In this document: positions 1 to 64,000 of the stretch, in pieces
Position numbering within the stretch: the first letter of the stretch is position 1
Layout: every line of letters starts with the position of its first letter
Sequence record: OK018184
From: Shigella phage CT01
Length of the DNA stretch: 64,000 nucleotides
Direction: 5' to 3' (one strand)
Notes under the pieces: generated by a model
Told to the model about the DNA's origin: nothing
Seen by the model: only the letters and a program-made list of their open reading frames with translations
Database searches by the model: none
Made by a program: the position numbers and the translations under genes

Positions 1-1426
1 CTTTTTCACCTTGACTAAATGAAGCATAACTAAAATCTTCACGACCACGGGATTTAATTGTTTCATTAAATTCTTCATCTAATGTAAACACATAATCCGC
101 TTCCATTATTTTAAGATAATGGTTAATTTGCTTATTAAATAATGGAATGTACTTTTTAATAATAGCACCTTTAATACCAGAATCTTTGAGCATGTCAGTC
201 AAAATTCCTCTGTGGTATTTTTCCATTACTAAATTAGTTTTTGTCTTAACAATTTTATCAAGTTCTTCTTGAAGCAGTGCTATTTCATCAGCATGGTCAA
301 TAAACTCAGATGATGCTTTTTCTATAGCCGCTTTAACTTTTTTAGCTTTATCTACCGTCGTGATTAAGGATTGCTTTTTATTGCGAATATCATTTGCCAA
401 CGTCTGCTGGGTTTTAATATTATCTCGGTATTCATCAACAAGAACTTTTAAATTATCACGATGTGTTGAAAGCTGTTCAAACGAATGCGTGCATTCAGAA
501 ACTTTATCTTTAATTTTAGAAACAACTTTATCACCGGAACTTAATTGTGACAAACAGGTTGGACATAATCCACCTTCGTGATACATATTAATGACTTTAT
601 TATACGAGTCAATTTTTGATTTAATTAAAAATGCTTCTTGACCGATTTTATTAAATGCATCAGTCGGGTCTTCATCCAAAACAATATTAACTAATCTTTC
701 ATTAGCTTCTTCTATTTCCGATTTTAACGTTCTAGCTTCTTTTGCCAAATCATCATACATGTTCTGCAGACGAGTAAGGTTATCACCAGTTAATTTTTTC
801 TGGCGTTCAACGTTATCATTATATATTTTAATTTGTTGGATAATACTATCTTTTTTAACATCAAGCACTTGGTTTTGTGAATTTAATTCACGTATTAGTG
901 CTTTATTAAGCTTATCCATTTCAGCTAATGTTCCTACCTCGAGCAGGTCTTCCACAAGCTTTCTTCGCGCAGGGGTCGACAAACCCATGAAAGGGGTATA
1001 CCCTGCTGTACCAAGGACAACAATCTGCTTGAAACTGGCATATGACATTCCGATAAGCTGTTCAAATTCTGCTTGGAAATCTTTACTGCTGGCAGATTCA
1101 TTAAGACGTGTACCGTTAACGGTGATTTCGAAAACGTTTGGTTTTTGTCCTCTTTTGATATAGTACTTTTTCTCATCATATTCCATCCACAGTTCAACTA
1201 AAAGTTCTTTCTTATTTGTGCTGTTTATTAATTGGCCTTTCTTTACATCACGAAATGGCTTGCCAAAAAGCCCAAATGTGATGGCTTCTAACATAGTAGA
1301 CTTACCGCCGCCATTTCGCCCAGTAATAAGAGTTTTTTGAACCTTATCTAGTTGAATGTCAATAGGATTTCCACCTACTGACATTATATTTTGATACCTA
1401 ACTCGGTTTAGTTTAAAATTCTTCAC
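1..1426 (-). CDS. 46: gp46 recombination endonuclease subunit (Rad50/SbcC-like ATPase); C-terminal part lies beyond the window start
   Basis: Uninterrupted minus-strand frame from the window edge; N-terminus VKNFKLNRVRYQNIMSVGGNPIDIQLDKVQKTLITGRNGGGKST carries a Walker A motif; GTG at 1426 preceded by AGGAA, alternative ATG at 1385; adjacent to gp47 as in T-even phages. Confidence 0.8.
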   Translation of the reverse strand, partial: MKNFKLNRVRYQNIMSVGGNPIDIQLDKVQKTLITGRNGGGKSTMLEAITFGLFGKPFRDVKKGQLINSTNKKELLVELWMEYDEKKYYIKRGQKPNVFEITVNGTRLNESASSKDFQAEFEQLIGMSYASFKQIVVLGTAGYTPFMGLSTPARRKLVEDLLEVGTLAEMDKLNKALIRELNSQNQVLDVKKDSIIQQIKIYNDNVERQKKLTGDNLTRLQNMYDDLAKEARTLKSEIEEANERLVNIVLDEDPTDAFNKIGQEAFLIKSKIDSYNKVINMYHEGGLCPTCLSQLSSGDKVVSKIKDKVSECTHSFEQLSTHRDNLKVLVDEYRDNIKTQQTLANDIRNKKQSLITTVDKAKKVKAAIEKASSEFIDHADEIALLQEELDKIVKTKTNLVMEKYHRGILTDMLKDSGIKGAIIKKYIPLFNKQINHYLKIMEADYVFTLDEEFNETIKSRGREDFSYASFSQGEK

Positions 1427-1686
1427 AAAAGATTCCTTTTAATGTATCTTTTAGACCATTCTATCATATCATCATAATCTAAAAAGTATTCATCAAATTC
1501 AGCCATGCAAACAACACCTTGTGCTGCTTTTGATGTGATATAAATTATTCCAACATATCTAGAATCTTCTTCGGTGTAATCAATATTTGCTATGAATTCA
1601 TCATTAATGTCAAATGTCGAAAACTTCACAGTATGCATCCTTAATACAAGATACAGCCATATCTTGTAATGATTTAGGTGTGTCAT
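1423..1686 (-). CDS. hypothetical protein; probably the downstream half of a frameshifted ORF
   Basis: 87-aa track ORF that overlaps 1610..1873 in another frame; the two frames rejoin if 7 nt at a GACATT-T-GACATT repeat are removed. Confidence 0.3.
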   Translation of the reverse strand: MTHLNHYKIWLYLVLRMHTVKFSTFDINDEFIANIDYTEEDSRYVGIIYITSKAAQGVVCMAEFDEYFLDYDDMIEWSKRYIKRNLL

Positions 1687-1873
1687 TATCTAAAATGTTG
1701 AAGTTAAAAGATACAGCCCAGTCAGTGCAGACCGTGACCTTTTTAATACAATTATCTTCAACCTCTAACGGTTCAAACCAGTATTCAATAATTTCTTTAT
1801 GCCCAATATCATCTTTTACTTCGCATTCAAAATGCTGACACATCATAACATTTTTAAATTCATCAAAAGTCAT
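1610..1873 (-). CDS. hypothetical protein; probably the upstream half of a frameshifted ORF
   Basis: 87-aa ORF whose ATG overlaps the gp47 stop (ATGA); it ends at a TGA created within the GACATT repeat. Confidence 0.4.
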   Translation of the reverse strand: MTFDEFKNVMMCQHFECEVKDDIGHKEIIEYWFEPLEVEDNCIKKVTVCTDWAVSFNFNILDNDTPKSLQDMAVSCIKDAYCEVFDI

Positions 1874-2889
1874 TGTGTTGCCTCTACATATAACTGATTT
1901 GCATATTGAATAAGTGCTTCACGGTCAGAATCAGTGATGTCTGGAATTGCATTAATGTATTCTTCCATCAATGTCTGAAGAGATTGAACTTCAACTTCTT
2001 CACTATCATCTGACTCGACAGAGTTATCAATCTTTGACACAACTCGTAATGAATGCACAACTTTTTCTAGTTCAGATTCGAACTTCGTTAGATTTTTGTC
2101 TACCTCAGTTACTATAACACGTACTGATAGATTTGTAAAATCTTTATAGTCAATTTTTCCCTTAAATGGATATTGAATTCGACGATGCCAGGTAGTGTTG
2201 TTTGGAATAAATTCCATTCGTTCTGTTTCTGTATCAAACATCCAGAACCCGCGAGGGTCATTCTCGTCACCTGCAGTTAGTGTCCATGGTGTCCCAATAT
2301 ATCTGACGTTAGCAGCCTCAGAGATAGTATGGAAGTGACCAGACCACACTTCCTTATAAGTCTTAAGGAAATCAGGTTCAAGGCCATGAGATTTCATTCC
2401 TTTATAAAAATAAAATCCATTCAGCTCCCAGTGACCGACACAGAAGGAAGCAGATGAAGTTTTGATGTGTTCAAGAATTTCACCAGTATTTTCTTCACAC
2501 ATCCAAGGAATTAAATCAATCAAACATCCGTCAAAATCTACTGTAGTAGGCTTATCATATACTTTAACATTAGGATATTTAGCCAAAAGCTCAGTAGAAG
2601 CATTTGGAGTTAAAGTATTTTTAAAGTGCATATCATGGTTTCCTACAACAGTATGTAGGGTAATACCAGCATCATCAAGCATTTGAACTATTTCACGTGC
2701 GAACTCCATAGTTTTATGCGTGATTGCTTTTCGCACATCAAAAATATCACCGTATTGAATCCATGTAGTAATTCCATTTTTCTTAGAATATTCTATTGCT
2801 TGTTTAATTCCATCCAACTGAATGGATTGAATCCACTCATCATCGGCTTTAACACCTAAATGCCAATCACCTAAATTTAAAATTTTCAT
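1870..2889 (-). CDS. 47: gp47 recombination endonuclease subunit (Mre11/SbcD-like phosphoesterase)
   Basis: 339 aa with calcineurin-like phosphoesterase motifs GDWHLG, GDIFD, GNHD, GHFH; position between gp46 and a-gt. Confidence 0.9.
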   Translation of the reverse strand: MKILNLGDWHLGVKADDEWIQSIQLDGIKQAIEYSKKNGITTWIQYGDIFDVRKAITHKTMEFAREIVQMLDDAGITLHTVVGNHDMHFKNTLTPNASTELLAKYPNVKVYDKPTTVDFDGCLIDLIPWMCEENTGEILEHIKTSSASFCVGHWELNGFYFYKGMKSHGLEPDFLKTYKEVWSGHFHTISEAANVRYIGTPWTLTAGDENDPRGFWMFDTETERMEFIPNNTTWHRRIQYPFKGKIDYKDFTNLSVRVIVTEVDKNLTKFESELEKVVHSLRVVSKIDNSVESDDSEEVEVQSLQTLMEEYINAIPDITDSDREALIQYANQLYVEATQ

Positions 2890-3044
2890 ATATCAAGAAC
2901 CGTCATTGAAATGCAAAATAAAATTATTGAAATAAATCCATCTGGAGTGCTAAAGAACCCAATCCAACACGCTCTAGTGAATAGATAAAACGCTAGAAAA
3001 AGTATCACATATCCAAGAAATATCATTATATCAAACTCCGTATA

Positions 3045-3068
3045 AAGCTAAAGGGCCGAAGCCCTTTA
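3045..3068 (-). terminator. hairpin terminator downstream of a-gt
   Basis: AGGGC-CGAA-GCCCT stem-loop at the a-gt stop codon, followed on the minus strand by a U-rich run. Confidence 0.45.
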
Positions 3069-4268
3069 TTTTGTAATAATGTCAAACTGTTCTTTAAAGC
3101 AGAAGCTTGAATCTTGATGCTGATACAAAAATTCATAAGCTTTTTCGCGTTCACGGTCATAAAGAGCTCGGTCAGATGACAGTTCTTTAATACGCCCAAA
3201 TGTTGATTCCATGTCATTTTCATCAAACCAAACGATACCGCTATCATGAGAAATTAACGGAGTATTATCAACACGGAATTTTAAATTTTCACCAGTAGAT
3301 TTCCAAAATACTGGAATTGTTCCGCATGCACCAAGCTCGAGATGAGTGTATTCTAAAGAACGTTGTAGATATTTTTTATCTAATTTACTCAGCTGATAAC
3401 CAAATCCGGATTTACTCATACGTTCAAGCATTTCGCTATTTACATAACGGTCGAGAATTTGCGTTGGCAAATTAGGAGCAATTTTAATTTGGTCTACCTG
3501 ATGAAGACGATAATACTCGTATGGAATTCCTTTTTCTTTAATAGGAATGAATGCTGGAGAACGTTCCAGACCTTCCATAATAGTACTTAGTCCTGCAGGT
3601 TTAAGATGTTTTTCATGAAAATCAAACATCTGATAAAAGCCTTTCCATGTAGTAGTACGACCAATCCAACGGTTGATATTCATGTTAATTTCAGAAACAT
3701 CTTTCCAGTAGGTTGATCGAACCTTCGCAATATCCATAGGAGGCTGAAAGTTGTATACGGTCGGTGCTTCTTCAATATCATCAAACAGAGAAACTGTTTC
3801 TGGATACCATTCTTTCATCAGAACTTTATTAAAGTCACCATTATCAGAATGGCTAAAAATAACATCAGCTCGACGAACAGTTTCTTCTAATCCCAAATTT
3901 CGGCGTAAAGAAAGAGAAGAATGGTCATGCTGGTAAACTACAACACGAACCGAAGGTTTAATGTTATCAATAATTTTTTTATAGTTATTAATGGTGTCTT
4001 CTTCTACTGAAGTAGCAGGAACTGAATTGATAATTAGAATATCACAATCATTTACCAGCTTAAGGGTTTTATCGTATTCTTTTGCCAATAAAACTGGAAT
4101 TGAAAATGATTTATAATCATGCGCGCAATTACGAGTAAATGATTTATCTTTAGCATAAACCAAAGTTACTTCATGACCATTTTTAATAAACCAATCACGT
4201 TGCTCAAGAGAAAATTTAGTTACGCCACAACCTTCAAGACCTCGAGCCATAAAAATGCATACTTTCAT
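3066..4268 (-). CDS. a-gt: DNA alpha-glucosyltransferase (glucosylation of hydroxymethylcytosine)
   Basis: 400-aa ORF starting MKVCIFMARGLEGCGVTKFSLEQRDWFIKNGHEVTLVYAKD, matching T4 alpha-glucosyltransferase in length and sequence as recalled. Confidence 0.8.
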   Translation of the reverse strand: MKVCIFMARGLEGCGVTKFSLEQRDWFIKNGHEVTLVYAKDKSFTRNCAHDYKSFSIPVLLAKEYDKTLKLVNDCDILIINSVPATSVEEDTINNYKKIIDNIKPSVRVVVYQHDHSSLSLRRNLGLEETVRRADVIFSHSDNGDFNKVLMKEWYPETVSLFDDIEEAPTVYNFQPPMDIAKVRSTYWKDVSEINMNINRWIGRTTTWKGFYQMFDFHEKHLKPAGLSTIMEGLERSPAFIPIKEKGIPYEYYRLHQVDQIKIAPNLPTQILDRYVNSEMLERMSKSGFGYQLSKLDKKYLQRSLEYTHLELGACGTIPVFWKSTGENLKFRVDNTPLISHDSGIVWFDENDMESTFGRIKELSSDRALYDREREKAYEFLYQHQDSSFCFKEQFDIITK

Positions 4269-4304
4269 TTAATATCCTCATTGTTTTGGTTTATTTTACC
4301 AAAA

Positions 4305-4336
4305 ATTTATAAAGCAATATAGGAGCCGAAGCTCCT
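4305..4336 (-). terminator. hairpin terminator
   Basis: GGAGC-CGAA-GCTCC stem-loop followed on the minus strand by a U-rich tract. Confidence 0.45.
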
Positions 4337-4508
4337 ATCCGCATAATACACCATACAGAGGCTCATTAGAGCTTCTAAATTTTATACGTTTATGTGTTAT
4401 AGTTCCTTCTGCTTTAGCTTTATCATGAGACTCTTTAAAGCGTCTCATCATTTCTACTTTAGAGGAACGAATTTTATTATAATCTATTTCACAAGTCTGG
4501 GCGTTCAT
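4335..4508 (-). CDS. small hypothetical protein (57 aa), not in the ORF track
   Basis: ATG at 4508, hand-translated MNAQTCEIDYNKIRSSKVEMMRRFKESHDKAKAEGTITHKRIKFRSSNEPLYGVLCG, ending at the terminator hairpin; no strong RBS. Confidence 0.3.
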   Translation of the reverse strand: MNAQTCEIDYNKIRSSKVEMMRRFKESHDKAKAEGTITHKRIKFRSSNEPLYGVLCG

Positions 4509-4511
4509 CTT

Positions 4512-4718
4512 TCACAGTTGCCACCATTTTTTGACTTGATAAGAATCAACCCACACTTTCATATTAGGGTCTGCTCTTACAATAGGAGGATTAACTTCTT
4601 TAATTGAACTATCATGGTATTCTTTTTCAGAAATTTTCACACAAAGATGACCATTCAAAGATTCAGTAAATCCTGCATTAATTTTAAGACGCTTGAATTT
4701 TACGTGTGTAAGCATCAA
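4512..4718 (-). CDS. hypothetical protein
   Basis: 68-aa track ORF overlapping its upstream neighbour by 35 nt; weak. Confidence 0.25.
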   Translation of the reverse strand: MMLTHVKFKRLKINAGFTESLNGHLCVKISEKEYHDSSIKEVNPPIVRADPNMKVWVDSYQVKKWWQL

Positions 4719-5001
4719 TCATATCCTCAATCTGCGATCTAGTAGTCTTCCAAAGAATACTAATGAGTTCATCGTTATATGGCTGTTTTAGAATATCCCG
4801 ACTTTTCTTGATAGCATATTCGTATTGAGCAAAATTATTGTTTTCAGCTGCAATCTGAGCGTGTTTATAAAGACGGTTCAGTTCGCGTTTATTTTTAGAC
4901 AATAACTTATTTGCTTTTCTTTCTGCTTCAAGACGGTTCTTTTCTTCAATAGAAGAAATAAGCTTTTCCACTTCATCATTAATTTCGGGTTTATCAGTCA
5001 T
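4684..5001 (-). CDS. hypothetical early protein
   Basis: 105-aa ORF in the early-gene orientation between a-gt and gp55. Confidence 0.5.
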   Translation of the reverse strand: MTDKPEINDEVEKLISSIEEKNRLEAERKANKLLSKNKRELNRLYKHAQIAAENNNFAQYEYAIKKSRDILKQPYNDELISILWKTTRSQIEDMIDAYTRKIQAS

Positions 5002-5002
5002 A

Positions 5003-5221
5003 TTATTTCTCTAATATAAAATAAAAATCATCATCTGTTAAATGATACCGATAGTTTAATTCTACACCATTAGATTTAAAAGCGGTATCATACGGATTTT
5101 CTGGATCAATATCAATGTCAAGAGCTAAAACTTCCCTGAGATACATTTTAAGTAAATAGGGAATAGCTTCAACTTCAGGTATTTCTTCCAAGAATCCGGA
5201 GAGGTTAATCGTTAGCCTCAT
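5003..5221 (-). CDS. hypothetical early protein
   Basis: 72-aa ORF immediately downstream of gp55. Confidence 0.45.
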
Positions 5222-5762
5222 ATAAAAAATCCAAACTAGGAGAATCGTCTACAACACTTTTCTTTTCAGCCCCCGGTGTTCTATAGGTTGATTCTTCGTA
5301 ATGCGTCATTTTATCGTAGATGTCTTGAATAAAAGTTTCATCTACTAACGCAACCATATCGTCGTCACGACTGTCATAGACATTGTGAACGAAGTAACTA
5401 TATTTCTTTGCAACTTCCTTACGTTCTTTTTTAATACGTTGGACGAATGCATTAAAACAAGCTTGAGTTATATATGCATGCGGGTTTTTATATTTCGTTT
5501 CATCAAAATTATGAAGCCCCTTAATAGAAGCTTCTATACCATCTGCAATCATTTCTTGTTTCCAAGATTGGGTGTATCCTGAAAAGTTGAAACGTTTAGA
5601 TAAGCCTTCTGCAATAAGCATAATGGCTAATCCGATAGTATCATTCTGACGAACTACTTTATTTGGGTCTTTATTATTTGCTAATTCTGTTTTCCAATCA
5701 ATAATAGCTTGTAAAAGCTCTTTATTGTTTACGTAATTATATTTAGGCTTAGTTTCTGACAT
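5205..5762 (-). CDS. 55: gp55 sigma factor for late transcription
   Basis: Protein [33 protein letters not shown]... of 185 aa from the ATG at 5762 (track ORF extends to a GTG at 5768); matches T4 gp55 as recalled. Confidence 0.85.
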
Positions 5763-5840
5763 TTTCACCTCTTAGCTCAATTCATAGATCTATTATATCA
5801 TAATATTTGAAGATCTATCTTAAAGCATAGAGGATATCAG

Positions 5841-6110
5841 TTATCTAAGTAAGCAGTATGCTTGGAATACTTTCTCCATCATCTTTTTAAATTCATGAAT
5901 ATCTATGTAATGACTAGTTAAATCAGCATGATATAAAAAGTCTAAAAACTTTTCATGTGTGCTAACATATTCGCTTTCATTTAATTCAGAAACATGGCTT
6001 TCCCAATATCCAACACCAGTCTTATTTGGGAAAAATGAAATTTTCATGTATTGGTCAACATAGAAAATTCCATAATTTTCAATAGTAATAGAAATATTAA
6101 TAAATTTCAT
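5841..6110 (-). CDS. hypothetical protein
   Basis: 89-aa ORF, last of three translationally coupled small ORFs. Confidence 0.45.
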   Translation of the reverse strand: MKFINISITIENYGIFYVDQYMKISFFPNKTGVGYWESHVSELNESEYVSTHEKFLDFLYHADLTSHYIDIHEFKKMMEKVFQAYCLLR

Positions 6111-6328
6111 GCATTCATCAACTTAGCCGCTTCAAGAGCTGCATCTAGTGAATCAAATTGATCGACATATTCAATCAGTTTGCCGTAATTAGCGTATAAC
6201 CACCATTGGCTAAATTCATACTCAAGGATGAATCCATTTCCTTCAATTTGAGTTAAACCAATGCCATTTGTATTTACTTCATATCCGGCAAGACGTAAAT
6301 CGTTAATAAGAGCTTCGTTCATATTCAT
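6107..6328 (-). CDS. hypothetical protein
   Basis: 73-aa ORF with 4-nt overlaps to both neighbours. Confidence 0.45.
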   Translation of the reverse strand: MNMNEALINDLRLAGYEVNTNGIGLTQIEGNGFILEYEFSQWWLYANYGKLIEYVDQFDSLDAALEAAKLMNA

Positions 6329-6651
6329 ACCTTAGCAATTTTCAGGTCAGCAAATTTTTTCTTGCGTTGATTTTTCATACGACGAATAGTTTTATCGGAA
6401 ATTTCATGTTTTTGATAAGCTTTAGATTCTACACCAAAAGCTTTAACATCAAATTCTGACAAGATATATTGAACCAACAATTCACGGACAGTATTTCGTC
6501 CAATCTTCTGATCATTCTGTTTCATCATCTGATGAAGCTCTTTTTCCCATTTATCCAAAATTTGAGGAGTTACAATATCGCCTTTTTCTAGCAAAGAAAC
6601 TACTTTATCATATGCGTAAGAATTGATGGCGTTTTTAATTTGAATAGTCAT
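6325..6651 (-). CDS. hypothetical protein
   Basis: 108-aa ORF with a basic C-terminus. Confidence 0.5.
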   Translation of the reverse strand: MTIQIKNAINSYAYDKVVSLLEKGDIVTPQILDKWEKELHQMMKQNDQKIGRNTVRELLVQYILSEFDVKAFGVESKAYQKHEISDKTIRRMKNQRKKKFADLKIAKV

Positions 6652-6685
6652 ACATTATCCTCAATTACATTAAAATTTTATTATC

Positions 6686-6706
6686 CAAAAAGGGCCGAAG
6701 CCCTTA
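6686..6706 (-). terminator. hairpin terminator
   Basis: AAGGGC-CGAA-GCCCTT stem-loop followed on the minus strand by UUUUGG and an AU-rich run. Confidence 0.55.
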
Positions 6707-6904
6707 GCTAAACTTTTTGGCACCCTTCCAGCCTTCGTACATCATTGCGGCTGATATTAATATTGCCCCTGAACAGCTTGAATATTTGTGATTCCAAAAC
6801 CAGTTCAGAAAAACTTCGTCATCAATACCTTGAGCTATCATATTTTCAAAGAACTGGCGACGAGCTTCAGCAATTCGTTGCGATAATTTAGATTCAGGAT
6901 TCAT
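6704..6904 (-). CDS. hypothetical protein
   Basis: 66-aa track ORF. Confidence 0.4.
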   Translation of the reverse strand: MNPESKLSQRIAEARRQFFENMIAQGIDDEVFLNWFWNHKYSSCSGAILISAAMMYEGWKGAKKFS

Positions 6905-7036
6905 TTAAATTTTCCAGTTACCGTTTTCATCAATGAATTTAATCCAGTCATTTACTGACCACTTGGTCGTATCGCCTTTTGGAGCAACATTTAAAGTGTA
7001 TAATCCTTGTTTAAAAAGCATGCGTTTGATATTCAT
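6905..7036 (-). CDS. small hypothetical protein (43 aa)
   Basis: ATG at 7036 preceded by GAGGAAAA; the track ORF 6905..7120 is a TTG-extended version. Confidence 0.35.
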   Translation of the reverse strand: MNIKRMLFKQGLYTLNVAPKGDTTKWSVNDWIKFIDENGNWKI

Positions 7037-7043
7037 ATTTTCC

Positions 7044-7337
7044 TCAGCTGTAACGATAGCACTCGTTTGATTTACGCTTAGCAACTCGTTGAGAAGTATT
7101 ATAATCAAAATCATCGTCAATGTAAACTGATTTTTTCAACTTTCTTACTTCACTACGCAATTGACGATTTAGCTCATCTTTAACTTCTGAATCAATGCCT
7201 TTCATTCTACGCCATTTATCAGAGCGAAAAATGTTTTCAACCATATCTTTATGACTTACACCATCAGGAGCTTTACGCTTTCCGAAATAGTCATAATCAC
7301 GTACTTTTAAATCTTTACGACGATACGTTTTACCCAT
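7044..7337 (-). CDS. hypothetical basic protein
   Basis: ATG at 7337 preceded by AAGGAA; lysine/arginine-rich product; the track ORF extends to a GTG at 7382. Confidence 0.4.
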   Translation of the reverse strand: MGKTYRRKDLKVRDYDYFGKRKAPDGVSHKDMVENIFRSDKWRRMKGIDSEVKDELNRQLRSEVRKLKKSVYIDDDFDYNTSQRVAKRKSNECYRYS

Positions 7338-7534
7338 GGAGTTTAATTTCCTTAGCAACTGAACTAAATACAGCACGGTCACAAATCATGTGTTTGTTCC
7401 ATTTAAGTACAGTATAATGAACATCTAGATCATCTACTGCTGTAACAATAACAATATGTCCGTTAACACGATAATACTGATCCCTTTTAATCTCTTTATC
7501 AACCATATCAAATCCTCAAAGGCAATTCATATGT

Positions 7535-7568
7535 TAATAATACCACAGTTTGAACTTCTTGTAAACAA
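7535..7568 (-). promoter_or_regulatory. T4 early-type promoter candidate
   Basis: Minus strand reads GTTTAC, an 18-nt spacer, then TATTAT. Confidence 0.4.
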
Positions 7569-7640
7569 CTTTGTGAAAATTATTTTAGGGAATGATAAGA
7601 AGCGAATGATAGTTAGAATGGTAATATACAGAATGTGAGA

Positions 7641-7664
7641 AAGAAAGGCCCAGAGGGCCCGTCT
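7641..7664 (-). terminator. hairpin terminator downstream of nrdH
   Basis: GGCCC/GGGCC stem-loop followed on the minus strand by a U-rich tract. Confidence 0.45.
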
Positions 7665-7987
7665 TAGTCTTCTATGATATCTCTATCATATCCAAGTGAA
7701 ATGAGAGTTTCTTTGAAGTGTTTAATGTTCTTTTGTCTAGAATCATTGATGAAAATGACTGGATAACGAATGTTAAGAGATGTAAATCCAGCGCGTTTAG
7801 CAAGAGATACAATCAGTGGACGATCATACTCAATCTTACCATTATTTGTAAGAACTTTATAGAAAGTAAAAGGAGCATTGAGCTCCTTTAGAAGTTTTGT
7901 AACTGATTGACATCCAGGACAACGACCTACTTCTTCGGGGATGCCATAGATTTCAATCTTATTCTTTAAGTTCGAGTTTTGTTCCAC
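7664..7987 (-). CDS. nrdH: glutaredoxin-like protein NrdH
   Basis: 107 aa with a CPGC redox motif; sits upstream of nrdG and nrdD. Confidence 0.6.
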   Translation of the reverse strand: MEQNSNLKNKIEIYGIPEEVGRCPGCQSVTKLLKELNAPFTFYKVLTNNGKIEYDRPLIVSLAKRAGFTSLNIRYPVIFINDSRQKNIKHFKETLISLGYDRDIIED

Positions 7988-8246
7988 GAGAAATAATTCC
8001 TTGATAAGCCCAGTATGGCGGGTTAACAGAATTCAGTTTGTTAGTAATTTTATCCAGACGCTCATTGAATTCGCTAGAAGATAAGCCTTTTTCTGGAGAA
8101 ATTAAGCTAATCACGAAAAATATAGCAATAAAAGGAATAAGGAAAATAGCTCCAACTGCCATAAACAAAAAGAACGTTACAGTTGTAAGAAAATCAGCTA
8201 AACCTTTACGAAATTTATACATATTTACCCTTAATTGATTAACCAA
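7959..8246 (-). CDS. hypothetical membrane protein
   Basis: 95 aa with a hydrophobic segment FLTTVTFFLFMAVGAIFLIPFIAIFFVISLI. Confidence 0.4.
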   Translation of the reverse strand: MVNQLRVNMYKFRKGLADFLTTVTFFLFMAVGAIFLIPFIAIFFVISLISPEKGLSSSEFNERLDKITNKLNSVNPPYWAYQGIISRGTKLELKE

Positions 8247-8336
8247 GCATTGATAAGTACTAAACTATACTGCGAATAAAATTCTGGACCAAAATGAAAA
8301 ATCATATCATTTATAGTATCAATAATATAATTCAAT

Positions 8337-8807
8337 TTAATCATGTTTCCACACCCCATCGGTATTTGACCAAAGTCGCTGATTATCTGAACCTCGCCAC
8401 AGCTTTTTGGTCGGAAGATTTTTCTCATACTTCCCATCAATAATAACATCAACATATTTAAGCATTTCTAGTTGTTTAATATCTTCAAACTTGTATCCTG
8501 TCCACAACCAAATGCTTTTATTGGGATAAAGATTTTTTACTGTTTGAACGATGCAATGAATAACATCTCGGTTATCAGGATAGAGAGGGTCTCCTCCAGT
8601 TATAGTTAATCCTTCTATATAATCATTATTCAAACATTCAATTAATTGCTCTAGTGTTTCACCGGTGAATGGAACGCCATTTCTAGCATTCCATGTTGAT
8701 TTATTATAACATCCTTCACATTTATGCAAACACCCCGTAACGAAAAGAACGACCCTGCATCCAGGGCCATTCACAAAATCACAGGGATAAAATCTATCGT
8801 AATTCAT
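8337..8807 (-). CDS. nrdG: anaerobic ribonucleotide reductase activating protein (radical SAM)
   Basis: 156 aa with the radical-SAM cysteine triad CLHKCEGC; 4-nt overlap with the nrdD stop. Confidence 0.85.
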   Translation of the reverse strand: MNYDRFYPCDFVNGPGCRVVLFVTGCLHKCEGCYNKSTWNARNGVPFTGETLEQLIECLNNDYIEGLTITGGDPLYPDNRDVIHCIVQTVKNLYPNKSIWLWTGYKFEDIKQLEMLKYVDVIIDGKYEKNLPTKKLWRGSDNQRLWSNTDGVWKHD

Positions 8808-10621
8808 TGGTGTTTAACCCTATGCATGATTTCTTTATTTTTGCCGAGATTAAATCCGCGTTCATTCGGATTTCCCAAATAACCACAAGTTCTTCTTATT
8901 GTGTTCATCTTTTTAGGATCAGTTTCTCCACAAATAGAACAAACAAATCCGTTTTCAGTAGGAGTCATTTCATGGGTACTTCCACACGTAAAACATTTAT
9001 CTACTGGCATGTTAACACCAAAATAATCTAAATGTTGTGCAGCATAATCCCATACAGCCTCAAGACCTTTTAGGTTATTTTTCATATCAGGAAGTTCAAC
9101 ATAAGAAATGTGACCGCCTGTCGCAATGAAATGATATGGGGCTTCGCGAGAAATCTTTTCAAACGGAGTAATATTTTCTTCTACTGAAACGTGGAAACTG
9201 TTAGTGTACCAGCCTTTATCAGTAACATCCTTTACACTTCCATATTTTTCGGTATCGAGTTTACAGAAGCGATAACACAGGTTTTCAGCAGGTGTAGAAT
9301 ACAAGCTAAAAGCAAAACCAGTTCTTTCAGTCCACTGCTTAAGATGTGCATTCATTTTAGTTAAAATTTCCTGTCCAATATCACGACCGACAAGAATATT
9401 CAATTCGTGAATACCAATGTATCCTAGGGATACTGAACTTCTACCGTTTTTAAATAACTCAATTATATCATCATCGGGTTTAAGACGAACCCCGAATGCA
9501 CCTTCTTGGTAAAGAATAGGAGCAACAGTAGCTTTAACTCCTTTTAATGAACTAATTCTACACATCAATGCTTCAAAACACAAATCCATTCGTTCATTGA
9601 ACAATTCGGCAAATTTCTGTTCATTGAACTGTGTTCCAATATAAGAATCTAATGCAATACGAGGAAGATTCAGTGTTACAACGCCAAGATTATTACGTCC
9701 ATCAAGAATTTCATTACCAGTCGAATCTTTCCATACACTTAAGAAACTGCGGCAACCCATTGGAGAAACAGGAACAGATGAACCGGTGATAGCTTTATTG
9801 TTCTTAGCCGAAATGATGTCAGGATACATTCTTTTACTTGCACACTCTAGAGCAAGCTGCTTAATATCATAGTTCGGATCGTCTTTATAAAGATTAACAC
9901 CTTCTTCAACGAACATAACAAGTTTAGGAAAAATAGGAGTTATCCCATCGCGGCCAAGACCTTTAATGCGATTTTTCAGAATTGCTTTCTGAATCATTCG
10001 TTCAGTCCAGTCAGTTCCCGTACCAAATGTAATTGTTACAAAAGGAGTTTGTCCGTTTGAACTAAAGAGAGTATTTACTTCATATTCATAAGCTTGGAAT
10101 GCATCGTATACGTCTTTTTCTGTTTTAGATTGGGCATAATTCAACGCGTCAGCGATTTGCCATTTTTCTGCGTCCTCAATATGTTTTGCATAGGTGCGTT
10201 TAACATAAGGAGAAAGTACTTTATCTACATTCGCAAAAGTCGTTCCGCCATATTGATGAGAAGCAACCTGCGCAGTAATTTGTGCCATAATTGCAGTAGC
10301 AACACCGATTGATTTAGGAGTTTCAATCTGTGCATTACCGAGCTTAAATCCATTCTCAAGCATTCCTTTTAAATCTACTAAACAGCAATTAGTAAATGGA
10401 AGAGCAGGGGAATAATCAATATCATGGAAATGGATAATTCCGCTTTCATGCGCTTTCATAATAAAAGACGGGACCATATTTTTGGCAATGTGTTTAGACA
10501 CAATACCAGCCATAAGGTCCCGTTGAGTTGGAAAAACACGAGAATCTTTATTAGCATTCTCGTTTAAAAGGTCTTTATTAGTTTTATGAATTAATCCTTC
10601 AATTTCTTTTTCAATCGTCAT
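8804..10621 (-). CDS. nrdD: anaerobic ribonucleoside-triphosphate reductase
   Basis: 605 aa with the C-terminal glycyl-radical motif RRTCGY and a C-terminal zinc ribbon; one continuous ORF. Confidence 0.9.
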   Translation of the reverse strand: MTIEKEIEGLIHKTNKDLLNENANKDSRVFPTQRDLMAGIVSKHIAKNMVPSFIMKAHESGIIHFHDIDYSPALPFTNCCLVDLKGMLENGFKLGNAQIETPKSIGVATAIMAQITAQVASHQYGGTTFANVDKVLSPYVKRTYAKHIEDAEKWQIADALNYAQSKTEKDVYDAFQAYEYEVNTLFSSNGQTPFVTITFGTGTDWTERMIQKAILKNRIKGLGRDGITPIFPKLVMFVEEGVNLYKDDPNYDIKQLALECASKRMYPDIISAKNNKAITGSSVPVSPMGCRSFLSVWKDSTGNEILDGRNNLGVVTLNLPRIALDSYIGTQFNEQKFAELFNERMDLCFEALMCRISSLKGVKATVAPILYQEGAFGVRLKPDDDIIELFKNGRSSVSLGYIGIHELNILVGRDIGQEILTKMNAHLKQWTERTGFAFSLYSTPAENLCYRFCKLDTEKYGSVKDVTDKGWYTNSFHVSVEENITPFEKISREAPYHFIATGGHISYVELPDMKNNLKGLEAVWDYAAQHLDYFGVNMPVDKCFTCGSTHEMTPTENGFVCSICGETDPKKMNTIRRTCGYLGNPNERGFNLGKNKEIMHRVKHQ

Positions 10622-11091
10622 TTTAAACTCTTTCTAAGCTGCTTCTTAAATGAAGCTATTAATTGTGTTTTAGTGTCAGATTCATTATATTCAAATCCTC
10701 TTTGAAGCATCTCAGCCATCATTTCCTCTTTTCCTAAACGAGAAAATTCCTTTGATTTATCTCCAACGAAGTTAGGGTGAATATTATTTTGGGTGTAATC
10801 GGATTTTAAATAAGTAAGTAAATTTTCTAACCATTCAAGATAATCAACACCTTGTCCCTTTAAGCCAGAACGATTAAATTTATGTTTCATTTGACCTTCT
10901 GCAGCATTGCAGAGATTACATAGCAACCCACGTACCTTTCCTGCTTTTGGTCCATTTAATTCATGGTCATGGTCAAGGTGATTAGCTTGAACATCAGGAT
11001 TTAGTTCTCGTTGGCAAATTAAGCATTTACCGTTTTGTGCATTATAAAATTTTTGTTTTTCTTCTTTGTACAATTTGCCAGTCAATAACAT
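10618..11091 (-). CDS. 49: endonuclease VII (Holliday-junction resolvase)
   Basis: 157 aa with zinc-binding CLICQ and CNLCN pairs; matches T4 gp49 as recalled. Confidence 0.8.
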   Translation of the reverse strand: MLLTGKLYKEEKQKFYNAQNGKCLICQRELNPDVQANHLDHDHELNGPKAGKVRGLLCNLCNAAEGQMKHKFNRSGLKGQGVDYLEWLENLLTYLKSDYTQNNIHPNFVGDKSKEFSRLGKEEMMAEMLQRGFEYNESDTKTQLIASFKKQLRKSLK

Positions 11092-11356
11092 AATAAACCC
11101 TTACCTTAAATAGATAAGGGTATTTATTATTTTCAAGTATTAAAATGCTCGTTCAGAAAAAGAAATTTGAGTTTCAAGAAGTTCTCGTTGGCAAATTAAG
11201 CATTTACCGTTTTGTGCATTATAAAATTTTTGTTTTTCTTCTTTGTACAATTTGCCAGTCAATAACATAATAAACCCTTACCTTAAATAGATAAGGGTAT
11301 TTATTATTTTCAAGTATTAAAATGCTCGTTCAGAAAAAGAAATTTGAGTTTCAAGC
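11003..11356. repeat. perfect tandem duplication, two units of 177 bp
   Basis: 11003-11178 is identical to 11180-11355; the unit holds the last codons of the upstream ORF, the intergenic region and the first 29 codons of gene 49. Confidence 0.9.
11140..11268 (-). pseudogene. duplication-derived chimeric ORF (gene 49 codons 1-29 fused to the last 13 codons of the upstream gene)
   Basis: Hand translation across the junction gives MLLTGKLYKEEKQKFYNAQNGKCLICQRELLETQISFSERAF. Confidence 0.4.
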
Positions 11357-11781
11357 CATTCAATATATTCTGCTGCAGCTTGCATCAAATTTCCTTCATA
11401 GCCATCGTTATTTTCTTGTGCAGCTAATTTAGCTAATGCATATGAAATACGTTCACCCTGAAAAGCGGCTTTAGGTTTATGAATAGCTTGATCAACTCGT
11501 TCTACAACTTCTTCAATTTCGCCATTTTCTACTGATTCAGTATTCCACAAGCACCAATACGTAATTGGCTTATCATAGATGTTAATAACCTTTCCGTCAG
11601 AAAGTTCAATTTCAATAATTCCAGTATCAGGTTCTATATCATCTTCACATTCTTTTGCAAGTTCACGAACTTTAAAGACAGTACCTGCACTAAGTTCCGG
11701 CCAGTAATTACACAACCCTTTATCAGCACGATTAATTCTAAACCACTTATCTACTGTAATCATGTCCCATCTCCATATCAA
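11317..11781 (-). CDS. hypothetical protein (by position possibly the pin protease-inhibitor homolog)
   Basis: 154-aa ORF directly upstream of gene 49; assignment is by synteny only. Confidence 0.4.
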   Translation of the reverse strand: MIWRWDMITVDKWFRINRADKGLCNYWPELSAGTVFKVRELAKECEDDIEPDTGIIEIELSDGKVINIYDKPITYWCLWNTESVENGEIEEVVERVDQAIHKPKAAFQGERISYALAKLAAQENNDGYEGNLMQAAAEYIEWLETQISFSERAF

Positions 11782-11886
11782 TTATGTCATTTATTGTAGG
11801 TTCATTATATACTGTTTCTTCATCAGTGTAAACCGGTTCTTCCGGCTCTGGCTCTACTGTTTCCCATCTAGCCGCCCACCAAGGTT

Positions 11887-12207
11887 TTATAGCGTAATCC
11901 ATTCTCGTATTGTCTGAGTTACTACACGTTCACGGGGCTCGACTAGTTCAACAGTCGGAACTGCATAATACCAGTCAGAATGGTAAGAACCTGAGCGAGA
12001 TTCATTTACAGACACATGTACATTATGTTTTGGACTAAAATAAACACACTGACGATATTGACATTTGCCATCTTGCACCCAGTCTTCTATTTCGACAGGT
12101 TTAAGATAATCCGAAAAATCGAAATCATAGTTTTCTGAAAATGCATCATGGTCTTCGATGATTTCGCTCAGAACTGCATCAACATCTAATTTATTTTCAA
12201 TAGTCAT
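11887..12207 (-). CDS. hypothetical protein
   Basis: 106-aa acidic ORF. Confidence 0.45.
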   Translation of the reverse strand: MTIENKLDVDAVLSEIIEDHDAFSENYDFDFSDYLKPVEIEDWVQDGKCQYRQCVYFSPKHNVHVSVNESRSGSYHSDWYYAVPTVELVEPRERVVTQTIREWITL

Positions 12208-12217
12208 TTGTCACCAC

Positions 12218-12427
12218 TTAATTTCGCAATTTATTAAGTTCTTCATAATCAATCCAGGATTCTAATCCTGATGGCAAATCAGATTCAATTTCCCAAAGAA
12301 GCTCTTCAATTTTCTGAAGACGATCTAATTCTTCAGCTGGAATAGTAACCATTGACGGAGTTCTTGATACACTAATATCGTAAATCATATTTACCCCAGT
12401 TTGACCATACAATCGCCGTATTTCCAT
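12218..12427 (-). CDS. hypothetical protein
   Basis: 69-aa ORF. Confidence 0.4.
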   Translation of the reverse strand: MEIRRLYGQTGVNMIYDISVSRTPSMVTIPAEELDRLQKIEELLWEIESDLPSGLESWIDYEELNKLRN

Positions 12428-12606
12428 TTAGAAATAGACTTTTCACCATTAGAATAATAAACTTCTAGTTTAGCGCGGCCATTTTTAATTTGAATAACCT
12501 TTGCTGTCATTAAAGTTCCATACCCATAATAAACTGCAACCTCATCCCCCACATATACCGCGCTTCCGCGGTAGTCATGGATATAATCAGTTCCTTCAAG
12601 CATCAT
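12391..12606 (-). CDS. hypothetical protein
   Basis: 71-aa ORF overlapping the nrdC stop by 4 nt. Confidence 0.4.
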   Translation of the reverse strand: MMLEGTDYIHDYRGSAVYVGDEVAVYYGYGTLMTAKVIQIKNGRAKLEVYYSNGEKSISKWKYGDCMVKLG

Positions 12607-12866
12607 TTAAAGTATTCCCGCAATTGGTCAAATCCACCAATATGACTTCCATCAGGAGCAAATACCTGAGGCATCGTCAATCCGATTTGAGTATCACGAC
12701 CTAGTTTAGTCAGAAGCTCAGCAATTTTCTCATCATCAAAAACACCTTTTTCCGGCATAATATTGATAAATTCAAACGGCTGTTTCTTCACAGTCAAAAG
12801 ACGTTTTGCATTATCGCAATACACACATTTATGGATGTTGCTATCATAACCATATACTTTAAACAT
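12603..12866 (-). CDS. nrdC: glutaredoxin/thioredoxin NrdC
   Basis: 87 aa with a CVYC active-site motif; matches T4 NrdC as recalled. Confidence 0.75.
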   Translation of the reverse strand: MFKVYGYDSNIHKCVYCDNAKRLLTVKKQPFEFINIMPEKGVFDDEKIAELLTKLGRDTQIGLTMPQVFAPDGSHIGGFDQLREYFK

Positions 12867-12867
12867 A

Positions 12868-13110
12868 TTATTCCTTAATTCCTAGTACTTGTTTAAAAGT
12901 CTCGTCGTAATCAAGACTTTGACCTGTTTGTTCTTTATGTTTGTATATAATATCACTTACTTCTGATAGCATATTTTTATATGAACGAGTTAAAGCAGAT
13001 TTAAGCACACTATATCTATCAGGAAATTTACCATGTTCATTATAATAAGCTATTGCTAATTCACGGACTGCCTTTTCAGCAGTCTCCATATATTCTTTAC
13101 GCTTTGTCAT
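12868..13110 (-). CDS. hypothetical protein
   Basis: 80-aa ORF. Confidence 0.45.
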
Positions 13111-13414
13111 TTTCTTCTCGGTTAAATCGGTGTTTACAATGACGACATTTATAACGAAGAATACTAGTTTGCCAATGAATCAATTGAACCTGTTCAGTAC
13201 CACATTTTGGGCAGTTCGGAACATTCTTAGAAGCCCTTTCGCGGCGTTCAACCATAACCATAATGGCATCCCAAGCAGGAGGTTTAAAGTCTAGATCGTC
13301 ATCGCCATGAATCTTTCCACGCATTTCTAGATCGTCTTCTTCACCAGCCATAATAATTTTAATTAGACTGGAATTACTTGAAGCTGCAATATCTTCTAAT
13401 AAGCGCTTTTTCAT
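13097..13414 (-). CDS. zinc-ribbon protein
   Basis: 105 aa with CPKCG...CRHCKH cysteine pairs. Confidence 0.5.
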
Positions 13415-14340
13415 TTCAGTACCTCAATAGCATCACGTAAACCATTTGCTTTTGCATTAAGAGCTTTTAACAATTTGGTATGTTCGGCAATCTGAGCTTC
13501 AACTTCAATCAAACGAGCATTGAGATATTCACGTTCTTCGCTCAGGTTATCAACCTTTTCTACTTTAGATTCTTTTACAACTGGCTTATATGTATTAGGG
13601 TTCTTCAGTTTAATTAGAATGCGTGAACTGTATAACATTGAACCATTATCTTCGGTTTCATCATACATTTCCACTACGTCCATCATCTCCACCATCGTGC
13701 AGAGTTTATAAGACAGCGAACGAATAGTTTTGTTATGCTTATTAATTTCTCTAGCTGTCATGGTGCCGAGATTACGTGAGTAATAATAAGGAACCTGGAT
13801 ATTAATTAATACTGATGAACCACCTGGCTTGTGTGTTACTTCATCAGCAATAACCCAATCCTTAACATGAACTGTATTTGTACGGTCATCGCCTGCGGTA
13901 AATAGTTTGCGAGCATGCTTAAAAAGCATATTCACTTGGTCATTGAATTGACAAGCAAATTTATCAGCAAATTTAGTTTCAGGAATGGTAGATAACCAAT
14001 CAGCCAAATGGGTCTTTTTAACATCGTTAACAATAGTAAATTCAACCAAATCAGTTATAGATGTCTCAGATTTAATAAAGCTCGGCTTCATAAAGTTTTT
14101 AATGTTATCACGAGCTATCACAGAAGATAGTAATCGGGAACGTTTGAACCACTCTAGCAAAGAACCAAGAGAATGTGAATACGCATTTTGTGTATCTTTA
14201 CAAATATGGTTTTCCCATCCAATATAGTCTAAAAAATCACGAAGAATATTATTGATTACTGCTCTATGTCCTATCTGATAATTACGATGTTTAGTAATAA
14301 GACTATCAAAATAATCAATATAATGTTTACGAGTTTTCAT
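13411..14340 (-). CDS. hypothetical protein, member 1 of a four-gene paralog array
   Basis: 309 aa; N-terminal motif RSRLLSSVIARDNIKNF; C-terminal heptad-like coiled coil. Confidence 0.55.
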   Translation of the reverse strand: MKTRKHYIDYFDSLITKHRNYQIGHRAVINNILRDFLDYIGWENHICKDTQNAYSHSLGSLLEWFKRSRLLSSVIARDNIKNFMKPSFIKSETSITDLVEFTIVNDVKKTHLADWLSTIPETKFADKFACQFNDQVNMLFKHARKLFTAGDDRTNTVHVKDWVIADEVTHKPGGSSVLINIQVPYYYSRNLGTMTAREINKHNKTIRSLSYKLCTMVEMMDVVEMYDETEDNGSMLYSSRILIKLKNPNTYKPVVKESKVEKVDNLSEEREYLNARLIEVEAQIAEHTKLLKALNAKANGLRDAIEVLK

Positions 14341-14392
14341 GTTCTTCTCACTTGGTTAATGATTTATACTCCGAGCCATCCTTGGCTTTAAA

Positions 14393-15394
14393 TTACTTAA
14401 TTAACTGTAAAGCTTGTTCAAGACGATCCAGACGATTAACAGATTCTTCCCAAATCCTTTTAGCCTGCTCATATTCTTTCTGCGCTTTATTAGAAATTTC
14501 TAGAACTTCTTTATAAGCCTTTTCTAGTGCAATAACTTCTGGACGAATTTCTACAGGTTCAGGCGAATCATCAAGATTATCCATTAGTTCCTCAAGTGTA
14601 ATTTCTTCTTTAGGAGTATTCACAATTTCATCACATTTTTGTTGGTAAATTTCTTTATCAGTCGGTGAGTACGCACATTTCACTTCACGAAGACTAACTA
14701 CAATTTTATATCCTTCCCAACCGCATATATTCTTAAAAGGATACGTATGAATATTTTCTACTGTTTCCATACAAAGTAATGCGGTTTCTAATTGACGAGT
14801 TATAGTGCTAGCAATTGAGAAAAATTTATTAATATTCCTTTGGTTAGTTTCTGGTGTAAAAAATCCATAATTCACAAAAATAGATACTTTATTTTTATCA
14901 AGTTCATATTCTTTTATGATAATCATATCAGAAGCCAAAGGATGAATTTGACGATAATCGCCATAACATAATTTAGAAGCTGATTTTAGAATCTGTCCTT
15001 TGAAAAGCCTGAAATTACTAATCCAACGACGAGTAAAAATATTCTCAGGGTCTTCTTTATTATTAAGATGATAAGAATTAACATCACCGAACCAATTATA
15101 TCCTACTACATCTTTGGTTCGTTTAATTTCTTTCCCAAAATTACCAAGAATATCCCGATTAACCAAATATGAAAGAAGACGAGACTCTTTAAAGGTTTTC
15201 TTGATAACATCTTTATCTACACGACTAGAAATTTTACGAATTTCATGAATAAATTTAGTAGAAGAAACAATACCTGCATCAACACTATTGAGCCATTGAT
15301 TGATAATAGAAATAACGCTATTTTGACCAAACATCGGTATAGCTTTATCATCAATAACACTATTGAATGATTTGATATATTCGTTACGAGTCAT
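14393..15394 (-). CDS. hypothetical protein, paralog array member 2
   Basis: ATG at 15394 preceded by GAGGAG; motif ESRLLSYLVNRDILGNF; C-terminal coiled coil. Confidence 0.5.
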   Translation of the reverse strand: MTRNEYIKSFNSVIDDKAIPMFGQNSVISIINQWLNSVDAGIVSSTKFIHEIRKISSRVDKDVIKKTFKESRLLSYLVNRDILGNFGKEIKRTKDVVGYNWFGDVNSYHLNNKEDPENIFTRRWISNFRLFKGQILKSASKLCYGDYRQIHPLASDMIIIKEYELDKNKVSIFVNYGFFTPETNQRNINKFFSIASTITRQLETALLCMETVENIHTYPFKNICGWEGYKIVVSLREVKCAYSPTDKEIYQQKCDEIVNTPKEEITLEELMDNLDDSPEPVEIRPEVIALEKAYKEVLEISNKAQKEYEQAKRIWEESVNRLDRLEQALQLIK

Positions 15395-15419
15395 ATTAAT
15401 CTCCTCAGTAGAAAGTAAG

Positions 15420-15455
15420 AACATTATACCACATCCTTGTGGCAAAGTAAACTAG
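15420..15455 (-). promoter_or_regulatory. T4 early-type promoter
   Basis: Minus strand reads GTTTAC, an 18-nt spacer, then TGGTATAAT. Confidence 0.5.
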
Positions 15456-16480
15456 TTCAGTGCATTTAGTGCATTGTTCAGTTTAGAACGTTGCTTTGTC
15501 AGATTTTGAACCCTTGACTGAGCTTGTTCTAACACCTTTTCAGCTTCTAGCACTTCATTGGTCGCTTTAACGAGTTCATCATCTACTGCCTTAAGAGACT
15601 TCTCAATCGCGTCAGCGTGCCATTTTTCTACAGGTTTAAAATTTGAATTTTCAGTAGGAAGAAAACTCACTTTATTAAGTTTACATGCATCTATATTGCT
15701 TGAGCTATACATCCAAAATTTAGGATCGTTTGATGAGTAATTGGATAAATTTAAATTTAAGTTATCTTGCACTTCTTGCTTTTTCTCTTGCGGGACTTCG
15801 TCCTTTCTCAAAAAATCGTATTTAAATGAAACGATCATATCAAGTTCATACGTTGTTGTGTCTAATTTAAATCGTTCAAAACGAGGTAAAATCTTAGATT
15901 GAACAGCAGCAACAACATCCATATACTTAAATGCTTCTGTCAACTGCGATTTAAGGCATTCGCAAATTGAAAGAGAATTTTTTGTATTAGGTTTAAAGCT
16001 AATTCGTGCAGTTCTGTTATTTTCTTTTAATGGTCTTACTTCCATCTGAAGAGTATAACCATCAAATTTCAGGTTCTTTAAGTTAATATCAGAACCTTTC
16101 AATCGACTCGCAGTTGATAAAATTTGCTTTAATTGTCTACGGAACAGAGCAATAAATCTCCATTCAATACGATAATGATTTGGATTGAAAAATCCAGATG
16201 ATAAATCGACCTTACTTTGACCAACGCCTTGAACAAATAGAGGATTTTTATAATCAATAGTTTTACAGAAATCGGTGAGTTGCTCACGAGCAGTCATTTG
16301 TGTAATATACCCCGCTTTACTAAAATTACGCATCCATTCACTGCTATTCGTATACTTAAAGTGATGAATAACACGATTAACTTTATCAGGGTCTAAATTA
16401 TTTTCACACAAAAATGTCATAACATCACGAGTATAGCTGGCATTACGAACCATATCTTCAATTTGAGAACGAGTTTTCAT
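15452..16480 (-). CDS. hypothetical protein, paralog array member 3
   Basis: 342 aa; starts MKTR like member 1; C-terminal coiled coil. Confidence 0.55.
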   Translation of the reverse strand: MKTRSQIEDMVRNASYTRDVMTFLCENNLDPDKVNRVIHHFKYTNSSEWMRNFSKAGYITQMTAREQLTDFCKTIDYKNPLFVQGVGQSKVDLSSGFFNPNHYRIEWRFIALFRRQLKQILSTASRLKGSDINLKNLKFDGYTLQMEVRPLKENNRTARISFKPNTKNSLSICECLKSQLTEAFKYMDVVAAVQSKILPRFERFKLDTTTYELDMIVSFKYDFLRKDEVPQEKKQEVQDNLNLNLSNYSSNDPKFWMYSSSNIDACKLNKVSFLPTENSNFKPVEKWHADAIEKSLKAVDDELVKATNEVLEAEKVLEQAQSRVQNLTKQRSKLNNALNALN

Positions 16481-16488
16481 GGTGTTCC

Positions 16489-17379
16489 TTAAGATTTAAG
16501 TAAATCAACAATTTTAATTAACTTTTCACGCTCAGATTTAGCTTTACTACTCAATCCAGATAGTCTAAAAATTTCATCATCATATTGTTGAATAGAAATA
16601 TTCAGCTCTTCAATCTGCTTATTAAAATAATCAATTTGTTCAGAATGTTTTTCGTTACTACGAACTGGTACAGGTTTTGTAGGCAATGTAGTTGAACTGG
16701 ATTCATCCGGGCGATAAATTAAAATACAACTTGAACCAATAGGGCATTTTGCACCAGATGAATATTCTAATGTTCCAGCTTCTTTTAAAACTTCAAAAGC
16801 TAAACAGAGATGATGTCCCATATTAACATAATCTGTAGAGTGAGCTCTGATGTAATAATCATCTCCACGAATACTAAATTTAAAGCATTTAAGGTCTTCT
16901 GTATTATTGGTCTTAAAAATCATTTGTTTATCTAGACCTTTAGCTAATCGAGCGCCCAATGCTAATAATCGTCGTTGATTTTCCCACAAATCCGCAATCA
17001 TTTGATCGAATGATAATTTCGGCATTAGTCGACCATAAAGGTCATATCCTTTATTATAATTACGAAGAATTTCACTCGCATTAATACGAGACAACGCTCC
17101 AATTTTATTAAGGGCTTTCATAATGCGATTAGATAAACTCATTCCAGACCCATTTGTTCGCTGTAAATGTTTTTCTAATCCAAAGCCAATATCAACTTTA
17201 AACTTATCTAAAATTTCGGCATGAACATCTCTGTCAATAACATTCAAATCCAAAGTTGGGTTAAATCTATGAAAAAATTTATCTGGCTCTCCACGACGAA
17301 ATACAGTCCATTCATTCATCATTTTTTTATTAACTAAAGATTTAATTACTGCATTGACATTATTAATTACCACTGACAT
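16489..17379 (-). CDS. hypothetical protein, paralog array member 4
   Basis: ATG at 17379 preceded by GAGGAAAAT; C-terminal coiled coil. Confidence 0.5.
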   Translation of the reverse strand: MSVVINNVNAVIKSLVNKKMMNEWTVFRRGEPDKFFHRFNPTLDLNVIDRDVHAEILDKFKVDIGFGLEKHLQRTNGSGMSLSNRIMKALNKIGALSRINASEILRNYNKGYDLYGRLMPKLSFDQMIADLWENQRRLLALGARLAKGLDKQMIFKTNNTEDLKCFKFSIRGDDYYIRAHSTDYVNMGHHLCLAFEVLKEAGTLEYSSGAKCPIGSSCILIYRPDESSSTTLPTKPVPVRSNEKHSEQIDYFNKQIEELNISIQQYDDEIFRLSGLSSKAKSEREKLIKIVDLLKS

Positions 17380-17386
17380 ATTTTCC

Positions 17387-17794
17387 TCACTCAATTTCAA
17401 TTTTACTAAATACACAGAATATGATTGAACAGACTACATAAGCACCACACACAGATTGAACTAATACCATCCCAAAGAACCAAACAATATTATCAAACAG
17501 TGTCTGTTTTACGTCGAAAGGACGTAAACTTACAGTAATATTATCACCTTTTTCTATTGAAGAATACATCTCTGGGGAAATATATTCACTAAATCTATAA
17601 CCGTCTTTGAGTTCATATACGGCAATAAACGATAAACTAGACCCTTTTCCTTGTGTTCCTGTAATGGTATTAACTACAGTAACATCATAATCTTTATAAT
17701 GCATATAATCATTAATTGCATAATAACCATATGCAACTACTACACATAAACAACATATCAATAAATTCAATCTTTTAATTATCAACTGTTTCAT
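17387..17794 (-). CDS. hypothetical membrane protein
   Basis: 135 aa with hydrophobic N- and C-terminal segments. Confidence 0.5.
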   Translation of the reverse strand: MKQLIIKRLNLLICCLCVVVAYGYYAINDYMHYKDYDVTVVNTITGTQGKGSSLSFIAVYELKDGYRFSEYISPEMYSSIEKGDNITVSLRPFDVKQTLFDNIVWFFGMVLVQSVCGAYVVCSIIFCVFSKIEIE

Positions 17795-17821
17795 AATAAT
17801 CTCAATTAAAAGGGCTTAGAA

Positions 17822-17850
17822 CCATTATACCATCCTTGGTATAAAGCGGT
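17822..17850 (-). promoter_or_regulatory. middle-type promoter candidate (MotA-box-like element plus -10)
   Basis: Minus strand reads CGCTTTA about 12 nt upstream of TGGTATAAT. Confidence 0.3.
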
Positions 17851-18377
17851 TATGCGAGTACCGTCTTTAACCGTTCTTCAAACTTCCGAAGAGTATTTTG
17901 GCGTTCAGCTCTTTGCTTTTTGTAAGTTTCAATACGCTCTGAAATGAGAGTGTATCGTTCATTTACTGATTCTTTCATAAAATCAGGAATTTCACGAGAA
18001 GCTTTAATCTCGTCAAATTTATCAATAACAGCTTGCTCTTCAGCAATTAAGTTATCATACATTAAAATATCTTTCTTGATAAACTCAATATCTTCTTGAG
18101 TTACACGAGATAACTTAGATGCTTTATCCTTTTTGTACTGTTCATTAGTATCACGAGACCAGTGTAATGTACGATTTTTATTCGTATTCTTGTAAATTTC
18201 TACAATACCAATCTCATCGATAATAACGATCCAATTCCAACGGGATTTGTAAATTTGTCCTCCATCAACTGTGATTTCACCTCCGATTGAGATGTCGTTA
18301 AAGAACTTGCTTTGTGCTTCAGATTTAAATTTACCATCGTTGTAATTTACCAAGTTGAAAATATCTTTAGCGTTCAT
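17850..18377 (-). CDS. hypothetical protein
   Basis: 175-aa ORF with a charged helical C-terminus. Confidence 0.5.
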   Translation of the reverse strand: MNAKDIFNLVNYNDGKFKSEAQSKFFNDISIGGEITVDGGQIYKSRWNWIVIIDEIGIVEIYKNTNKNRTLHWSRDTNEQYKKDKASKLSRVTQEDIEFIKKDILMYDNLIAEEQAVIDKFDEIKASREIPDFMKESVNERYTLISERIETYKKQRAERQNTLRKFEERLKTVLA

Positions 18378-18402
18378 TTTCTGTTCCTCCGTAGTTGATA
18401 GT

Positions 18403-18437
18403 TGTATAGTACCATAGAGGAACAGTCTTGTAAACCA
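18403..18437 (-). promoter_or_regulatory. T4 early-type promoter
   Basis: Minus strand reads GTTTAC, an 18-nt spacer, then TGGTACTAT. Confidence 0.45.
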
Positions 18438-18752
18438 CTAAAAGAAACTTCTTTCACAATTTTTTCCACTGAACCATGCGCTCACTGCTTTCTTAGTCTC
18501 AGGAGCAGTGTTATCCATAAACCATTCAAAGGCAGCCTTTTTATGATTCTGGAGGGCTTCTCGGGCTTTAATCTGCTCACGGTCTATTAACACTAACATA
18601 TGAGCCTTTCTTGTCACCATGGGCTTCTTATGATTTTTTGAATACTCCCAGTCATTTGTCCATCGCATTGTCGTTGCGAACTTAAATACTGCTTCTTTAA
18701 TTTTAGTTTCGTAAATTTCACGAGCCTTTGAGTATAACATCATTACCTCCAT
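18438..18752 (-). CDS. hypothetical protein
   Basis: 104-aa ORF. Confidence 0.45.
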   Translation of the reverse strand: MEVMMLYSKAREIYETKIKEAVFKFATTMRWTNDWEYSKNHKKPMVTRKAHMLVLIDREQIKAREALQNHKKAAFEWFMDNTAPETKKAVSAWFSGKNCERSFF

Positions 18753-18841
18753 TCACCAGTTTAATTCTAGTTATCTTTTTAATGGCAGTCCATATAATCT
18801 ATTTCTGAACTGCCTTTTTGTCATAGAAGTCCTCTTATGAA

Positions 18842-19810
18842 TTATTTCAGAAGAGTAACCTCAGCAATTTCTTCCCAACCGTTTTTGTCGGTCATAATAA
18901 AGTCAGCAAGATAAAGAGCAGTACGCAGTGAAACATTGCGTAAACGATTAACATTAACTTTCATCCATGATAATGCTTTATAAGTTTCTTCATCAGAAAG
19001 ACCGCGCTTTTGCATCATGTCAGTTGAAAGAATAACATCTTCAACCCTGACCATAATTTCTTCATTAGTGTGAACACCCAAATCCAAATAAACCGAGCGG
19101 GACACTAATGCTTGTAAATGTGGAGCAAGTTTAGTACCACGGTCTAATTCGCGGTCAATGTCAACGTTTGTGATAAAAACAATCGTTCCTTTAAATTCAA
19201 ACTCACGCTCAATGCCTTTTTCTTCTAAGTAAGAAGATGCGGTGCTCCAGCAGACTTTACGGGTCTCTCCAGTGTCCAGAGCAGCTTTCAGAAGATTAAG
19301 AATGTCCATATCAGAGAAAACATCCACATCATCAATCAAAAGGACAGAATTCTCTTCACGATTATTCCAAAGCTGTTCATAAAGACCGATACCAGAGATT
19401 TTACCATTAATGCTTTTATATTCAATGTATCCATTATCATTTGCTTTATTCAAAGCTTTATCTAAAGAATACGTTTTACCAATACCCGCCGCACCAGAGA
19501 TAATTAATGAACGAATATTTCCGTTAATAATACCATTCGTCATCATTCCCATAACATTAAATCTTTTATTAATGCGGGTTTTCATATCTTCATATGATTC
19601 TTTAACTTCTTCAACTTTTACACCATCATATGAAATGTCTGATTTGTAAACCCAAACACCGCGACGCTTACCGTCAATTTCAACAAAAACTTTACCATCT
19701 CCTTGTGCATCTACCGGAGCATTATCTGGGAACCATTCACCTAAGAGCTCAAAAGTTCCAGAGATTTCTTTACCGAAGTAGATACCCTTATTGATAGTTA
19801 CAGTTTTCAT
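18842..19810 (-). CDS. AAA+/P-loop ATPase
   Basis: Walker A GAAGIGKT and Walker B LLIDDVD; ATG at 19810 preceded by GGAGAATAAA. Confidence 0.6.
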   Translation of the reverse strand: MKTVTINKGIYFGKEISGTFELLGEWFPDNAPVDAQGDGKVFVEIDGKRRGVWVYKSDISYDGVKVEEVKESYEDMKTRINKRFNVMGMMTNGIINGNIRSLIISGAAGIGKTYSLDKALNKANDNGYIEYKSINGKISGIGLYEQLWNNREENSVLLIDDVDVFSDMDILNLLKAALDTGETRKVCWSTASSYLEEKGIEREFEFKGTIVFITNVDIDRELDRGTKLAPHLQALVSRSVYLDLGVHTNEEIMVRVEDVILSTDMMQKRGLSDEETYKALSWMKVNVNRLRNVSLRTALYLADFIMTDKNGWEEIAEVTLLK

Positions 19811-19844
19811 TTTATTCTCCAATTTTACATTTGTTTTGATAGGG

Positions 19845-19878
19845 TAATAGTATCACACTACTACCCTGCTGTAAACAA
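19845..19878 (-). promoter_or_regulatory. T4 early-type promoter
   Basis: Minus strand reads GTTTAC, an 18-nt spacer, then TGATACTAT. Confidence 0.45.
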
Positions 19879-19879
19879 T

Positions 19880-20143
19880 TTATTTTAATGTTTGCCAAAT
19901 TTTTACTGCTTCGCGACGAGATACTTCTACGGCGCCAAGTTCTATAGCTTTTTGGCGTCGCCGAGCGTGTAAGTCATAATGTTTAATGCGTTTATCTTGA
20001 AACCAAGAACGTTTCATTCCTATTGCTTCTGCCATTTCATGAAGCTCTTCAATATCTCCATCAGTGAACATATGACAATTTTTAGTTGGATGACCGCGAA
20101 GTTTCCATCCATGATTCATTAAAACATCTACGTAAACTGTCAT
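19880..20143 (-). CDS. hypothetical protein (87 aa)
   Basis: ORF MTVYVDVLMNHGWKLRGHPTKNCHMFTDGDIEELHEMAEAIGMKRSWF...; its start region is tandemly duplicated. Confidence 0.5.
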   Translation of the reverse strand: MTVYVDVLMNHGWKLRGHPTKNCHMFTDGDIEELHEMAEAIGMKRSWFQDKRIKHYDLHARRRQKAIELGAVEVSRREAVKIWQTLK

Positions 20144-20306
20144 TGATTCTTCTCCAAATACATTCCTATTGCTTCTGCCATTTCATGAAGCTCTTCAATA
20201 TCTCCATCAGTGAACATATGACAATTTTTAGTTGGATGACCGCGAAGTTTCCATCCATGATTCATTAAAACATCTACGTAAACTGTCATTGATTCTTCTC
20301 CAAATA
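20015..20306. repeat. perfect tandem duplication, two units of 146 bp
   Basis: 20015-20160 is identical to 20161-20306; the unit holds the RBS and first 43 codons of the 87-aa gene plus the last 17 nt of the upstream gene. Confidence 0.9.
20140..20289 (-). pseudogene. duplication-derived truncated copy of the 87-aa gene (43 codons plus YLEKNQ)
   Basis: Second ATG at 20289 with the same RBS; the frame ends at a TGA overlapping the intact gene's ATG. Confidence 0.4.
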
Positions 20307-20435
20307 AGTTTCGATAATTTTCTGAGCGAGATAAACTGCATTATCTTCAGTTGCATCTTCTAAGAAACTTTCAAAACACTCTGAAATTTCTTCTGTGTCA
20401 ATCAACTTTTTTACTTCAATTGGTGTAATTTTCAT
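20286..20435 (-). CDS. small hypothetical protein
   Basis: ATG at 20435 gives MKITPIEVKKLIDTEEISECFESFLEDATEDNAVYLAQKIIETYLEKNQ; the longer track ORF would overlap the promoter. Confidence 0.4.
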   Translation of the reverse strand: MKITPIEVKKLIDTEEISECFESFLEDATEDNAVYLAQKIIETYLEKNQ

Positions 20436-20471
20436 TTTGTTTTTCCGTTTAAGTGTTTGTTTTGATAGTTG

Positions 20472-20504
20472 TATAGTACCATAAAGCTTTATGCTTGTAA
20501 ACAA
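20472..20504 (-). promoter_or_regulatory. T4 early-type promoter
   Basis: Minus strand reads GTTTAC, a 17-nt spacer, then TGGTACTAT. Confidence 0.45.
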
Positions 20505-20526
20505 TTTTGTGAAAAATTTTTGAAAT

Positions 20527-20552
20527 AAAAAAGGGAGCCCGAAGGCTCCCTA
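20527..20552 (-). terminator. hairpin terminator
   Basis: GGGAGCC-UUCG-GGCUCCC stem-loop followed on the minus strand by UUUUUUAUUU. Confidence 0.6.
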
Positions 20553-21566
20553 TCATTTATAATAACTTCGGTGGTTTTCAAGATAAACCCTCTCAAGGAA
20601 GTCATCCCAAAAACCCATGTCTACTTTTTGCTGCATACCGTTCTTAGAAGCTTCAGTAGATGCTGCTTCTACTTGATCGACCACATCTTCCAAAAACTCT
20701 TGAACCGTTTTAAATGGATGTTTACCCAACTTCACGTCGAGAATAAATGGAGCATCTTGGAGTGGATAAACCAAGTCACCAGTTTTGTAAATTTCCAATA
20801 GTTGGAGTCCACCACGGCAAGCATGACTCAGAGCTTTCCAGTCAATACCTTCATTGGCTTCGGCCTTACGAGCACGTTCACCGTATTCAGCATCTAATTT
20901 GTTCAGTGACTGCTTAAGCTCAATAAGAGAAAGCGTTGTCTGATATTTACGACCCAACACTGTGTAGAACGTCTGTGGGCCTGTTTTCTCATGATTATGG
21001 AATACCCATTCGCAGAATTCGTTCTCTGGAAGACGATGCTTAATATCTTCAACTTTAGTACGACGTTGTCCTTGTGTTCCATCTTCTCGGTAATCAACCC
21101 ACTGATCGGGGATTTGATTAACTACTTTCAATACATCACGTAATGCAGCCAAACGAGAACCCTTAACACCATATTTAGAAGCTTGCTTGCGGACATATCC
21201 TAAATAGGATTTCATGTTAGTCGTATAAAAACGAGAACGATTGTCTTGAATAAACTTCCATACATCAGGCAAATCAGATTTAACCACTAGCTCAGGTGGA
21301 GTGTGAAGCATATCCAATGCTACAGTTTCACCATCTGCTGCTAATTTAAAGAAATACTTAAGACTGTATAGTTCATGGTCAATATCATCTTTAGTGTTTT
21401 TAGATGATGTGTTGTTAGTGTTTTTACTCATATGCTCTTTAACATTTCCGATAAGAATATCACGAGCAGGAGGAACAAAGATTTCTTTAAAATCTACATC
21501 AGATTCTGGAGTAGAAGTTCCATAAAGATGACTACCGAAATAGCTTTTCATTACTGTTTTCATCAT
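20553..21566 (-). CDS. Pol-beta-superfamily nucleotidyltransferase-like protein
   Basis: N-terminal GS-x10-DVD motif (GSHLYGTSTPESDVDF) typical of the nucleotidyltransferase fold; 337 aa. Confidence 0.55.
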   Translation of the reverse strand: MMKTVMKSYFGSHLYGTSTPESDVDFKEIFVPPARDILIGNVKEHMSKNTNNTSSKNTKDDIDHELYSLKYFFKLAADGETVALDMLHTPPELVVKSDLPDVWKFIQDNRSRFYTTNMKSYLGYVRKQASKYGVKGSRLAALRDVLKVVNQIPDQWVDYREDGTQGQRRTKVEDIKHRLPENEFCEWVFHNHEKTGPQTFYTVLGRKYQTTLSLIELKQSLNKLDAEYGERARKAEANEGIDWKALSHACRGGLQLLEIYKTGDLVYPLQDAPFILDVKLGKHPFKTVQEFLEDVVDQVEAASTEASKNGMQQKVDMGFWDDFLERVYLENHRSYYK

Positions 21567-22024
21567 TCAGCCTTATATTCAATAACAGGACATACTTTAG
21601 CTTTACGCGTTTTTAAAAATTCGACGATAATAGATTTCTTGGGTTGAATAGGAGGTAAACCTTTATACGCCCTATCAATATTTTCTACATGTAAAGCATA
21701 ATCCTTTTTCCATTTATAATCTTTATATTTTTCATGTAGTTGTGCAGGAATAACAAATGAACCGATAATAAGTAAAACAAGAAAAATGGCAAGTATAAAT
21801 GCTGATGGAATAAGAGTCCATAAACTACCAAAAATAAGCCATTTCTGCATGATTTCTGCGCAGATGATAGTTAGACCTGCGAGTATAGTACATCCGAAAA
21901 AAGAAACGAAAAATGTAGGAATAACAATAGACCAAAAATACGCGCACAGTGTCTTAGGTCGTTTCCATTCATCATTAAACATTTTGAATAATTTATAGTG
22001 CCAAGAGCTTTCATTAATAATCAT
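21563..22024 (-). CDS. hypothetical integral membrane protein
   Basis: 153 aa with several hydrophobic segments. Confidence 0.5.
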   Translation of the reverse strand: MIINESSWHYKLFKMFNDEWKRPKTLCAYFWSIVIPTFFVSFFGCTILAGLTIICAEIMQKWLIFGSLWTLIPSAFILAIFLVLLIIGSFVIPAQLHEKYKDYKWKKDYALHVENIDRAYKGLPPIQPKKSIIVEFLKTRKAKVCPVIEYKAE

Positions 22025-22026
22025 AA

Positions 22027-22548
22027 TTATCCTTTCATTGAAGGTGTAACAGTTGTTAAATACTTAATCATAGCCTCAGCTTCTGATTTTGATAATGAAA
22101 TTTCTCCATTGTTTTGACGAATAGAAATAAAATCAGGATGACGGTCACCACCAGCTTTTAAAACACACATATAAGTATCAGTTTCATCTTCAATATTTGA
22201 AATGATTGAAGCAGTTCCACATGAATGTGGTTTTTGATAAATCAATGCAGCTTTTCTTCCACCGTTTGACTGTTCATAAACTTTTAACACATCAAACAAA
22301 TCACTTCTTTTATCAATAGCTAAGATGTTATTTTCATCTTCAATGTTAAATCCTTCGGATACTTCATAAAGTGTCACCCATAAATCACCGATGTCAATAA
22401 CAGCATTTACTTTTCCATGACTTTCAAGAGCACGGCAAATTTTCTTGATTTCGTCATAACTCATTTTAATAATATCATCTCCTTGAATAAGGAAGATGTC
22501 ATTTTTAAATTCAACACGAATTAAACCACTTTCACTTGAAATAAACAT
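22027..22548 (-). CDS. hypothetical protein, paralog A
   Basis: 173 aa; C-terminus ISLSKSEAEAMIKYLTTVTPSMKG resembles that of the next ORF. Confidence 0.5.
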   Translation of the reverse strand: MFISSESGLIRVEFKNDIFLIQGDDIIKMSYDEIKKICRALESHGKVNAVIDIGDLWVTLYEVSEGFNIEDENNILAIDKRSDLFDVLKVYEQSNGGRKAALIYQKPHSCGTASIISNIEDETDTYMCVLKAGGDRHPDFISIRQNNGEISLSKSEAEAMIKYLTTVTPSMKG

Positions 22549-22554
22549 ATTTCC

Positions 22555-23121
22555 TCACTTTGAAATCATAGTTGGAATGACAGAATCAAGATAAGTCTTT
22601 AGCGCAATAGCTTCGTCTTTGGTAAATGTGACAATATGTGATCGAAAATCATCAATTTGACGAATAGTTAAGACATCTCCCTCTTCATAACATTTTGATA
22701 CATTTAAAAGAGTTTCATCATTCTGATCGCACTGATCGCAATCGTTAGTAATAATAGCATTGCAATTTTTGAGCCATTTTAAACTATGTTTTCTTTCATT
22801 AGAATAATAAAAATATTTAATCTTAGCTATAAAACTATCCCAATGAATAACTGATAAACACATTGACTCACTTTTAATATTAAATCCTGGGCATGAAGAA
22901 TAAAAATGAATTTTGTGCTCATCATTGATGCTTACTATTTTATCAGTATAAGGATATTCAATTTGGGTTAAATGAATGATTTCACTAGGCGTAAAATACA
23001 GCATATCGTCTTCTTGCGTCAAACGATACATGTTATTTACTTTTTCTATAGCCAATTCACCAAAAAGCGGACTAACTTCTAATACTAATCGTTTCATATT
23101 GATTCTCTTCGACTCACTCAC
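22555..23121 (-). CDS. hypothetical protein, paralog B
   Basis: 188 aa; C-terminus VTFTKDEAIALKTYLDSVIPTMISK. Confidence 0.5.
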   Translation of the reverse strand: MSESKRINMKRLVLEVSPLFGELAIEKVNNMYRLTQEDDMLYFTPSEIIHLTQIEYPYTDKIVSINDEHKIHFYSSCPGFNIKSESMCLSVIHWDSFIAKIKYFYYSNERKHSLKWLKNCNAIITNDCDQCDQNDETLLNVSKCYEEGDVLTIRQIDDFRSHIVTFTKDEAIALKTYLDSVIPTMISK

Positions 23122-23288
23122 AATTACATACTCCTTTGAATAATATCAATAATGTTGTTCACTAGATTATAAGTAAACATTGGGTAATTATATTGAATCA
23201 TCACATACACAACAAACAAAACTTTCATTCTCTTCTCCTTGGCAGTTGACAAGATTACTATATCATAACCTTGCCAACTTGTAAACCA

Positions 23289-23462
23289 TTAAATGACGTT
23301 TTCAATAAAATTCTGAAGCTTTGTGTGAGCATCAACCATGATTTTCATTTCTTCCTTTGCGAAAGCTGTACCTCTTTCTCGAGCAGAATACTCATAGTCA
23401 GAAACTGCATTAGCATATTCTTCAATTAGCTTCATTAAAAACATCTGCTTTTCAGTTTTCAT
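23289..23462 (-). CDS. small hypothetical protein (57 aa), not in the ORF track
   Basis: ATG at 23462; hand translation MKTEKQMFLMKLIEEYANAVSDYEYSAREGTAFAKEEMKIMVDAHTKLQNFIENVI (approximate). Confidence 0.35.
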   Translation of the reverse strand: MKTEKQMFLMKLIEEYANAVSDYEYSARERGTAFAKEEMKIMVDAHTKLQNFIENVI

Positions 23463-23646
23463 TATTCCACCTAATCATTTCAAGATATTGAACTAACTTA
23501 GCTTTGGATTTATCCAAATCCTTTTTAGCTGCTTCTATACCATCGTATGAATATCCTTCACAGTGCTCAACTGCTAATTGATATGAATCTATTTCAACAT
23601 CACGTGCTAATTTAATGATTTTTTCAAACTGTTCGTGTGTCAGCAT
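23452..23646 (-). CDS. small hypothetical protein
   Basis: 64-aa helical ORF. Confidence 0.4.
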   Translation of the reverse strand: MLTHEQFEKIIKLARDVEIDSYQLAVEHCEGYSYDGIEAAKKDLDKSKAKLVQYLEMIRWNNEN

Positions 23647-23648
23647 AC

Positions 23649-23852
23649 TTAAACTCTCGTATTATGATCGATAATTTCATCAAGAAACATATCTAAAGCT
23701 TCTACAGCATTATCAACTTTAGCTTCAAGTTCTTCAGCGCCTTTATTTGCAATGCCTGCCGAAAACCAAGCAAAGTCACTAAGTTCCTCGTCTGCTTTGC
23801 GAATTAAAGCTACCAATTCTTTAATTTTATCTGCTTGTTCGATACTAATCAT
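23649..23852 (-). CDS. small hypothetical protein
   Basis: 67-aa acidic helical ORF. Confidence 0.4.
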   Translation of the reverse strand: MISIEQADKIKELVALIRKADEELSDFAWFSAGIANKGAEELEAKVDNAVEALDMFLDEIIDHNTRV

Positions 23853-24040
23853 TATTCAACCACATATGAAAGAGAGAATATTGCACACGCCATATGAGTT
23901 GCAGCTTCATCACACATATCATAACGTTTCTTAAGAAGTTCTTCAAGTTCTTCACTAGTAACATCATCCATGTTGACGAAAAAATCACCATTAATGATGA
24001 CGTAGATATTTCCTTCTTGATTAAGTGCTTCAATTTTCAT
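23852..24040 (-). CDS. small hypothetical protein
   Basis: Internal ATG at 24040 placed just downstream of the promoter; the track ORF extends to 24187. Confidence 0.4.
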
Positions 24041-24066
24041 GATGTTCTCCTCTTTATCCGATGGTT

Positions 24067-24100
24067 GTATAGTATCACAGCTCAAATGGAAAGTAAACCA
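24067..24100 (-). promoter_or_regulatory. T4 early-type promoter
   Basis: Minus strand reads GTTTAC, an 18-nt spacer, then TGATACTAT. Confidence 0.45.
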
Positions 24101-24109
24101 GTAAAATGA

Positions 24110-24133
24110 AAAAGTCTCCCGAAGGAGACTAAT
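24110..24133 (-). terminator. hairpin terminator
   Basis: AGUCUCC-UUCG-GGAGACU stem-loop followed on the minus strand by UUUUCAUUUU. Confidence 0.6.
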
Positions 24134-24134
24134 G

Positions 24135-24521
24135 TTATTCGAGGGAAAGAAGATACTTACTCTGGTAAAACATTCCAGTAATATCATCTATCGTGCTTTG
24201 AATGGCTGGAGGCATTTCTTTGTAAATGCTGTTAGATTGGTCTAGTATACGATCAATCATTTTAATTGTGTCGGTAGGAAGTTTACTAGCATCTGGAATT
24301 GAAGGTGTGTATTTTCTACCAGAATACCCCAAATATTGCTCGCCAAATTTATCAATCAAATCTGGCAACTCGGAAAAAATAAAATCGTATGCTTTGTGTC
24401 TAGCATAACTTTTAGTTTCAAAATGCGCAGAATGAAAATAAGCTTGTGCAGCCATTAATAAACCTAAGTATTCATCTGCCTTTGAAGGTTTTCCACTTTG
24501 TGAAAAGTCGCTGAATTTCAT
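24135..24521 (-). CDS. hypothetical protein (rI.1 position)
   Basis: 128-aa ORF downstream of rI. Confidence 0.5.
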
Positions 24522-24811
24522 TCAGTCTCCAATTTAATGTTCATAATTCTAGCGTATGATTGTGCCATCTCCGCGCCTCGCTCTATACATTCAAAATCAG
24601 AAGAGCACGGGTCATTTTTATAGGTCGTTCTCATAAAACTATAGAATTGTTCAGACGATTCTACGCTTTTATTTTCAAAAAGTGTATAAACGTGCCTAAT
24701 ACCAGATTCCATAAATTTATCAAAATGAGGATCGACATTCGCTTCAATCGGCGGAGATAAAACAAACGCTAATCCTAGCATGGCGAATAGTGCCGTTGCT
24801 TTTAAGGCCAT
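24518..24811 (-). CDS. rI: lysis inhibition regulator rI
   Basis: 97 aa, MALKATALFAMLGLAFVLSPPIEANVDPHFDKF..., signal-anchor N-terminus; matches T4 RI as recalled. Confidence 0.7.
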   Translation of the reverse strand: MALKATALFAMLGLAFVLSPPIEANVDPHFDKFMESGIRHVYTLFENKSVESSEQFYSFMRTTYKNDPCSSDFECIERGAEMAQSYARIMNIKLETE

Positions 24812-24823
24812 AAAGGCCTCCTA

Positions 24824-25036
24824 TCATTTTTGTCCTGTATTTACTTTATGCCGGTGCACGGCCTTAACTTTATCAAGGTATTTTTCAAAATTTCGCAATC
24901 TAGTATAGTCTGCCGGAGATTGGTTGAGCGATACTTCTCGACGCAAAGCTGAAATGATATTTCCAACTTCCCTACGAATTTCATCTAATTGAAGCACAGT
25001 AAGATTGCGAAGTTGCTTTTCAGTTAATTGTAGCAT
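24824..25036 (-). CDS. hypothetical protein
   Basis: 70-aa ORF between tk and rI. Confidence 0.5.
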
Positions 25037-25078
25037 ATATACCCCTTTAGTTAGATAAACCTATTTATAACTTTTGCA

Positions 25079-25660
25079 CTAACCGAGCTTTTTAGTTAAT
25101 TCATTCCAATGTTTTCTACACAAAGAAACGTAAATTTCATCACCAATACAGATTTGATTACCTTCTTTAACTGGTGTTCCATCTTCCATTAATCGAGCTG
25201 TCATAATCGCTTTTTTACCGCAATGACAAACTGCTTTTAGTTCAATAAGTTTATCTGCAATCGCCAAAAGTTCTTTAGAACCTTCAAATAATTTTCCAGC
25301 GAAATCAGTCCTTAGTCCATAAGCCATAACAGGAACATTATATGTATCAACAATTCGGCTTAATTGATGTACCTGTTCAGTTTTTAAAAACTGTGCTTCA
25401 TCTACAAATACGCAATGAATATCTTTTTGTGCTTCAGCCCATTTATAGAACTCAAAAATATCCATATCATCCGTAATAATATTCGCTTCCTGCTTAATTC
25501 CAATGCGAGAAACGACTTCACAGACAGAATCGCGAGTATCAATAGCAGGTTTAAGAACTAATACACCCATTCCGCGTTCTTTATAATTATGCGCAGCAGT
25601 CAAAAGAGAAGCAGATTTTCCAGCATTCATTGCTGCATAAGTAAAAATTAAACTCGCCAT
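25079..25660 (-). CDS. tk: thymidine kinase
   Basis: 193 aa with P-loop AMNAGKSAS and a C-terminal zinc-binding CHCGKKA region. Confidence 0.85.
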   Translation of the reverse strand: MASLIFTYAAMNAGKSASLLTAAHNYKERGMGVLVLKPAIDTRDSVCEVVSRIGIKQEANIITDDMDIFEFYKWAEAQKDIHCVFVDEAQFLKTEQVHQLSRIVDTYNVPVMAYGLRTDFAGKLFEGSKELLAIADKLIELKAVCHCGKKAIMTARLMEDGTPVKEGNQICIGDEIYVSLCRKHWNELTKKLG

Positions 25661-25669
25661 ATCACCTTC

Positions 25670-25855
25670 TTAAAGCGTATTCACATAAGCTATTAATTCG
25701 TTTTCTTTCTTATCAAACCGATCAGCAAATTCTTCCTGCTGTTCGGGAGATAGCGGGCCGTATTCATCATAAAAGGTGTTTGCTTCTGTATGCTCATCTA
25801 GAAGTTCATGGATAAGCTCAAACAATTTATCTTTTTGTTCTTTGCTCAGACTCAT
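25670..25855 (-). CDS. small hypothetical protein
   Basis: 61-aa acidic ORF. Confidence 0.45.
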   Translation of the reverse strand: MSLSKEQKDKLFELIHELLDEHTEANTFYDEYGPLSPEQQEEFADRFDKKENELIAYVNTL

Positions 25856-26025
25856 ATATTAATTTCCAGAAGTTTTAAAATAATTCGCTTTTGCTTAAAT
25901 ATTTCCATAGTTAAATGATCAGTATCTTTTTGACCAATTCCAATGGCAAAACCTTTATTAACAGCGAGTTCAATTAAATTATCAAGTTCACGTAACACTT
26001 CATATTGTAACTCAAAACTATTCAT
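25854..26025 (-). CDS. small hypothetical protein (57 aa), not in the ORF track
   Basis: ATG at 26025 overlaps the upstream stop (ATGA) and its stop overlaps the next ATG; hand translation MNSFELQYEVLRELDNLIELAVNKGFAIGIGQKDTDHLTMEIFKQKRIILKLLEINI. Confidence 0.4.
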
Positions 26026-26228
26026 TTTGGTTTACCTTCTTTAACGAAATCAGGATAAGCAAAAATTCCTGAATAAAATCCTTCGCCTTTATGATTGATG
26101 CATCCTTTATTAGAGCAATAGCACCAATAATCGAAATCACAAGCCATTTCATCATTGCATAAAGCAAAAACAACTGGCCATTTACACTTTTCACAATGGG
26201 CATTTTTAAGAATACTAGTTTGGCTCAT
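26022..26228 (-). CDS. small cysteine-rich protein
   Basis: ATG at 26228 overlaps the upstream stop (ATGA); cysteine-rich product CEKCKW...CNDEMACDFDYWCYCSNKGC. Confidence 0.4.
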   Translation of the reverse strand: MSQTSILKNAHCEKCKWPVVFALCNDEMACDFDYWCYCSNKGCINHKGEGFYSGIFAYPDFVKEGKPK

Positions 26229-26437
26229 AACCATGTAACCTTTAAGCAATATTCTTCTACATGTTGTTTACGACCTTTCTTATCAATAAAGGTATATTCA
26301 ACGAATGTTCCAATATAGTCTTTATCTACATCATGTGGACTATTAATTGGGCATTTAGTACGGCAAATGCGTTCCCATTGACGAATAATTTCCGCTTTAT
26401 TTTTAGGGTCAAACGGATGCGGGTAATGTGCTTTCAT
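26225..26437 (-). CDS. small hypothetical protein
   Basis: 70-aa ORF. Confidence 0.4.
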   Translation of the reverse strand: MKAHYPHPFDPKNKAEIIRQWERICRTKCPINSPHDVDKDYIGTFVEYTFIDKKGRKQHVEEYCLKVTWL

Positions 26438-26888
26438 AATCCACCACTATTAAATCAATATCAGGAGTAAACATGTCGATTAATTTAGAAACCTTATCCC
26501 AATCGCCTCCAGCAATACCGCAACCTATGCGTGGAATATAAATTACTGGTTTAAACAAAAGGGTCTCTGCCTGTAGATTTAATTCTATCATGCAGTTTAC
26601 TAAAGCACCATAATCAAGATTAGGACCCGGTTCGTATTGTGTATACAGGTTATAGCATATACCAAATCCTGTAGGATTATGTTTAAAAACAATAGACATA
26701 TCGCCTAATTTATCACGAGAACCGTACTCGGTAGTGGTTTTATCTATTTCTAAAATTTTGGGATAGGCTCTTGCTAATTGACCCGCTACACCAGAGCCCA
26801 TTGTGTGGAAGCAGTTGCATCCGTGCGCAATAATATTACCTTGAAGAAATAGGGCGACAATATCGCCCTTGATATATTTTACAATCAT
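26409..26888 (-). CDS. macro-domain-like protein (putative ADP-ribose binding or hydrolase)
   Basis: 159 aa with glycine-rich motifs GNIIAHGCNC...MGSGVAGQLA and IPRIGCGIAGGD that resemble macro-domain ADP-ribose binding loops. Confidence 0.5.
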   Translation of the reverse strand: MIVKYIKGDIVALFLQGNIIAHGCNCFHTMGSGVAGQLARAYPKILEIDKTTTEYGSRDKLGDMSIVFKHNPTGFGICYNLYTQYEPGPNLDYGALVNCMIELNLQAETLLFKPVIYIPRIGCGIAGGDWDKVSKLIDMFTPDIDLIVVDYESTLPASV

Positions 26889-27226
26889 CTAGTACTCAAT
26901 CCTCGATTATAAGAATCTACCAAACGGTCAACCATTGAATGACAAGCGGCTTTATCTTTCTCCTCCGCAACTGAACATTCTAAGGTATTCCACTTTTTAG
27001 CATATCGTTTTAATAAAGTATCATTTTTGTATCTGCTTGATTTATCTCTTTCTCCGTCTTTATATGCATATATTAATTTCTGCGCAAATTCAGCTTGGCA
27101 TGCTTTATTTTTCCCACAATAATCCGCGGCAGTACGGTTTACATACTCTCTAATTTCAGTGTATGATGTATTTGCTAACGCAGAAAATGAAATTAATCCT
27201 ACACATAAAACCAAAATTTTAGTCAT
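26885..27226 (-). CDS. secreted/periplasmic hypothetical protein
   Basis: 113 aa with an N-terminal signal peptide MTKILVLCVGLISFSALA. Confidence 0.5.
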   Translation of the reverse strand: MTKILVLCVGLISFSALANTSYTEIREYVNRTAADYCGKNKACQAEFAQKLIYAYKDGERDKSSRYKNDTLLKRYAKKWNTLECSVAEEKDKAACHSMVDRLVDSYNRGLSTR

Positions 27227-27764
27227 TTACTATTTCCAGTAGTTTATTATTTTTAAGGTAGTTAGCCTTTTCTAGGACTTCAGAAGCATATTTAGAACCT
27301 GCTTTAACATTCCATCCCGAATTATAAGAGGATATTGCCTTTCTTATATCGCCCTTATGTATATTTAACCAATAAGAAAGTTCAATGTACGCCCAGGAAG
27401 CTGAATTGGACCGTTTATTCAACATTCTTTTTATTTCGGCATCGGTCATATTATAACCAAGTTCCTTAACTCTTGCTCGCATGGTCGGCAAATAATTTTG
27501 GAACATTCCATAGGCATGATGCTTTGGTTTAGATTTTAAATTAACTCCGGCAGAGCTTTCTTGCCATAAAATAGCAGCCATTATATGACCTAATCCACTC
27601 TTGTGGATATTTTTGTGTGTTTTATATTTTCCATCCTTAGAAAATTGTTCCCCGAATTGATATGCGTAACGCATGTTATCGAGTTGGACATTACTGAAAG
27701 TATGCTCGGAGCTATGTGCCATCATTGAAATGGCCAATAGACCAGCGAGTAGTGCTTTTCTCAT
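27219..27764 (-). CDS. lytic transglycosylase-like protein with signal peptide
   Basis: 181 aa with a signal peptide and an SLT-like ILWQESS motif. Confidence 0.55.
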   Translation of the reverse strand: MRKALLAGLLAISMMAHSSEHTFSNVQLDNMRYAYQFGEQFSKDGKYKTHKNIHKSGLGHIMAAILWQESSAGVNLKSKPKHHAYGMFQNYLPTMRARVKELGYNMTDAEIKRMLNKRSNSASWAYIELSYWLNIHKGDIRKAISSYNSGWNVKAGSKYASEVLEKANYLKNNKLLEIVND

Positions 27765-27771
27765 GCTTACC

Positions 27772-28233
27772 TCATTGAGTTTTAATTACTGCTTTAGAAG
27801 CCTTTCCTGGTAAACGACGACTGTTAATAATTGCCATCCTGCACTGAAGCGACGGGTCTTTGAACTTCGCATTAGGTTTACAAACTGTAAATCCAAGCCA
27901 AAGATTTCCATCTGTGATTTCTAAACGCCCAGGACGATATTCAACCCCATCAATAAAATCCTCGTCAATGTCAGGACGCGGAGGCATACTCAGGAATTCA
28001 TTAACTTCTAAAACATGGTCTTTTATTTTATGGAATAATTCAAAAACATATGTCTCATCAATCTCCCGTTGAATTGCACGATCAAGAAGATGCTGAGAAT
28101 ATTTTAGATGAAACGATGAGACCCCTGCTGCTTTTGATGCCTCACGAATCTCATTGTTAATTTGACGAAACTCCGACTCAAAGTGACGACGGAGTTTATT
28201 TCGACGGATAAAAACTTCTGTGTTGATAGTCAT
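27772..28233 (-). CDS. regB: RegB-like endoribonuclease
   Basis: 153-aa ORF at the regB position relative to tk and e; length matches T4 RegB as recalled. Confidence 0.55.
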   Translation of the reverse strand: MTINTEVFIRRNKLRRHFESEFRQINNEIREASKAAGVSSFHLKYSQHLLDRAIQREIDETYVFELFHKIKDHVLEVNEFLSMPPRPDIDEDFIDGVEYRPGRLEITDGNLWLGFTVCKPNAKFKDPSLQCRMAIINSRRLPGKASKAVIKTQ

Positions 28234-28258
28234 GTTATTCTCCTCTTAACTGATAGAA

Positions 28259-28292
28259 AAATTATACCACAGTCAAGAGGAAAAGTAAACAG
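28259..28292 (-). promoter_or_regulatory. T4 early-type promoter
   Basis: Minus strand reads GTTTAC, an 18-nt spacer, then TGGTATAAT. Confidence 0.5.
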
Positions 28293-28571
28293 TTATTCTT
28301 TAAATCTAATCAATTTATTCATAGACTTTGTAACTTCTGCACGAACCTCATGTAAGTTTTTAAGCTGTTCAAGACGCTGCTCATAGTAAGCAATTTCATC
28401 TTCTTCGAGACAGTCCTGTGAATCTTCTTTAAGATAACGTGCATAGTCCTGGAAAGCTTTACGGACTACTTCCTGGAAGTCATCAAGACTTTGAATTTTC
28501 TTAGGAGCAACAGATACACGACGAGGGGCAGTATAATACTCATAACCAAACCCTGCGCTTAATTGAGCCAT
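28293..28571 (-). CDS. hypothetical protein
   Basis: Internal ATG at 28571 overlapping the upstream stop; the track ORF extends to 28613. Confidence 0.4.
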
Positions 28572-28837
28572 TAATATTTTTCCTCTGGTTGAAACACAGC
28601 ACGACAAGCCCACATACTAGCTTCTTTGAGTTTCGTTTTAGCAATAGTTAACTGATCGATGCTTTCAGCATAATTCTTCGCGAATTCATAGTCTTCACAA
28701 TTATTTAGCACTTCCCAGAATTCGTCGTATAAAGCATCAAAGATAAGTCCTAAACGAACTTCAGCATCTTTGATAGCATTCACTTTACCGATTTTCTCTT
28801 CAGTATGTGGCTTATAACCCTTAATATCTTCAATCAT
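28571..28837 (-). CDS. hypothetical protein (positional candidate for a Vs.4/Acb2-like protein)
   Basis: 88-aa ORF, second gene downstream of regB; the assignment is by gene order only. Confidence 0.4.
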
Positions 28838-29051
28838 ATTTTACTTCCTCACCAGTACCTAAATCATATTCAACTAAACGAATAGGCTCATGAATGCCAT
28901 ATCCTTGAACAGAAATTTCTGTCGTAGGATAAATTCCATTAATATCACCCATGTTCCACGCTTCATTAAATTGCCGTTCGCCTGAATTACTAAACCACTC
29001 GGCGAAAGCATTTAGCACATCTTCAGAACCTTCAATAATTATCTTTGCCAT
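28830..29051 (-). CDS. hypothetical protein
   Basis: 73-aa acidic ORF. Confidence 0.45.
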   Translation of the reverse strand: MAKIIIEGSEDVLNAFAEWFSNSGERQFNEAWNMGDINGIYPTTEISVQGYGIHEPIRLVEYDLGTGEEVKYD

Positions 29052-29425
29052 TACAAACTCTCAGTAAAGGTACGAGCGATAACGTCGCGCTGCTGTTCCG
29101 GAGTCAGAGAGTTAAAACGAACTGCATAACCGGATACACGGATGGTCAACTGCGGATATTTTTCCGGATGCTTAACTGCATCTTCCAGAGTTTCACGACG
29201 CAGAACGTTAACGTTCAGGTGTTGACCACCCTCGATTTTAACTGTAGGTTGTGTTTCAATTTCAATTTCACGGGCATGCAAACCATAGAAAATTTCTGGG
29301 TCTACAAAAGAGTCCTCTTTAAAAGTTTTAGAGACAATAATTCGTGCTTGAATACCATCTTCAAAATAAATAGTACCTTTATGCGTGCCTTCAAGAATTT
29401 GATATGCTTTCATATAACCTCTCAA
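29051..29425 (-). CDS. autonomous glycyl-radical cofactor (GrcA/YfiD-like)
   Basis: 124 aa; C-terminal [60 protein letters not shown] carries the glycyl-radical motif RVSGYAV. Confidence 0.85.
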
Positions 29426-29751
29426 TTAGAAAATAAATTTATCCAAGATTGCTCTTTAATTAAAAATGGCTCAGAATCATATGCCATTAAACTTTGGGTG
29501 ATTAGTCCTTTAAAAGGTCCATCAATAAATTCCATGGCAAAATATGGAATTTTATTCATTAATCTTGCATTAGGAGCAGTGCACAAAACTCTGCATCCTT
29601 TGAATACGCCTTTTTGTAATTTGTATTGCTTAGGATAAAATTCGCTCAAGACGTTGTTATTTGCCAAAATTTCAAAATGATTCACCAATTTATTTTTAAT
29701 AGTTTTTGGCGAAAAATAAAGATATTCGAAAAGTTGCGTGTCTGTCATCAT
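29422..29751 (-). CDS. hypothetical protein
   Basis: ATG at 29751 overlapping the upstream stop (ATGA). Confidence 0.4.
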
Positions 29752-30335
29752 TGCATTCCGATTATGAAAAACTGTGGACGAGTAATACCACCAATGCAGC
29801 ATTTACTATTGCAACAGTGGTGCACAGTTTCAATATGAATATCGTAAATTTTATCCATATCAGGAGATTTAACAGGCTCATCGATTATATACAAAATCCG
29901 CGAAAGCGATAAACCTCTGAACTTGCTTCCTTTATTACCGATAAAACTACGGACAGAATCGGTAAATAAGCGGAATCGAATATCATCGCTAGAATAACGA
30001 GAAAACTCTTTTTTAATGTGGCCCGCAGAAATTTTAGCGTAAGCTGAAGTATTAGAAAGAACAATAACTGTTCCACCATCATACAGCCAATTAGCGGCAA
30101 AATTAGTTACTGCAGTTGATTTACCAGATTGACGTCCACCATCTAGTCGAAGTGTGCAATACTGTTTGAGTAAGTCTTCAAATGGTGGGATATAATCGTT
30201 TTTACAAATTTCTTCTACTCTAGCATCAGAATGGTGTGTAAAAGCATTCATCAGGGATAGATAAGGTCCAGTTAAAAATGTTCTCATTTTATTCTCTCTA
30301 AATTTGGGCCATTCCATGGCGCATGAATTGTCCAT
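29748..30335 (-). CDS. P-loop NTPase-like protein
   Basis: Walker A GGRQSGKST and Walker B-like LYIIDEP; true start is probably an internal Met. Confidence 0.45.
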   Translation of the reverse strand: MDNSCAMEWPKFRENKMRTFLTGPYLSLMNAFTHHSDARVEEICKNDYIPPFEDLLKQYCTLRLDGGRQSGKSTAVTNFAANWLYDGGTVIVLSNTSAYAKISAGHIKKEFSRYSSDDIRFRLFTDSVRSFIGNKGSKFRGLSLSRILYIIDEPVKSPDMDKIYDIHIETVHHCCNSKCCIGGITRPQFFIIGMQ

Positions 30336-30442
30336 TTCTGTATTTACCCATTACCGCACTTGGGCTCGACCTTATTACAGGTTGGCGGGAATCCCTCACA
30401 GAATCATGAGGTCCAGCTTGTTCCCATGTTATTTGAATGTAA

Positions 30443-30464
30443 ATAGGCCTAAGTATAGGCCTTA
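30443..30464 (-). terminator. hairpin downstream of ipIII
   Basis: AGGCCT...AGGCCT palindromic stem-loop right after the ipIII stop; weak U tract. Confidence 0.3.
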
Positions 30465-31046
30465 TTAATTACCACGGGCTGCATTAGCAACGGCATAAGC
30501 GTACTGAACATTAGCGTCCTTAAACGTACCTTTAGAGGTATCTATTTCTGCCTTAAAGCCGCCTTTAGCCATAACATCGGCAAATTCTTTACGGAAAGCC
30601 ATTGCATCAAGACCTTTCCATGATGATTTGTGCTTGGCGAATTCAAGACCAGCGTAGTTGACAGCCTTAGCTAATTTATTATCAATGACCCATTTACCGG
30701 CTTTAGGCACAAACTTCGGGCCTTTTTGTTTAGAGAACAGTTTTAAATTCCAGCGACGAAGATCACTGTCGGCTTTAACAAAAGCTGCATCTAAGTTACT
30801 AGCAACAACATCTTCAATATGAGCAAATTTAAGTCCATCAACTTCAATATTTAGATCGTTACGCCAGCGAAGTCCTTCCCAAGCGAAGGCTTTAAAATCA
30901 GAAGCTTTTGTGGCTAGATATCGTTCAAGTGGAGCAGTTTTAGGGTCAAAACCGTTTCCGCCACGATAAGTCCACTCATCTTTATTAATGCCTTTGGCCT
31001 TTACTACAGAAGCTTCAGCAATAAATTCTTGATACGTTTTGAACAT
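30465..31046 (-). CDS. ipIII: internal protein III
   Basis: ATG at 31046 gives a 193-aa protein beginning [12 protein letters not shown], the capsid-targeting leader with a prohead-protease-type cleavage site. Confidence 0.7.
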
Positions 31047-31172
31047 GTTTACGGACTGCACCAAATACGCGTGGTAATTCACGATACTCTGCCATAAGAT
31101 GTTGGTCGGTCAGTTCAGAAACAAGTGTTAAATTGATACGAGTCATAATTTCCTCCAAGTAGTTGATGAATG

Positions 31173-31204
31173 TATAGTATCAAAGTCCTTGGAGGAAGTA
31201 AACA

Positions 31205-31205
<1 letters not shown>
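31173..31205 (-). promoter_or_regulatory. T4 early-type promoter upstream of ipIII
   Basis: Minus strand reads GTTTAC, a 17-nt spacer, then TGATACTAT. Confidence 0.45.
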
Positions 31206-32007
<802 letters not shown>

Positions 32008-32463
32008 TTAAAAGAGGCTGTTCATTATTCGGTAAAGTGAAGGGCCCATCACATATTGCCACTGGGTATGAGGAATAAGAGCAAAAGCATCCATCTCTGG
32101 AATCATAACGCCATCTTTATTTTCAAAATAAGACTCGCAATGGCAATTTCTAAACATCTCATGCTCTACTGGAATCGTATAATAAAATAACTGTAAGTCT
32201 TTATTACTAGAATATTTAAATACACCTAGGTCTTCTAGAAGGTCTGGATTATAATTGCTAAAGCCAGTCTCTTCTAAACATTCTCTTCGTGCTGCATCTA
32301 GCGCGCTTAAATCAGAATTTTCTACACGGCCCTTTGGAATATCCCAGCGATGGGCCATCATTCCAGGCTTACGAGAACCAGTAACCCGTCCCATGAATAA
32401 ATCTTTATCTTCTGTCATAAAGATAATACCAGCTGATAGTGTTTTCATTTTAATTTCCTGCAT
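32008..32463 (-). CDS. nudE: Nudix hydrolase
   Basis: 151 aa with Nudix box GRVENSDLSALDAARRECLEETG. Confidence 0.8.
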   Translation of the reverse strand: MQEIKMKTLSAGIIFMTEDKDLFMGRVTGSRKPGMMAHRWDIPKGRVENSDLSALDAARRECLEETGFSNYNPDLLEDLGVFKYSSNKDLQLFYYTIPVEHEMFRNCHCESYFENKDGVMIPEMDAFALIPHTQWQYVMGPSLYRIMNSLF

Positions 32464-32933
32464 TCAGTGATAAAGTTATTTAAATTTTGAGTATATTTCT
32501 TTTCATCAAAAATCTTTTGTTGTCTGCGTAGCCGCCATGGCATTTCTATGAACGTGTACCATATCCCAGATAATATTGCTGCTGTAAAAATATTAACAAG
32601 TATGGTTAAAAGAATCCAATCTCCTATTCTGTCCATTGGATTTTTTATAAAAAAGTAAAATATGAATGATGTCACAGGAAGACTAATAATATACCACAGA
32701 ATCATAATTTTATCTGTGAACCAATCAGCGTTCGTTAACTTAGCGCGACCATTATAAATACACACGAATTTATCATCTGTTGCAGTAGATGGCTTAACTG
32801 GTTGATATCCCATTCTAAACTCCCTAATTAACAAATTTTTCATATCTTCGGAACAGCCATTCCAGTCAACTCTATCAACTGGAATGCCATCATCCCCATC
32901 ATCTAAATCATACCAGCGAGTTTTTAAAATCAT
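32445..32933 (-). CDS. hypothetical membrane protein, tail-motif family member
   Basis: 162 aa with two hydrophobic helices; C-terminal motif NNFITECRKLK. Confidence 0.5.
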   Translation of the reverse strand: MILKTRWYDLDDGDDGIPVDRVDWNGCSEDMKNLLIREFRMGYQPVKPSTATDDKFVCIYNGRAKLTNADWFTDKIMILWYIISLPVTSFIFYFFIKNPMDRIGDWILLTILVNIFTAAILSGIWYTFIEMPWRLRRQQKIFDEKKYTQNLNNFITECRKLK

Positions 32934-33292
32934 TTAATTTTCCTACAATCACTCACAAACTCTTCCATTGATTCTTTTTCAATATAAGACATGTAGTTAT
33001 TATATTCCTTTAATTGTATTTTGTAATCCTTTTTTCTTTGCCAATTTATTTTAAAATTATCATAATGAAAATATAGCATGGTGCCAAAGAATGAAAATAA
33101 TGAAATCGCTATAGTATAACGAAGTTCACTCCAAACTTCTATTATATTTACTGTGCCGTCAATGTTTAAAATAAGACAGTCAATTAACAATCCAAAAAGA
33201 CTACCCGCAAGAGCTGCAGCCAACGCCACAGCAAAAATTAAAAATGACTCAGGAAGCGAATATTTGACTTTATTTAGTTTTGGCTTTTGCAT
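32930..33292 (-). CDS. hypothetical membrane protein, tail-motif family member
   Basis: 120 aa with two hydrophobic helices; C-terminal motif EEFVSDCRKIK. Confidence 0.5.
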   Translation of the reverse strand: MQKPKLNKVKYSLPESFLIFAVALAAALAGSLFGLLIDCLILNIDGTVNIIEVWSELRYTIAISLFSFFGTMLYFHYDNFKINWQRKKDYKIQLKEYNNYMSYIEKESMEEFVSDCRKIK

Positions 33293-33687
33293 CGTGATTC
33301 CTTAACAAATTTCATAATTTCATCAAATTCATATGCAGCAAGTTTAAGCTGGTGTTCCTTTTTAATCTTTTTGCACTGTGCTTTCCAATCACGTACGCGT
33401 TTACGATAATGTCTTCCTTGATACCAGTATCCTACCCAATTTACAGGTACTAATAAAAATGGAACTACTAATGGAAGAATTAATACTGACAGAAATATTA
33501 CACCAGATTCAATATCAGTCATAACGTCTATAACCATTCCAATAATCAATAGAATTACAAATGATATAGCTGTCACAGGACCTATTAATACATCGGTAGA
33601 AATTATCTGGTGCTTTGGTTCATACTTCAAAGGTTTACTTGGAAGGTATAGTAATGGCTTTGACATATTCTCTACATTCCTTAACAA
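33274..33687 (-). CDS. hypothetical membrane protein, tail-motif family member
   Basis: 137 aa with two hydrophobic helices; C-terminal motif MKFVKESRCK. Confidence 0.5.
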   Translation of the reverse strand: MLRNVENMSKPLLYLPSKPLKYEPKHQIISTDVLIGPVTAISFVILLIIGMVIDVMTDIESGVIFLSVLILPLVVPFLLVPVNWVGYWYQGRHYRKRVRDWKAQCKKIKKEHQLKLAAYEFDEIMKFVKESRCKSQN

Positions 33688-34249
33688 ATTTTTCTAGTAA
33701 TAAATCGCTTTCAAAATTAGGATTTTCCACGAATTTATCAAAAAGATCATCAATAATAGTCAAGATATTCCTTTTATTAAGAATACGCTTATTTTCATAT
33801 TTTGTTTCAGAGTCAACTATAAGAGTAAAGAAATATTTCTTTCCCTGAAATTTTACCGTAGTATCAATATAAAATAAATTTGACTTTTGTAAATTACGTC
33901 TAAACCACGCGTCACTTAAACTATAAACGCCAAGATAATCATAATCGTCATTTAAATAACAAACTGTCCATTCAGGAGAAATGAAATCAGTAAATTCAAC
34001 ATCAAAATCACACGTCAATGAATGAATTGATTCAATACTGTTAATGAGTATTCCAGGACGTATTAAAGACTTTTTACCTCTAGAAAATCTTCCAGAAAGA
34101 CTTTCATCAGTTTCATATGAAGACCCCCAATAGTAATTACGTCCTTCTGCCATACGTTTAAGAGCATTTAGTAATTGGTCTGGAACATCAACCTGTCTTT
34201 GGAACTCTTCAAACATTGAATTGAAATCACTTTGCATTTTCATTTTCAT
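33635..34249 (-). CDS. hypothetical soluble protein sharing the C-terminal motif
   Basis: 204 aa; C-terminal EKFVKECREYVK. Confidence 0.5.
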   Translation of the reverse strand: MKMKMQSDFNSMFEEFQRQVDVPDQLLNALKRMAEGRNYYWGSSYETDESLSGRFSRGKKSLIRPGILINSIESIHSLTCDFDVEFTDFISPEWTVCYLNDDYDYLGVYSLSDAWFRRNLQKSNLFYIDTTVKFQGKKYFFTLIVDSETKYENKRILNKRNILTIIDDLFDKFVENPNFESDLLLEKFVKECREYVKAITIPSK

Positions 34250-34267
34250 TCCTATTTACTCCAAGTA

Positions 34268-34287
34268 TAAGGGGCCGAAGCCCCTTA
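34268..34287 (-). terminator. hairpin terminator
   Basis: AAGGGGC-CGAA-GCCCCTT stem-loop right after the stop at 34291. Confidence 0.4.
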
Positions 34288-34290
34288 TCA

Positions 34291-34884
34291 TTATTTCAGA
34301 GAATTAATGTATTCCTGAACATCGGCAGAGGTAGTTTCAACCCCGGAAATATTACCGTTAAAGGTTTCAACTCGAGCAAGAGTATCTTCAATATCAACCT
34401 TAGTTAGCGCTGCAATTTCAACTACATCATCGGCAGTACTAATTCCAAGGGCATTTGCCGCACGAGTTTCACGGATATATTCCAATTTAACCGCAAGTTC
34501 TTGGCGAGCATCATCTAACTCAACTACTTTCTTGGCGATTTCAATTCGCATTTCAGCATAACCATCAGCTTTAGTAGTCAACTGCTCAGCTGTTCGACGA
34601 TATAGTAAACCGAGCTTAGCATGCATTGTTACATCTTGACCTTCGGAAAGAAGTTTGCGAATTTCACACTCTTTTGATTCGGCTTGTCGATTCTTTTCGA
34701 TAACAAGTTCACGAATACGTTTTTCTTCATTAATAGATTTAACAGAAGCAGTTTTTAGGTCTTTAATTTTATCAAGAAGTTTTGCTGCTGCAGCAGTATA
34801 CTGTTCTTCAACAGATAGATTTTTAGCCATAGCAGAACCAAGTTTAGTGCGAATAAACTCAACAATTTTCTTCAGTGTGTTCAT
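34291..34884 (-). CDS. coiled-coil protein (possibly PspA/IM30-like)
   Basis: 197-aa all-helical protein with heptad repeats; the family assignment is tentative. Confidence 0.45.
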
Positions 34885-34927
34885 AGTATTTCCTTAGGTT
34901 GATTAAAAATTAAAATCTGTGGAAGAA

Positions 34928-35458
34928 TTATATCATGCTATTTAAGAGATGTAAACTATTTTTAATTTTACAAATTCGTTCAGCTTCTTCAACAGCGGCG
35001 GCGATAATGCTTTTAGCTATAGGAGTACTAATACTAGTAGCTTTTACACTTAACACGATTTCTTTATCTTTACCAGGCCAACCCCACGATTTTTCACCGT
35101 GAGTGCCTTTAATTACAGCAGACACCTCAAGTGAGCATCCATTATCATATGTTTTTACATTGACAACCCAAGGTTCACTTTTCTCAATCGGTTTCTCAAT
35201 CGGTTTATCCCAGTAAATATTAAGAATACGTGGGACATCAAATTTGGCAGGACAAATCTTAACTGTAAGACCTTCGCTTTCTAGCCAATTAATAAGAGGG
35301 CGTTCATACAGGCGACGATGTGGGCTTGGGATTCGACAAGCCTTATGTCCGTTGCTTGCGGCTTCACTAAGCTGTTCTAATACCTGCTTTTGCATTATTG
35401 ATAAGATACCATCAAAAGATTTTTCGGAAGTTTCATTCAGTTCGGTATAAAGAGACAT
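34928..35458 (-). CDS. hypothetical protein
   Basis: 176-aa ORF. Confidence 0.5.
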   Translation of the reverse strand: MSLYTELNETSEKSFDGILSIMQKQVLEQLSEAASNGHKACRIPSPHRRLYERPLINWLESEGLTVKICPAKFDVPRILNIYWDKPIEKPIEKSEPWVVNVKTYDNGCSLEVSAVIKGTHGEKSWGWPGKDKEIVLSVKATSISTPIAKSIIAAAVEEAERICKIKNSLHLLNSMI

Positions 35459-35481
35459 AACAGTTTCCTCAAATTATAGGC

Positions 35482-35515
35482 TCATAATATCTCAATCATG
35501 AGCCTATGTAAACTT
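35482..35515 (-). promoter_or_regulatory. T4 early-type promoter candidate
   Basis: Minus strand reads GTTTAC, an 18-nt spacer, then TATTAT; overlaps an inverted repeat AGGCTCAT/ATGAGCCT. Confidence 0.35.
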
Positions 35516-35777
35516 ATTTCATATTATTAAAATATTCTTCTGCGATTTCGTCGTTATCATGGTAAACTTTAGAAGACAGTTTAACATAACCTTCAGCAGT
35601 GAACATGTTAATCACAACCTTTACAGTATACCACTGACCATCTTCATTACCCATTACTGCGTAAGTTTCAAACATCGGATGGTCAGGACCGATAACTTTA
35701 ATATCATTCACTGTACGACCGAAATCTTCTGAAACGCATTTCATAAAGAAGTTGAACAGTTCGCCGTAATTATCCAT
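35514..35777 (-). CDS. hypothetical protein
   Basis: Internal ATG at 35777 (MDNYGELFNFF...) placed downstream of the promoter; the track ORF extends to 35831. Confidence 0.45.
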   Translation of the reverse strand: MDNYGELFNFFMKCVSEDFGRTVNDIKVIGPDHPMFETYAVMGNEDGQWYTVKVVINMFTAEGYVKLSSKVYHDNDEIAEEYFNNMK

Positions 35778-35819
35778 TTCATTCTCCAAGTTGTTTTTCT
35801 GTATCAGTAGTTGATAGTT

Positions 35820-35852
35820 GTATAGTACCATGGAAGAACGGGGATGTAAACC
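35820..35852 (-). promoter_or_regulatory. T4 early-type promoter
   Basis: Minus strand reads GTTTAC, a 17-nt spacer, then TGGTACTAT. Confidence 0.45.
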
Positions 35853-35984
35853 GTTTTGTGAAAAAATTTTTAAAAAGTTTTAGGGAATTCTAGGGCAGGG
35901 ATGGGCAATTAAAAGGTAGGATAATATATTATAAAGGGTATAAACTAAATGATGCCTAGAGAGGTCTGGAAAGGCCTAGATACC

Positions 35985-36006
35985 AAAAAGCCCTATCATT
36001 TAGATA
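35985..36006 (-). terminator. hairpin terminator
   Basis: CCCTATC-TAAAT-GATAGGG stem-loop followed on the minus strand by CUUUUUGG. Confidence 0.5.
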
Positions 36007-36017
36007 GGGATTTAAAA

Positions 36018-36506
36018 TTATTTACCTAGTTTAGTTATTATAGCTTCGGCAGCAGCTTTTAGCTTAGATGCAGTGTTAATACGATTTTTAATTTCAGTAT
36101 AAGCATCGCCAAGAACATCAAGGCTATCAGAATAAACACTTACACTATTGCGTTCGCTATTTGAAATAGAACCTTTAGTTTTACGATCAAAATCGGTATA
36201 CACGTCTTGAAGATCACGGGCTGCCTTCTTTGCATCATCCAATGCATCAAGAGCTTTATTCAAAGCATTGACATATTTTTTAGTGTCAAACATATTCTTA
36301 GAAATTTTGAAAAATGCTTTATTGAAATTATTTTCTTGACTCATCGTAAAAGAACTATTATCGATGTTATACATTTCAATAGCTTTAGCTTTCCACTTAA
36401 GAAAATCGCCCCGGTCTTTTGGGTCCAAGTGGAAGAATACTTTAGTAAGATCTGCTTCAGATGGTAATTTTGCTGCTTCGGTTAAAAATTCGGCATAAGT
36501 TTTCAT
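36018..36506 (-). CDS. internal-protein-like protein with capsid-targeting leader
   Basis: 162 aa beginning MKTYAEFLTEA, the same leader type as ipII and ipIII (Leu at P3, Glu at P1); lysine/alanine-rich. Confidence 0.55.
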   Translation of the reverse strand: MKTYAEFLTEAAKLPSEADLTKVFFHLDPKDRGDFLKWKAKAIEMYNIDNSSFTMSQENNFNKAFFKISKNMFDTKKYVNALNKALDALDDAKKAARDLQDVYTDFDRKTKGSISNSERNSVSVYSDSLDVLGDAYTEIKNRINTASKLKAAAEAIITKLGK

Positions 36507-36589
36507 TTAAAATCCTTGAAATAATTTATTGGTTATTAATTATTTATCACGTTGTTATCATCCATGTTAGCATTCTCTGAGTGATTCAA

Positions 36590-36620
36590 ACTAAAAAGCC
36601 CCAACCTTTCGGTCGGGGCT
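36590..36620 (-). terminator. intrinsic terminator downstream of the tRNA/RNA region
   Basis: AGCCCC...GGGGCT stem-loop followed on the minus strand by UUUUUAG. Confidence 0.55.
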
Positions 36621-36625
36621 AAGCC

Positions 36626-36930
36626 TTGCGGCAACCTTGTCGGGGTTCCACCTGCTAAGGCAAGTGTTTGTACGAAACGCCGGGATTCGAACCCGGTTAT
36701 TAAGTAGTTGACGCTACTCAATATTTTTAAAAGGCCATATCTCGACCATATCCGAACGTTCCGTCAAAAACGCTACTCGGCTTACGGCAAAGATATTTCC
36801 TCGAATCGATAATTCGGTGCGCCGTTTCTGCTGTGATAGTAAAGAATCAGAACACAGTAAAACTGTGGGAGAAACTATACTCCAGGGAACATCAGTCCGA
36901 CGACTTACCGGTAGCGACCCGGTTTCTTAG
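36626..36930 (-). ncRNA. candidate stable RNA with a tRNA-like T-arm (species 1/2-like)
   Basis: No credible ORF; minus strand contains CCGGGTTCGAATCCCGG preceded by an AGTAG/CTACT stem and ends at the terminator. Confidence 0.3.
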
Positions 36931-37277
36931 TATTCTTTTAAAGCATCAACCTGTCCACGACGTTTACGCCATAAATCAATTACTTCATACGCAGATTCAG
37001 CATTTCGAATTGGACGGCATTTATATAAAGACTTGTGATTTTGATATTGTGTAGATAATGGAATTTTATCTAAAAGGTCTTTACGTTCAAAGTATTCGTA
37101 ACCATCTAAACCAAATGAACGATTTTTGAGAAATTGCCAATGACCGTATTCGTTTTCGACATAAACATAATCTGCATGCTGATAAAGTAAATTAATTACA
37201 CGTTCAGAAATAACAGTGTCATTGTGATTAAAATAGAATGTTAAATCATGAACTACTAAATAAACATTACCTTTCAT
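36927..37277 (-). CDS. hypothetical protein
   Basis: 116-aa ORF between tRNA-Arg and the RNA-like region. Confidence 0.4.
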   Translation of the reverse strand: MKGNVYLVVHDLTFYFNHNDTVISERVINLLYQHADYVYVENEYGHWQFLKNRSFGLDGYEYFERKDLLDKIPLSTQYQNHKSLYKCRPIRNAESAYEVIDLWRKRRGQVDALKEY

Positions 37278-37293
37278 ATTTTCCTCACTTAAT

Positions 37294-37369
37294 TGGTCGA
37301 GGCAGTAGGGATCGAACCTACGACCTAGGACTTAGAAGGTCCTTGCTCTTCCTTCTGAGCTATGCCTCG
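37294..37369 (-). tRNA. tRNA-Arg (anticodon TCT)
   Basis: Hand-folded cloverleaf: acceptor CGAGGCA/TGCCTCG, anticodon loop CTTCTAA, T-loop TTCGATC, encoded CCA. Confidence 0.85.
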
Positions 37370-37373
37370 GATT

Positions 37374-37448
37374 TGGCGGACGTGATAGGATTCGAACCTA
37401 TAACCAATCGCTTAACAGGCGATCGCTCTGCCATTGAGCTACACATCC
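37374..37448 (-). tRNA. tRNA-Asn (anticodon GTT)
   Basis: Acceptor GGATGTG/CACGTCC, anticodon loop CTGTTAA, T-loop TTCGAAT, encoded CCA. Confidence 0.8.
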
Positions 37449-37452
37449 AAAT

Positions 37453-37539
37453 TGGTGGGGAGTGGTGGAGTCGAACCACCCGAGTCGCAATGACAATGGA
37501 TTTACAGTCCACACCGCTACCTCTACGGGATAACTCCCC
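37453..37539 (-). tRNA. tRNA-Tyr (anticodon GTA), class II
   Basis: Acceptor GGGGAGT/ACTCCCC, anticodon loop CTGTAAA, long variable arm, T-loop TTCGACT, encoded CCA. Confidence 0.8.
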
Positions 37540-37548
37540 AAATTAATT

Positions 37549-37623
37549 TGGTGGCCCTGGGTGGAATTGAACCACCATCTGGCGATTATGAGTCGCTTGC
37601 TTGAACCTTCCAGCTACAGGGCC
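37549..37623 (-). tRNA. tRNA with CAT anticodon (Ile if lysidine-modified, otherwise Met)
   Basis: Acceptor GGCCCTG/CAGGGCC, anticodon loop CTCATAA, encoded CCA; at the position of T4 tRNA-Ile. Confidence 0.75.
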
Positions 37624-37624
37624 T

Positions 37625-37700
37625 TGGTGCTGATTGACGGAATCGAACCGCCGACCTTCTCATTACAAGTGAGTTGCTCTACCTACTGAGCTAAATCAGC
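37625..37700 (-). tRNA. tRNA-Thr (anticodon TGT)
   Basis: Acceptor GCTGATT/AATCAGC, anticodon loop CTTGTAA, T-loop TTCGATT, encoded CCA. Confidence 0.85.
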
Positions 37701-37705
37701 AAAAC

Positions 37706-37795
37706 TGGCGGAGGCGATAGGATTTGAACCTATGAGTCGCCGGAGCGACTGCCGGTTTTCAAGACCGGTGCATTAAACCACTCTGCCACGCCTCC
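37706..37795 (-). tRNA. tRNA-Ser (anticodon TGA), class II
   Basis: Acceptor GGAGGCG/CGCCTCC, anticodon loop CTTGAAA, long variable arm, encoded CCA. Confidence 0.85.
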
Positions 37796-37797
37796 AG

Positions 37798-37871
37798 TCT
37801 CCATACAAGGATTTGAACCTTGGACCTCCTGATCCCAAATCAGGCGCTCTACCAAACTGAGCTACACGGAG
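37798..37871 (-). tRNA. tRNA-Pro (anticodon TGG), CCA not encoded
   Basis: Acceptor CTCCGTG/TATGGAG, anticodon loop TTTGGGA, T-loop TTCAAAT; abuts tRNA-Ser with a 2-nt spacer. Confidence 0.8.
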
Positions 37872-37881
37872 TAAATTAAAT

Positions 37882-37955
<74 letters not shown>

Positions 37956-37960
37956 AAATT

Positions 37961-38047
37961 TGGTGCGAGAAGTGGGACTCGAACCCACAAGGAAATCATT
38001 CCGCAGCATTTTAAGTGCTGTGCCTTTACCAATTTGACCATTCTCGC
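37961..38047 (-). tRNA. tRNA-Leu (anticodon TAA), class II
   Basis: Acceptor GCGAGAA/TTCTCGC, anticodon loop CTTAAAA, long variable arm, encoded CCA. Confidence 0.85.
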
Positions 38048-38048
38048 G

Positions 38049-38115
38049 CTGGGAATAAAGGACTCGAACCTTTGCATCCTGGAATCAAAATCCAGTGCCT
38101 TACCAATAACTCCCC
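38049..38115 (-). pseudogene. chimeric tRNA remnant: 3' 58 nt of tRNA-Gln joined to the first 10 nt of tRNA-Tyr
   Basis: Identical to the intact tRNA-Gln at 38625-38697 over its 3' part, but the 5' acceptor and D-arm are replaced by GGGGAGTTAT at the duplication junction. Confidence 0.7.
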
Positions 38116-38124
38116 AAATTAATT

Positions 38125-38199
38125 TGGTGGCCCTGGGTGGAATTGAACCACCATCTGGCGATTATGAGTCGCTTGCTTGAACCTTCCAGCTACAGGGCC
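38125..38199 (-). tRNA. tRNA with CAT anticodon, duplicate copy
   Basis: Identical to 37549-37623, shifted by 576 bp. Confidence 0.75.
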
Positions 38200-38200
38200 T

Positions 38201-38276
38201 TGGTGCTGATTGACGGAATCGAACCGCCGACCTTCTCATTACAAGTGAGTTGCTCTACCTACTGAGCTAAATCAGC
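38201..38276 (-). tRNA. tRNA-Thr (TGT), duplicate copy
   Basis: Identical to 37625-37700, shifted by 576 bp. Confidence 0.85.
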
Positions 38277-38281
38277 AAAAC

Positions 38282-38371
38282 TGGCGGAGGCGATAGGATT
38301 TGAACCTATGAGTCGCCGGAGCGACTGCCGGTTTTCAAGACCGGTGCATTAAACCACTCTGCCACGCCTCC
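38282..38371 (-). tRNA. tRNA-Ser (TGA), duplicate copy
   Basis: Identical to 37706-37795, shifted by 576 bp. Confidence 0.85.
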
Positions 38372-38373
38372 AG

Positions 38374-38447
38374 TCTCCATACAAGGATTTGAACCTTGGA
38401 CCTCCTGATCCCAAATCAGGCGCTCTACCAAACTGAGCTACACGGAG
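38374..38447 (-). tRNA. tRNA-Pro (TGG), duplicate copy
   Basis: Identical to 37798-37871, shifted by 576 bp. Confidence 0.8.
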
Positions 38448-38457
38448 TAAATTAAAT

Positions 38458-38531
<74 letters not shown>

Positions 38532-38536
38532 AAATT

Positions 38537-38623
38537 TGGTGCGAGAAGTGGGACTCGAACCCACAAGGAAATCATTCCGCAGCATTTTAAGTGCTGTGCC
38601 TTTACCAATTTGACCATTCTCGC
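38537..38623 (-). tRNA. tRNA-Leu (TAA), duplicate copy
   Basis: Identical to 37961-38047, shifted by 576 bp. Confidence 0.85.
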
Positions 38624-38624
38624 G

Positions 38625-38697
38625 CTGGGAATAAAGGACTCGAACCTTTGCATCCTGGAATCAAAATCCAGTGCCTTACCAACTTGGCTAATTCCCA
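38625..38697 (-). tRNA. tRNA-Gln (anticodon TTG), intact copy, CCA not encoded
   Basis: Acceptor TGGGAAT/ATTCCCA, anticodon loop TTTTGAT, T-loop TTCGAGT; abuts tRNA-Leu with a 1-nt spacer. Confidence 0.8.
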
Positions 38698-38794
38698 ATT
38701 ATTAACAAAGGCTCTCAAACAAGAACCCTTGATGATAGAGGGTATTAATCAGTGCGATATGAGTTAATAATAACAAATAATTCTTAAAGCATAT

Positions 38795-39082
38795 TTACCA
38801 TTTATGATAATACATATTTACGATGCATTCAAGACCCAAAGGATTCTTGAAAATATCATATTCAAGAGGACCTTTTTCCGTTTCAATAAAGAAATCAAAA
38901 TTTACTGTATTAAATTTACGGTCTTCCTTCACTAATTTAACTTGAGAAGATGAACGATCAATGTAAACCTTTTCAACTTCAAAACATGTTAAAATGCCAT
39001 AATCATCAATCAAGGCTTTAGCTGCTTCTTGATCATATTTATATCCATTTTCAATGGATGATACTTTCGCATAAAGAATCAT
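38795..39082 (-). CDS. hypothetical protein
   Basis: 95-aa ORF. Confidence 0.45.
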   Translation of the reverse strand: MILYAKVSSIENGYKYDQEAAKALIDDYGILTCFEVEKVYIDRSSSQVKLVKEDRKFNTVNFDFFIETEKGPLEYDIFKNPLGLECIVNMYYHKW

Positions 39083-39084
39083 TA

Positions 39085-39489
39085 TTAACCTTTATCAACA
39101 ATAGTATGTGTATGGGCATTTACGATTTGCCACCAGTCAAAACTATCGCCAAATCGTTTTGATTTATTGTCTTCAATAATTTGGCGTAATTCATCTTCTG
39201 TTTCAGCATACGCAATCAAATCATCATATCCACCGCAAGGATAGTAATTATCGCCTGCGAACAAAAGAAAATTTACTTTAGATGGGTCTACATAATAATG
39301 CTCTTTAGGATATTTAGTTCCTTTCCAATCAGTTACTTCAACATAACGATAAGAAAATCCATTTTTACTTTCAACCCAACTCCACGCTTCAAAAGGAGTA
39401 TTAAAAACTCTATCAGGTATTAAATTACCTTCAAAATGAGAAGGATTTGCATAATCCCCAGCATAAACATAATATTCGTTAATATTCAT
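39085..39489 (-). CDS. hypothetical protein
   Basis: 134-aa ORF rich in aromatic residues. Confidence 0.45.
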   Translation of the reverse strand: MNINEYYVYAGDYANPSHFEGNLIPDRVFNTPFEAWSWVESKNGFSYRYVEVTDWKGTKYPKEHYYVDPSKVNFLLFAGDNYYPCGGYDDLIAYAETEDELRQIIEDNKSKRFGDSFDWWQIVNAHTHTIVDKG

Positions 39490-39675
39490 TTATTCACCTT
39501 TAGAAATTTTATCCATAACAATAGCGATTAAACCAATTAAAAATGCTACTACAAGTGAAAAAACATTTTCTGCTGTAGTCAATAATCCACATATAAATCC
39601 AACAAACATTGAAAAACTAAAAGCAGAAGCAGAAATTGCAATAGCAACATTTCGAATTAATTCACAACGTTTCAT
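39490..39675 (-). CDS. small membrane protein
   Basis: 61 aa, almost entirely hydrophobic. Confidence 0.4.
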   Translation of the reverse strand: MKRCELIRNVAIAISASAFSFSMFVGFICGLLTTAENVFSLVVAFLIGLIAIVMDKISKGE

Positions 39676-39701
39676 TTTATTCTCCTCAGTAGTTGATAGG
39701 G

Positions 39702-39735
39702 TAATAGTATCACAACTAAAACCCTATGTAAACAA
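39702..39735 (-). promoter_or_regulatory. T4 early-type promoter
   Basis: Minus strand reads GTTTAC, an 18-nt spacer, then TGATACTAT. Confidence 0.45.
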
Positions 39736-39751
39736 CTTTGTGAAATATTTA

Positions 39752-40039
39752 TTACAAAAGATTTTTAGCAATAATCTTGAGATGTGCCGCAGAAATGTGT
39801 TTAGCTTTAAACAACGCAGTTTCTTCAGCAGGAGAGATAATGATTGTAGCACCATCCTTTTTAGCAGACCACCCATCACCTAGGTAAACAGTACCTTTGA
39901 TTTCTTCGCCATCAACCAAACTAATCATTGGTTTACCTTCTCGTCCTTTATTTGCTTTAATAACTTCAGAAGTAAGAGTAGCTTCAGTAATAGTAGAAAC
40001 CGGGGTAGTTGTAGAAGTAAATTCTTTGAAAGTTTTCAT
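39752..40039 (-). CDS. ipI: internal protein I-like protein
   Basis: 95 aa beginning MKTFKEF with a leader ending ITE-A; sits directly upstream of 57B as ipI does in T4. Confidence 0.55.
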   Translation of the reverse strand: MKTFKEFTSTTTPVSTITEATLTSEVIKANKGREGKPMISLVDGEEIKGTVYLGDGWSAKKDGATIIISPAEETALFKAKHISAAHLKIIAKNLL

Positions 40040-40067
40040 TTTATTTTCCTAATTAATTTTGATGAGA

Positions 40068-40101
40068 TAATAGTATCACTACCTCATCAACGTGTAAACA
40101 A
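40068..40101 (-). promoter_or_regulatory. T4 early-type promoter upstream of the ipI-like gene
   Basis: Minus strand reads GTTTAC, an 18-nt spacer, then TGATACTAT. Confidence 0.45.
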
Positions 40102-40111
40102 CTTTGTGAAA

Positions 40112-40808
<697 letters not shown>

Positions 40809-40809
<1 letters not shown>

Positions 40810-41522
40810 TATAGTACCTTTAGTGTATTTTTAATTTTAGAAAAAAGTTCTTCAAGAGAACCATCATTTGTAATTACTAAATCACCATCACGAATTGGCA
40901 ATCCAGCTTCTGTAATATGAGTATCATTGGATTTTTGACCAGGACGAACTACATGAATTACTGTAGCACCCATCGCCCTAGCCGCATCCATTTCATGATC
41001 TTGACGAGTATCAGGAACGATATAATAATCATAACCTGAATTAAATTTATCAAGATAATCTAAAGCAAATAATTTTACCCAATACATGCGGTCGAAGTTA
41101 TTAACAATCAAATCCGTACCTAGGGCTTGCATCAGACGACGGACTGACCATTGATCTTCAATATTATTTATAACGTCAGCAATCTTGTTAAATGCTACGA
41201 AATTAACTGCGTCATCAAAAACAAACACACCTTTAATTGGGCTTTTACTATTAAGATAGCAAAATGCTTGTTCCATAATCGTAATTACTTCTAATTTAGT
41301 CAGATTTAAATTAGTCTCACGATCATAGTCAATTCCTTCAAACTCTTTACGAGTTAAGCAAGGATAGTCAGTGTTTGCTGCAAATACACCCCATGCATAA
41401 GCCAATGCATCCTTAATAGGACCAGCAAGTTGATATTTAACTGCAGAATAATTATTCATAATAAAATCTGCAGTAGTATCTTTTCCACTACGCTTTACAC
41501 CACTTAAAAAGATTAGTTTCAT
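40809..41522 (-). CDS. 1: deoxynucleoside monophosphate kinase
   Basis: 237 aa with P-loop GVKRSGKDT; matches T4 gp1 as recalled. Confidence 0.85.
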
Positions 41523-41571
41523 ATGTTTCTCCTCAAATTTAGTTAAGATTATAACACATGAAACTGAAGCA

Positions 41572-42102
41572 TTAAACTTCTGCTATAATTTTGCCATCTT
41601 TTTCTACTTGAAAATACGTATAAGGAATCGTTGCTGTACATACTAAAGCTGGGTCTGAATCTTCCGTGTAGCTAAATTCTACTTCAGACAGGTCAGAAAC
41701 CCAAGGCTTATAAAAATTTATTGACATCACGATTTCAGTTTTACTGTTATCTAAAATGTAAAGCGTAATGTATTCAGGACCTGTTTTTTGGGCAGTATTT
41801 TCGCCTGTAAGATAGTTACTAGTTCCTAGCATCCATTCATACATTCCTATCCACGACTTAAGCTCTTCATCAACTATAAATCTCACAATGAGTGGGTCGT
41901 ACTCAAATGTAACTCCTGGACGCTGTGCTCGGCCTAGTCCAAACGGCCCAGTCACGGTATCAGTAACAGGTATCCTAATTCCCGGAATAGGAACTGACTG
42001 AGCATTTAAAGTAAAAGCAGATGTAGTATTACTATGTGGTATTGATACTACAAAGTTAGTTGTATTTGCTTGGTTAAAAATTTGTTGTAGTGCTTGCGAC
42101 AT
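41572..42102 (-). CDS. 3: gp3 tail completion / sheath stabilizer
   Basis: 176 aa from the ATG at 42102 preceded by GAGGAA; begins MSQALQQIFNQANTTNF; the track ORF is a 5' extension. Confidence 0.7.
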   Translation of the reverse strand: MSQALQQIFNQANTTNFVVSIPHSNTTSAFTLNAQSVPIPGIRIPVTDTVTGPFGLGRAQRPGVTFEYDPLIVRFIVDEELKSWIGMYEWMLGTSNYLTGENTAQKTGPEYITLYILDNSKTEIVMSINFYKPWVSDLSEVEFSYTEDSDPALVCTATIPYTYFQVEKDGKIIAEV

Positions 42103-42208
42103 ATATTCCTCATAATGCTTTATAAATGTTGGTGGTATAATGGGTCTAAGTCCCTTCCATTCAATTCCAATTAGAACAAACAATAGAAAAGAATGGAAGA
42201 TAATAGAA

Positions 42209-42382
42209 TTAATTTATTAGACTTCTTAAACGAGCAGAAGTCATAAATGGAAATTTTTCTAAAGTTGGCTTTCGCCAATATCTTGGATGACAAGTTGATT
42301 TAAAATCAAGAACAATTTTCTTTGCTTCATCAATAGTGCTAACCCTATCAATTAGTGAATTATAAATTTTTTCATAATTCAT
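42209..42382 (-). CDS. small hypothetical protein
   Basis: 57 codons from an ATG at 42382 that overlaps the gp2 stop (ATGA). Confidence 0.3.
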
Positions 42383-43206
42383 CGTACATTGCTCCAAACT
42401 TTGTTTGCAGAGAAACGTTTTCCTTTGGAGTAGAAGCTTTGGAGTGGCATTAACACAACGTTCGCCCAGTCTTTCGGGGCGATTTCAACAAGGCTACCCA
42501 TAATATTACCGGGTATATATGCCTTAATCATTTGGTCTGCACCCCTAAATCCTTTCACTTGACTCCAATCAATTTTTAATTTCGTTTTATTAGTAATAGT
42601 AGGTGTATTTGAATATTGCTTTAAAAGCTCTTCTAGAAATTGCTGACGAGCTTTAGGTGGAATATAGTGCAAGTTCAATCCGTACATTAAATTATGTTTA
42701 CCTAAACCAAGGTAAATTATCAAAGGAAATTTATCCCAATAAGGAAGAGTTTCTTTGTGTTTAGCGTCGTAAGCAAAAGCATATATTCGTCCCGGCTGCG
42801 GGCGAACAACTTTATGTCCTTTTACCTGTTTAATAGTTTCAGCAAACCACTTTCTGGTTTTATTATTAATTGCTGCGCCTTCATTACGAATTTTATCACG
42901 CAATGTTTGTCTGAATGAATTTATCATAAGCAGTTGTCTTTCTTGCTTATTGAGTTTATTCATTGGTTTTGATTCAAGCTTTTGAATCTTTTCAGCTGTT
43001 TTAATTCCTGAAGCATATTTTGACATTGCCGAAGTAAACGTAGAATATTTAATTCCTTTTTCTTCAGCAAATTGCTTTCCTGTCATTCCTTTTGCTTTGG
43101 CCTTTTTGTATTCAAGACCTATCTGAATCCATTTCTTTTCGTTTAATGATTGCTTAACCTTTGGAACTTGGGGAGTGCTTTCATTAATTATTTGAAAAAT
43201 AGCCAT
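42379..43206 (-). CDS. 2: gp2 DNA end protector
   Basis: 275-aa basic protein between genes 4 and 3 as in T4. Confidence 0.7.
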
Positions 43207-43658
43207 TATGCCCCCTTAAAGCCAAGAGCTCGTAATCCATCTTCTGTTAAAATTCTAAATTTTATTCCACGCTTTTCAGCTAAAGCTTGAGCTGCTTTCC
43301 ATTTGTCAGTATTAACTGAATATGTATAAATTTCATTCATAAATCTTTTCTTCGCTGCAGTTGTTAGATGTGCTGGTTTAATTGGTGGTTGTGTTTCTTT
43401 TTTAGGCTTTATTTCAATAAAAAATTCTTGTCCAGAAGAATCTTTCATCCAAATATCCATGAAGTATCTACGTTTTTTCCCTTCTGCATTACAAAAATAA
43501 GGAATTACTGCTGTTTCACTACCCCATGCAATAATTTCTGGATTTTTATCTAACCATTCAAAAAAGAATTTTTCCCAATTTGATCTATACGTAATTTTTT
43601 TAGGGTCACCTCTATATTTTGATATATTTTTAGGAACCCATTTTCCAGAATATGCCAT
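43206..43658 (-). CDS. 4: gp4 head completion protein
   Basis: 150 aa; adjacent to gp2 and divergent from gp53. Confidence 0.7.
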
Positions 43659-43669
43659 TGGATTCTCCT

Positions 43670-43677
43670 TATAAATA
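43670..43677 (+). promoter_or_regulatory. late promoter TATAAATA for gp53
   Basis: Exact TATAAATA about 29 nt upstream of the gp53 ATG. Confidence 0.55.
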
Positions 43678-43684
43678 GATAATA

Positions 43685-43692
43685 TATTTATA
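43685..43692 (-). promoter_or_regulatory. late promoter TATAAATA for gp4 (divergent)
   Basis: Exact TATAAATA on the minus strand about 27 nt upstream of the gp4 ATG. Confidence 0.5.
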
Positions 43693-43705
43693 AACAGGAG
43701 GGCCC

Positions 43706-44296
43706 ATGCTCTTTACATTTTTTGATCCGATTGAATATGCGGCCAAAACGGTGAATAAAAACGCGCCGACTATTCCTATGACAGATATTTTTAGAAACTA
43801 TAAAGACTATTTTAAACGCGCTCTTGCGGGATACCGTTTACGTACTTATTATATTAAAGGTTCACCACGCCCGGAAGAATTAGCAAATGCTATATATGGA
43901 AATCCACAGTTGTATTGGGTTTTATTGATGTGTAATGATAATTATGATCCGTATTATGGATGGATTACTTCGCAAGAAGCTGCTTATCAAGCATCTATAC
44001 AAAAATACAAAAATGTAGGTGGAGACCAAATAGTATATCATGTGAATGAGAATGGTGAAAAATTTTATAATTTAATATCATACGATGATAATCCATATGT
44101 TTGGTATGACAAAGGCGATAAAGCTAGAAAATATCCTCAATATGAAGGAGCACTTGCTGCGGTCGATACGTATGAAGCTGCTGTTCTTGAAAATGAAAAA
44201 CTTCGTCAAATAAAAATAATAGCAAAATCAGACATCAATTCATTTATGAACGACCTTATACGTATAATGGAGAAATCTTATGGAAATGATAAGTAA
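43706..44296 (+). CDS. 53: gp53 baseplate wedge protein
   Basis: 196 aa, first late gene upstream of gp5. Confidence 0.75.
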   Translation: MLFTFFDPIEYAAKTVNKNAPTIPMTDIFRNYKDYFKRALAGYRLRTYYIKGSPRPEELANAIYGNPQLYWVLLMCNDNYDPYYGWITSQEAAYQASIQKYKNVGGDQIVYHVNENGEKFYNLISYDDNPYVWYDKGDKARKYPQYEGALAAVDTYEAAVLENEKLRQIKIIAKSDINSFMNDLIRIMEKSYGNDK

Positions 44297-46007
44297 TAAC
44301 CTCAATTGGTTTGTTGGTGTTGTTGAAGATAGAATGGACCCATTAAAATTAGGTCGTGTTCGTGTTCGTGTGGTTGGTCTGCATCCACCTCAAAGAGCAC
44401 AAGGTGATGTAATGGGTATTCCAACCGATAAATTGCCATGGATGTCAGTTATTCAACCGATAACTTCTGCAGCAATGTCTGGAATTGGAGGCTCCGTTAC
44501 TGGTCCGGTAGAAGGAACTAGAGTTTATGGTCATTTTTTAGACAAATGGAAAACTAACGGAATTGTTCTTGGCACGTATGGTGGAATAGTTCGCGAAAAG
44601 CCTAATAGACTTGAAGGATTTTCTGACCCGACTGGACAGTATCCTAGACGTCTAGGAAATGATACTAACGTATTAAACCAAGGCGGAGAAGTAGGATATG
44701 ATTCGTCTTCTAATATTATCCAAGATAGTAATTTAGATACTGCGATAAATCCCGATGATAGACCACTATCAGAGATTCCAACTGATGATAATCCAAATAT
44801 GTCAATGGCTGAAATGCTTCGCCGTGATGAAGGATTAAGACTAAAAGTTTATTGGGATACTGAAGGATATCCGACAATTGGTATTGGTCATCTTATCATG
44901 AAGCAGCCAGTTCGTGATATGGCCCAAATTAATAAAGTTTTATCAAAACAGGTTGGTCGTGAAATTACCGGAAATCCAGGTTCTATTACAATGGAAGAAG
45001 CGGTAACTTTATTTGAACGTGATTTAGCTGATATGCAACGTGACATTAAATCACATTCTAAAGTTGGCCCAGTTTGGCAAGCAGTTAATCGTTCTCGTCA
45101 AATGGCATTAGAAAATATGGCATTTCAGATGGGTGTTGGCGGTGTAGCTAAATTTAACACAATGTTAACTGCTATGTTAGCCGGAGATTGGGAAAAAGCA
45201 TATAAAGCTGGTCGTGATTCATTGTGGTATCAACAAACAAAAGGCCGTGCATCTCGTGTTACCATGATTATTCTTACAGGGAATTTGGAATCATACGGTA
45301 TTGAAGTGAAAACACCAGCTAGGTCTTTGTCGGCAATGGCTGCTACTGTAGCAAAGTCTTCTGATCCGGCCGATCCTCCTATTCCGAATGATTCGAGAAT
45401 TTTATTTAAAGAACCTGTTTCTTCATATAAAGGTGAATATCCATATGTTCACACAATGGAAACTGAAAGCGGTCATATTCAGGAATTTGATGATACGCCT
45501 GGACAAGAACGATACAGATTAGTTCATCCGACTGGAACATATGAGGAAGTATCACCGTCAGGAAGAAGAACAAGAAAAACTGTTGATAATTTGTATGATA
45601 TAACAAATGCTGACGGTAATTTTTTGGTAGCCGGCGATAAAAAGACTAACGTCGGTGGATCAGAAATTTACTACAACATGGATAATCGTCTTCACCAAAT
45701 AGATGGAAGCAACACAATATTTGTCCGTGGCGATGAAACTAAGACAGTTGAAGGTAATGGAACTATCCTAGTTAAAGGTAATGTTACTATTGTAGTCGAA
45801 GGTAATGCTGACATTACAGTTAAAGGAGATGCTACCACTTTAGTTGAAGGAAATCAGACTAATACAGTAAATGGAAATCTTTCTTGGAAAGTTGCTGGGA
45901 CAGTTGATTGGGACGTTGGTGGTGATTGGACAGAAAAAATGGCATCTATGAGTTCTATTTCATCTGGTCAATACACAATTGATGGATCGAGGATTGACAT
46001 TGGCTAA
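44280..46007 (+). CDS. 5: gp5 baseplate hub / cell-puncturing protein with lysozyme domain
   Basis: 575 aa; N-terminus MEMISNNLNWFVGVVEDRMDP; internal lysozyme domain AEMLRRDEGLRLKVYWDTEGYPTIGIGHLI homologous to e; C-terminal VEGN repeats. Confidence 0.9.
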   Translation: MEMISNNLNWFVGVVEDRMDPLKLGRVRVRVVGLHPPQRAQGDVMGIPTDKLPWMSVIQPITSAAMSGIGGSVTGPVEGTRVYGHFLDKWKTNGIVLGTYGGIVREKPNRLEGFSDPTGQYPRRLGNDTNVLNQGGEVGYDSSSNIIQDSNLDTAINPDDRPLSEIPTDDNPNMSMAEMLRRDEGLRLKVYWDTEGYPTIGIGHLIMKQPVRDMAQINKVLSKQVGREITGNPGSITMEEAVTLFERDLADMQRDIKSHSKVGPVWQAVNRSRQMALENMAFQMGVGGVAKFNTMLTAMLAGDWEKAYKAGRDSLWYQQTKGRASRVTMIILTGNLESYGIEVKTPARSLSAMAATVAKSSDPADPPIPNDSRILFKEPVSSYKGEYPYVHTMETESGHIQEFDDTPGQERYRLVHPTGTYEEVSPSGRRTRKTVDNLYDITNADGNFLVAGDKKTNVGGSEIYYNMDNRLHQIDGSNTIFVRGDETKTVEGNGTILVKGNVTIVVEGNADITVKGDATTLVEGNQTNTVNGNLSWKVAGTVDWDVGGDWTEKMASMSSISSGQYTIDGSRIDIG

Positions 46008-46017
46008 TATACTTCCA

Positions 46018-46536
46018 ATGAGCGCTGATTTAGGAGAATCCATGGAAGGTTCTTCTATTGACGTCACCTTTACCGCTCAATTAGAAACAGGTGAAACGTT
46101 AGTATCTATAAATATAACTAGTTACGAAGAAACTCCTGGGGTTTTAGTAGAAGAAAATCGTTTATATGGAACGTATGAATCTGTGTTTGGATTTGGAAAT
46201 GACGCACTAAAATATCGTTTAGATAATGAATTTAAAACTGCTGCTTCATGGGAAGACCTTCCAACTGATTCTAATACTCAGTTATATCTATGGAAAGCTC
46301 CTCAAAACCTCCAGAAGACATTCACTTACGAAGTAACATTAATATATGACTATCAAGAACAAAGTGAATCTGGAGGTTCTGGTAGTAATTCTAGGTCATC
46401 TTCTGATACTACTGAACCAACGGATCCTCCTGCTCCAATAAGAAAAACTCTTGTTAAAAATTACACAAAAACTATAGTTGGAAATTGGAGTCGTTGGGCT
46501 AATAAATTAAGAAGCTACGTATATGAGAGGCAATAA
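46018..46536 (+). CDS. 5.1: gp5.1-like protein
   Basis: ORF after gp5; ATG at 46018 chosen over the overlapping track start. Confidence 0.5.
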
Positions 46537-46829
46537 TGTCAGGATTAAGTTATGATAAGTGTGTTACTGCTGGTCATGAAGCGTGGCCTCCAACAGTTGT
46601 GAATGCTACACAAAGTAAAGTATTCACTGGAGGAATTGCTGTTCTCGTGGCAGGTGATCCAATTACAGAACATACAGAAATTAAAAAGCCATATGAAACA
46701 CATGGCGGAGTGGCACAACCTAGAACTTCTAAGGTATATGTCACTGGAAAGAAAGCTGTTCAAATGGCTGATCCAATATCATGCGGTGATACTGTGGCTC
46801 AGGCATCATCTAAAGTATTCATTAAATAG
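46536..46829 (+). CDS. 5.4: gp5.4 PAAR-like spike tip protein
   Basis: 97 aa, glycine/valine-rich, between gp5.1 and gp6. Confidence 0.6.
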
Positions 46830-46837
46830 GATTTAAA

Positions 46838-48820
46838 ATGGCAAATACCCCTGTAAATTATCAATTAACAAGAACAGCAAATGCTATTCCCGAGATATTC
46901 GTCGGGGGTACATTTGCTGAAATAAAACAAAACCTCATTGAATGGCTTAATGGTCAAAATGAATTTTTGGATTATGATTTTGAAGGCTCAAGATTAAACG
47001 TTCTGTGTGACCTTTTAGCTTATAATACATTATATATTCAGCAGTTTGGTAATGCTGCCGTATATGAAAGCTTTATGCGTACTGCTAACTTACGTAGTTC
47101 AGTAGTTCAAGCGGCACAAGATAATGGATATTTACCTACTTCAAAATCAGCTGCTCAAACTGAAATTATGCTAACTTGCACAGACGCATTGAATAGAAAT
47201 TACATTACTATTCCTCGTGGTACTCGCTTTTTAGCATATGCAAAAGATACTTCCGTTAATCCTTATAACTTTGTATCTACTGAAGATGTTATTGCTATTC
47301 GCGATAAAAATAACCAATATTTTCCGCGTTTAAAATTAGCCCAAGGACGTATAGTAAGAACTGAAATCATTTATGATAAATTAACACCTATTATCATTTA
47401 TGACAAAAATATAGATAGAAACCAAGTTAAACTATACGTTGATGGAGCAGAATGGATTAACTGGACAAGAAAGTCAATGGTTCATGCTGGTTCTACATCA
47501 ACAATTTACTACATGCGTGAAACTATTGATGGAAATACTGAATTTTATTTTGGTGAAGGTGAGATTTCCGTTAATGCGGCAGAAGGAGCATTGACCGCTA
47601 ATTATATTGGAGGTCTTAAACCTACCCAGAACTCTACGATTGTTATTGAGTACATCAGTACTAACGGTGCAGATGCGAATGGCGCAGTCGGATTTTCATA
47701 TGCAGATACATTAACAAATATAACTGTCATCAATATTAATGAAAATCCAAACGACGACCCAGATTTCGTTGGAGCAGACGGCGGTGGTGACCCAGAAGAT
47801 ATTGAGCGTATTCGCGAATTGGGTACTATTAAACGCGAAACCCAACAACGCTGCGTAACTGCGACTGATTATGATACATTCGTTTCAGAGAGATTTGGTT
47901 CTATTATTCAAGCAGTTCAAACTTTCACTGATTCTACAAAACCCGGTTATGCATTTATTGCTGCTAAACCTAAATCAGGTCTGTATTTAACTACTGTACA
48001 GCGTGAAGATATTAAAAATTATCTCAAAGACTATAATTTAGCTCCTATTACACCATCAATTATTTCTCCTAATTACCTTTTTATTAAGACTAATTTAAAA
48101 GTCACATATGCTTTAAATAAGCTGCAAGAATCCGAACAGTGGCTCGAAGGTCAAATAATTGATAAAATTGATCGTTATTATACCGAAGATGTAGAAATTT
48201 TTAACTCATCTTTCGCTAAATCTAAGATGTTGACATATGTAGATGATGCAGATCATTCTATCATTGGCTCATCAGCGACAATTCAAATTGTTCGTGAAGT
48301 ACAAAACTTCTATAAAACGCCTGAAGCAGGTATTAAATACAATAATCAAATAAAAGACCGTTCTATGGAATCTAATACGTTTTCATTTAATTCTGGACGA
48401 AAGGTTGTAAATCCTGATACTGGTTTAGAAGAAGATGTATTATATGACGTTCGTATAGTATCAACAGACCGAGATTCTAAAGGAATTGGTAAAGTTATTA
48501 TTGGTCCATTTGCTTCGGGTGATGTTACAGAAAATAAAAACATTCGTCCATATACAGGCAACGATTTTAATAAATTAGCAAATTCTAGTGGACGCGACAA
48601 ATACTATGTTATCGGTGAAATAAATTATCCAGCTGATATGATTTATTGGAATATCGCTAAAATTAATTTAACATCCGATAAATTTGAGGTTCAGACTATT
48701 GAGCTATATTCTGATCCAATAGACGATGTTATTTTCACACGCGATGGTTCACTGATTGTATTTGAAAATGATTTACGTCCACAATACTTAACTATCGATT
48801 TGGAGCCTATATCACAATGA
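46838..48820 (+). CDS. 6: gp6 baseplate wedge protein
   Basis: 660 aa at the gp6 position. Confidence 0.8.
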   Translation: MANTPVNYQLTRTANAIPEIFVGGTFAEIKQNLIEWLNGQNEFLDYDFEGSRLNVLCDLLAYNTLYIQQFGNAAVYESFMRTANLRSSVVQAAQDNGYLPTSKSAAQTEIMLTCTDALNRNYITIPRGTRFLAYAKDTSVNPYNFVSTEDVIAIRDKNNQYFPRLKLAQGRIVRTEIIYDKLTPIIIYDKNIDRNQVKLYVDGAEWINWTRKSMVHAGSTSTIYYMRETIDGNTEFYFGEGEISVNAAEGALTANYIGGLKPTQNSTIVIEYISTNGADANGAVGFSYADTLTNITVININENPNDDPDFVGADGGGDPEDIERIRELGTIKRETQQRCVTATDYDTFVSERFGSIIQAVQTFTDSTKPGYAFIAAKPKSGLYLTTVQREDIKNYLKDYNLAPITPSIISPNYLFIKTNLKVTYALNKLQESEQWLEGQIIDKIDRYYTEDVEIFNSSFAKSKMLTYVDDADHSIIGSSATIQIVREVQNFYKTPEAGIKYNNQIKDRSMESNTFSFNSGRKVVNPDTGLEEDVLYDVRIVSTDRDSKGIGKVIIGPFASGDVTENKNIRPYTGNDFNKLANSSGRDKYYVIGEINYPADMIYWNIAKINLTSDKFEVQTIELYSDPIDDVIFTRDGSLIVFENDLRPQYLTIDLEPISQ

Positions 48821-51800
48821 CAGTAAAAGCACCTTCAGTCACTAGTCTCAGAATTTCCAAGTTATCCGCAAATCAGGTGCAAGTACGCTGGGATGACGTT
48901 GGTGCTAATTTCTACTATTTTGTAGAAATCGCTGAGACAAAAACAAACTCGGGGGAAAATCTCCCGAGCAATCAATACAGATGGATTAACTTAGGATATA
49001 CTGCAAATAACAGCTTCTTTTTTGATAATGCTGACCCATTGACATCATACGTTATTAGAGTAGCTACAGCTGCACAGGATTTTGAGCAGTCTGATTGGAT
49101 TTATACCGAAGAGTTTGAAACTTTTGCTACAAACGCTTATACATTTCAAAACATGATTGAAATGCAATTAGCTAATAAATTCATTCAGGAAAAATTTACT
49201 CTTAATAATTCTGACTATGTTAATTTTAATAATGACACTATAATGGCTGCATTGATGAATGAATCATTCCAGTTCAGCCCATCATATGCTGATGTTTCAT
49301 CAATAAGTAATTTTATTATTGGTGAAAATGAGTATCATGAAATACAAGGTTCTATTCAGCAAGTATGTAAGGATATTAATCGAGTTTATTTGATGGAATC
49401 AGAAGGGATTCTATATCTTTTTGAGCGTTATCAACCTGTAGTTAAAGTATCCAATGATAAAGGTCAAACCTGGAAAGCTGTAAAGCTCTTCAATGACCGT
49501 GTAGGATATCCTTTATCTAAGACTGTATATTACCAATCTGCGAGCACAACATACGTTCTAGGATACGACAAGATTTTCTATGGCCGCAAATCTACTGATG
49601 TTAGATGGTCAGCTGATGGTGTCAGATTTAGTTCGCAGGATATAACATTCGCTAAACTTGGTGATCAACTTCATTTGGGATTTGATGTTGAAATCTTTGG
49701 TACTTATGCTACATTACCTGCAAATGTGTATCGTATAGCTGAAGCTATTACTTGCACCGATGATTACATTTACGTTGTCGCCAGAGACAAAGTTAGATAC
49801 ATAAAAACGAGTAATGCACCTATAGATTCTGATCCATTATCTCCAACATATTCGGAAAGACTTTTTGAACCTGATACAATGACTATAACCGGAAATCCTA
49901 AAGCAGTATGCTATAAAATGGATTCTATCGGTGATAAAGTTTTTGCTCTTATTATTGGTGAAGTTGAAACATTAAATGCTAATCCTAGAACATCAAAAAT
50001 AATTGATTCTGATGATAAAGGAATATACGTTTTAAATCATGATACAAAAACGTGGAAAAGAGTTTTTGGCAACACTGAAGAAGAAAGAAGACGTATTCAA
50101 CCTGGATATGCGAATATGTCAACTGATGGTAAATTAGTTTCTCTGTCTTCGAGTAATTTTAAATTTTTAAGTGATAACATTGTTAATGACCCTGAAACTG
50201 CAGCGAAATATCAGTTAATCGGTGCTGTTAAATATGAATTTCCTCGCGAATGGTTAGCTGATAAGCATTATCATATGATGGCATTTATAGCAGATGAAAA
50301 ATCTGATTGGGAAACTTTTACGCCTCAACCGATGAAATATTATGCAGAACCATTCTTTAACTGGTCTAAAAAATCTAACACACGTTGTTGGATAAACAAC
50401 TCTGACAGAGCTGTAGTAGTTTATGCTGATTTAAAATACACTAAAGTTATAGAAAATATTCCGGAAACATCGCCAGATAGATTAGTTCATGAATACTGGG
50501 ATGATGGTGATTGCACGATAGTAATGCCAAATGTTAAATTCACGGGATTTAAAAAATATGCGTCTGGGATGCTTTTTTATAAATCTTCTGGTGAAATAAT
50601 TTCTTACTATGATTTTAACTATCGAGTGAGAGACACGGTTGAAATAATTTGGAAGCCAACTGGAATATTTTTAAAAGCATTTTTACAAAACCAAGAGCGT
50701 GAAACTCCTTGGTCACCAGAAGAAGAGCATGGATTAGCTGACCCTGATTTAAGACCATTGATTGGCACAATGATGCCTGATTCTTATTTACTACAAGATT
50801 CGAATTTTGAGGCATTTTGCGAAGCATATATTCAATATCTTTCTGATGGATATGGAACTCAGTATAACAATTTACGAAATTTAATTCGTAACAAATATCC
50901 ACGAGAAGAGCATGCATGGGAATATTTGTGGTCAGAGATATATAAAAGAAACATTTATTTAAATGCTGACAAACGTGATGCTGTTGCAAGATTTTTTGAA
51001 TCACGTAGCTATGATTTTTATTCTACTAAAGGAATTGAAGCATCATACAAATTTCTTTTTAAAGTTCTTTATAATGAAGAAGTTGAAATTGAAATTGAAT
51101 CTGGGGCTGGTACTGAATATGATATAATCATTCAATCTGATTCTTTGACTGAAGACTTAGTAGGACAAACGATTTATACAGCTACAGGAAGATGTAATGT
51201 TACTTATATAGAAAGAAGTTATTCTAACGGTAAATTGCAATGGACTGTAACTATTCATAATCTTTTGGGAAGATTAATTGCCGGTCAAGAAGTTAAAGCA
51301 GAAAGACTCCCTAGTTTTGAAGGCGAAATTATTCGCGGGGTTAAAGGAAAGGATTTGCTTCAAAATAATATAGACTATATTAATAGAAGTCGATCATATT
51401 ATGTAATGAAAATTAAATCCAATTTACCTTCTTCCCGCTGGAAATCTGACGTTATTCGTTTTGTTCATCCAGTAGGATTTGGATTTATAGCAATTACTCT
51501 TTTAACAATGTTTATTAATGTCGGTTTAACTCTTAAACATACAGAGACTATAATTAATAAATACAAAAACTACAAGTGGGATTCTGGATTGCCTACTGAA
51601 TATGCTGATAGAGTAGCTAAATTAACTCCAACTGGTGAAATTGAACATGATTCAGTAACAGGAGAAGCAATTTATGAACCTGGCCCAATGGCTGGTGTAA
51701 AATATCCTCTTCCTAATGACTATAATGCTGAAAATAATAATTCAATATTTCAAGGTCAATTGCCTTCTGAACGACGCAAGTTAATGAGTCCTCTATTTGA

Positions 51801-51915
51801 CGCATCTGGAACAACATTTGCACAGTTTAGGGATTTAGTTAATAAACGTCTAAAAGATAATATAGGAAATCCAAGAGACCCTGAAAATCCAACACAGGTT
51901 AAAATAGATGAATGA
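48817..51915 (+). CDS. 7: gp7 baseplate wedge protein
   Basis: 1032 aa; ATGA overlap with gp6. Confidence 0.8.
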   Translation: MTVKAPSVTSLRISKLSANQVQVRWDDVGANFYYFVEIAETKTNSGENLPSNQYRWINLGYTANNSFFFDNADPLTSYVIRVATAAQDFEQSDWIYTEEFETFATNAYTFQNMIEMQLANKFIQEKFTLNNSDYVNFNNDTIMAALMNESFQFSPSYADVSSISNFIIGENEYHEIQGSIQQVCKDINRVYLMESEGILYLFERYQPVVKVSNDKGQTWKAVKLFNDRVGYPLSKTVYYQSASTTYVLGYDKIFYGRKSTDVRWSADGVRFSSQDITFAKLGDQLHLGFDVEIFGTYATLPANVYRIAEAITCTDDYIYVVARDKVRYIKTSNAPIDSDPLSPTYSERLFEPDTMTITGNPKAVCYKMDSIGDKVFALIIGEVETLNANPRTSKIIDSDDKGIYVLNHDTKTWKRVFGNTEEERRRIQPGYANMSTDGKLVSLSSSNFKFLSDNIVNDPETAAKYQLIGAVKYEFPREWLADKHYHMMAFIADEKSDWETFTPQPMKYYAEPFFNWSKKSNTRCWINNSDRAVVVYADLKYTKVIENIPETSPDRLVHEYWDDGDCTIVMPNVKFTGFKKYASGMLFYKSSGEIISYYDFNYRVRDTVEIIWKPTGIFLKAFLQNQERETPWSPEEEHGLADPDLRPLIGTMMPDSYLLQDSNFEAFCEAYIQYLSDGYGTQYNNLRNLIRNKYPREEHAWEYLWSEIYKRNIYLNADKRDAVARFFESRSYDFYSTKGIEASYKFLFKVLYNEEVEIEIESGAGTEYDIIIQSDSLTEDLVGQTIYTATGRCNVTYIERSYSNGKLQWTVTIHNLLGRLIAGQEVKAERLPSFEGEIIRGVKGKDLLQNNIDYINRSRSYYVMKIKSNLPSSRWKSDVIRFVHPVGFGFIAITLLTMFINVGLTLKHTETIINKYKNYKWDSGLPTEYADRVAKLTPTGEIEHDSVTGEAIYEPGPMAGVKYPLPNDYNAENNNSIFQGQLPSERRKLMSPLFDASGTTFAQFRDLVNKRLKDNIGNPRDPENPTQVKIDE

Positions 51916-52912
51916 TTCAAGTGTTATCTATCGTGCGATAGTTACTTCAAAATTTAGAACAGAAAAAATGTTGAATTTTTATAATTCAATTGGAAGTGGT
52001 CCGGATAAAAACACTATCTTTATTACATTTGGAAGATCAGAACCGTGGTCATCAAACGAAAATGAGGTGGGATTTGCCCCACCTTATCCCACTGATTCTG
52101 TGTTAGGTGTAACTGACATGTGGACTCATATGATGGGAACCGTAAAGGTTCTTCCATCTATGCTTGATGCAGTTATTCCTCGTAGAGATTGGGGAGATAC
52201 TAGATATCCGGATCCATACACATTTAGAATTAACGATATTGTAGTGTGTAACTCAGCTCCTTACAATGCTACCGAATCAGGTGCAGGTTGGTTAGTATAT
52301 CGTTGTTTAGATGTTCCTGATACAGGAGTGTGCTCAATTGAGTCTTTAACTAATAAGGATGAATGCCTTAAGCTAGGTGGAAAATGGACTCCTTCTGTTA
52401 GGTCAATGACTCCTCCTGAAGGTCGAGGAGACGCGGAAGGAACAATCGAACCTGGAGACGGGTATGTATGGGAATATCTTTTTGAGATTCCGCCTGATGT
52501 ATCTATAAACAGATGCACAAATGAATATATCGTCGTTCCTTGGCCCGAGGAATTAAAAGAAGACCCGACTAGATGGGGGTATGAAGACAACCTCACTTGG
52601 CAGCAAGATGATTTTGGATTAATTTACCGGGTTAAGGCAAATACTATTCGTTTTAAAGCATACTTAGATTCAGTTTATTTTCCTGAAGCTGCATTGCCAG
52701 GAAATAAAGGATTTAGACAAATATCGATAATCACAAATCCTCTTGAAGCTAAAGTTCATCCAAATGACCCAAACGTTAAAGCTGAAAAGGATTACTATGA
52801 TCCGGAAGATTTAATGAGGCATTCGGGCGAAATGATTTATATGGAAAATAGGCCACCTATTATTATGGCAATGGATCAAACAGAAGAAATCAATATTCTG
52901 TTTACATTTTAA
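51908..52912 (+). CDS. 8: gp8 baseplate wedge protein
   Basis: 334 aa; 8-nt overlap with gp7. Confidence 0.8.
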   Translation: MNDSSVIYRAIVTSKFRTEKMLNFYNSIGSGPDKNTIFITFGRSEPWSSNENEVGFAPPYPTDSVLGVTDMWTHMMGTVKVLPSMLDAVIPRRDWGDTRYPDPYTFRINDIVVCNSAPYNATESGAGWLVYRCLDVPDTGVCSIESLTNKDECLKLGGKWTPSVRSMTPPEGRGDAEGTIEPGDGYVWEYLFEIPPDVSINRCTNEYIVVPWPEELKEDPTRWGYEDNLTWQQDDFGLIYRVKANTIRFKAYLDSVYFPEAALPGNKGFRQISIITNPLEAKVHPNDPNVKAEKDYYDPEDLMRHSGEMIYMENRPPIIMAMDQTEEINILFTF

Positions 52913-52917
52913 ATTAA

Positions 52918-52945
52918 GGGAGCCCATGGGCTCCCTTTTTCTTTA
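52918..52945 (+). terminator. intrinsic terminator after gp8
   Basis: GGGAGCCC/GGGCTCCC stem-loop followed by TTTTTCTTT. Confidence 0.65.
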
Positions 52946-52951
52946 TAAATA
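52944..52951 (+). promoter_or_regulatory. late promoter TATAAATA for gp9
   Basis: Exact TATAAATA about 25 nt upstream of the gp9 ATG. Confidence 0.55.
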
Positions 52952-52975
52952 CTATAAACTCATAAGGAAACCGCT

Positions 52976-53842
52976 ATGTTCATTCAAGAACCAAAGAAAT
53001 TGATTGATACCGGCGAAATTGGTAACGCTTCTACTGGTGATATCTTATTCGACGGTGGTAATAAAATTAATAGTGATTTTAACGCAATTTATAACGCGTT
53101 TGGCGATCAGCGTAAAATGGCAGTAGCAAATGGCACTGGTGCTAACGGCCAAATTATCCATGCTACTGGATATTATCAAAAGCATTCTATCGCAGAGTAC
53201 GCAACTCCGGTGAAAGTTGGTACTAGACATGATATTGATACCTCTACTGTTGGTGTTAAAGTTATCATTGAAAGAGGCGAACTTGGCGACTGCGTTGAAT
53301 TTATTAACTCAAATGGATCAATATCAGTTACTAATCCTTTAACGATTCAAGCTATTGATTCAATTAAAGGCGTTTCAGGTAATTTGGTAGTAACTAGCCC
53401 ATATAGTAAAGTTACTTTACGTTGTATTTCATCTGATAATTCTACGTCAGTTTGGAATTATTCTATTGAAAGTATGTTTGGCCAAAAGGAATCACCGGCC
53501 GAAGGTACATGGAATATTTCTACGTCTGGATCAGTTGACATTCCGCTATTTCATCGTACTGAATATAACATGGCTAAATTGTTAGTTACATGCCAATCAG
53601 TAGATGGAAGAAAAATTAAAACAGCAGAAATAAATATTCTTGTAGATACTGTTAATTCAGAGGTCATTTCTTCTGAATATGCTGTCATGCGAGTTGGGAA
53701 TGAAACCGAAGAAGACGAAATCGCTAATATTGCATTTAGTATTAAAACAAATTATGTAACAGCGACTATAAGTTCTTCAACTGTCGGTATGAGAGCAGCA
53801 GTTAAAGTTATCGCTACGCAGAAAATCGGGGTGGCTCAATAA
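52976..53842 (+). CDS. 9: gp9 baseplate protein (long tail fibre socket)
   Basis: 288 aa at the gp9 position. Confidence 0.8.
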   Translation: MFIQEPKKLIDTGEIGNASTGDILFDGGNKINSDFNAIYNAFGDQRKMAVANGTGANGQIIHATGYYQKHSIAEYATPVKVGTRHDIDTSTVGVKVIIERGELGDCVEFINSNGSISVTNPLTIQAIDSIKGVSGNLVVTSPYSKVTLRCISSDNSTSVWNYSIESMFGQKESPAEGTWNISTSGSVDIPLFHRTEYNMAKLLVTCQSVDGRKIKTAEINILVDTVNSEVISSEYAVMRVGNETEEDEIANIAFSIKTNYVTATISSSTVGMRAAVKVIATQKIGVAQ

Positions 53843-55647
53843 TGAAACAAAATATTAATATCGGTAATGTTGTTGATGATGGTACCGGTGACTACCTGCG
53901 TAAAGGTGGTATAAAAATAAATGAAAACTTTGATGAACTTTATTATGAACTTGGCGATGGAGATGTTCCATATTCAGCCGGTGCCTGGAAAACTTATAAT
54001 GCTTCATCTGGACAAACACTAACGGCAGAATGGGGAAAATCATACGCTATTAATACCTCTTCTGGAAGAGTAACTTTACAACTTCCTAAAGGAACTGTTA
54101 ATGATTATAATAAAGTAATTAGAGCTAGGGATGTATTTGCAACATGGAACATCAATCCAGTTACTTTAGTAGCTGCTTCTGGAGATACAATTAAAGGGTC
54201 GTCATCATCGGTTGAAATTAATACTCAATTTAGTGATTTAGAGCTCGTTTATTGCGCTCCAGGACGTTGGGAATATGTCAAAAACAAACAAATTGACAAA
54301 ATTGTTAGTTCAGATATTAGTAATGTAGCTCGCAAAGAATTTTTAGTTGAAGTTCAAGGACAAACTGACTTTTTAGATGTTTTCAATGGAACTAGTTATA
54401 ATGTCAATAACATCAGAGTAAAACATCGTGGTAACGAATTATATTACGGCGATGTATTTAGTGAAAACAGTGACTTTGGCTCTCCAGGGGAAAATGAAGG
54501 AGAACTAATTCCTCTCGATGGATTTAATATTAGGCTAAGACAGCCATGTAATATTGGTGACACCGTTCAAATTGAAACATTTATGGATGGTGTATCACAA
54601 TGGAGAAGTTCATATACTAGACGCCAAATAAAAGTACTAGATTCAAAACTAACATCAAAGACTTCTTTAGAAGGAAGCATTTATGTTACTGATTTATCGG
54701 CGATGAAATCAATTCCATTTTCTGCATTTGGATTAATTCCTGGTGAACCTATTAATCCTAATTCTCTTGAAGTTCGTTTTAATGGAATTTTACAGCAACA
54801 AGCTGGAACAGCTGGATATCCTCTGTTTTTGTGTGAAGGCGCTAGTTCAGATACACAAGAAGGTTGTATATCTCTTGGTGGTGAATGGAAAGAATCAAAC
54901 ACAGATTATTCTATAGAATATGAAGATGGAAAACCTACCAGTCTTTTATTTGATAGAAAATTTGAATCAGGTGATATAATCGTTATAACGTGGTTCAATA
55001 ATGATTTAGGAACTCTTTTAGAAAAAGATGACATCATTGAATTGACTGATGACCGTTATGTTAGTAAAGGATCATCTACCGAAGTTACTGGTGATGTAGC
55101 CTTAACGGATTTTGATAAAATCGGTTGGCCAAATGTTGAAAAAGTTGATTCTTATACTAGAACGTATAATTCAATATCATCTATTTTCGATAGCATTTAT
55201 CCTGTAGGTTCAATTTATGAAAATGCTATAAATCCAAATAATCCGGCGACTTATATGGGATTTGGTTCATGGAAATTATTTGGTAAAGGACGGGTTTTAG
55301 TAGGATGGAATGATGATGTTACGGATCCAAACTTTGCTTTAAACAATAATGATTTAGATTCTAGCGGAAATCCTTCACATACTGCCGGTGGTACAGTTGG
55401 AACAACATCAGTAACGCTTGAAAACGCAAATCTTCCTGCAACTAAAACCGACGAAAGAGTTTTAATTGAAGATGAAAATGGATCGGTTATTATTGGAGGT
55501 TGCCAATATGACCCAGATGAAACTGGTCCTATATATACAAAATATCGTGAAGACTACGCAACAACAAACTCTTCACATACTCCTCCTGCTAATATTAGTA
55601 ATATTCAACCGTCTATTACTGTATACCGTTGGATAAGGATTGCATAA
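53842..55647 (+). CDS. 10: gp10 baseplate wedge protein
   Basis: 601 aa; TAATG coupling to gp11. Confidence 0.8.
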
Positions 55648-56306
55648 TGAGTTTACTTAATAATAAAGCGGGAGTTATTTCCCGCTTAGCAGATTTTCTT
55701 GGTTTTAGAACTAAGAAAAATGATATTTCGGTTATGAATAATCAGCCAGTAGGTGCTGTAACAATTTCACAAATAGCAAAAGGTTTTTATGACCCAAATG
55801 TAGAATCTGCTATCAATGATGTTAGAAATATGGCAGAGCAACAGGTTGGAGCTGTATTAGTTAATATAAGCGGCGTATCTCCTACTGGTGTGCAGCAAAC
55901 AGACTATTGGTCATTTGAAGGAACTGTTACTGATACTTCAGCCAAACCAGGTGACCCAGTTATTGTTAACATGTTTGGTATTCCAGTTAAAGCTACTAAC
56001 GGAATGACTTCAATCGAATTTACCAGTGCCGTTAGAACAGCTCTACAGGAAATGGTTGCAAAATTTATTGCAATTGATTCATTTGAAGACCATCCTACAA
56101 TAGGAAATAAAATACAAGTTAAGTATTTAGATAACCAGGAACATATCTTAGAACAATACTCTGATAAAGGAATTACTTTCAAACAAGAAATAATTTCTCC
56201 TTCTAAACCTGGATACGGAACTTGGCAATTATTAGGTGCGCAAACTGTTACGCTAGATAGTCACACACAACCTACGGTATTTTATTATTTTGAGAGAATA
56301 GCATGA
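55647..56306 (+). CDS. 11: gp11 baseplate wedge protein (short tail fibre attachment)
   Basis: 219 aa from the ATG at 55647, [20 protein letters not shown]. Confidence 0.8.
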
Positions 56307-57853
56307 GTAACAATACATATCAGCACGTATCAAATGAATCAAAATATGTTAAATTCGATCCAGTAGGATCGAATTTTCCTGACACTGTCACGACAGTGCA
56401 GTCTGCATTATCAAAAATAAGTAATATCGGCGTAAATGGTATTCCTGATGCAACTATGGAAGTTAAAGGAATAGCAATGATTGCGTCAGAGCAAGAGGTT
56501 TTAGATGGAACTAATAATTCTAAAATCGTTACACCAGCTACATTAGCAACAAGATTATTGTATCCAAATGCTACTGAAACTAAGTATGGTTTAACGCGCT
56601 ATTCAACAAATGAAGAAACATTAGAAGGCTCAGATAATAATTCATCAATAACGCCGCAAAAACTGAAATACCATACTGACGATGTGTTCCAAAATAGATA
56701 TTCGTCTGAGTCATCAAACGGGGTTATTAAAATATCATCTACACCTGCAGCTTTAGCTGGAGTTGATGATACTACGGCAATGACTCCATTAAAAACACAA
56801 AAACTTGCAATAAAATTAATTTCACAAATAGCTCCTTCCGAAGATACTGCATCAGAATCTGTGAGAGGTGTAGTTCAATTATCTACTGTTGCGCAAACTC
56901 GTCAAGGAACTCTCCGCGAAGGATATGCAATTTCTCCGTATACCTTTATGAATTCTGTTGCAACACAAGAATATAAGGGTGTTATACGTTTAGGAACACA
57001 ATCGGAAATTAACAGTAATTTGGGAGATGTTGCAGTAACGGGTGAAACACTAAATGGTCGAGGAGCTACTGGTTCTATGCGTGGAGTAGTTAAATTAACG
57101 ACGCAAGCCGGTATTGCCCCTGAAGGTGATAGCTCTGGTGCATTAGCATGGAACGCAGATGTAATTAATACTCGTGGTGGACAAACTATTAATGGTTCTT
57201 TAAATTTAGACCATCTTACAGCAAACGGAATTTGGTCGCGTGGTGGAATGTGGAAAAATGGCGATCAGCCAGTTGCCACTGAAAGATATGCGTCCGAAAG
57301 AATTCCAGTTGGGACTATTATGATGTTTGCAGGTGATTCAGCACCTCCTGGTTGGCTTATGTGCCATGGTGGAACCGTGTCAGGTGACCAATTTCCTGAT
57401 TATAGAAACGTAGTTGGAGGAAGATTTGGTGGGGATTGGAATAATCCAGGGATTCCTGATATGCGAGGTCTTTTCGTCAGAGGAGCCGGCACAGGCGGTC
57501 ATATTTTAAATCAACGTGGACAAGATGGCTATGGAAAGGATAGACTGGGCGTAGGATGTGACGGAATGCATGTTGGTGGTGTTCAGGCACAACAAATGTC
57601 ATACCATAAACATGCTGGTGGTTGGGGTGAATATAACAGAAGTGAAGGCCCATTTGGCGCGTCAGTTTATCAAGGATATCTTGGAACTAGAAAATATTCC
57701 GACTGGGATAATGCTTCATACTTCACTAATGATGGATTTGAATTAGGTGGACCGAGAGATGCTCATGGTACACTTAATCGTGAAGGATTAATTGGTTATG
57801 AAACTAGACCATGGAATATATCATTAAACTATATTATTAAAGTTCATTACTAA
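56303..57853 (+). CDS. 12: gp12 short tail fibre
   Basis: 516 aa at the gp12 position between gp11 and wac. Confidence 0.8.
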
Positions 57854-57862
57854 GGATTACAA

Positions 57863-59320
57863 ATGATTGAATTAAAAGAGTTACCTTTTGTTGATAGCGT
57901 TCCTGACGAAGGTCAGGAACGCATTTCATGGATTAAAAATGGTGAAGAAATATTAGGAGCTAGTACTAAGTATGGAAATGATGGATCAATGAATAGACCA
58001 ATTGTTTCCGTGTTTAAAAACGTCGAAGTTCTTGATGAAAATGTGGGAATTCTTAAAACTGCCATTGAAACATCACAGAAAGATATTAAAACAATTCAAG
58101 GAGTTTTAGACGTATCAGGAGATATAGAAGCGCTATCGCAGATCAGTGTTAATAAAAATGACATATCAAATTTAAAGACACTTACTAGTGAACACACTGA
58201 TATATTAACTGGAACTAATAATACAGTTGACAAAATTATTGCTGATATAGGTCCATTTAATGATGAAGAAAACTCTGTTTATAGAACAATTAGAAATGAT
58301 TTACTGTGGATTAAACAGGAATTAGGACAATATTCTGGCCAAGACATTAATGGTCTTCCTGTTGTTGGTAATGCTAGCACAGGAATGAAACACAGAATAA
58401 TAACAAATAGCACATTATTATCTTCACAAGGCATTCGTTTAAGCGAATTAGAAAATAAATTTACTGAATCTGACGTAGGATCATTAACTGTTGAAGTTGG
58501 TAAATTACGTGATGAACTTGGTAATAAACCGGTAGATTTTGGACCAAATATTTATAATAGATTAAACGCTATAGATGATAAACAAACTTTAATAAATTCT
58601 GATATAGCAGAAATTAAATCTTCTATTGGATACCCAGAAAATGTTTCTATAATAACAGAAATTAATAATAACAAAAGTAGCATTGAAGCTATTAATAATG
58701 AATTAAATCAGAGTGAAGGTGTTAAACAGCGCTTAACGGCTATTGAAACTTCTATCGGTTCAGATGATATTCCTTCTAGTATTAAAGGAAAAATTAAAAA
58801 TCACACAAATTCTATTGAGTCTTTAAACGGAATTGTTGGTGAAAACACTTCGTCTGGTTTAAGAGCGAATGTTTCGTGGTTAAATCAAATTGTTGGAACT
58901 GACTCCAGTGGAGGACAACCGTCTCCTTCTGGATCTCTATTAAATAAAGTTTCAGTGCTTGAAGGAGAAGTTTCAGTTTTAAACAATAATGTTCAAAATA
59001 TACAAGTTGAAATAGGAAATAATAGAACAGGAATTAAAGGTCAAGTTATTGAACTTACTTCACTTATAAATGGAAATAATCCTGACGGATCAACTGTTGA
59101 AGAACGAGGATTAACTAATTCTGTAAAAACGAATGAAACCAACATTGCGGCAGTCACACATGAAGTAAATACAGCTAAAGACAATATATCCTCTTTACAG
59201 AGCAGCGTTCAAGCTCTACAAGAAGCAGGTTATATTCCTGAAGCTCCAAAAGATGGCCAAGCTTACGTTCGTAAAGACGGCGAATGGGTACTACTTTCTA
59301 CCTTTTTATCACCAGCATAA
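57863..59320 (+). CDS. wac: fibritin (whisker protein)
   Basis: 485-aa coiled-coil protein ending [27 protein letters not shown], the foldon trimerization motif. Confidence 0.85.
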
Positions 59321-59322
59321 CA

Positions 59323-59350
59323 TGGGGCCGCAAGGCCCCAAAGGATTTTT
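59323..59350 (+). terminator. terminator-like hairpin after wac
   Basis: TGGGGCC-GCAA-GGCCCCA stem-loop followed by AAGGATTTTT. Confidence 0.45.
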
Positions 59351-59352
59351 AA

Positions 59353-61054
<1,702 letters not shown>

Positions 61055-61095
61055 TAAATATTATAAACTAATTAAAGCCCAGATTAGGAGAAATC

Positions 61096-64000
<2,905 letters not shown>

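Follow-up and report, generated by a model that had tools for sequence, protein, structure and literature searches.

The perfect tandem repeat that spans the start of gene 49, which encodes recombination endonuclease VII, in the sequence of Shigella phage CT01 (record OK018184) is private to this one sequence, is neither a conserved nor a designed element, and is probably an artefact of assembly or joining that most likely does not exist in the phage DNA. We infer this technical origin from the form of the junction, from comparison of the window (the whole 64,000-nucleotide stretch analysed here) with its relatives, and from the presence within it of two further duplications of the same kind. 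The principal competing explanation involves a genuine duplication of very recent date, whose merits are weighed below. The element that appears twice is in itself an already known T4-type control module.

The window is composed of Tequatrovirus (T4-like) DNA, about 96-98% identical to that of many Escherichia and Shigella phages. Two genes, both intact and both on the minus strand, frame the repeat. Gene 49 (10618-11091) encodes a protein of 157 aa that carries the Pfam families PF02945 and PF09124 and is identical at 156 of 157 positions to the crystallised T4 endonuclease VII (PDB 1E7D/1EN7). The upstream gene (11317-11763; 148 aa; PF10465, E 1.6e-48) is pin, the product of which, PinA, inhibits the host Lon protease, and which is so annotated in relatives. 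Tandem Repeats Finder reports an array at 11003-11355 with a period of 177, 2.0 copies, 100% matches and a score of 706, while a repeat finder delimits identical 176-nt copies at 11003-11178 and 11180-11355, and base-by-base comparison gives a run of identity at period 177 of exactly 176 nt. The base that separates the copies, at position 11179, is an A on the plus strand (T on the minus strand) and is supplied by neither native flank, the left native base (11002) being T and the right native base (11356) being C. The original prediction had described perfect 177-bp units with no spacer; the duplication itself is confirmed, and its true form is that of 176 nt plus one foreign base or, equivalently, of 177-nt units that are identical at 176 of 177 positions. 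Native minus-strand flanks in the relatives read GAATGG/CTTGAA and GAGAACT/AAATCC (breakpoints marked by a slash), and the junction reads ...TTTCAAG-A-AGTTCTCG..., also written ...GAGTTTCAAG-A-AGTTCTCGTTGG....

The content of the unit had been correctly described as the end of the upstream ORF, followed by the leader and by codons 1-29 of gene 49. Read on the minus strand, each unit contains 12 sense codons of pin with the stop codon (39 nt), a leader of 48 nt, and a stretch of 89 nt from gene 49 that comprises 29 codons and 2 further nt, which add up to the 176 nt of the copy. Copy B (11003-11178) adjoins the intact gene 49, whose true 5' end it contains after a copy of the pin tail and the leader; copy A (11180-11355) adjoins the intact pin, of which it contains the true 3' end, followed by the leader and by codons 1-29 of gene 49. 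No 30-mer recurs in the 64 kb outside the three duplications (this repeat and the two others), and a chance origin of the repeat is ruled out. Short ATTT[G]AGTT-like motifs are found near both ends, but the breakpoints fall outside them, and a microhomology-mediated origin was rejected; a direct repeat of 2-10 bp with one copy retained, the form of a microhomology-type junction, is not found at the gene 49 repeat.

The period of 177 is divisible by 3 and pin is read in the same frame as gene 49, so that the chimera to which copy A gives rise terminates at the pin stop codon. This is the 42-codon ORF announced in the original prediction (MLLTG...QRELLETQISFSERAF; 11140-11268, minus strand), in which gp49 residues 1-29 are followed by a junction Leu codon and by the last 12 residues of pin; the gene identities given there, and the doubling of the leader and initiation region of gene 49, check out as well. 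The product matches PF02945 weakly and over residues 9-31 only. It contains neither the catalytic residues nor the dimerisation domain of endonuclease VII; of the four Zn ligands of the enzyme it retains the first two cysteines, Cys23 and Cys26, and lacks the other two.

Comparison with relatives that lack the repeat had been put forward as a check, and it returns a single copy throughout. With a 1601-nt query, all of the best hits in 735 phage records extend over 1424-1425 nt and are thus 177 nt shorter, and a 121-nt query centred on the junction finds no one-piece alignment in 731 phage records, its two halves hitting opposite ends of a single unit. Furthermore, the exact junction was not found in IMG/VR, GTDB genomes, JGI metagenomes or complete E. 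coli genomes, and the 42-aa chimeric product has no exact-product match among 153 billion gene positions. Ten contigs with identical gp49, as well as T4 itself, carry the unit once each. A particularly close comparison is provided by the Logan contig SRR12802600_1194 (hereafter L084), which is 99.9-100% identical to the window over positions 6070-13800 and which contains the identical unit once, with native flanks and with the rare TTG variant in codon 7 included. The presence of a single copy in so near a relative indicates that the duplication is younger than essentially all point divergence.

The repeat does not stand by itself within the window. A second perfect tandem duplication, at 20015-20306 (146 x 2; 2.0 copies; junction homology 0), has a unit that comprises the last 6 codons of a 49-aa gene, the ATGA in which its stop codon overlaps the next start codon, and codons 1-43 of a DUF4031 gene; it generates a 49-aa chimeric ORF (20140-20289, minus strand) next to an intact DUF4031 copy (19880-20143), and it is absent from all relatives examined, including contigs that are 100% identical on both sides. 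A third perfect tandem duplication, at 37530-38682 (576 x 2; 1 nt of junction homology), is located in the tRNA cluster, where it doubles six tRNA genes, namely tRNA-Met(CAT), Thr, Ser, Pro, Gly and Leu, and ends inside tRNA-Tyr and tRNA-Gln, leaving a non-tRNA chimera at the junction; it is likewise absent from all relatives examined. Hundreds of relatives lack both of these sister duplications, among them contigs that are 99.2-100% identical around them. The junction homologies of the three duplications (-1 nt at gene 49, 0 and 1 nt) are those that random breakpoints give, and over about 900 duplicated bases, the three duplications taken together, the copies show zero divergence.

A measure of how unusual this accumulation is was obtained from a baseline of 67 T4-like loci, amounting to 1.31 Mb, scanned for comparable tandem duplications. 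The baseline yields one duplication per 1.31 Mb, versus three per 64 kb here, or about 60 times the density; about 0.05 duplications would be expected in the window, and at least three would arise with a Poisson probability of about 2e-5. The single baseline case, found in locus L046 at 6301-6554 (IMG/VR UViG 2974737508), is a perfect 126-bp tandem duplication with 2-nt microhomology that spans the end of one gene and the start of the next.

The foreign junction base, the restriction of the repeat to one sequence and its membership in a group of three duplications point to an origin that is either technical or very recent. In the technical case, overlapping pieces of sequence would have been joined end to end with their overlap left unmerged, the candidate steps being contig or scaffold joins, gap closing, and local re-assembly in the course of polishing, and the odd base at 11179 could represent a contig-end or gap-filling base. 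Several observations favour this explanation: the repeat is private, L084 carrying a single copy; three perfect private duplications occur in the window, as against one in 1.31 Mb; the copies are without divergence; the junctions are devoid of homology, whereas the deletions of the same window (see below) show 8 and 10 nt; the three lengths differ and none of them corresponds to a common k-mer size, as would be expected if overlaps had been left unmerged at several joins; and the stray base sits exactly at one join. What is found here, in short, is a set of identical copies at several sites, with flanks collinear with those of relatives and with near-identical genomes in which the duplications are absent. 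Unmerged joins of contig ends, which sometimes carry a 1-base placeholder, likewise present perfect copies, flanks that are contiguous in relatives, several lengths, no junction homology and an odd base; they differ from the present case in that the sites in the window fall outside gene interiors more often than would be expected of joins placed at random (p about 0.1). A switch of nearest relative at the junctions, which is a sign of chimeric joining, was not seen at the scale tested, the flanks being 99.9-100% identical to the same contig.

The main rival to an artefact holds that the repeat is a genuine, very recent tandem duplication that arose in vivo and is both neutral and unstable, and this is a realistic possibility, if one that stops short of being probable. 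Its route would involve homology-independent joining, such as topoisomerase-mediated illegitimate recombination or template switching in recombination-dependent replication, with the addition of one base; it would be neutral in that one intact copy of everything remains, and plaque purification would have captured it before the very active homologous recombination of T4 collapsed the repeat. The 1-nt filler, which was seen above as a possible contig-end base, is of a kind that classically accompanies illegitimate joining in vivo. All three duplications spare the interiors of genes, for which random placement gives a probability of about 0.35 x 0.40 x 0.76 = 0.11, and both protein-coding chimeras run in frame into the stop codon of the upstream gene, as would occur in about 1/9 of cases by chance; the combination of gene sparing and maintained frame is what selection on real mutants favours. 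In addition, T4 readily makes duplications and amplifications (PMC9391042), and the 126-bp case in L046 shows that such events, or such artefacts, do occur singly.

A further argument for a genuine event is that the same genome carries two bona fide private deletions at microhomologies, which makes a burst of rearrangements conceivable. The first, an in-frame deletion of 252 nt at 8025-8032 with an 8-nt microhomology (AACAGAAT), is seen by comparison with the 100% identical L084 and with phage P922, and fuses two small ORFs downstream of nrdG into a 95-aa ORF (7959-8246, minus strand). The second, an in-frame deletion of 486 nt (window 42212-42393; junction 42334-42343) with a 10-nt microhomology, has removed part of a homing-endonuclease gene (219 aa) located between genes 3 and 2, and leaves a remnant ORF of about 57 aa; relatives with identical gp2 keep the full homing-endonuclease gene. 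Look-ups of this remnant ORF and of a 337-aa start variant, both private features of the window, gave no match on record. These same deletions also tell against the genuine origin of the duplications, in that both exhibit microhomology of 2-10 bp while none of the three duplication junctions does.

Microhomology of 2-10 bp accompanies the rearrangements documented in T4, as in the amplification of tifA (Srikant et al. 2022, PMC9391042), and further T4 cases, those of Hp17 (Wu, Wu and Black 1991) and rII (Kumagai 1993), are cited in that article. The amplifications of this type share with the repeat at gene 49 a head-to-tail arrangement, one novel junction and intact flanking genes; in the latter, however, a foreign base takes the place of microhomology, there are two copies only, no complete gene is included, and no selective agent is evident. 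Moreover, a genuine origin requires three independent fixed events in 64 kb, against the one in 1.31 Mb of the baseline, and short reads seldom allow a perfect tandem repeat of 576 bp to be assembled without difficulty. On the classical T4 map scale, on which recombination amounts to about 0.01% per bp, a perfect 176-bp repeat should vanish at roughly a percent per infection cycle. If, all of this notwithstanding, the three duplications were real, the phage would belong to a T4-like lineage with an unusual homology-independent process, in which the doubled gene 49 module could be retained for the timing or amount of endonuclease VII or for the N-terminal peptide; we consider this very improbable.

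The module contained in the unit deserves description regardless of how it came to be doubled. From ATACTTGAAAAT through the ATG, the gene 49 leader is that of T4. It includes a late-promoter-like motif on the minus strand, AATAAATA (11121-11128 in copy B, 11298-11305 in copy A), which is the same as in T4 and matches the T4 late-promoter consensus (TATAAATA-type) at 7 of 8 positions, its last base being the first base of the stem of a hairpin that sequesters the ribosome-binding site (minus strand; 11090-11130 in copy B, with a 10-bp core at 11097-11121, and 11267-11307 in copy A). The two copies of the hairpin are identical. The predicted helix of 17 bp, core included (dG -16.3 kcal/mol; z -3.2), covers AAGGUAAGGG and the AU of the AUG, with the Shine-Dalgarno purines in its 3' arm, such that in the fold of the read-through RNA the ribosome-binding site and start codon are paired as in T4-type sequestering hairpins. 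An RNA that starts about 6 nt past AATAAATA, on the other hand, is unstructured in the predicted fold (-2 kcal/mol). The hairpin followed by its U-run scores as terminator-like in a scan, and the annotation of some relatives lists it as a terminator. An Rfam search of the region yielded chance-level hits only, with no family for the leader module.

Such an arrangement is well known. Gene 49, together with e, soc and I-TevI, belongs to the T4 late genes in which read-through RNA keeps the initiation region sequestered and RNA that starts at the late promoter leaves it free (PMC3014915; PMC2988022), and Barth et al. (1988, Genetics 120:329) is the source cited for the control of gene 49 in both reviews (PMC3014915, PMC2988022). 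By analogy with the role described in the T4 literature (PMC2988022, PMC3014915), AATAAATA may be considered a putative late promoter. The likeness to T4 gene 49 control thus extends to an identical leader in which the motif is followed by the hairpin that hides the Shine-Dalgarno sequence along with the first two bases of the AUG; the difference is that the whole module is doubled here, the upstream copy serving the 42-codon chimera, an arrangement that occurs in no relative.

The extent to which the module is conserved was assessed in 27 distinct leaders from 44 IMG/VR loci, in which gp49 identity ranges from 100% down to 50%. TAAATA is invariant in all 27 of these T4-like gene 49 leaders, and each of them possesses, in the same place, an 8-12 bp hairpin (folding energies between -8.5 and -13.9 kcal/mol) that begins at the last A of TAAATA or at most 2 bases from it. 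The stem pairs were taken from minimum-energy folds computed per sequence and anchored on TAAATA, and pairing thus holds by construction; the 27 leaders nonetheless use 14 different 5' arms, each with a 3' arm to match, and every one of stem pairs 2-6 occurs as 3-5 pair types, indicating that the structure is conserved through compensatory changes in the stem. Leader RNAs truncated at the 5' end (6 nt downstream) fold with -0.2 to -2.7 kcal/mol. An alignment of the 27 leaders by MAFFT followed by RNAalifold recovered 4 pairs only, as the 3' arms of differing stem types were misaligned, and was set aside. Judged from these leaders, the unit would appear to carry one complete, conserved regulatory module. 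As a by-product, the survey reveals that the promoter and hairpin arrangement of gene 49 is kept, with compensatory changes, where gp49 is only 50% identical.

It is this module that gives some substance to the suggestion that a genuine duplication has been kept by selection, be it that a second promoter and initiation region raises or re-times the output of gene 49, or that the 42-aa peptide or a doubled hairpin/terminator is functional. The unit does contain a complete and deeply conserved regulatory module, and its hairpin and U-run score as terminator-like and are so annotated in relatives. The suggestion is nevertheless highly unlikely. The arrangement is seen in none of about 730 other related genomes, nor in the 99.9% identical relative, and the sister duplications hit unrelated loci. 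The unit is made of gene fragments and a leader in 2.0 copies, and not of a complete, dosage-selected gene, which would usually exceed two copies in number. Any RNA initiated at the extra promoter would include the full downstream hairpin, and should not translate gene 49, and the peptide, with its weak PF02945 match, is without the catalytic residues, the other two Zn ligands and the dimerisation domain.

These considerations also bear on the claim that the duplication could alter the expression of gene 49, which finds little support in the architecture. Gene 49 and pin are both intact, and gene 49 retains at least 176 nt of native upstream sequence, with its own motif and hairpin; the native control region is complete, and the extra copy can drive only the 42-codon ORF. 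If the repeat were real, both hairpins would form in the early and middle RNA that reads through from upstream, and translation of the chimera and of gene 49 alike would be prevented, as in the wild type. Late RNA from the promoter of copy B would be native and would yield normal gp49. Late RNA from the promoter of copy A would free the initiation region of the 42-codon ORF only, leading to the 42-aa peptide, and, as it would carry the complete hairpin of copy B, it would behave like read-through RNA with regard to gene 49. The spacing between the chimera stop codon and this hairpin equals that between the pin stop codon and the hairpin in the wild type. The sole other plausible effect would be a weakening of read-through by the terminator-like hairpin and U-run. 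As a full-length gene 49 with its native control region is present, little change of expression is to be expected, be the repeat an artefact or a neutral duplication, and a regulatory effect on gene 49 is, judging by the sequence, unlikely. A real repeat would therefore amount to one more ordinary, transient tandem duplication of T4 type, with negligible effect on gene 49, of a module that has been understood since 1988.

Circularisation overlap, in which a circularly permuted genome yields a contig with identical ends and both ends are retained when the sequence is re-opened elsewhere, is a common source of exact direct repeats in phage assemblies, but it is scarcely credible here and is contradicted as the sole cause by three sites of differing length (146, 177 and 576, none of them a usual k-mer), given that it is possible only once per genome and that the gene 49 junction has an extra base.

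An origin in assembly or joining, the reading that we prefer for the gene 49 repeat, has implications for data quality as well, in that three private perfect duplications cast doubt on the extra ORFs (the 42-aa and 49-aa chimeras) and on the six extra tRNA genes of this record.

The vicinity of the repeat is variable among relatives in other respects. An additional 58-aa gene (PF23945, DUF7279) is located between pin and gene 49 in seven loci (L003, L004, L006, L009, L014, L086 and L091), and is absent from the window and from T4-like relatives such as sutha; its presence or absence among relatives marks the intergenic site between pin and gene 49 as a hot spot of insertion and deletion. The late-promoter/hairpin module is found, unaltered, downstream of this insert. 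The DUF7279 gene, itself 177 nt long, was rejected as a source of the repeat, given that the sequences are unrelated and the two arrangements differ by 169 nt, so that the equality of length is coincidental. On the other side of gene 49, nrdD (8804-10621, minus strand) is intron-less and uninterrupted and encodes 605 aa, and L004 and L011 have a SegE-like GIY-YIG insertion in this gene. The nrdD gene of T4 contains the I-TevII group I intron.

Finally, the window contains dispersed repeats of 62-78 nt that are 60-73% identical to one another, at 7526-7587, 18388-18465, 19836-19897, 20462-20523, 35804-35881, 39686-39763 and 40059-40120. They resemble T4 early-promoter regions on the minus strand (GTTTAC ... 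TATAC/TATTA), and a Logan contig of a near-identical phage stops at about the copy located at 19836.

Follow-up and report, generated by a model that had tools for sequence, protein, structure and literature searches.

Bacteriophage T4 is the best-studied lytic phage, and most of its accessory early genes are still without a known function. One exception is nrdC.5, which has been described as an early gene. A T4 deletion clone regained plating on E. coli with the SIR2 NADase defense Dsr1 when NrdC.5 was expressed in trans (PMC9391042). The trigger of Dsr1 is the phage major capsid protein, which is sensed via the TPR domain (PMC12803255). The eLife paper (PMC9391042) reports a plasmid for nrdC.5 only.

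We analyzed a window of 64,000 nucleotides of Shigella phage CT01 (OK018184), a Tequatrovirus, in which four minus-strand genes are orthologous to T4 nrdC.3, nrdC.4, nrdC.5, and nrdC.6. The locus matched 656 phage records, the top one with 98.7% identity, and the gene names used here were taken from the T4 annotation. Transcription of the early nrdC region, which contains the array, runs leftward; nrdC.3 through nrdC.6 are non-essential accessory genes.

Member 1 (13411..14340, 309 aa) is an ORF of nrdC.3 type, as determined by its match to phrog_1435 (E=4e-115) and its synteny with T4 nrdC.3; the window allele is just 61.6% identical to T4 NrdC.3. Member 2 (14393..15394, 333 aa) is the nrdC.4 ortholog and matched the same single family model (phrog_1435, E=4e-168), and its homologs carry PF26897. 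Member 3 (15452..16480, 342 aa) is the ortholog of nrdC.5, the published anti-Dsr1 gene. It matched Pfam PF23882 (DUF7235) over its full length with E=4e-119 and 398 bits (gathering cut-off, 30), shares 95% identity with T4 NrdC.5, and holds a conserved position between the nrdC.4 and nrdC.6 orthologs. This was the sole Pfam match for the four members, with no DUF7235 match in members 1, 2, and 4. Member 4 (16489..17379, 296 aa) is the nrdC.6 ortholog, with a significant full-length match to the NrdC.6 family model phrog_2257 (E=2e-152) and PF26899 found on 105/105 homologs. The coiled-coil tail of member 4 is intact; in the reference T4 nrdC.6, a 1-nt deletion frameshifts this tail away.

The real start of member 2 is ATG 15394, with GAGGAG ahead of it, and that of member 4 is ATG 17379, with the SD sequence GAGGAAA ahead of it. 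Both starts agree with the annotations in related phages. The end of the array at 17415 that had been given in an earlier note, made from the DNA letters of the window, and a 350-aa version of member 2 were products of a longest-ORF rule. A sigma-70 or T4-early-type promoter-like site (GTTTACT-17-TATAAT with TG, 15423..15451, minus strand) lies in the intergenic gap just upstream of member 2. The sequence was read directly and scored 10/12 matches in a consensus scan, and on this consensus match alone the site is a candidate early-type promoter. No RNA family was found by Rfam on either strand.

The four proteins share a common layout, in which a helical N-domain with a motif is followed by an alpha/beta core that a flexible linker joins to a C-terminal heptad helix. 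Three collinear blocks (i, ii, and iii) occur in all four proteins with similar spacing. Block i, the helix motif of the N-domain, reads FKRSRLLSSVIARDNIKNF in member 1 (aa 65-83, 14092..14148) and FKESRLLSYLVNRDILGNF in member 2 (aa 68-86, 15137..15193; model helices 61-69 and 72-84). Looser versions were mapped by hhalign onto the NrdC.4 block in member 3 (FSKAGYITQMTAREQLTDF, aa 53-71, 16268..16324) and in member 4 (LNKIGALSRINASEILRNY, aa 90-108, 17056..17112), all on the minus strand, and profile alignments superimpose these segments of the members. The motif is thus present as the earlier note had described it, clear in members 1 and 2 and looser in 3 and 4, except that the residue preceding SRLLS in member 1 is R and not K or E.

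The order of elements in the alpha/beta core is helix, two strands, helix, two strands, forming a sandwich. In member 2 the core spans aa 119-235 (14690..15040, minus strand), with both helices long, and holds block ii (aa 133-148) and block iii (aa 198-213). In member 3 it spans aa 105-219 (15824..16168, minus strand), with block ii at aa 118-133 and block iii at aa 176-191. The AF2 model of the member 3 core has the same element order as member 2 at a pLDDT of 52-82, and hhalign maps this core onto that of NrdC.4. The linker between the core and the C-terminal helix is low-complexity.

The C-terminal heptad helices, all on the minus strand, were placed at aa 262-309 of member 1 (13414..13557), aa 285-333 of member 2 (14396..14542), aa 286-342 of member 3 (15455..15625), and aa 243-296 of member 4 (16492..16653). 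The heptad-register score exceeded the 95% shuffle threshold at residues 271-299, 288-317, 286-342, and 246-274 of members 1 through 4, respectively, so the statement that each member ends in a heptad-like coiled coil was borne out in 4/4. The score was not above this threshold in the neighbors NrdC.7, NrdC.8, and NrdC.10. AlphaFold likewise gave a single long C-terminal helix for member 2 (285-332) and member 3 (286-341). This helix of 45-55 residues probably oligomerizes each protein. The C-terminal helices by themselves carried only a modest positional signal: in 4 of the 6 pairs, 0-2 of 100 shuffles attained the score.

The paralogy of members 1 and 2 is clear. BLASTP aligned them with 25% identity across 275 aa (E=5e-8), and hhalign with the coiled coil removed gave a probability of 98% (P=2e-13). 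A remote paralogy of members 3 and 4 to NrdC.3 and NrdC.4 is probable; structural and bridging evidence makes the case for it, sequence alone being marginal. For each profile pair we performed 200 column shuffles as the hhalign null, again with the coiled coil removed. NrdC.4 and NrdC.5 scored 31.3 compared to a null of 14.7±2.5 (0/200 shuffles reached the score), and NrdC.4 and NrdC.6 scored 29.6 (1/200 shuffles reached the score). NrdC.5 and NrdC.6 were not significant against the same null. Sequence similarity is significant between members 1 and 2 and marginal, although above the shuffles, from NrdC.4 to NrdC.5 and NrdC.6. The four tandem paralogs that had been proposed are firm for the first pair, and for the other two are probable but remote.

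Alternatively, only members 1 and 2 could be paralogous, with NrdC.5 and NrdC.6 being unrelated neighbors in a hypervariable accessory region whose layout is alike by chance. BLASTP found no match of member 3 or 4 to the other members, hhalign probabilities for these two were 1-25% (14-25% for those tying NrdC.5 and NrdC.6 to NrdC.3 and NrdC.4), and a database-wide HMMER search with the NrdC.3/4 profile did not reach NrdC.5 or NrdC.6 or give any connection to them. PHROGs and Pfam hold the array as three separate families, and alpha/beta sandwiches occur widely among proteins. However, the alignments that beat the column-shuffle nulls are collinear and long, covering 141-197 columns. A 324-aa protein of Klebsiella phage KP182 bridges the families, matching NrdC.4 (P=6e-5) and NrdC.5 (P=1.4e-3) at the same columns, with negative controls at P≥0.02. 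AF2 models were available for NrdC.4 (pLDDT 83) and NrdC.5 (low confidence, pLDDT 53); the two independent models have an identical order of secondary-structure elements, and these elements coincide under the sequence alignment. In Foldseek, the NrdC.4 model matched JS10 NrdC.6 with E=4e-5 and probability 1.0; another match (1.5e-8) was a 308-aa protein of fPS-65, which was taken by its length to be of NrdC.3 type. The NrdC.4 model also matched the Cronus and PS2 proteins that head the list for the NrdC.5 model. The top matches common to both models were all 280-374-aa proteins of T4-like phages. Foldseek TM-scores were only 0.3-0.5. An M(K)TR N-terminus is also common to NrdC.3, NrdC.4, and NrdC.5. 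Given these data, we consider unrelatedness of members 3 and 4 unlikely.

There were no DNA-level repeats between the paralogs except for the start ATGAAAACTCGT common to members 1 and 3, and recent duplication or gene conversion is therefore ruled out. The proposed NrdC.3-6 superfamily is confined to T4-like phages. The database-wide search with the NrdC.3/4 profile found nothing outside these phages; out of 1.84 billion proteins, the profile matched only 9 representatives. NrdC.8 (175 aa) was rejected as a shorter fifth member (hhalign P>0.04, no significant heptad signal); both the NrdC.4 and NrdC.5 models weakly matched a 175-aa KPV15 protein in Foldseek. Also rejected, with no relation to the four, were the 262-aa proteins that adjoin the arrays of Merlin, KP182, and fHe-Yen9-01.

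The earlier note had read the tandem paralogs with variable cores as a sign of diversifying selection, and this was not shown. Among 8 Tequatroviruses, gene-wide dN/dS was 0.30 for nrdC.3, 0.22 for nrdC.4, 0.20 for nrdC.5, and 0.12 for nrdC.6, and neither a gene nor a 30-codon window exceeded 1 (maximum 0.79). These rates are nevertheless higher than those of the flanking nrdC, nrdC.1, gene 49, nrdC.8, nrdC.9, and nrdC.10 (0.00-0.09). The cores do vary between paralogs. Among orthologs they do not, except in nrdC.3, which has deeply diverged alleles (61-99% amino-acid identity, dS 0.58). Among orthologs of nrdC.5 and nrdC.6, conservation is highest in the alpha/beta core, and dN/dS was about 0 at codons 106-180 of nrdC.5. 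Copy number in phages ranges from 2 to 4 and differs within Mosigvirus and between genera; natural deletion-fusion and duplication variants of the array exist.

A role in anti-defense, which had also been suggested, stands for member 3 through its near identity to the anti-Dsr1 protein of T4, and is plausible for members 1, 2, and 4 from paralogy alone. The anti-Dsr1 role of nrdC.5 together with this paralogy makes nrdC.3, nrdC.4, and nrdC.6 candidate counter-defense genes. On balance, and with moderate confidence, we read the locus as four paralogs in tandem that diverged long ago and belong to a superfamily of T4-like phages; NrdC.5 would directly block Dsr1, and the other paralogs would block other immune proteins. 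NrdC.5 would be made before the capsid protein appears and, as an oligomer, would bind Dsr1 directly and prevent it from being switched on, by the same logic as DSAD1 blocking DSR2. The three paralogs would do likewise against other host immune proteins, which would account for the variation in alleles, copy number, and peripheral segments from phage to phage under a conserved core fold.

An indirect effect of NrdC.5 on Dsr1 is possible. The four proteins could be host-takeover or regulatory factors acting, for example, on gene expression of host or phage or on nucleotide or NAD metabolism, with rescue by NrdC.5 resulting from a delayed or masked capsid protein or from buffered NAD+. In favor of this are the location of the genes in an early neighborhood of nucleotide metabolism (nrdC/nrdD), the basic pI (8.9-9.2) of three of their products, and the known ability of NAD+-restoring pathways to counter DSR1 (PMC13464706). 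The mechanism of NrdC.5 is unpublished, and we found no follow-up on it in the literature. The motif region of member 1 also very weakly resembles the N-terminal core-binding (SAM-like) domain of tyrosine recombinases (aa 30-86, E=0.003). As an identity for member 1 this domain was rejected, with 16.8 bits compared to a cut-off of 279 and no match in members 2, 3, and 4. Arguing against a host-takeover or regulatory role, searches of Pfam, NCBIfam, and PDB sequences returned no enzyme or DNA-binding family: there was no PDB match, and NCBIfam gave only sub-threshold matches to the XerD N-terminus (member 1) and the coiled-coil-type PgrA (member 3). Moreover, NrdC.5 alone, from a plasmid, suffices for plating, and allelic turnover and copy-number change are a better fit to direct targeting of host proteins than to a housekeeping role. 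We therefore regard an indirect, host-takeover role as rather improbable. PADLOC returned nothing meaningful for the array, and DNA-mimic anti-restriction proteins (Ocr/ArdA-like) were rejected as an identity given the basic pI of three of the four members.

It is very doubtful that the alpha/beta cores instead act as decoys, imitating a conserved tail-terminator-like (or tail-completion) virion fold so that these early, coiled-coil-oligomerized proteins would occupy the TPR sensors of pattern-recognition defenses without activating them, each paralog or allele plugging a different sensor (Dsr1 for NrdC.5, Avs-type for the others); if true, the phage would carry in this array a diversifying repertoire of anti-receptors. 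Structural scores against tail terminator and completion proteins (lambda gpU, T5 p142, and the GTA and Mu terminators) were in the grey zone, without sequence similarity, and membership is not claimed. Unlike the terminators, nrdC.3-6 lie in the early nrdC region and not among late virion genes, and their products have an added N-domain and a coiled coil that terminators do not.

The placement of nrdC.5 amid three remote paralogs turns three "hypothetical proteins" into specific candidate inhibitors of other bacterial immune systems. The N-domain, alpha/beta core, and coiled coil provide a common scaffold for mechanistic and structural work. The nrdC.3 alleles, the 2-4-copy arrays, and the frameshift that affects the coiled coil in laboratory T4 form a natural series for mapping specificity. 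These findings also bear on the prediction of host range for therapeutic T4-like phages.

The closest known system is T4 NrdC.5 itself (DUF7235; Srikant, Guegler and Laub 2022), to which member 3 is orthologous, with the same length class and position. Some 5% of residues differ in the protein of the window, for the most part within the linker (aa 210-280), the tested protein being that of T4; members 1, 2, and 4 fall outside DUF7235 and are only remotely related. DSAD1, the SPbeta-phage inhibitor of DSR2, is similar in proposed logic only, in that a phage protein neutralizes a SIR2 NADase defense that senses a virion protein. In contrast to NrdC.5, for which direct binding to Dsr1 is inferred, direct binding by DSAD1 is established, and DSAD1 comes from another phage lineage and has another defense target. 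The array also resembles the clustered anti-defense loci of T4-like phages, namely the dmd-tifA-adfA "anti-TA island" and the internal-protein genes ipI/ipII/ipIII, whose genes are non-essential, act each against one defense, are readily lost or gained, and shape host range. However, the genes within those loci are unrelated to each other, whereas the neighbors in this array are paralogs of one fold, and the array therefore looks as if one inhibitor scaffold had been duplicated and its copies had diverged.

The phage is a Tequatrovirus, a T4-like coliphage, and 656 phage records matched the 4-kb region, with Escherichia phage ECO07P3 at the top (98.7%). Synteny with annotated T4 identifies the four minus-strand genes m1 to m4 as the counterparts of nrdC.3 (13411-14340, 309 aa), nrdC.4 (14393-15394, 333 aa), nrdC.5 (15452-16480, 342 aa), and nrdC.6 (16489-17379, 296 aa). 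They have nrdC, nrdC.1, and nrdC.2 on their upstream side and nrdC.7 to nrdC.10 on their downstream side. The array of four consecutive genes described in an earlier note was confirmed; its outer end at 17415, like a 350-aa version of m2, results from the use of longest-ORF starts. The ATG codons at 17379 (m4) and 15394 (m2) are preceded by GAGGAAA and GAGGAG, respectively, and agree with the annotation of relatives. A promoter-like GTTTACT-17-TATAAT, a consensus match only, lies in the gap between m3 and m2. The interval from nrdC.9 to nrdC.10 (18753-18841) lacks a homing-endonuclease gene; in T4_ev151, T6, and RB68 it is occupied by a segE-like gene of 720 bp. The sign of the GC skew flips near 43-44 kb (approximately 42000-46000), negative before and positive after, and the predominant direction of transcription probably switches there.

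The N-terminal motif, reported earlier as shared by all four genes and looser in the last two, proved to be real. Its segments (FKRSRLLSSVIARDNIKNF in m1 and FKESRLLSYLVNRDILGNF in m2, with looser versions FSKAGYITQMTAREQLTDF in m3 and LNKIGALSRINASEILRNY in m4) fell onto each other in profile alignments in which this superposition was not imposed. Two further blocks, x-x-[IL]L-x-x-[AG][SA][KR]L-x-x-G-x-D and L-x-x-A/M-[FLV]-x-x-[ML]-[DEK]-x-[VA], were common to all four proteins in identical order and with similar spacing. The heptad-like C-termini were also borne out: a heptad-register test placed all four, but not NrdC.7, NrdC.8, or NrdC.10, above the 95% shuffle threshold, and AlphaFold predicted one long terminal helix in m2 (residues 285-332) and in m3 (286-341). 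The motif region of m1 (residues 30-86; 14092-14250) weakly matched, at a score below threshold (16.8 bits, E = 0.003), the core-binding domain found at the N-terminus of XerD-type tyrosine recombinases, and the SRLLS...RD..F helix of m1 is similar to the recombinase 'ARLLSA.RR.F' helix.

Judged by sequence alone, m1 and m2 are clearly paralogs, whereas the evidence for m3 and m4 is marginal. The first two fall in one PHROG, share 25% identity across 275 aa by BLASTP, and aligned without the coiled coil at 98% probability in hhalign (P = 2e-13); pairwise BLASTP among the four gave no match for m3 or m4. Family profiles trimmed of the coiled coil were compared against 200 column shuffles. NrdC.4 with NrdC.5 scored 31.3 (null 14.7 ± 2.5), reached by 0 of 200 shuffles, as was the 32.0 of the combined NrdC.3/4 profile with NrdC.5. 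NrdC.4 with NrdC.6 scored 29.6 (1 of 200) and NrdC.3/4 with NrdC.6 22.2 (2 of 200); NrdC.5 with NrdC.6 was not significant (15 of 200). The NrdC.3/4 profile had nine matches among 1.84 billion representative proteins, all of NrdC.3/4 type or fragments thereof. In Klebsiella phage KP182 the equivalent position is taken by a 324-aa protein, which matched both the NrdC.4 (P = 6e-5) and NrdC.5 (P = 1.4e-3) profiles over the same ~130 columns, with unrelated controls at P ≥ 0.02. No DNA-level similarity was found among the four genes, and any duplication is therefore ancient.

Two independent AlphaFold runs modeled NrdC.4 (pLDDT 83, pTM 0.68) and NrdC.5 (pLDDT 53, core 52-82). Both models had, in the same order, a long helix, two strands, a long helix, two strands, a linker, and a long helix, and these elements lined up under the hhalign alignment. 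Foldseek matched the NrdC.4 model to 18 viral predicted structures at E ≤ 1e-3; those named were from T4-like phages (five had no name), most were 280-374 aa, and two were near-identical NrdC.4 fragments of ~155 aa. They included a 308-aa fPS-65 protein (1.5e-8), taken to be NrdC.3-type from length alone, and the annotated NrdC.6 of phage JS10 (4e-5, probability 1.0). Cronus and PS2 proteins topped the matches of the NrdC.5 model and were also matched by the NrdC.4 model. Because of the KP182 bridge, the matching models, the Foldseek links, and the M(K)TR-x-x-[YF]I start common to the NrdC.3, NrdC.4, and NrdC.5 families, common ancestry of m3 and m4 with m1 and m2 is the better reading. Klebsiella phage KPV15 has a 175-aa protein that both models matched weakly (BFVD, E = 1.5e-3 and 4e-3). 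NrdC.8 (17850-18377), of the same length, ends in a helix; hhalign showed no relation of it to the four families.

T4-like phages alone carry the family, and no solved structure was found for it. Pfam and PHROGs divide the four among separate families, m3 alone having a Pfam match (DUF7235), and in the libraries and papers searched we did not find them recorded as remote members of a single superfamily that share an architecture. Copy number varied: four members in Tequatrovirus, three in Mosigvirus moha (NrdC.6-, NrdC.5-, and NrdC.3-like), two in Mosigvirus AV116 (NrdC.6- and NrdC.3-like), one recognizable member in Jiaodavirus (KP182_324), and one weak member in Tegunavirus (gp94, P = 5e-4 to NrdC.6). 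No member was shown in Moonvirus, where Merlin91 resembles the family in its coiled-coil tail only. In Moonvirus, Jiaodavirus, and Tegunavirus a conserved 262-263-aa gene adjoins the array member (related genomes L004, 10835-11623; L005, 10847-11635; L006, 11648-12439); its proteins lacked a coiled-coil tail, and no relation to NrdC.3-6 could be detected.

Natural variants were also observed. A 299-aa metagenome protein, P0119 (compare 13411-16045), fuses NrdC.5 ~146-270 to NrdC.3 ~137-309, a natural deletion in which nrdC.4 was lost and its neighbors were joined out of register. In the 378-aa NrdC.6 of Shigella phage Sf25 (P0121), ~80 residues are duplicated internally in tandem (IRAHSTDYVNMGHH...QIEEL repeated). 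Reference T4 nrdC.6 (NC_000866, 9997-10260; window 16489-16640) has a 1-nt deletion, GCTG-ATATT versus GCTGAATATT, that shifts the reading frame of the last ~50 codons, so that the coiled-coil helix is lost (275 aa versus 295-296); the DNA further downstream retains a perfect coding sequence for the helix in the other frame. This deletion either arose recently in the laboratory strain or reflects an error in sequencing.

Compared with the window protein, alleles of nrdC.3 fell into identity classes of >90%, ~75%, and ~62% (dS 0.58), with the first 60 aa and the C-terminal end conserved, the center variable, and mosaic forms present, which indicates allele replacement by recombination. One mosaic, P0226, is window-type for its first 75 aa and different thereafter. 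Together, nrdC.2 and nrdC.3 (13097-14340) form a recombination-type hypervariable patch (dS about 0.6 versus 0.08-0.2 in neighbors), with nrdC.2 forms of 104/105, 122, and 129 aa. Across eight Tequatroviruses, dN/dS was 0.30 for nrdC.3, 0.22 for nrdC.4, 0.20 for nrdC.5, and 0.12 for nrdC.6, compared to 0.00-0.09 for flanking nrdC, nrdC.1, gene 49, nrdC.8, nrdC.9, and nrdC.10, and 0.21 and 0.26 for nrdC.2 and nrdC.7. No 30-codon window exceeded 0.79; positive selection was therefore not demonstrated, and the diversifying selection suggested earlier is unproven. The variable cores proposed earlier hold between the paralogs; among orthologues they held for nrdC.3, but not for nrdC.5 and nrdC.6, in which the alpha/beta core was most constrained and the N-terminal helices and linker changed fastest.

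These genes have long been annotated, and one function is already published. In the work of Srikant, Guegler, and Laub, Dsr1, a SIR2-domain defense, kept a T4 clone carrying compensatory deletions from plating on E. coli ECOR17, and plating was regained when NrdC.5 was supplied in trans; this genetic interaction with Dsr1 covers nrdC.5 alone among the four (PMC9391042). Since m3 is 95% identical to T4 NrdC.5, the anti-defense idea of the earlier note is correct for this gene and reasonable for the other three, leaving its interpretation partly supported overall. According to a 2026 preprint, the TPR sensor of Dsr1 is homologous to that of Avs7, the major capsid protein emerged as the unique Dsr1 trigger when phage ZL19 genes were screened for toxicity on co-expression, and sister receptor families detect virion proteins of other kinds, tail terminators among them (PMC12803255). 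The literature searched yielded no account of the mechanism of NrdC.5. Beyond the published interaction and trigger, we infer that the four proteins may be oligomeric inhibitors of host immune proteins, presumably produced early. NrdC.5 would block Dsr1, most simply by direct binding, ahead of capsid protein accumulation, and its paralogs could be directed at other defenses. The same logic applies to DSAD1, the phage inhibitor of DSR2, as is proposed here for NrdC.5 and Dsr1.

Follow-up and report, generated by a model that had tools for sequence, protein, structure and literature searches.

Tandem duplications in T-even phages

The classic duplications of phage T4 are those of rII and Hp17, and homologous recombination in this phage is very active. 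The dmd-tifA locus amplifies under ToxIN, and the boundaries of the amplified units lie at microhomologies of 6–10 bp (Srikant et al. 2022, PMC9391042); the junction microhomologies of earlier T4 duplications range from 2 to 10 bp (PMC9391042). Under Septu, a 718-bp unit made of tRNA-Tyr and segB amplifies, also with junction microhomology (Chihara et al. 2026, PMC13096335), and under OLD the region gp49.1-nrdC.1 amplifies (PMC13096335). The Septu and OLD amplifications need the SegB nuclease, UvsX and UvsY (PMC13096335). The amplified arrays of T-even phages form copy-number ladders and collapse without selection (PMC13096335).

Here, these systems are compared with a 146-bp tandem duplication in Shigella phage CT01 (sequence record OK018184). 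The stretch analysed, referred to as the window, is 64,000 nucleotides long. A period scan shows that it holds three perfect tandem duplications within 27 kb, for which we will use the terms A, B and C in the order of their positions; the 146-bp duplication is B. Like the T-even amplifications, B is a head-to-tail tandem repeat in an early accessory part of a T4-type genome. The other two also lie at comparable places, which for C is the tRNA cluster and for A the neighbourhood of pin. However, the junctions of A, B and C show a microhomology of 0–1 nt as against 2–10 bp, and the CT01 repeats have exactly two copies in the sequence, as against copy-number ladders. Also, a T-even amplification unit contains a complete selected gene, while units A and B have none. 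Unit B consists of 43 of the 87 DUF4031 codons and a tail of six codons, and only unit C has complete genes, which are tRNA genes. From the sequence record we infer that duplication B is probably an assembly or finishing artefact that is absent from the phage DNA.

The cassette and its expression signals

The window belongs to a T4-like phage (Tequatrovirus). A megablast search with positions 19400–21000 returns 599 phage records, mainly from Escherichia, Shigella and Yersinia phages. Duplication B lies in an accessory early cassette of two genes, a 49-aa gene and an 87-aa DUF4031 gene, located between an nrdC.11-like and an nrdC.10-like gene (Table 1). In the T4 genome, nrdC.10 adjoins nrdC.11 directly without the cassette, and the pair is regarded as accessory for this reason.

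The intact 87-aa protein matches the Pfam family DUF4031 with an E-value of 1.5e-21 and 76.8 bits (cut-off 25.6) over profile positions 7–73 of 76. About 136 Tequatrovirus records have a homologue, and so do T4-like phages of Klebsiella and Enterobacter. DUF4031, a family with no assigned function, receives a passing mention in only one paper, and a search for a solved relative yielded no structure match.

The promoter-like site of the cassette is located outside the 146-bp repeat, and its counterpart in fPS-90 is annotated as a predicted early promoter. Seven related sequences of ~62 nt in the window, repeat family D2, are T4 early-promoter consensus regions with the plus-strand reading …TATAGTACCA…TGTAAAC…. 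In P922 (CDS 3741–3890 and 3481–3744) and in fPS-90 (same coordinates), the TGA of the 49-aa gene overlaps the ATG of the DUF4031 gene, giving ATGA. Judging from the genome sequences, this overlap is the native junction between the two genes in all single-copy relatives.

Positions 18500–21760, comprising the nrdC.10-like gene, the cassette and the nrdC.11-like gene, are 100% identical to P922, and the identity of the flanks is about 95–98%. This 3.2-kb block is typical of T4-type mosaicism and suggests a recent exchange.

Table 1. Features of the cassette, the three duplications and the early-promoter repeats in the window of phage CT01
Feature	Position	Strand	Remarks
Intact DUF4031 gene, 87 aa	19880..20143	minus	PF13223, phrog_4887
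Intact upstream gene, 49 aa	20286..20435	minus	From the ORF list; phrog_6888
Duplication B, copy transcribed first	20161..20306	minus	Tail of the 49-aa gene, GGAG 20301–20298, ATG 20289–20287, DUF4031 codons 1–43
Duplication B, second copy	20015..20160	minus	GGAG 20155–20152, ATG 20143–20141, codons 1–43 of the intact DUF4031 gene
Chimeric 49-aa ORF	20140..20289	minus	DUF4031 residues 1–43 + YLEKNQ; made by the duplication
nrdC.11-like nucleotidyltransferase gene	20553–21566	minus	Upstream flank of the cassette
nrdC.10-like gene, AAA/STAND-like NTPase	18842–19822	minus	Downstream flank of the cassette
Putative early promoter of the cassette	20473..20501	minus	TTTACA, 17-nt spacer, TACTAT, with TG; T4-like
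Terminator-like hairpin and T run	20532..20551	minus	End of the nrdC.11-like gene, upstream of the cassette; annotated terminator in fPS-90
Putative early promoter of the nrdC.10-like gene	19847..19875	minus	Downstream end of the cassette; repeat family D2; also annotated in fPS-90
Members of repeat family D2	7526–7587, 18395–18456, 19836–19897, 20462–20523, 35811–35872, 39693–39754, 40059–40120		Two bracket the DUF4031 cassette
Duplication A	11003..11355	minus	176 bp twice, one stray base at 11179
Chimeric ORF of A, 42 aa	11140–11268	minus	In frame; made by duplication A
Duplication C	37530..38682	minus	576 bp twice, 1-nt junction overlap

Structure of the 146-bp duplication

Positions 20015–20160 and 20161–20306 are identical base for base in a direct string comparison. 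TRF gives a period of 146, 2.0 copies, 100% matches and a score of 584, and in the period scan the identity run is exactly 146 at period 146. The original prediction of a perfect 146-bp tandem duplication is therefore borne out by three methods. A chance origin, with a probability of about 4^-146, is impossible.

Read on the minus strand, the unit opens with TAT TTG GAG AAG AAT CAA TGA, the last six codons and the stop of the upstream gene. This opening contains the GGAG ribosome-binding site and the overlapping ATG, with GGAG standing 8 nt upstream of the ATG (GGAG-N8-ATG), and the unit then runs to codon 43 of the DUF4031 gene. The unit had been described as carrying the ribosome-binding site and the first 43 codons, which is correct, together with 17 nt of the upstream gene, which is not. 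The upstream gene contributes 21 nt (YLEKNQ and TGA, 20306–20286), and 17 nt of these precede the ATG. The ATGA overlap is duplicated passively, because the unit spans the native junction.

The chimeric ORF made by the duplication ends at a TGA (20142–20140) that overlaps the ATG of the intact DUF4031 gene (20143–20141), and the chance expectation for such an in-frame ending is 1 in 3. The original prediction had the 49 codons and the overlap right but took the product for a truncated peptide, while it is really a chimera ending in YLEKNQ. Against Pfam DUF4031 the chimeric ORF scores 26.5 bits (cut-off 25.6) and covers profile positions 1–36 of 76 only. By this measure, the 49-aa fragment is half of a single 76-residue domain and no function is indicated for it.

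The geometry of a putative coupled pair, with a stop/start overlap and a ribosome-binding site inside the upstream ORF, is found at the intact gene and is the same in P922 and fPS-90. It had been proposed that the intact gene would be translationally coupled to its own N-terminal fragment. The GGAG of the intact gene and its stop/start overlap with the fragment are indeed there, but this is not a special arrangement, as all single-copy relatives already carry ATGA between the 49-aa gene and the DUF4031 gene. The sequence at the junction of the two copies is CCAAATA/CATTCC (20154–20166), or, in its wider context, ...TTCTCCAAATA/CATTCCTATTG.... Since the identity run and the period are both 146, the junction microhomology is 0 nt.

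Occurrence of the duplication in other phages

In a megablast search with a 1601-nt query over B, each of the relatives listed covers 1455 nt, the length of the query less one 146-nt unit. P922, with 100% identity over the region of B, also has a single copy. An 80-nt query with the junction at its centre aligns only in two halves of 40 nt, at opposite ends of a single unit, and the contiguous junction has no match at E ≤ 1e-20 in 50,697 phage records, a cut-off that a contiguous junction would pass easily. The exact 36-nt junction is absent from IMG/VR, the JGI metagenomes and the GTDB genomes; as a positive control, the native boundary was recovered in IMG/VR. The exact 49-aa chimeric peptide is not on record among 153 billion gene positions. 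A tblastn search with the 87-aa protein finds 326 places in 326 phage records, and none of these records has a second partial copy.

Some other explanations of the arrangement have been rejected. The junction is not a mosaic or recombination boundary, as it sits in the middle of the 3.2-kb block that is 100% identical to P922. The window is also not a known genome with extra sequence added, given that its best 25-kb match is about 97% identical and that the P922 segments are 95–99.6% identical. In phage sutha, two consecutive 150-nt CDSs are found upstream of DUF4031, but these are not the same duplication: the spacing is that of a single copy, the scan finds no repeat, and the additional CDS corresponds to another ORF, which covers the promoter/terminator region.

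Companion duplications A and C

Unit A holds the end of pin (12 codons), the hairpin in the intergenic region that separates pin from gene 49, and the start of gene 49 (endonuclease VII) with its ribosome-binding site and 30 codons. Its junction is ...GTTTCAAG-A-AGTTCTCG..., with a microhomology of 0 nt and one untemplated base, and the identity run is 176 at period 177. With a 1001-nt query over A, the listed relatives cover 824–825 nt, corresponding to a single copy. Between pin and gene 49, P922 (127363–127539) and SF2-1 have an additional gene of 58 aa, which is absent from the window and from most relatives. The P922 gene was considered as an old version of A and rejected, as its sequence is unrelated.

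Duplication C was missed by TRF, its period being greater than 500. Because of C, six tRNA genes (Met/Ile, Thr, Ser, Pro, Gly and Leu) are present twice, and the window has 16 tRNA genes as against 10, in a single cluster, in the relatives. The breakpoints are inside tRNA-Tyr (10 nt from the 5' end) and tRNA-Gln (16 nt from the 5' end), and a chimeric fragment of 68 nt, tRNA-Tyr(5')/tRNA-Gln(3'), is present at about 38048–38115. The junction is ...GCCTTACCA/ATAACTCCCC..., with a microhomology of 1 nt, an identity run of 577 and a period of 576. The listed relatives cover about 1225 nt of an 1801-nt query over C, again a single copy. Some relatives have longer tRNA-cluster spans, which are due to an extra gene or tRNA-His and are not duplications. 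A literature search for a T4-like phage with 16 tRNAs matched only an unrelated Justusliebigvirus. Next to this region, tRNA-Asn and tRNA-Tyr (37294–37539) occupy the slot between tRNA-Arg and tRNA-Ile/Met, as they do in P922 and Sfk20. In T4 and fPS-90 the same slot holds segB (36254–36919 in the sequence compared), and these are alternative occupants.

The contiguous junctions of A and C have no match at E ≤ 1e-20 in the 50,697 phage records, and their exact 36-nt junctions are absent from IMG/VR, the JGI metagenomes and the GTDB genomes. An exact look-up of the 42-aa chimeric peptide of A was negative. The same scan detects no such duplication in the homologous DNA of seven relatives, about 299 kb in total (P922, T4, fPS-90, SF2-1, sutha and three short loci). 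Private SNPs of the CT01 window are present in both copies of A and in both copies of C.

A further repeat in the window, an imperfect tandem repeat of 24 nt (8 codons) in about five copies at 45744–45878, is located inside a baseplate gene. Comparison of its position with P922 and with T4 gene 5 points to the octapeptide beta-helix repeat of the gp5 needle as its probable identity, and it has the look of an ordinary protein repeat.

SegB and homing endonucleases

A tblastn search, with T4 and fPS-90 SegB among the queries, found neither segB nor any of 8–10 other T-even homing endonucleases in the window. The SegB motif RAWTSGAAC has 11 matches in the window as against 6.5 expected, which is not an enrichment; the matches are only in tRNA T-arms and none is within 100 nt of any breakpoint. 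SegB-driven amplification is rejected on these grounds, the window having no segB or homing endonuclease gene and the breakpoints no nearby motif. As far as the sequence indicates, the known biological route through microhomology and SegB is not supported.

The sole trace of a homing endonuclease in the window is a 44-aa C-terminal HNH remnant at 42212–42343 on the minus strand, which is 100% identical to the corresponding part of an HNH gene. Shigella phage SF2-1 has the full gene, located between its genes 2 and 3, and by this comparison the remnant is apparently what is left of a decayed or deleted homing endonuclease gene.

Origin of the duplications

In the assembly or finishing artefact proposed here, two adjacent pieces (contigs or gap-closing reads) overlapping by 146 bp would have been joined end to end with the overlap left unmerged, and such a join would give an exact head-to-tail repeat. 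The same fault at two other joins would involve overlaps of 176 bp, with one erroneous end base, and of 576 bp. The 49-aa ORF and the ATGA overlap would be automatic by-products of the join, because the 146-bp overlap spans the native ATGA junction. Blind end-to-end joining would be expected to produce perfect copies, junction homology at chance level, an occasional stray base, several cases in one record and none in relatives. The CT01 duplications resemble unmerged contig overlaps in all these features, being exact and head-to-tail, private, several in one sequence and without junction homology, with one stray end base. Unlike typical overlap artefacts, they are internal and not at the ends of the record, and their lengths fit no single k-mer or read length. 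The lengths of 146, 176 (+1) and 576 are not uniform, match no common k, and are compatible only with overlap-type or manual joining; manual or reference-guided joining must be assumed, because an assembler should merge a perfect overlap of 576 bp. An artefact is considered the likelier origin because B is private, occurs together with two further perfect duplications, and does not show the features typical of real T4 duplications.

The alternative that B is a real and very recent tandem duplication, one of three formed by homology-independent joining, is possible but doubtful. Broken or switched sister copies would have been joined during T4-type recombination-dependent replication, and the product fixed by the bottleneck of plaque purification. 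Tandem amplification is well documented in the T-even phages T4 and T6, with examples from the tRNA locus and from the region beside pin (PMC13096335, PMC9391042), which raises the prior for a real C and a real A. The sites of these two duplications, by analogy with the amplification-prone pin-nrdC.2 region and tRNA cluster (PMC13096335), would count against an artefact. The clean base-level quality of the window, which is free of frameshift litter, does so as well. A base-level sloppiness of the assembly was rejected, as there are few uncompensated indels relative to P922 and most of these are outside long ORFs or no more than ~100 nt from an ORF end. Every gene stays intact, and a phage carrying the duplications would for this reason be viable. 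In both coding chimeras the reading frame is kept up to the native stop of the upstream gene; the chance of this is 1/9, and it also counts against an artefact. For B, only one of three frames keeps the native terminate-and-restart geometry at the intact ATG, and it is the one observed. For A, the in-frame chimera implies no selection, because the other frames also stop before the ribosome-binding site of gene 49. Duplication C doubles six complete tRNA genes and is plausibly selectable. On the other hand, the junctions are without the 2–10 bp of microhomology of documented T4 events, the nuclease and its motif are missing as described above, and no such duplication is seen in hundreds of relatives. 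A and B could not be maintained by dosage, because neither unit has a complete gene. The copies are 100% identical and hence give no signal of age. Unselected duplications of 146–576 bp would be short-lived, because T4 recombination is very active and because arrays are, according to PMC13096335, unstable without selection. Three independent events of this kind at once in a consensus genome are improbable.

The duplications could also be minority variants in the phage stock, or library chimeras, with the assembler threading a loop once and giving a two-copy consensus although most genomes have one copy. The amplifications in T-even lysates are heterogeneous, with copy-number ladders (PMC13096335, PMC9391042), and a de Bruijn loop resulting from a few junction reads can presumably be traversed once. 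Yet three loci would need the same treatment, microhomology is lacking here too, and the stray base at junction A looks more like an error at a sequence end, all of which makes this origin very unlikely. It is hardly credible that the arrangement is a selected innovation, with the DUF4031 fragment serving either as a micro-protein, for example a dominant-negative form or a decoy, or as a leader ORF that adjusts the translation of the intact gene. The fragment does have a full ribosome-binding site, an ATG and a putatively coupled stop. Against this, the two copies are identical, with no divergence under selection, the arrangement is present in none of the 326 genomes carrying DUF4031, and the fragment is half of one domain. 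The same type of event at two unrelated loci in the window indicates a process rather than a function.

Implications

Duplication B is most likely not biological and probably ordinary. If it is an artefact, the record needs correcting, as about 900 bp of the window would be spurious, and the chimeric ORFs of 49 and 42 aa and six of the 16 tRNA genes should go unannotated. Where a perfect tandem repeat is confined to one phage record, the reads should be consulted before it is interpreted.

If duplication B is real, it is a known kind of event, a T-even tandem duplication, with atypical junctions. The transcript from the promoter at 20501–20473 is then predicted to carry three serial ORFs, namely the 49-aa gene, the 49-aa chimeric ORF and the intact DUF4031 gene, each with GGAG-N8-ATG and each joined to the next by an ATGA overlap. 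Copies of the native signals would serve for the translation of all three. Since the intact DUF4031 gene would keep its native upstream context, its expression is predicted to stay roughly the same. Going by its sequence, the fragment would most likely be an unstable and neutral by-product. The repeat itself would soon be lost through homologous recombination between the copies.

A real B would mean that neither microhomology nor SegB is required for tandem duplication in T4-type phages, and that new small ORFs open to translation, as well as additional tRNA copies, arise in this way, which bears on phage gene birth and on the escape from tRNA-targeting defences. That all three duplications are real is unlikely. 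In that case, CT01 would be a segB-less T4-like phage that makes homology-independent tandem duplications of partial genes and has doubled six tRNA genes. The start of a gene would be copied together with the tail of the preceding gene, giving in-frame chimeras of 49 and 42 aa with native expression signals. The window would then be a snapshot of the birth of tiny early ORFs in the 'hyperplastic' regions of T4-type genomes, outside the microhomology/SegB pathway.

Follow-up and report, generated by a model that had tools for sequence, protein, structure and literature searches.

nrdC.11 of Shigella phage CT01 encodes an RlaP-family nucleotidyltransferase, a putative RNA 3'-end filler of phage tRNA repair

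The nrdC.11 locus and its neighbours

The DNA analysed here, hereafter called the window, is a stretch of 64,000 nucleotides from Shigella phage CT01 (sequence record OK018184). It comes from a Tequatrovirus and is 95–99% identical over its whole length to P922, the nearest complete phage genome; the 4.4-kb neighbourhood of the gene under study is 97–98.5% identical to hundreds of T4-like coliphages. A 337-aa ORF runs from ATG to stop at 20553–21566 on the minus strand (stop codon 20553–20555), a strand that an earlier note on this DNA had not given. Over 336 aa, the protein shares 97% identity with T4 NrdC.11 (NP_049709, T4p095), which is found in the syntenic position, and it is 100% identical to BD_178 of P922. 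These identities, together with the ORF list and the Pfam RlaP and PHROG 388 matches described below, mark the feature as the CDS of an nrdC.11-type RlaP nucleotidyltransferase (NTase). The first ATG (21566) overlaps the TGA of the upstream gene (ATGA), and a Shine-Dalgarno sequence (AAGG) is spaced 4 nt from this ATG and 7 nt from the second ATG (21563). Because the distance of the AAGG suits the second ATG better and the T4 annotation uses the same start, the true start is probably 21563, which gives a product of 336 aa as annotated in T4.

nrdC.11 is the last gene of a leftward unit, which begins with two y05I-like genes, continues with a membrane-protein ORF and nrdC.11 and ends at a terminator. 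The genes upstream of nrdC.11 (21563–23121, minus strand) are the membrane-protein ORF at 21563–22024 (phrog_944) and the tandem y05I-like paralogs at 22027–22548 and 22555–23121, which match Pfam T4_y05I_N/C, a 'putative transcription factor'. A sigma70-like promoter candidate, a consensus match only, is located at 23285–23257. The terminator scan placed an intrinsic terminator, an 8-bp GC-rich stem followed by TTTTTTAT, at 20551–20532 on the minus strand, where it begins 2 nt past the nrdC.11 stop and separates the unit from the DUF4031 and nrdC.10 genes; a terminator is annotated at the same site in phage G9062. An Rfam scan of 18000–24000 returned one sub-threshold chance match only (L20 leader, 27 bits against a threshold of 59). 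The T4 gene likewise lies in the nrdC-mobD-rI-tk early region with nrdC.10 downstream, and its product is annotated as 'nucleotidyltransferase' or as 'uncharacterized 38.9 kDa protein'. However, T4 carries the HNH homing endonuclease gene mobD directly upstream of nrdC.11 and nrdC.10 114 nt after it, whereas the window has no mobD, has the membrane-protein ORF and the second y05I-like paralog in its place, and has the DUF4031 gene and small ORFs between nrdC.11 and nrdC.10.

The earlier note had placed the NTase gene next to an ATPase gene. This neighbour, described as a '326-aa ATPase' (18842–19822, minus strand), is nrdC.10. The two genes are not direct neighbours: nrdC.10 follows nrdC.11 at a distance of 730 nt, past the terminator and three small ORFs. 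To describe the genomic context of the family, we used a sample of 80 loci from bacteria or archaea, each with a full-length co-linear homolog (32–54% identity), and 80 viral loci. nrdC.10 accompanied the NTase gene in 36 of the viral loci and in none of the cellular ones, always downstream and at a spacing of 100–2,272 nt. When loci were sorted by NTase identity, nrdC.10 was present in 32/38 at ≥ 60%, in 4/17 at 50–60% and in 0/22 below 50%. The adjacency is confined to close relatives and therefore reflects lineage synteny only. Functional coupling of nrdC.11 and nrdC.10 was considered and rejected, given that the adjacency occurs only in close Straboviridae and that a terminator lies between the two genes in the window. 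nrdC.10 itself gave only sub-threshold P-loop matches (nSTAND3, AAA_16, AAA_14 and AAA_22; 21–22 bits) and a full-length match to PHROG 1250 (unknown function), and it is confined to close T4 relatives.

The interval between the two genes, which in T4 is just a 114-nt gap, holds an 87-aa DUF4031 (PF13223) gene at 19880–20143 (minus strand) and an exact 146-bp tandem duplication (20015–20160 and 20161–20306). The duplication creates a chimeric 49-aa ORF (20140–20289, minus strand) that joins residues 1–43 of the DUF4031 protein to the YLEKNQ tail of the ORF at 20286–20504. P922 has no such duplication, and judged against that genome only the window carries the partial copy of DUF4031; the best megablast matches, too, align at this site in two pieces. 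The duplication could be a recent genuine event or an assembly artefact.

Family, catalytic residues and predicted fold

The protein matched Pfam RlaP (PF10127, 'RNA repair pathway DNA polymerase beta family'; RlaP stands for RNA-ligase-associated Pol-beta) with 44.2 bits against a gathering cut-off of 23 (E = 2.6e-11), over an alignment limited to aa 7–135 and to profile positions 23–142 of 249, the N-terminal half of the model. PHROG 388 ('nucleotidyltransferase') matched end to end (E = 1e-136), and NCBIfam and PADLOC searches gave no matches. An alignment was built from the window protein and 108 diverse representatives at 34–55% identity (n = 109); 108 of these 109 homologs also matched PF10127, and two touched the NTP_transf_2 model. 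A HMMER scan of 1.84 billion cluster representatives recovered 3,439 relatives at E ≤ 1e-3, of which 825 also passed E ≤ 1e-30; most were full length (300–350 aa). Among 50,697 phage records, 1,504 contained homologs at E ≤ 1e-10, and the phages concerned include those of Escherichia, Klebsiella, Aeromonas, Acinetobacter and Vibrio. The gene product is almost certainly an RlaP-family NTase, and the gene, as a T4 nrdC.11 ortholog, is already known: it is a catalogued member of a recently characterised family.

A match between nrdC.11 and COG3541 'nucleotidyltransferase' was published in 2006 (PMC1524935). According to later accounts (PMC12776372, PMC7824862), RlaP was named by Burroughs & Aravind in 2016, who predicted that it replaces nucleotides lost from cleaved RNAs ahead of ligation. 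A December 2025 preprint (Carruthers, Fatma & Huang, PMC12776372) reported that the RlaPs of P. fluorescens and P. aeruginosa add one to two NMPs or dNMPs at RNA 3'-OH ends, prefer Mn2+ and favour the 5' half of a nicked-tRNA mimic. In total RNA these enzymes labelled rRNA- and tRNA-sized species, including full-length tRNAs, with all four NTPs, and they partly rescued aminoacylation of a tRNA lacking one anticodon-loop nucleotide. RlaP had little NTP selectivity in vitro, and therefore the correct product would be expected in only a minority of repaired tRNAs (PMC12776372). The same preprint placed 'T4NrdC.11' in cluster 5 of the PF10127 SSN, labelled 'of unknown function', and the assayed Pseudomonas enzymes in cluster 1a.

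The N-terminal G[SG]-x9-13-D-x-[DE] motif pointed out in the earlier note is real. Residues 11–25 (21492–21536, minus strand) read GSHLYGTSTPESDVD, followed by F26, and match G[SG]-x10-D-x-D as G11-S12-x10-D23-x-D25. The bare G[SG]…DxD pattern is weak, since it was present in 9.5% of composition-preserving shuffles of the protein, and a 601-aa ORF unrelated to it, at 53842–55647 of the window, contains the pattern two times. The motif observation stands because independent evidence, namely Pfam, PHROG, residue conservation and the NTase-fold model, supports it. G11, S12, Y132, H248, R251 and P268 were invariant in 109/109 aligned homologs. The catalytic acidic residues, whose loss would have spoken against the assignment, have been retained: D23 and D25 were each found in 108/109 homologs and D63 in 107/109 (Glu in the other two). 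In addition, D85 was kept in 104/109 and K244 in 108/109. D63 lies in D61-I-D63-H-E65 (21372–21386, minus strand), which falls on modelled beta-strand 62–68; judging from the strand topology of the NTase fold, it is probably the third metal-binding carboxylate (h[DE]h). The Pol-beta signature of RlaP (hG[GS], [DE]h[DE]h plus a third carboxylate, summed up for the family as 'three strictly conserved aspartates') is thus present, with D63 as the presumed third ligand. A second conserved block, the clade signature DWKALSHACR (aa 242–251; 20814–20843, minus strand), contains K244, H248 and R251 and is probably the NTP- or RNA-binding face of the cleft.

An AlphaFold2 model computed from the 109-sequence alignment had a mean pLDDT of 94.4 and a pTM of 0.84. 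It consists of four parts: an N-terminal Pol-beta NTase alpha/beta domain (~aa 1–118; 21213–21566, minus strand) with strands 3–10, 24–31, 45–49 and 62–68 plus helices; a long helix (119–150); a beta-rich insert (~aa 152–212; 20931–21113, minus strand); and a C-terminal helical domain modelled as a HEPN-like bundle (aa 214–337; 20556–20927, minus strand), made up of helices 214–309 and a terminal helix at 317–336. The best PDB structural matches of the model were all Pol-beta NTases, which, with the Pfam and PHROG matches, bears out the fold proposed in the earlier note. When viral models in BFVD were searched by fold, this two-domain NTase turned up in many large phages. At the sequence level, neither the single protein nor the 109-sequence profile retrieved anything but chance matches from the PDB (E > 0.4), and the PfRlaP crystal structure was not among them. 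The modelled NTase domain, the helical region 214–309 and the terminal helix 317–336 agree with the text description of PfRlaP, a comparison made by description only. Taken together, these results demonstrate the membership of NrdC.11 in the family, its intact catalytic residues and its fold.

The Pseudomonas RlaPs share with the phage protein the PF10127 match and a trio of conserved aspartates, and by their published description they resemble the model in having an NTase domain at the N-terminus, a helical domain at the C-terminus and a terminal helix. They differ from the phage clade in their SSN cluster (1a versus 5) and in the beta-rich insert, ~60 aa long, of the phage clade; in addition, the phage gene is in no operon with a ligase. 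In the AlphaFold2 model the insert forms strands at 155–159, 165–169, 185–192, 196–203 and 206–209 and lies outside the Pfam RlaP match; it is confidently modelled, poorly conserved, and present but variable in cellular homologs. We consider it a candidate substrate-specificity element of the clade. Since the phage clade carries this insert, its substrate specificity may differ from that of the assayed enzymes. The insert and a C-terminal domain beyond the reach of the Pfam model set the T4-type clade apart from those enzymes, and there is a slim chance that it even has a different acceptor or product: it might modify particular host or defence RNAs at their 3' ends, or use HalB-like chemistry to make short oligonucleotides that disturb host immune signalling; if so, NrdC.11 would be a new kind of phage anti-defence enzyme and not a repair 'filler'.

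Two further functions known from Pol-beta NTases were considered. ANT(4') kanamycin nucleotidyltransferase and the MNT-HEPN minimal NTases, which act on small-molecule or protein substrates, are 9–11% identical to NrdC.11. A KNTase/MNT-type enzyme would AMPylate a host protein (e.g., a HEPN toxin) or a metabolite. This function is very unlikely for NrdC.11: the likeness is at the level of the fold (5–16% identity), NTP_transf_2 touched 2/109 clade members, the Pseudomonas RlaPs left DNA and E. coli proteins unlabelled (PMC12776372), and the genomic context is one of RNA repair. It is extremely unlikely that NrdC.11 resembles CD-NTases or Hailong HalB as a nucleotide-signal synthase or decoy, with cyclic or linear oligonucleotide products that trigger or subvert the immune signalling of the host. 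HalB (PDB 9dbh) did align with the model, but at 16% identity and over 146/337 residues, under half of the protein. HalB, a synthase of 217 aa, makes tyrosine-primed poly-dA and is paired with the HalA channel, whereas nrdC.11 has neither a HalA-like partner nor a comparable context; the phage protein does not conform to the HalB pattern of an NTase of ~217 aa with a HalA membrane channel and tyrosine-primed oligo-dA synthesis. Nor does it show the features of CD-NTase/cGAS-DncV-like enzymes: CD-NTase, SMODS and Mab-21 gave no Pfam or PADLOC match, none was among the top structural matches, and no effector gene is adjacent. Family context and biochemistry indicate RNA 3' ends as the acceptor.

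Linkage to RNA-repair genes

Among the 80 cellular loci of the context sample, 19 had RNA-repair genes within 10 kb of the homolog, and in 16 of these 19 the repair gene was on the same strand and ≤ 1.5 kb away, several at a distance of 0–60 nt. A rough upper bound for chance, estimated for four single-copy genes, a 20-kb window and a 4-Mb genome, is ~2% of loci. The linked genes encoded RtcB (10 loci), the Pnkp kinase-phosphatase-ligase (9), Hen1 (7), Ro60/TROVE (4), T4-type Pnk (4) and an Rnl1-like ligase (1). Representative linked genes were confirmed by Pfam (RtcB 2e-132, PNKP_ligase 1e-168, Hen1_L 3e-112 and vWA_Ro60/TROVE). The repair-linked cellular homologs retain every key residue, and the DWKALSHACR signature is conserved across all RtcB- and Pnkp-linked ones. 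The Pseudomonas RlaP genes adjoin RtcB, as do cellular members of the phage clade. These results demonstrate that the cellular orthologs of nrdC.11 are linked to repair genes. One uncultured Nitrosospira contig carries a compact RNA-repair island at 5558–16000, with Ro60/TROVE, RtcB, the RlaP homolog, Hen1 and Pnkp on one strand.

In the viral half of the sample, Pnk, an Rnl1-like ligase or RtcB was nearby in seven loci, and the distribution of RlaP in jumbo phages was reported to mirror that of RNA ligases (PMC7824862). No operon with a ligase or kinase was found for nrdC.11 in the window or in T4. The association with RNA-repair genes that characterises RlaP thus holds for the clade, but neither the window nor T4 shows it at the level of an operon. 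P922 encodes Rnl1 (98% identical to that of T4), Rnl2 (98%) and Pnk (83%). The phage repair partners Pnk, Rnl1 and Rnl2 lie outside the window, and in T4 rnlB, pseT and rnlA are 52–82 kb from nrdC.11.

The context also bears on whether the enzyme could serve host takeover by general RNA tailing or blocking, in which 3' additions to host or phage mRNA, rRNA or tRNA would lead to decay or a block, as with MenT-type NTase toxins. The labelling of rRNA- and tRNA-sized species by RlaPs with all four NTPs would suit such an activity, as would the location of nrdC.11 in an apparently early, non-essential region, with the promoter candidate at 23285–23257 and a terminator at the gene end. Against it, the operons that house the cellular orthologs are repair operons (RtcB, Pnkp/Hen1, Ro60) and not toxin-antitoxin pairs, PADLOC gave no match, the assayed enzymes add just 1–2 nt, and blocked tRNAs would hurt the phage's own translation. 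We therefore regard tailing as distinctly unlikely.

The putative repair role and the phage tRNA genes

T4 Pnk and Rnl1 formed the first RNA-repair system to be discovered. RloC excises the wobble nucleotide and has been proposed to defeat repair by T4 Pnk/Rnl1 (PMC2610378). A 2010 review of T4 asked whether any phage repairs the RloC lesion and recorded that E. coli lacks RloC (PMC3014915). Whether a phage can repair tRNAs that have also been robbed of a nucleotide by an RloC-type nuclease is a long-standing question (PMC3014915, PMC2610378), to which NrdC.11-type RlaPs are a published candidate answer, carried by about 1,500 sequenced phage genomes. A T4 deletion from nrdC.11 to mobD.3 is viable (PMC9825161), which fits an accessory counter-defence gene.

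By analogy with the assayed enzymes, the phage protein probably adds nucleotides to RNA 3' ends. The best reading, which we hold with modest confidence, is that of an RNA 3'-end 'filler' acting in phage tRNA repair with Pnk, Rnl1 and Rnl2; nucleotide-excised tRNA as its biological target can be put forward only tentatively. Points against the reading are the separate SSN cluster of the assayed enzymes, the limited reach of the Pfam match, the lack of an operon with a ligase or kinase in the phage, the absence of RloC from E. coli and the low NTP selectivity of RlaP. In such a pathway, the NTase domain (G11-S12, D23-x-D25 and D63) would bind two divalent metals and the NTP, and the cleft between it and the C-terminal HEPN-like domain, which carries the H248/R251 face, would hold the RNA 3'-OH end. 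The reaction, to go by the two Pseudomonas RlaPs, would most likely extend the 3'-OH of broken RNA by one or two NMPs without a template. Acting with the healing and sealing enzymes Pnk, Rnl1 and Rnl2, encoded elsewhere in the phage genome, NrdC.11 could in this way put back nucleotides that host anticodon nucleases (e.g., RloC) had trimmed from cleaved tRNAs, ahead of sealing by Rnl1/Rnl2. With the nucleotides lost to RloC-type trimming restored, religation would yield a full-length anticodon loop. This repair hypothesis is already in the literature, so the finding brings nothing new to the biology. Where it helps in practice is annotation: 'RlaP-family RNA nucleotidyltransferase (NrdC.11)' should replace the names now in the records. 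Errors of name propagation are widespread in public records, many GenBank entries among them: NrdC.11 orthologs go by 'thioredoxin', a name taken from the nrdC prefix, by 'putative HNH homing endonuclease' or by 'hypothetical', and a y05I-like neighbour is mislabelled as 'molybdopterin-guanine dinucleotide biosynthesis protein MobD'.

The window holds 16 tRNA genes, and encoded CCA is absent only from tRNA-Pro, present in two identical copies, and tRNA-Gln. The earlier note had counted two tRNAs without CCA; this holds for the species (Pro and Gln), and the genes concerned are three of the 16, since tRNA-Pro occurs twice. The tRNA-Pro and tRNA-Gln genes raise the question of whether the enzyme matures or repairs tRNA 3' ends (CCA), either of these phage tRNAs or of toxin-trimmed ones, and the Pseudomonas RlaPs do label full-length tRNAs and add 1–2 nt at any RNA 3'-OH (PMC12776372). 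Class II CCA-adding enzymes likewise belong to the Pol-beta superfamily and extend tRNA 3' ends in a template-independent way. However, their head-neck-body-tail architecture has no counterpart in the NrdC.11-type protein. PolyA_pol (PF01743) was not matched in the Pfam scan, CCA-adding enzymes were absent among the top structural matches, and the protein has neither the PF01743 head nor the neck and body domains of class II CCA-adding enzymes and poly(A) polymerases. We regard a CCA function as unlikely. The earlier note had left the choice between a tRNA-repair and a nucleotide-signalling enzyme; RNA 3'-end repair is favoured by the RlaP family and its repair-gene linkage, and the ideas of CCA addition and of cyclic nucleotides found no support.

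The tRNA genes lie at 37294–38697 on the minus strand and include Asn(GTT) and Tyr(GTA); tRNA-Gln abuts tRNA-Leu without a spacer. The cluster contains an exact 576-bp tandem duplication (~37531–38106 and ~38107–38682), by which the series Met(CAT)-Thr-Ser-Pro-Gly-Leu occurs twice with 100% identity and the total reaches 16 genes. The closest relatives carry a single copy of the 576-bp unit (1,025 bp versus 1,601 bp).

Follow-up and report, generated by a model that had tools for sequence, protein, structure and literature searches.

The gene between vs and tk.3 in the genome of Shigella phage CT01 (sequence record OK018184) raises the question of what a small phage protein with two glycine-rich loops acts upon, and with what chemistry. 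The DNA that we analyzed, here called the window, is a stretch of 64,000 nucleotides from this record. According to its open reading frame list, the gene starts with ATG and encodes 159 amino acids; the translation carries GNIIAHGCNCFHTMGSGVAGQLA at residues 17 to 39 and IPRIGCGIAGGD at residues 118 to 129. An initial annotation, made from the sequence alone, had quoted both loop motifs and likened them to the ADP-ribose-binding loops of macro domains. Both are present exactly in the product; the strand, which had been left unstated, is minus.

Locus and orthology

The window belongs to a Tequatrovirus (T4-like phage). The 3.3 kb around the gene are 98% identical to many Escherichia, Shigella, and Yersinia phage genomes, and the gene order on the minus strand, regB, vs.1, vs, tk.4, tk.3 ... 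tk, is that of T4 and of one related Tequatrovirus genome. PHROG scans identified the neighbors as the RegB endoribonuclease, the valyl-tRNA synthetase modifier, and thymidine kinase. BLASTP aligned T4 Tk.4 (NP_049723) with the window protein at 58% identity (local alignment, E = 1e-70), and this significant, full-length similarity comes together with the vs/tk.3 position in a Tevenvirinae genome. Flanked by vs and tk.3 in a Tequatrovirus genome, the window gene is, by position and similarity, the ortholog of T4 tk.4. Coordinates are collected in Table 1.

TABLE 1 Features of the tk.4/adfM locus, in window coordinates
Feature	Position	Strand	Basis
tk.4/adfM coding sequence	26409..26888	-	Open reading frame, Pfam Macro, PHROG 335, synteny with T4, AlphaFold2
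ATGA overlap, vs stop/tk.4 start	26885..26888	-	vs ORF 26885..27226, tk.4 ORF 26409..26888
H22-G23-C24-N25 codons (H-x-C-N motif)	26814..26825	-	Alignment with macrodomains
First glycine-rich (phosphate-binding) loop, T29-M-G-S-G-V-A35 codons	26784..26804	-	Aligns with GxG loop of DarG, TARG1, and SCO6735
Gln84 codon, CAA	26637..26639	-	Column of catalytic Lys of DarG (K80) and TARG1 (K84); equals SCO6735 Gln85
Second glycine-rich (diphosphate/distal-ribose) loop, P119-R-I-G-C-G-I-A-G-G-D-W130 codons	26499..26534	-	Codons read individually
Divergent allele cassette	~26437..26846		Nucleotide identity to T4 38-73% inside, 92-100% on both flanks (sliding window)
Sigma-70-like promoter TTTACT-17-TATAAT with upstream TG (TGnTATAAT), ahead of regB	28261..28289	-	Consensus match only

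The overlap of the tk.4 start with the vs stop suggests translational coupling with vs, and the promoter-like site ahead of regB is a likely early promoter of a regB-vs.1-vs-tk.4 transcription unit. A promoter and terminator scan of the region gave site counts no higher than in shuffled sequences, so the timing of tk.4 expression rests on T4 synteny. Taken with the coupling to vs and the site ahead of regB, that synteny suggests that tk.4 is made early, along with regB, vs.1, and vs, which are early/middle genes. The earlier placement of the gene in an "early accessory region" is a reasonable one, as the T4-like gene block regB-vs.1-vs-tk.4-tk.3-...-tk includes it.

In the records of Escherichia phage vB_EcoM_P8 (4410-4802) and Shigella phages SHFML-26 and SHFML-11, tk.4 is annotated as a protein of 130 amino acids starting at Met30. 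In this version the two N-terminal strands are missing, as is the invariant H-x-C-N motif. The window has the 159-residue frame intact, with an N terminus that is conserved across the Tk.4 family; the shorter form in several GenBank records is probably a start-codon misannotation.

Fold

The Pfam Macro profile (PF01661) matched the tk.4 product at E = 5.8e-8, with 33.1 bits (gathering threshold, 22), over profile positions 2 to 117 of 118, and PHROG 335 matched at E = 1.6e-71. A sequence search of the PDB returned BT1257 (1.6e-10), yeast Poa1p, SCO6735, Mycobacterium tuberculosis DarG, and human TARG1; a profile of the Tk.4 family strengthened all of these matches. The AlphaFold2 model, built with 43 homologs, has a pLDDT of 93.7 and a pTM of 0.88 and adopts the three-layer α/β/α macro fold. 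When it was compared with the PDB by Foldseek, the best matches were TARG1, BT1257, Poa1p, and DarG (E values of 1e-9 to 1e-7, TM scores of 0.7 to 0.8). Chance cannot account for so close a resemblance to macro domains, and the macro domain with ADP-ribose-binding loops that had been read from the sequence was confirmed by an HMM search against the Macro family, structure prediction, and a fold search.

In both structure and sequence, the nearest neighbors are TARG1, DarG, Poa1p, SCO6735/Bt_1257, and ALC1; the MacroD, PARG, and viral classes are more distant. We conclude that the tk.4 product is a stand-alone, single-domain macrodomain of the ALC1-like/TARG1-like class.

Known functions of T4 tk.4 and PhiKZ gp104

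A1pp is the old name for the macro domain. RefSeq describes T4 tk.4 as "phosphatase; Tk.4; contains A1pp phosphatase motif"; the initial annotation was right about the macro domain but had not recognized a T4 gene that has long carried this label.

DarT2 ADP-ribosylates thymidines in single-stranded phage DNA, blocking replication. Earlier work had found that T4 withstands DarTG2 even without adfA and adfN and had predicted one more factor. In the HIDEN-SEQ preprint of November 2025, a T4 transposon library was screened on DarTG2-expressing E. coli, with tk.4 as the sole significant match; T4 was sensitized to DarTG2 by a clean tk.4 knockout, and the preprint gave the gene its new name, adfM, for anti-DarT factor Macrodomain (bioRxiv 10.1101/2025.11.20.689424). 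Removal of ADP-ribose from DNA by T4 AdfM was proposed by analogy, the T4 evidence being genetic (bioRxiv 10.1101/2025.11.20.689424). That a phage macro domain might counter ADP-ribosylating host toxins had been suggested for the window gene as well, and this agrees with the screen and the knockout of the T4 ortholog (bioRxiv 10.1101/2025.11.20.689424). The window gene is the already known tk.4/adfM, and DarTG2 protection has been published for the T4 allele only.

PhiKZ gp104, independently named AdfM in a 2026 Cell Reports paper, frees an oligonucleotide of DarT2-made thymidine-ADP-ribose in vitro, with reduced activity in the N23A variant (PMC13309987); the paper makes no mention of T4 or tk.4. 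Like Tk.4, gp104 is a phage-encoded stand-alone macrodomain; it counters DarTG2, and it is imported into the phage nucleus.

The tk.4 allele of the window

Globally aligned, the Tk.4 proteins of the window and T4 are 56.6% identical, whereas the flanking proteins are close to those of T4: Tk, 99%; Tk.3, 94.3%; Vs, 95.7%; Vs.1, 99.4%; RegB, 99.3%; and Vs.4/Acb2, 95.5%. The divergent cassette has its 5' junction inside tk.4, the first ~14 codons of which hardly differ from T4 in nucleotide sequence. Such divergence inside conserved flanks points to a recombinational cassette exchange. T4 Tk.4 has 155 residues; both proteins are single macrodomains and have all family-invariant residues in common. 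The window protein differs by a four-residue C-terminal extension, and the last 29 nt at the 3' end of its gene overlap the start of the downstream tk.3, compared with 4 nt in T4. The second glycine-rich loop reads PRIGCGIAGGDW in the window protein and PRIGAGIGKGNW in T4 Tk.4; that of the window is nearer the family consensus.

The two alleles are part of a wider distribution. A tblastn search of GenBank phages found the Tk.4 family in 2777 records from many genera; about 312 of these hold the window allele at ≥90% identity, with intermediate alleles at ~76% and T4-type alleles at ~58%.

Beside the 5' edge of the cassette, within codons 7 to 13 and in the near-T4-identical part of the gene, positions 26851-26869 form a perfect 7- to 8-bp GC-rich inverted repeat, AGGGCGA-TATTG-TCGCCCT, with a T-rich run after it. 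It was flagged as terminator-like on both strands. The repeat could be due to chance, could be an RNA structure, or could be tied to a recombination junction.

Active-site residues

The Tk.4 family was aligned with the PDB sequences of M. tuberculosis DarG, Thermus aquaticus DarG, TARG1, BT1257, SCO6735, and Poa1p, and with PhiKZ gp104. Conservation was counted over the window protein and its 120 best homologs (121 sequences in total), 119 of which cover the His22 and Asn25 positions. Both residues are present in 119/119. His22, Cys24, and Asn25 align with H24, C26, and N27 of SCO6735, and Asn25 also corresponds to Asn23 of PhiKZ AdfM. In the first loop Gly33 is invariant and Gly31 nearly so; in the second, Gly122, Gly124, and Trp130 are invariant, as is Gln84 (121/121). 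SCO6735 and BT1257 share a signature composed of H-x-C-N, the glutamine, and PRIGCGLAGGxW; the corresponding PRIGCGxAGGxW pattern of the Tk.4 second loop matches PRIGCGLAGGTW in SCO6735 and PRIGCGLAGGKW in BT1257. With a glutamine at the DarG/TARG1 catalytic-lysine column and the conserved asparagine, Tk.4 has the residues of the SCO6735/Bt_1257 Gln type (Q84/N25, compared with Q85/N27). The placement of Gln84 in the Tk.4 pocket, as judged from sequence and from structure-based alignment to solved homologs, would be equivalent.

SCO6735 releases ADP-ribose from thymidine, but not from guanosine, in single-stranded DNA, doing so faster than DarG or TARG1, and it rescues E. coli from DarT (PMC9411070). 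The Q85A and Q85E variants are inactive and N27S is nearly so; the proposed catalysis uses a backbone-positioned water instead of a lysine (PMC9411070). Each residue with proven catalytic importance in SCO6735 is conserved in Tk.4.

The likeness has limits. SCO6735 and Bt_1257 (PDB 5E3B and 2FG1/2AFC) are chromosomally encoded, whereas Tk.4 is phage encoded, and they are ~27 to 29% identical to Tk.4. Their mobile loop, five residues longer and bearing the DNA-binding Lys89, is absent from Tk.4, in which the loop is of DarG/TARG1 length, and Lys34 of SCO6735 is replaced by Ser32; the DNA-substrate handling of SCO6735 is therefore not directly transferable. On these alignments, Tk.4 is best described as combining a Gln-type (SCO6735-like) active site with a scaffold of DarG/TARG1 length, and its chemistry is probably of the SCO6735 type rather than the DarG type.

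Relation to DarG and to the PhiKZ namesake

The best defense-related match of the tk.4 product was the macrodomain part of the DarG models. The NCBIfam DarG model (NF048014) gave 27.8 bits, against a cut-off of 250, with the match confined to model positions 2 to 142 of 338; the PADLOC model gave 4.5e-7, again over the macrodomain part only (positions 3 to 144 of 329). In the DarG macrodomain (M. tuberculosis, 5M3I; T. aquaticus, 5M31) the catalytic residue is Lys80, where Tk.4 has Gln84, and DarG carries a C-terminal domain that binds DarT and is linked to a darT gene, neither of which is the case for Tk.4. No darT lies next to tk.4 in the window, where the neighbors are vs and tk.3. A bacterial homolog in Pelagimonas, checked for an adjacent darT or a prophage, is a lone gene amid housekeeping genes, with no darT. 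With a score far under the cut-off, and without Lys80, the C-terminal domain, or an adjacent darT, Tk.4 was rejected as a true DarG or an orphan DarG copy.

PhiKZ gp104 is of the DarG type: its FPTK motif keeps the lysine, and the histidine of H-x-C-N is absent, whereas Tk.4 has Gln84 and His22. By these residues, the two proteins named AdfM are members of different sub-clades. The shared name could confuse annotation.

Poa1p and the phosphatase label

The RefSeq wording raises the alternative that Tk.4 is an ADP-ribose-1''-phosphate phosphatase like yeast Poa1p, clearing the by-product of RNA 2'-phosphotransferase. Among the Poa1p residues probed by mutation, His23 is kept (His22 in Tk.4) and Ser30 is conservatively replaced (Thr29), but Phe152 is lost (Ala126). 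Poa1p has a serine at the Gln84 column and a large insertion that Tk.4 lacks, and at the Gln84/Ala126 columns Tk.4 also differs from the Lys84/Asp125 dyad of human TARG1/OARD1. The "phosphatase / A1pp motif" label derives from the old domain name, not from an assay, and DarTG2 sensitivity is the sole known tk.4 phenotype. A primary function of this kind was rejected on the column differences and the missing insertion, and we regard it as very unlikely; the "phosphatase" database label is historical and probably misleading.

Proposed function

We consider it likely that Tk.4, as the T4 tk.4/adfM ortholog, hydrolyzes DarT2-made thymidine-ADP-ribose on phage single-stranded DNA with an SCO6735-type active site. 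In the proposed mechanism, the host toxin DarT2 would ADP-ribosylate the N3 of thymidine in single-stranded DNA, at TNTC motifs, on replicating phage DNA. The two glycine-rich loops of Tk.4 would bind the ADP-ribose, and the invariant Gln84, held by Asn25, would set the distal ribose in place for cleavage through a water molecule. Hydrolysis of the ribose-thymine bond would release ADP-ribose and leave the DNA replicable again.

The macro fold, the orthology and synteny with T4 tk.4, and the SCO6735-type residue conservation come from the present analysis; the activity of Tk.4 on thymidine-ADP-ribose is suggested by analogy to its relatives. PhiKZ gp104 strips DarT2-made ADP-ribose from DNA in vitro, so such a strategy exists in phages. 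Weighing against the proposal, the window allele is only 56.6 to 58% identical to the T4 allele, the catalytic lysine of DarG and TARG1 is missing, and so is the longer mobile loop of SCO6735. We infer that the 57%-identical window allele does the same job as that of T4.

Protection by Tk.4 might instead come mainly from binding and inhibition of DarT2, with hydrolysis of the DNA adduct contributing little. Catalytically dead SCO6735 Q85A, DarG K80A, and TARG1 K84A all inhibit DarT in vitro, SCO6735 most strongly and by interaction (PMC9411070); since Q85A retains this ability, protection by Tk.4 need not be purely catalytic. A rapid turnover of tk.4 alleles would also suit co-evolution with a protein partner. 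Nevertheless, we judge toxin binding as the main route to be unlikely: the 159-residue protein lacks the DarT-binding domain of DarG, matching only the macrodomain positions of the DarG model, and the residues needed for SCO6735 catalysis are invariant in the Tk.4 family, which argues for selection on enzymatic activity.

Another reading is that Tk.4 reverses ADP-ribosylation of protein or RNA (the marks of phage Alt, ModA, and ModB; uracil-ADP-ribose on RNA; or marks on host protein), activity on DNA being secondary. T4-like phages encode ADP-ribosyltransferases (discussed in PMC9503650), which counts in its favor. SCO6735 and TARG1 also remove Glu/Asp-linked ADP-ribose from protein (PMC9411070) and uracil-linked ADP-ribose on RNA; SCO6735, however, strongly prefers DNA over protein substrates (PMC9411070). 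No phenotype ties tk.4 to protein or RNA marks, and the earlier idea that the gene regulates the phage's own ADP-ribosyltransferases has no support here. CmdT, an mRNA ADP-ribosyltransferase, modifies adenine in a manner described as irreversible. According to the CmdTAC paper, phages of the T-even family, which are tk.4 carriers, are still sensitive to CmdT, and macrodomains occur in that paper only among the references (PMC11618068); an action of Tk.4 against CmdT was rejected on these grounds. As a principal role, protein or RNA de-ADP-ribosylation seems to us distinctly improbable, while as a side activity of Tk.4 it is possible by analogy with SCO6735 and TARG1.

Finally, Iyer and colleagues argued, from genomic context, that low-molecular-weight ADP-ribose derivatives are what the majority of phage Macro domains act on (PMC9503650), and some sources name Tk.4 homologs "O-acetyl-ADP-ribose deacetylase." Tk.4 would then degrade compounds such as O-acetyl-ADP-ribose, cyclic ADP-ribose isomers, or immune signals, and might act against Thoeris. 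Neither the structural neighbors nor the HMM scores support a small-molecule substrate or the degradation of Thoeris-type NAD-derived signals, which the initial annotation had also put forward; we hold such a role to be extremely unlikely. Hydrolysis of thymidine-ADP-ribose on DNA is the function that we favor.

Other features of the region

Upstream of tk.4, at 28571-28837 on the minus strand, lies the ortholog of T4 vs.4 (95.5% identical), which is annotated as anti-CBASS protein 2 (Acb2) in a related phage record. With vs.4/Acb2 and tk.4/adfM 1.7 kb apart, the early region holds at least two counter-defense genes.

Between tk and tk.3, positions 25670-26249 of the minus strand hold a block of small open reading frames unlike that of T4, encoding proteins of PHROG 653, 3452, and 2306. 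Positions 25679-25856 are 69% identical to T4 tk.2 (54% in protein); for 25857-26223, blastn found nothing similar in the T4 tk region, and the window lacks T4 tk.1. The product of 26022-26249 is cysteine rich (CEKC...CNDEMAC...CYCSNKGC), which suggests a small zinc-binding protein.

Further away, T4 carries the homing endonuclease gene mobD in the segment that corresponds to 21568-22529 of the window, and blastn did not match the two stretches. The window has two open reading frames of 153 and 173 amino acids there instead, and mobD appears to be absent or replaced in the window.

Implications

The gene itself is nothing new: the macro/A1pp annotation of T4 tk.4 is two decades old, and the DarTG2 function was assigned in 2025. 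What the present analysis adds is the assignment of a Gln-type active site, the separation from the PhiKZ namesake, and a sharply bounded allele replacement. On this assignment, AdfM of the T4 type would use a glutamine active site and is no copy of DarG, whereas its PhiKZ namesake has retained the lysine of DarG. At least two highly divergent tk.4 alleles exist among T4-like phages, and conclusions drawn from the T4 allele need checking on that of the window.

A bolder reading, which we offer tentatively and to which we give only a small chance, is that Tk.4 represents a third mechanistic type of DNA de-ADP-ribosylase, combining a Gln-type site with the short DarG/TARG1 loop, and that the bounded allele swap reflects an arms race. 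If so, tk.4 alleles would differ in substrate range, among thymidine-ADP-ribose in DNA, uracil-ADP-ribose in RNA, and, through toxin binding, variants of DarT2; alternatively, they would serve to evade sensing or blocking of the macrodomain by a host factor.
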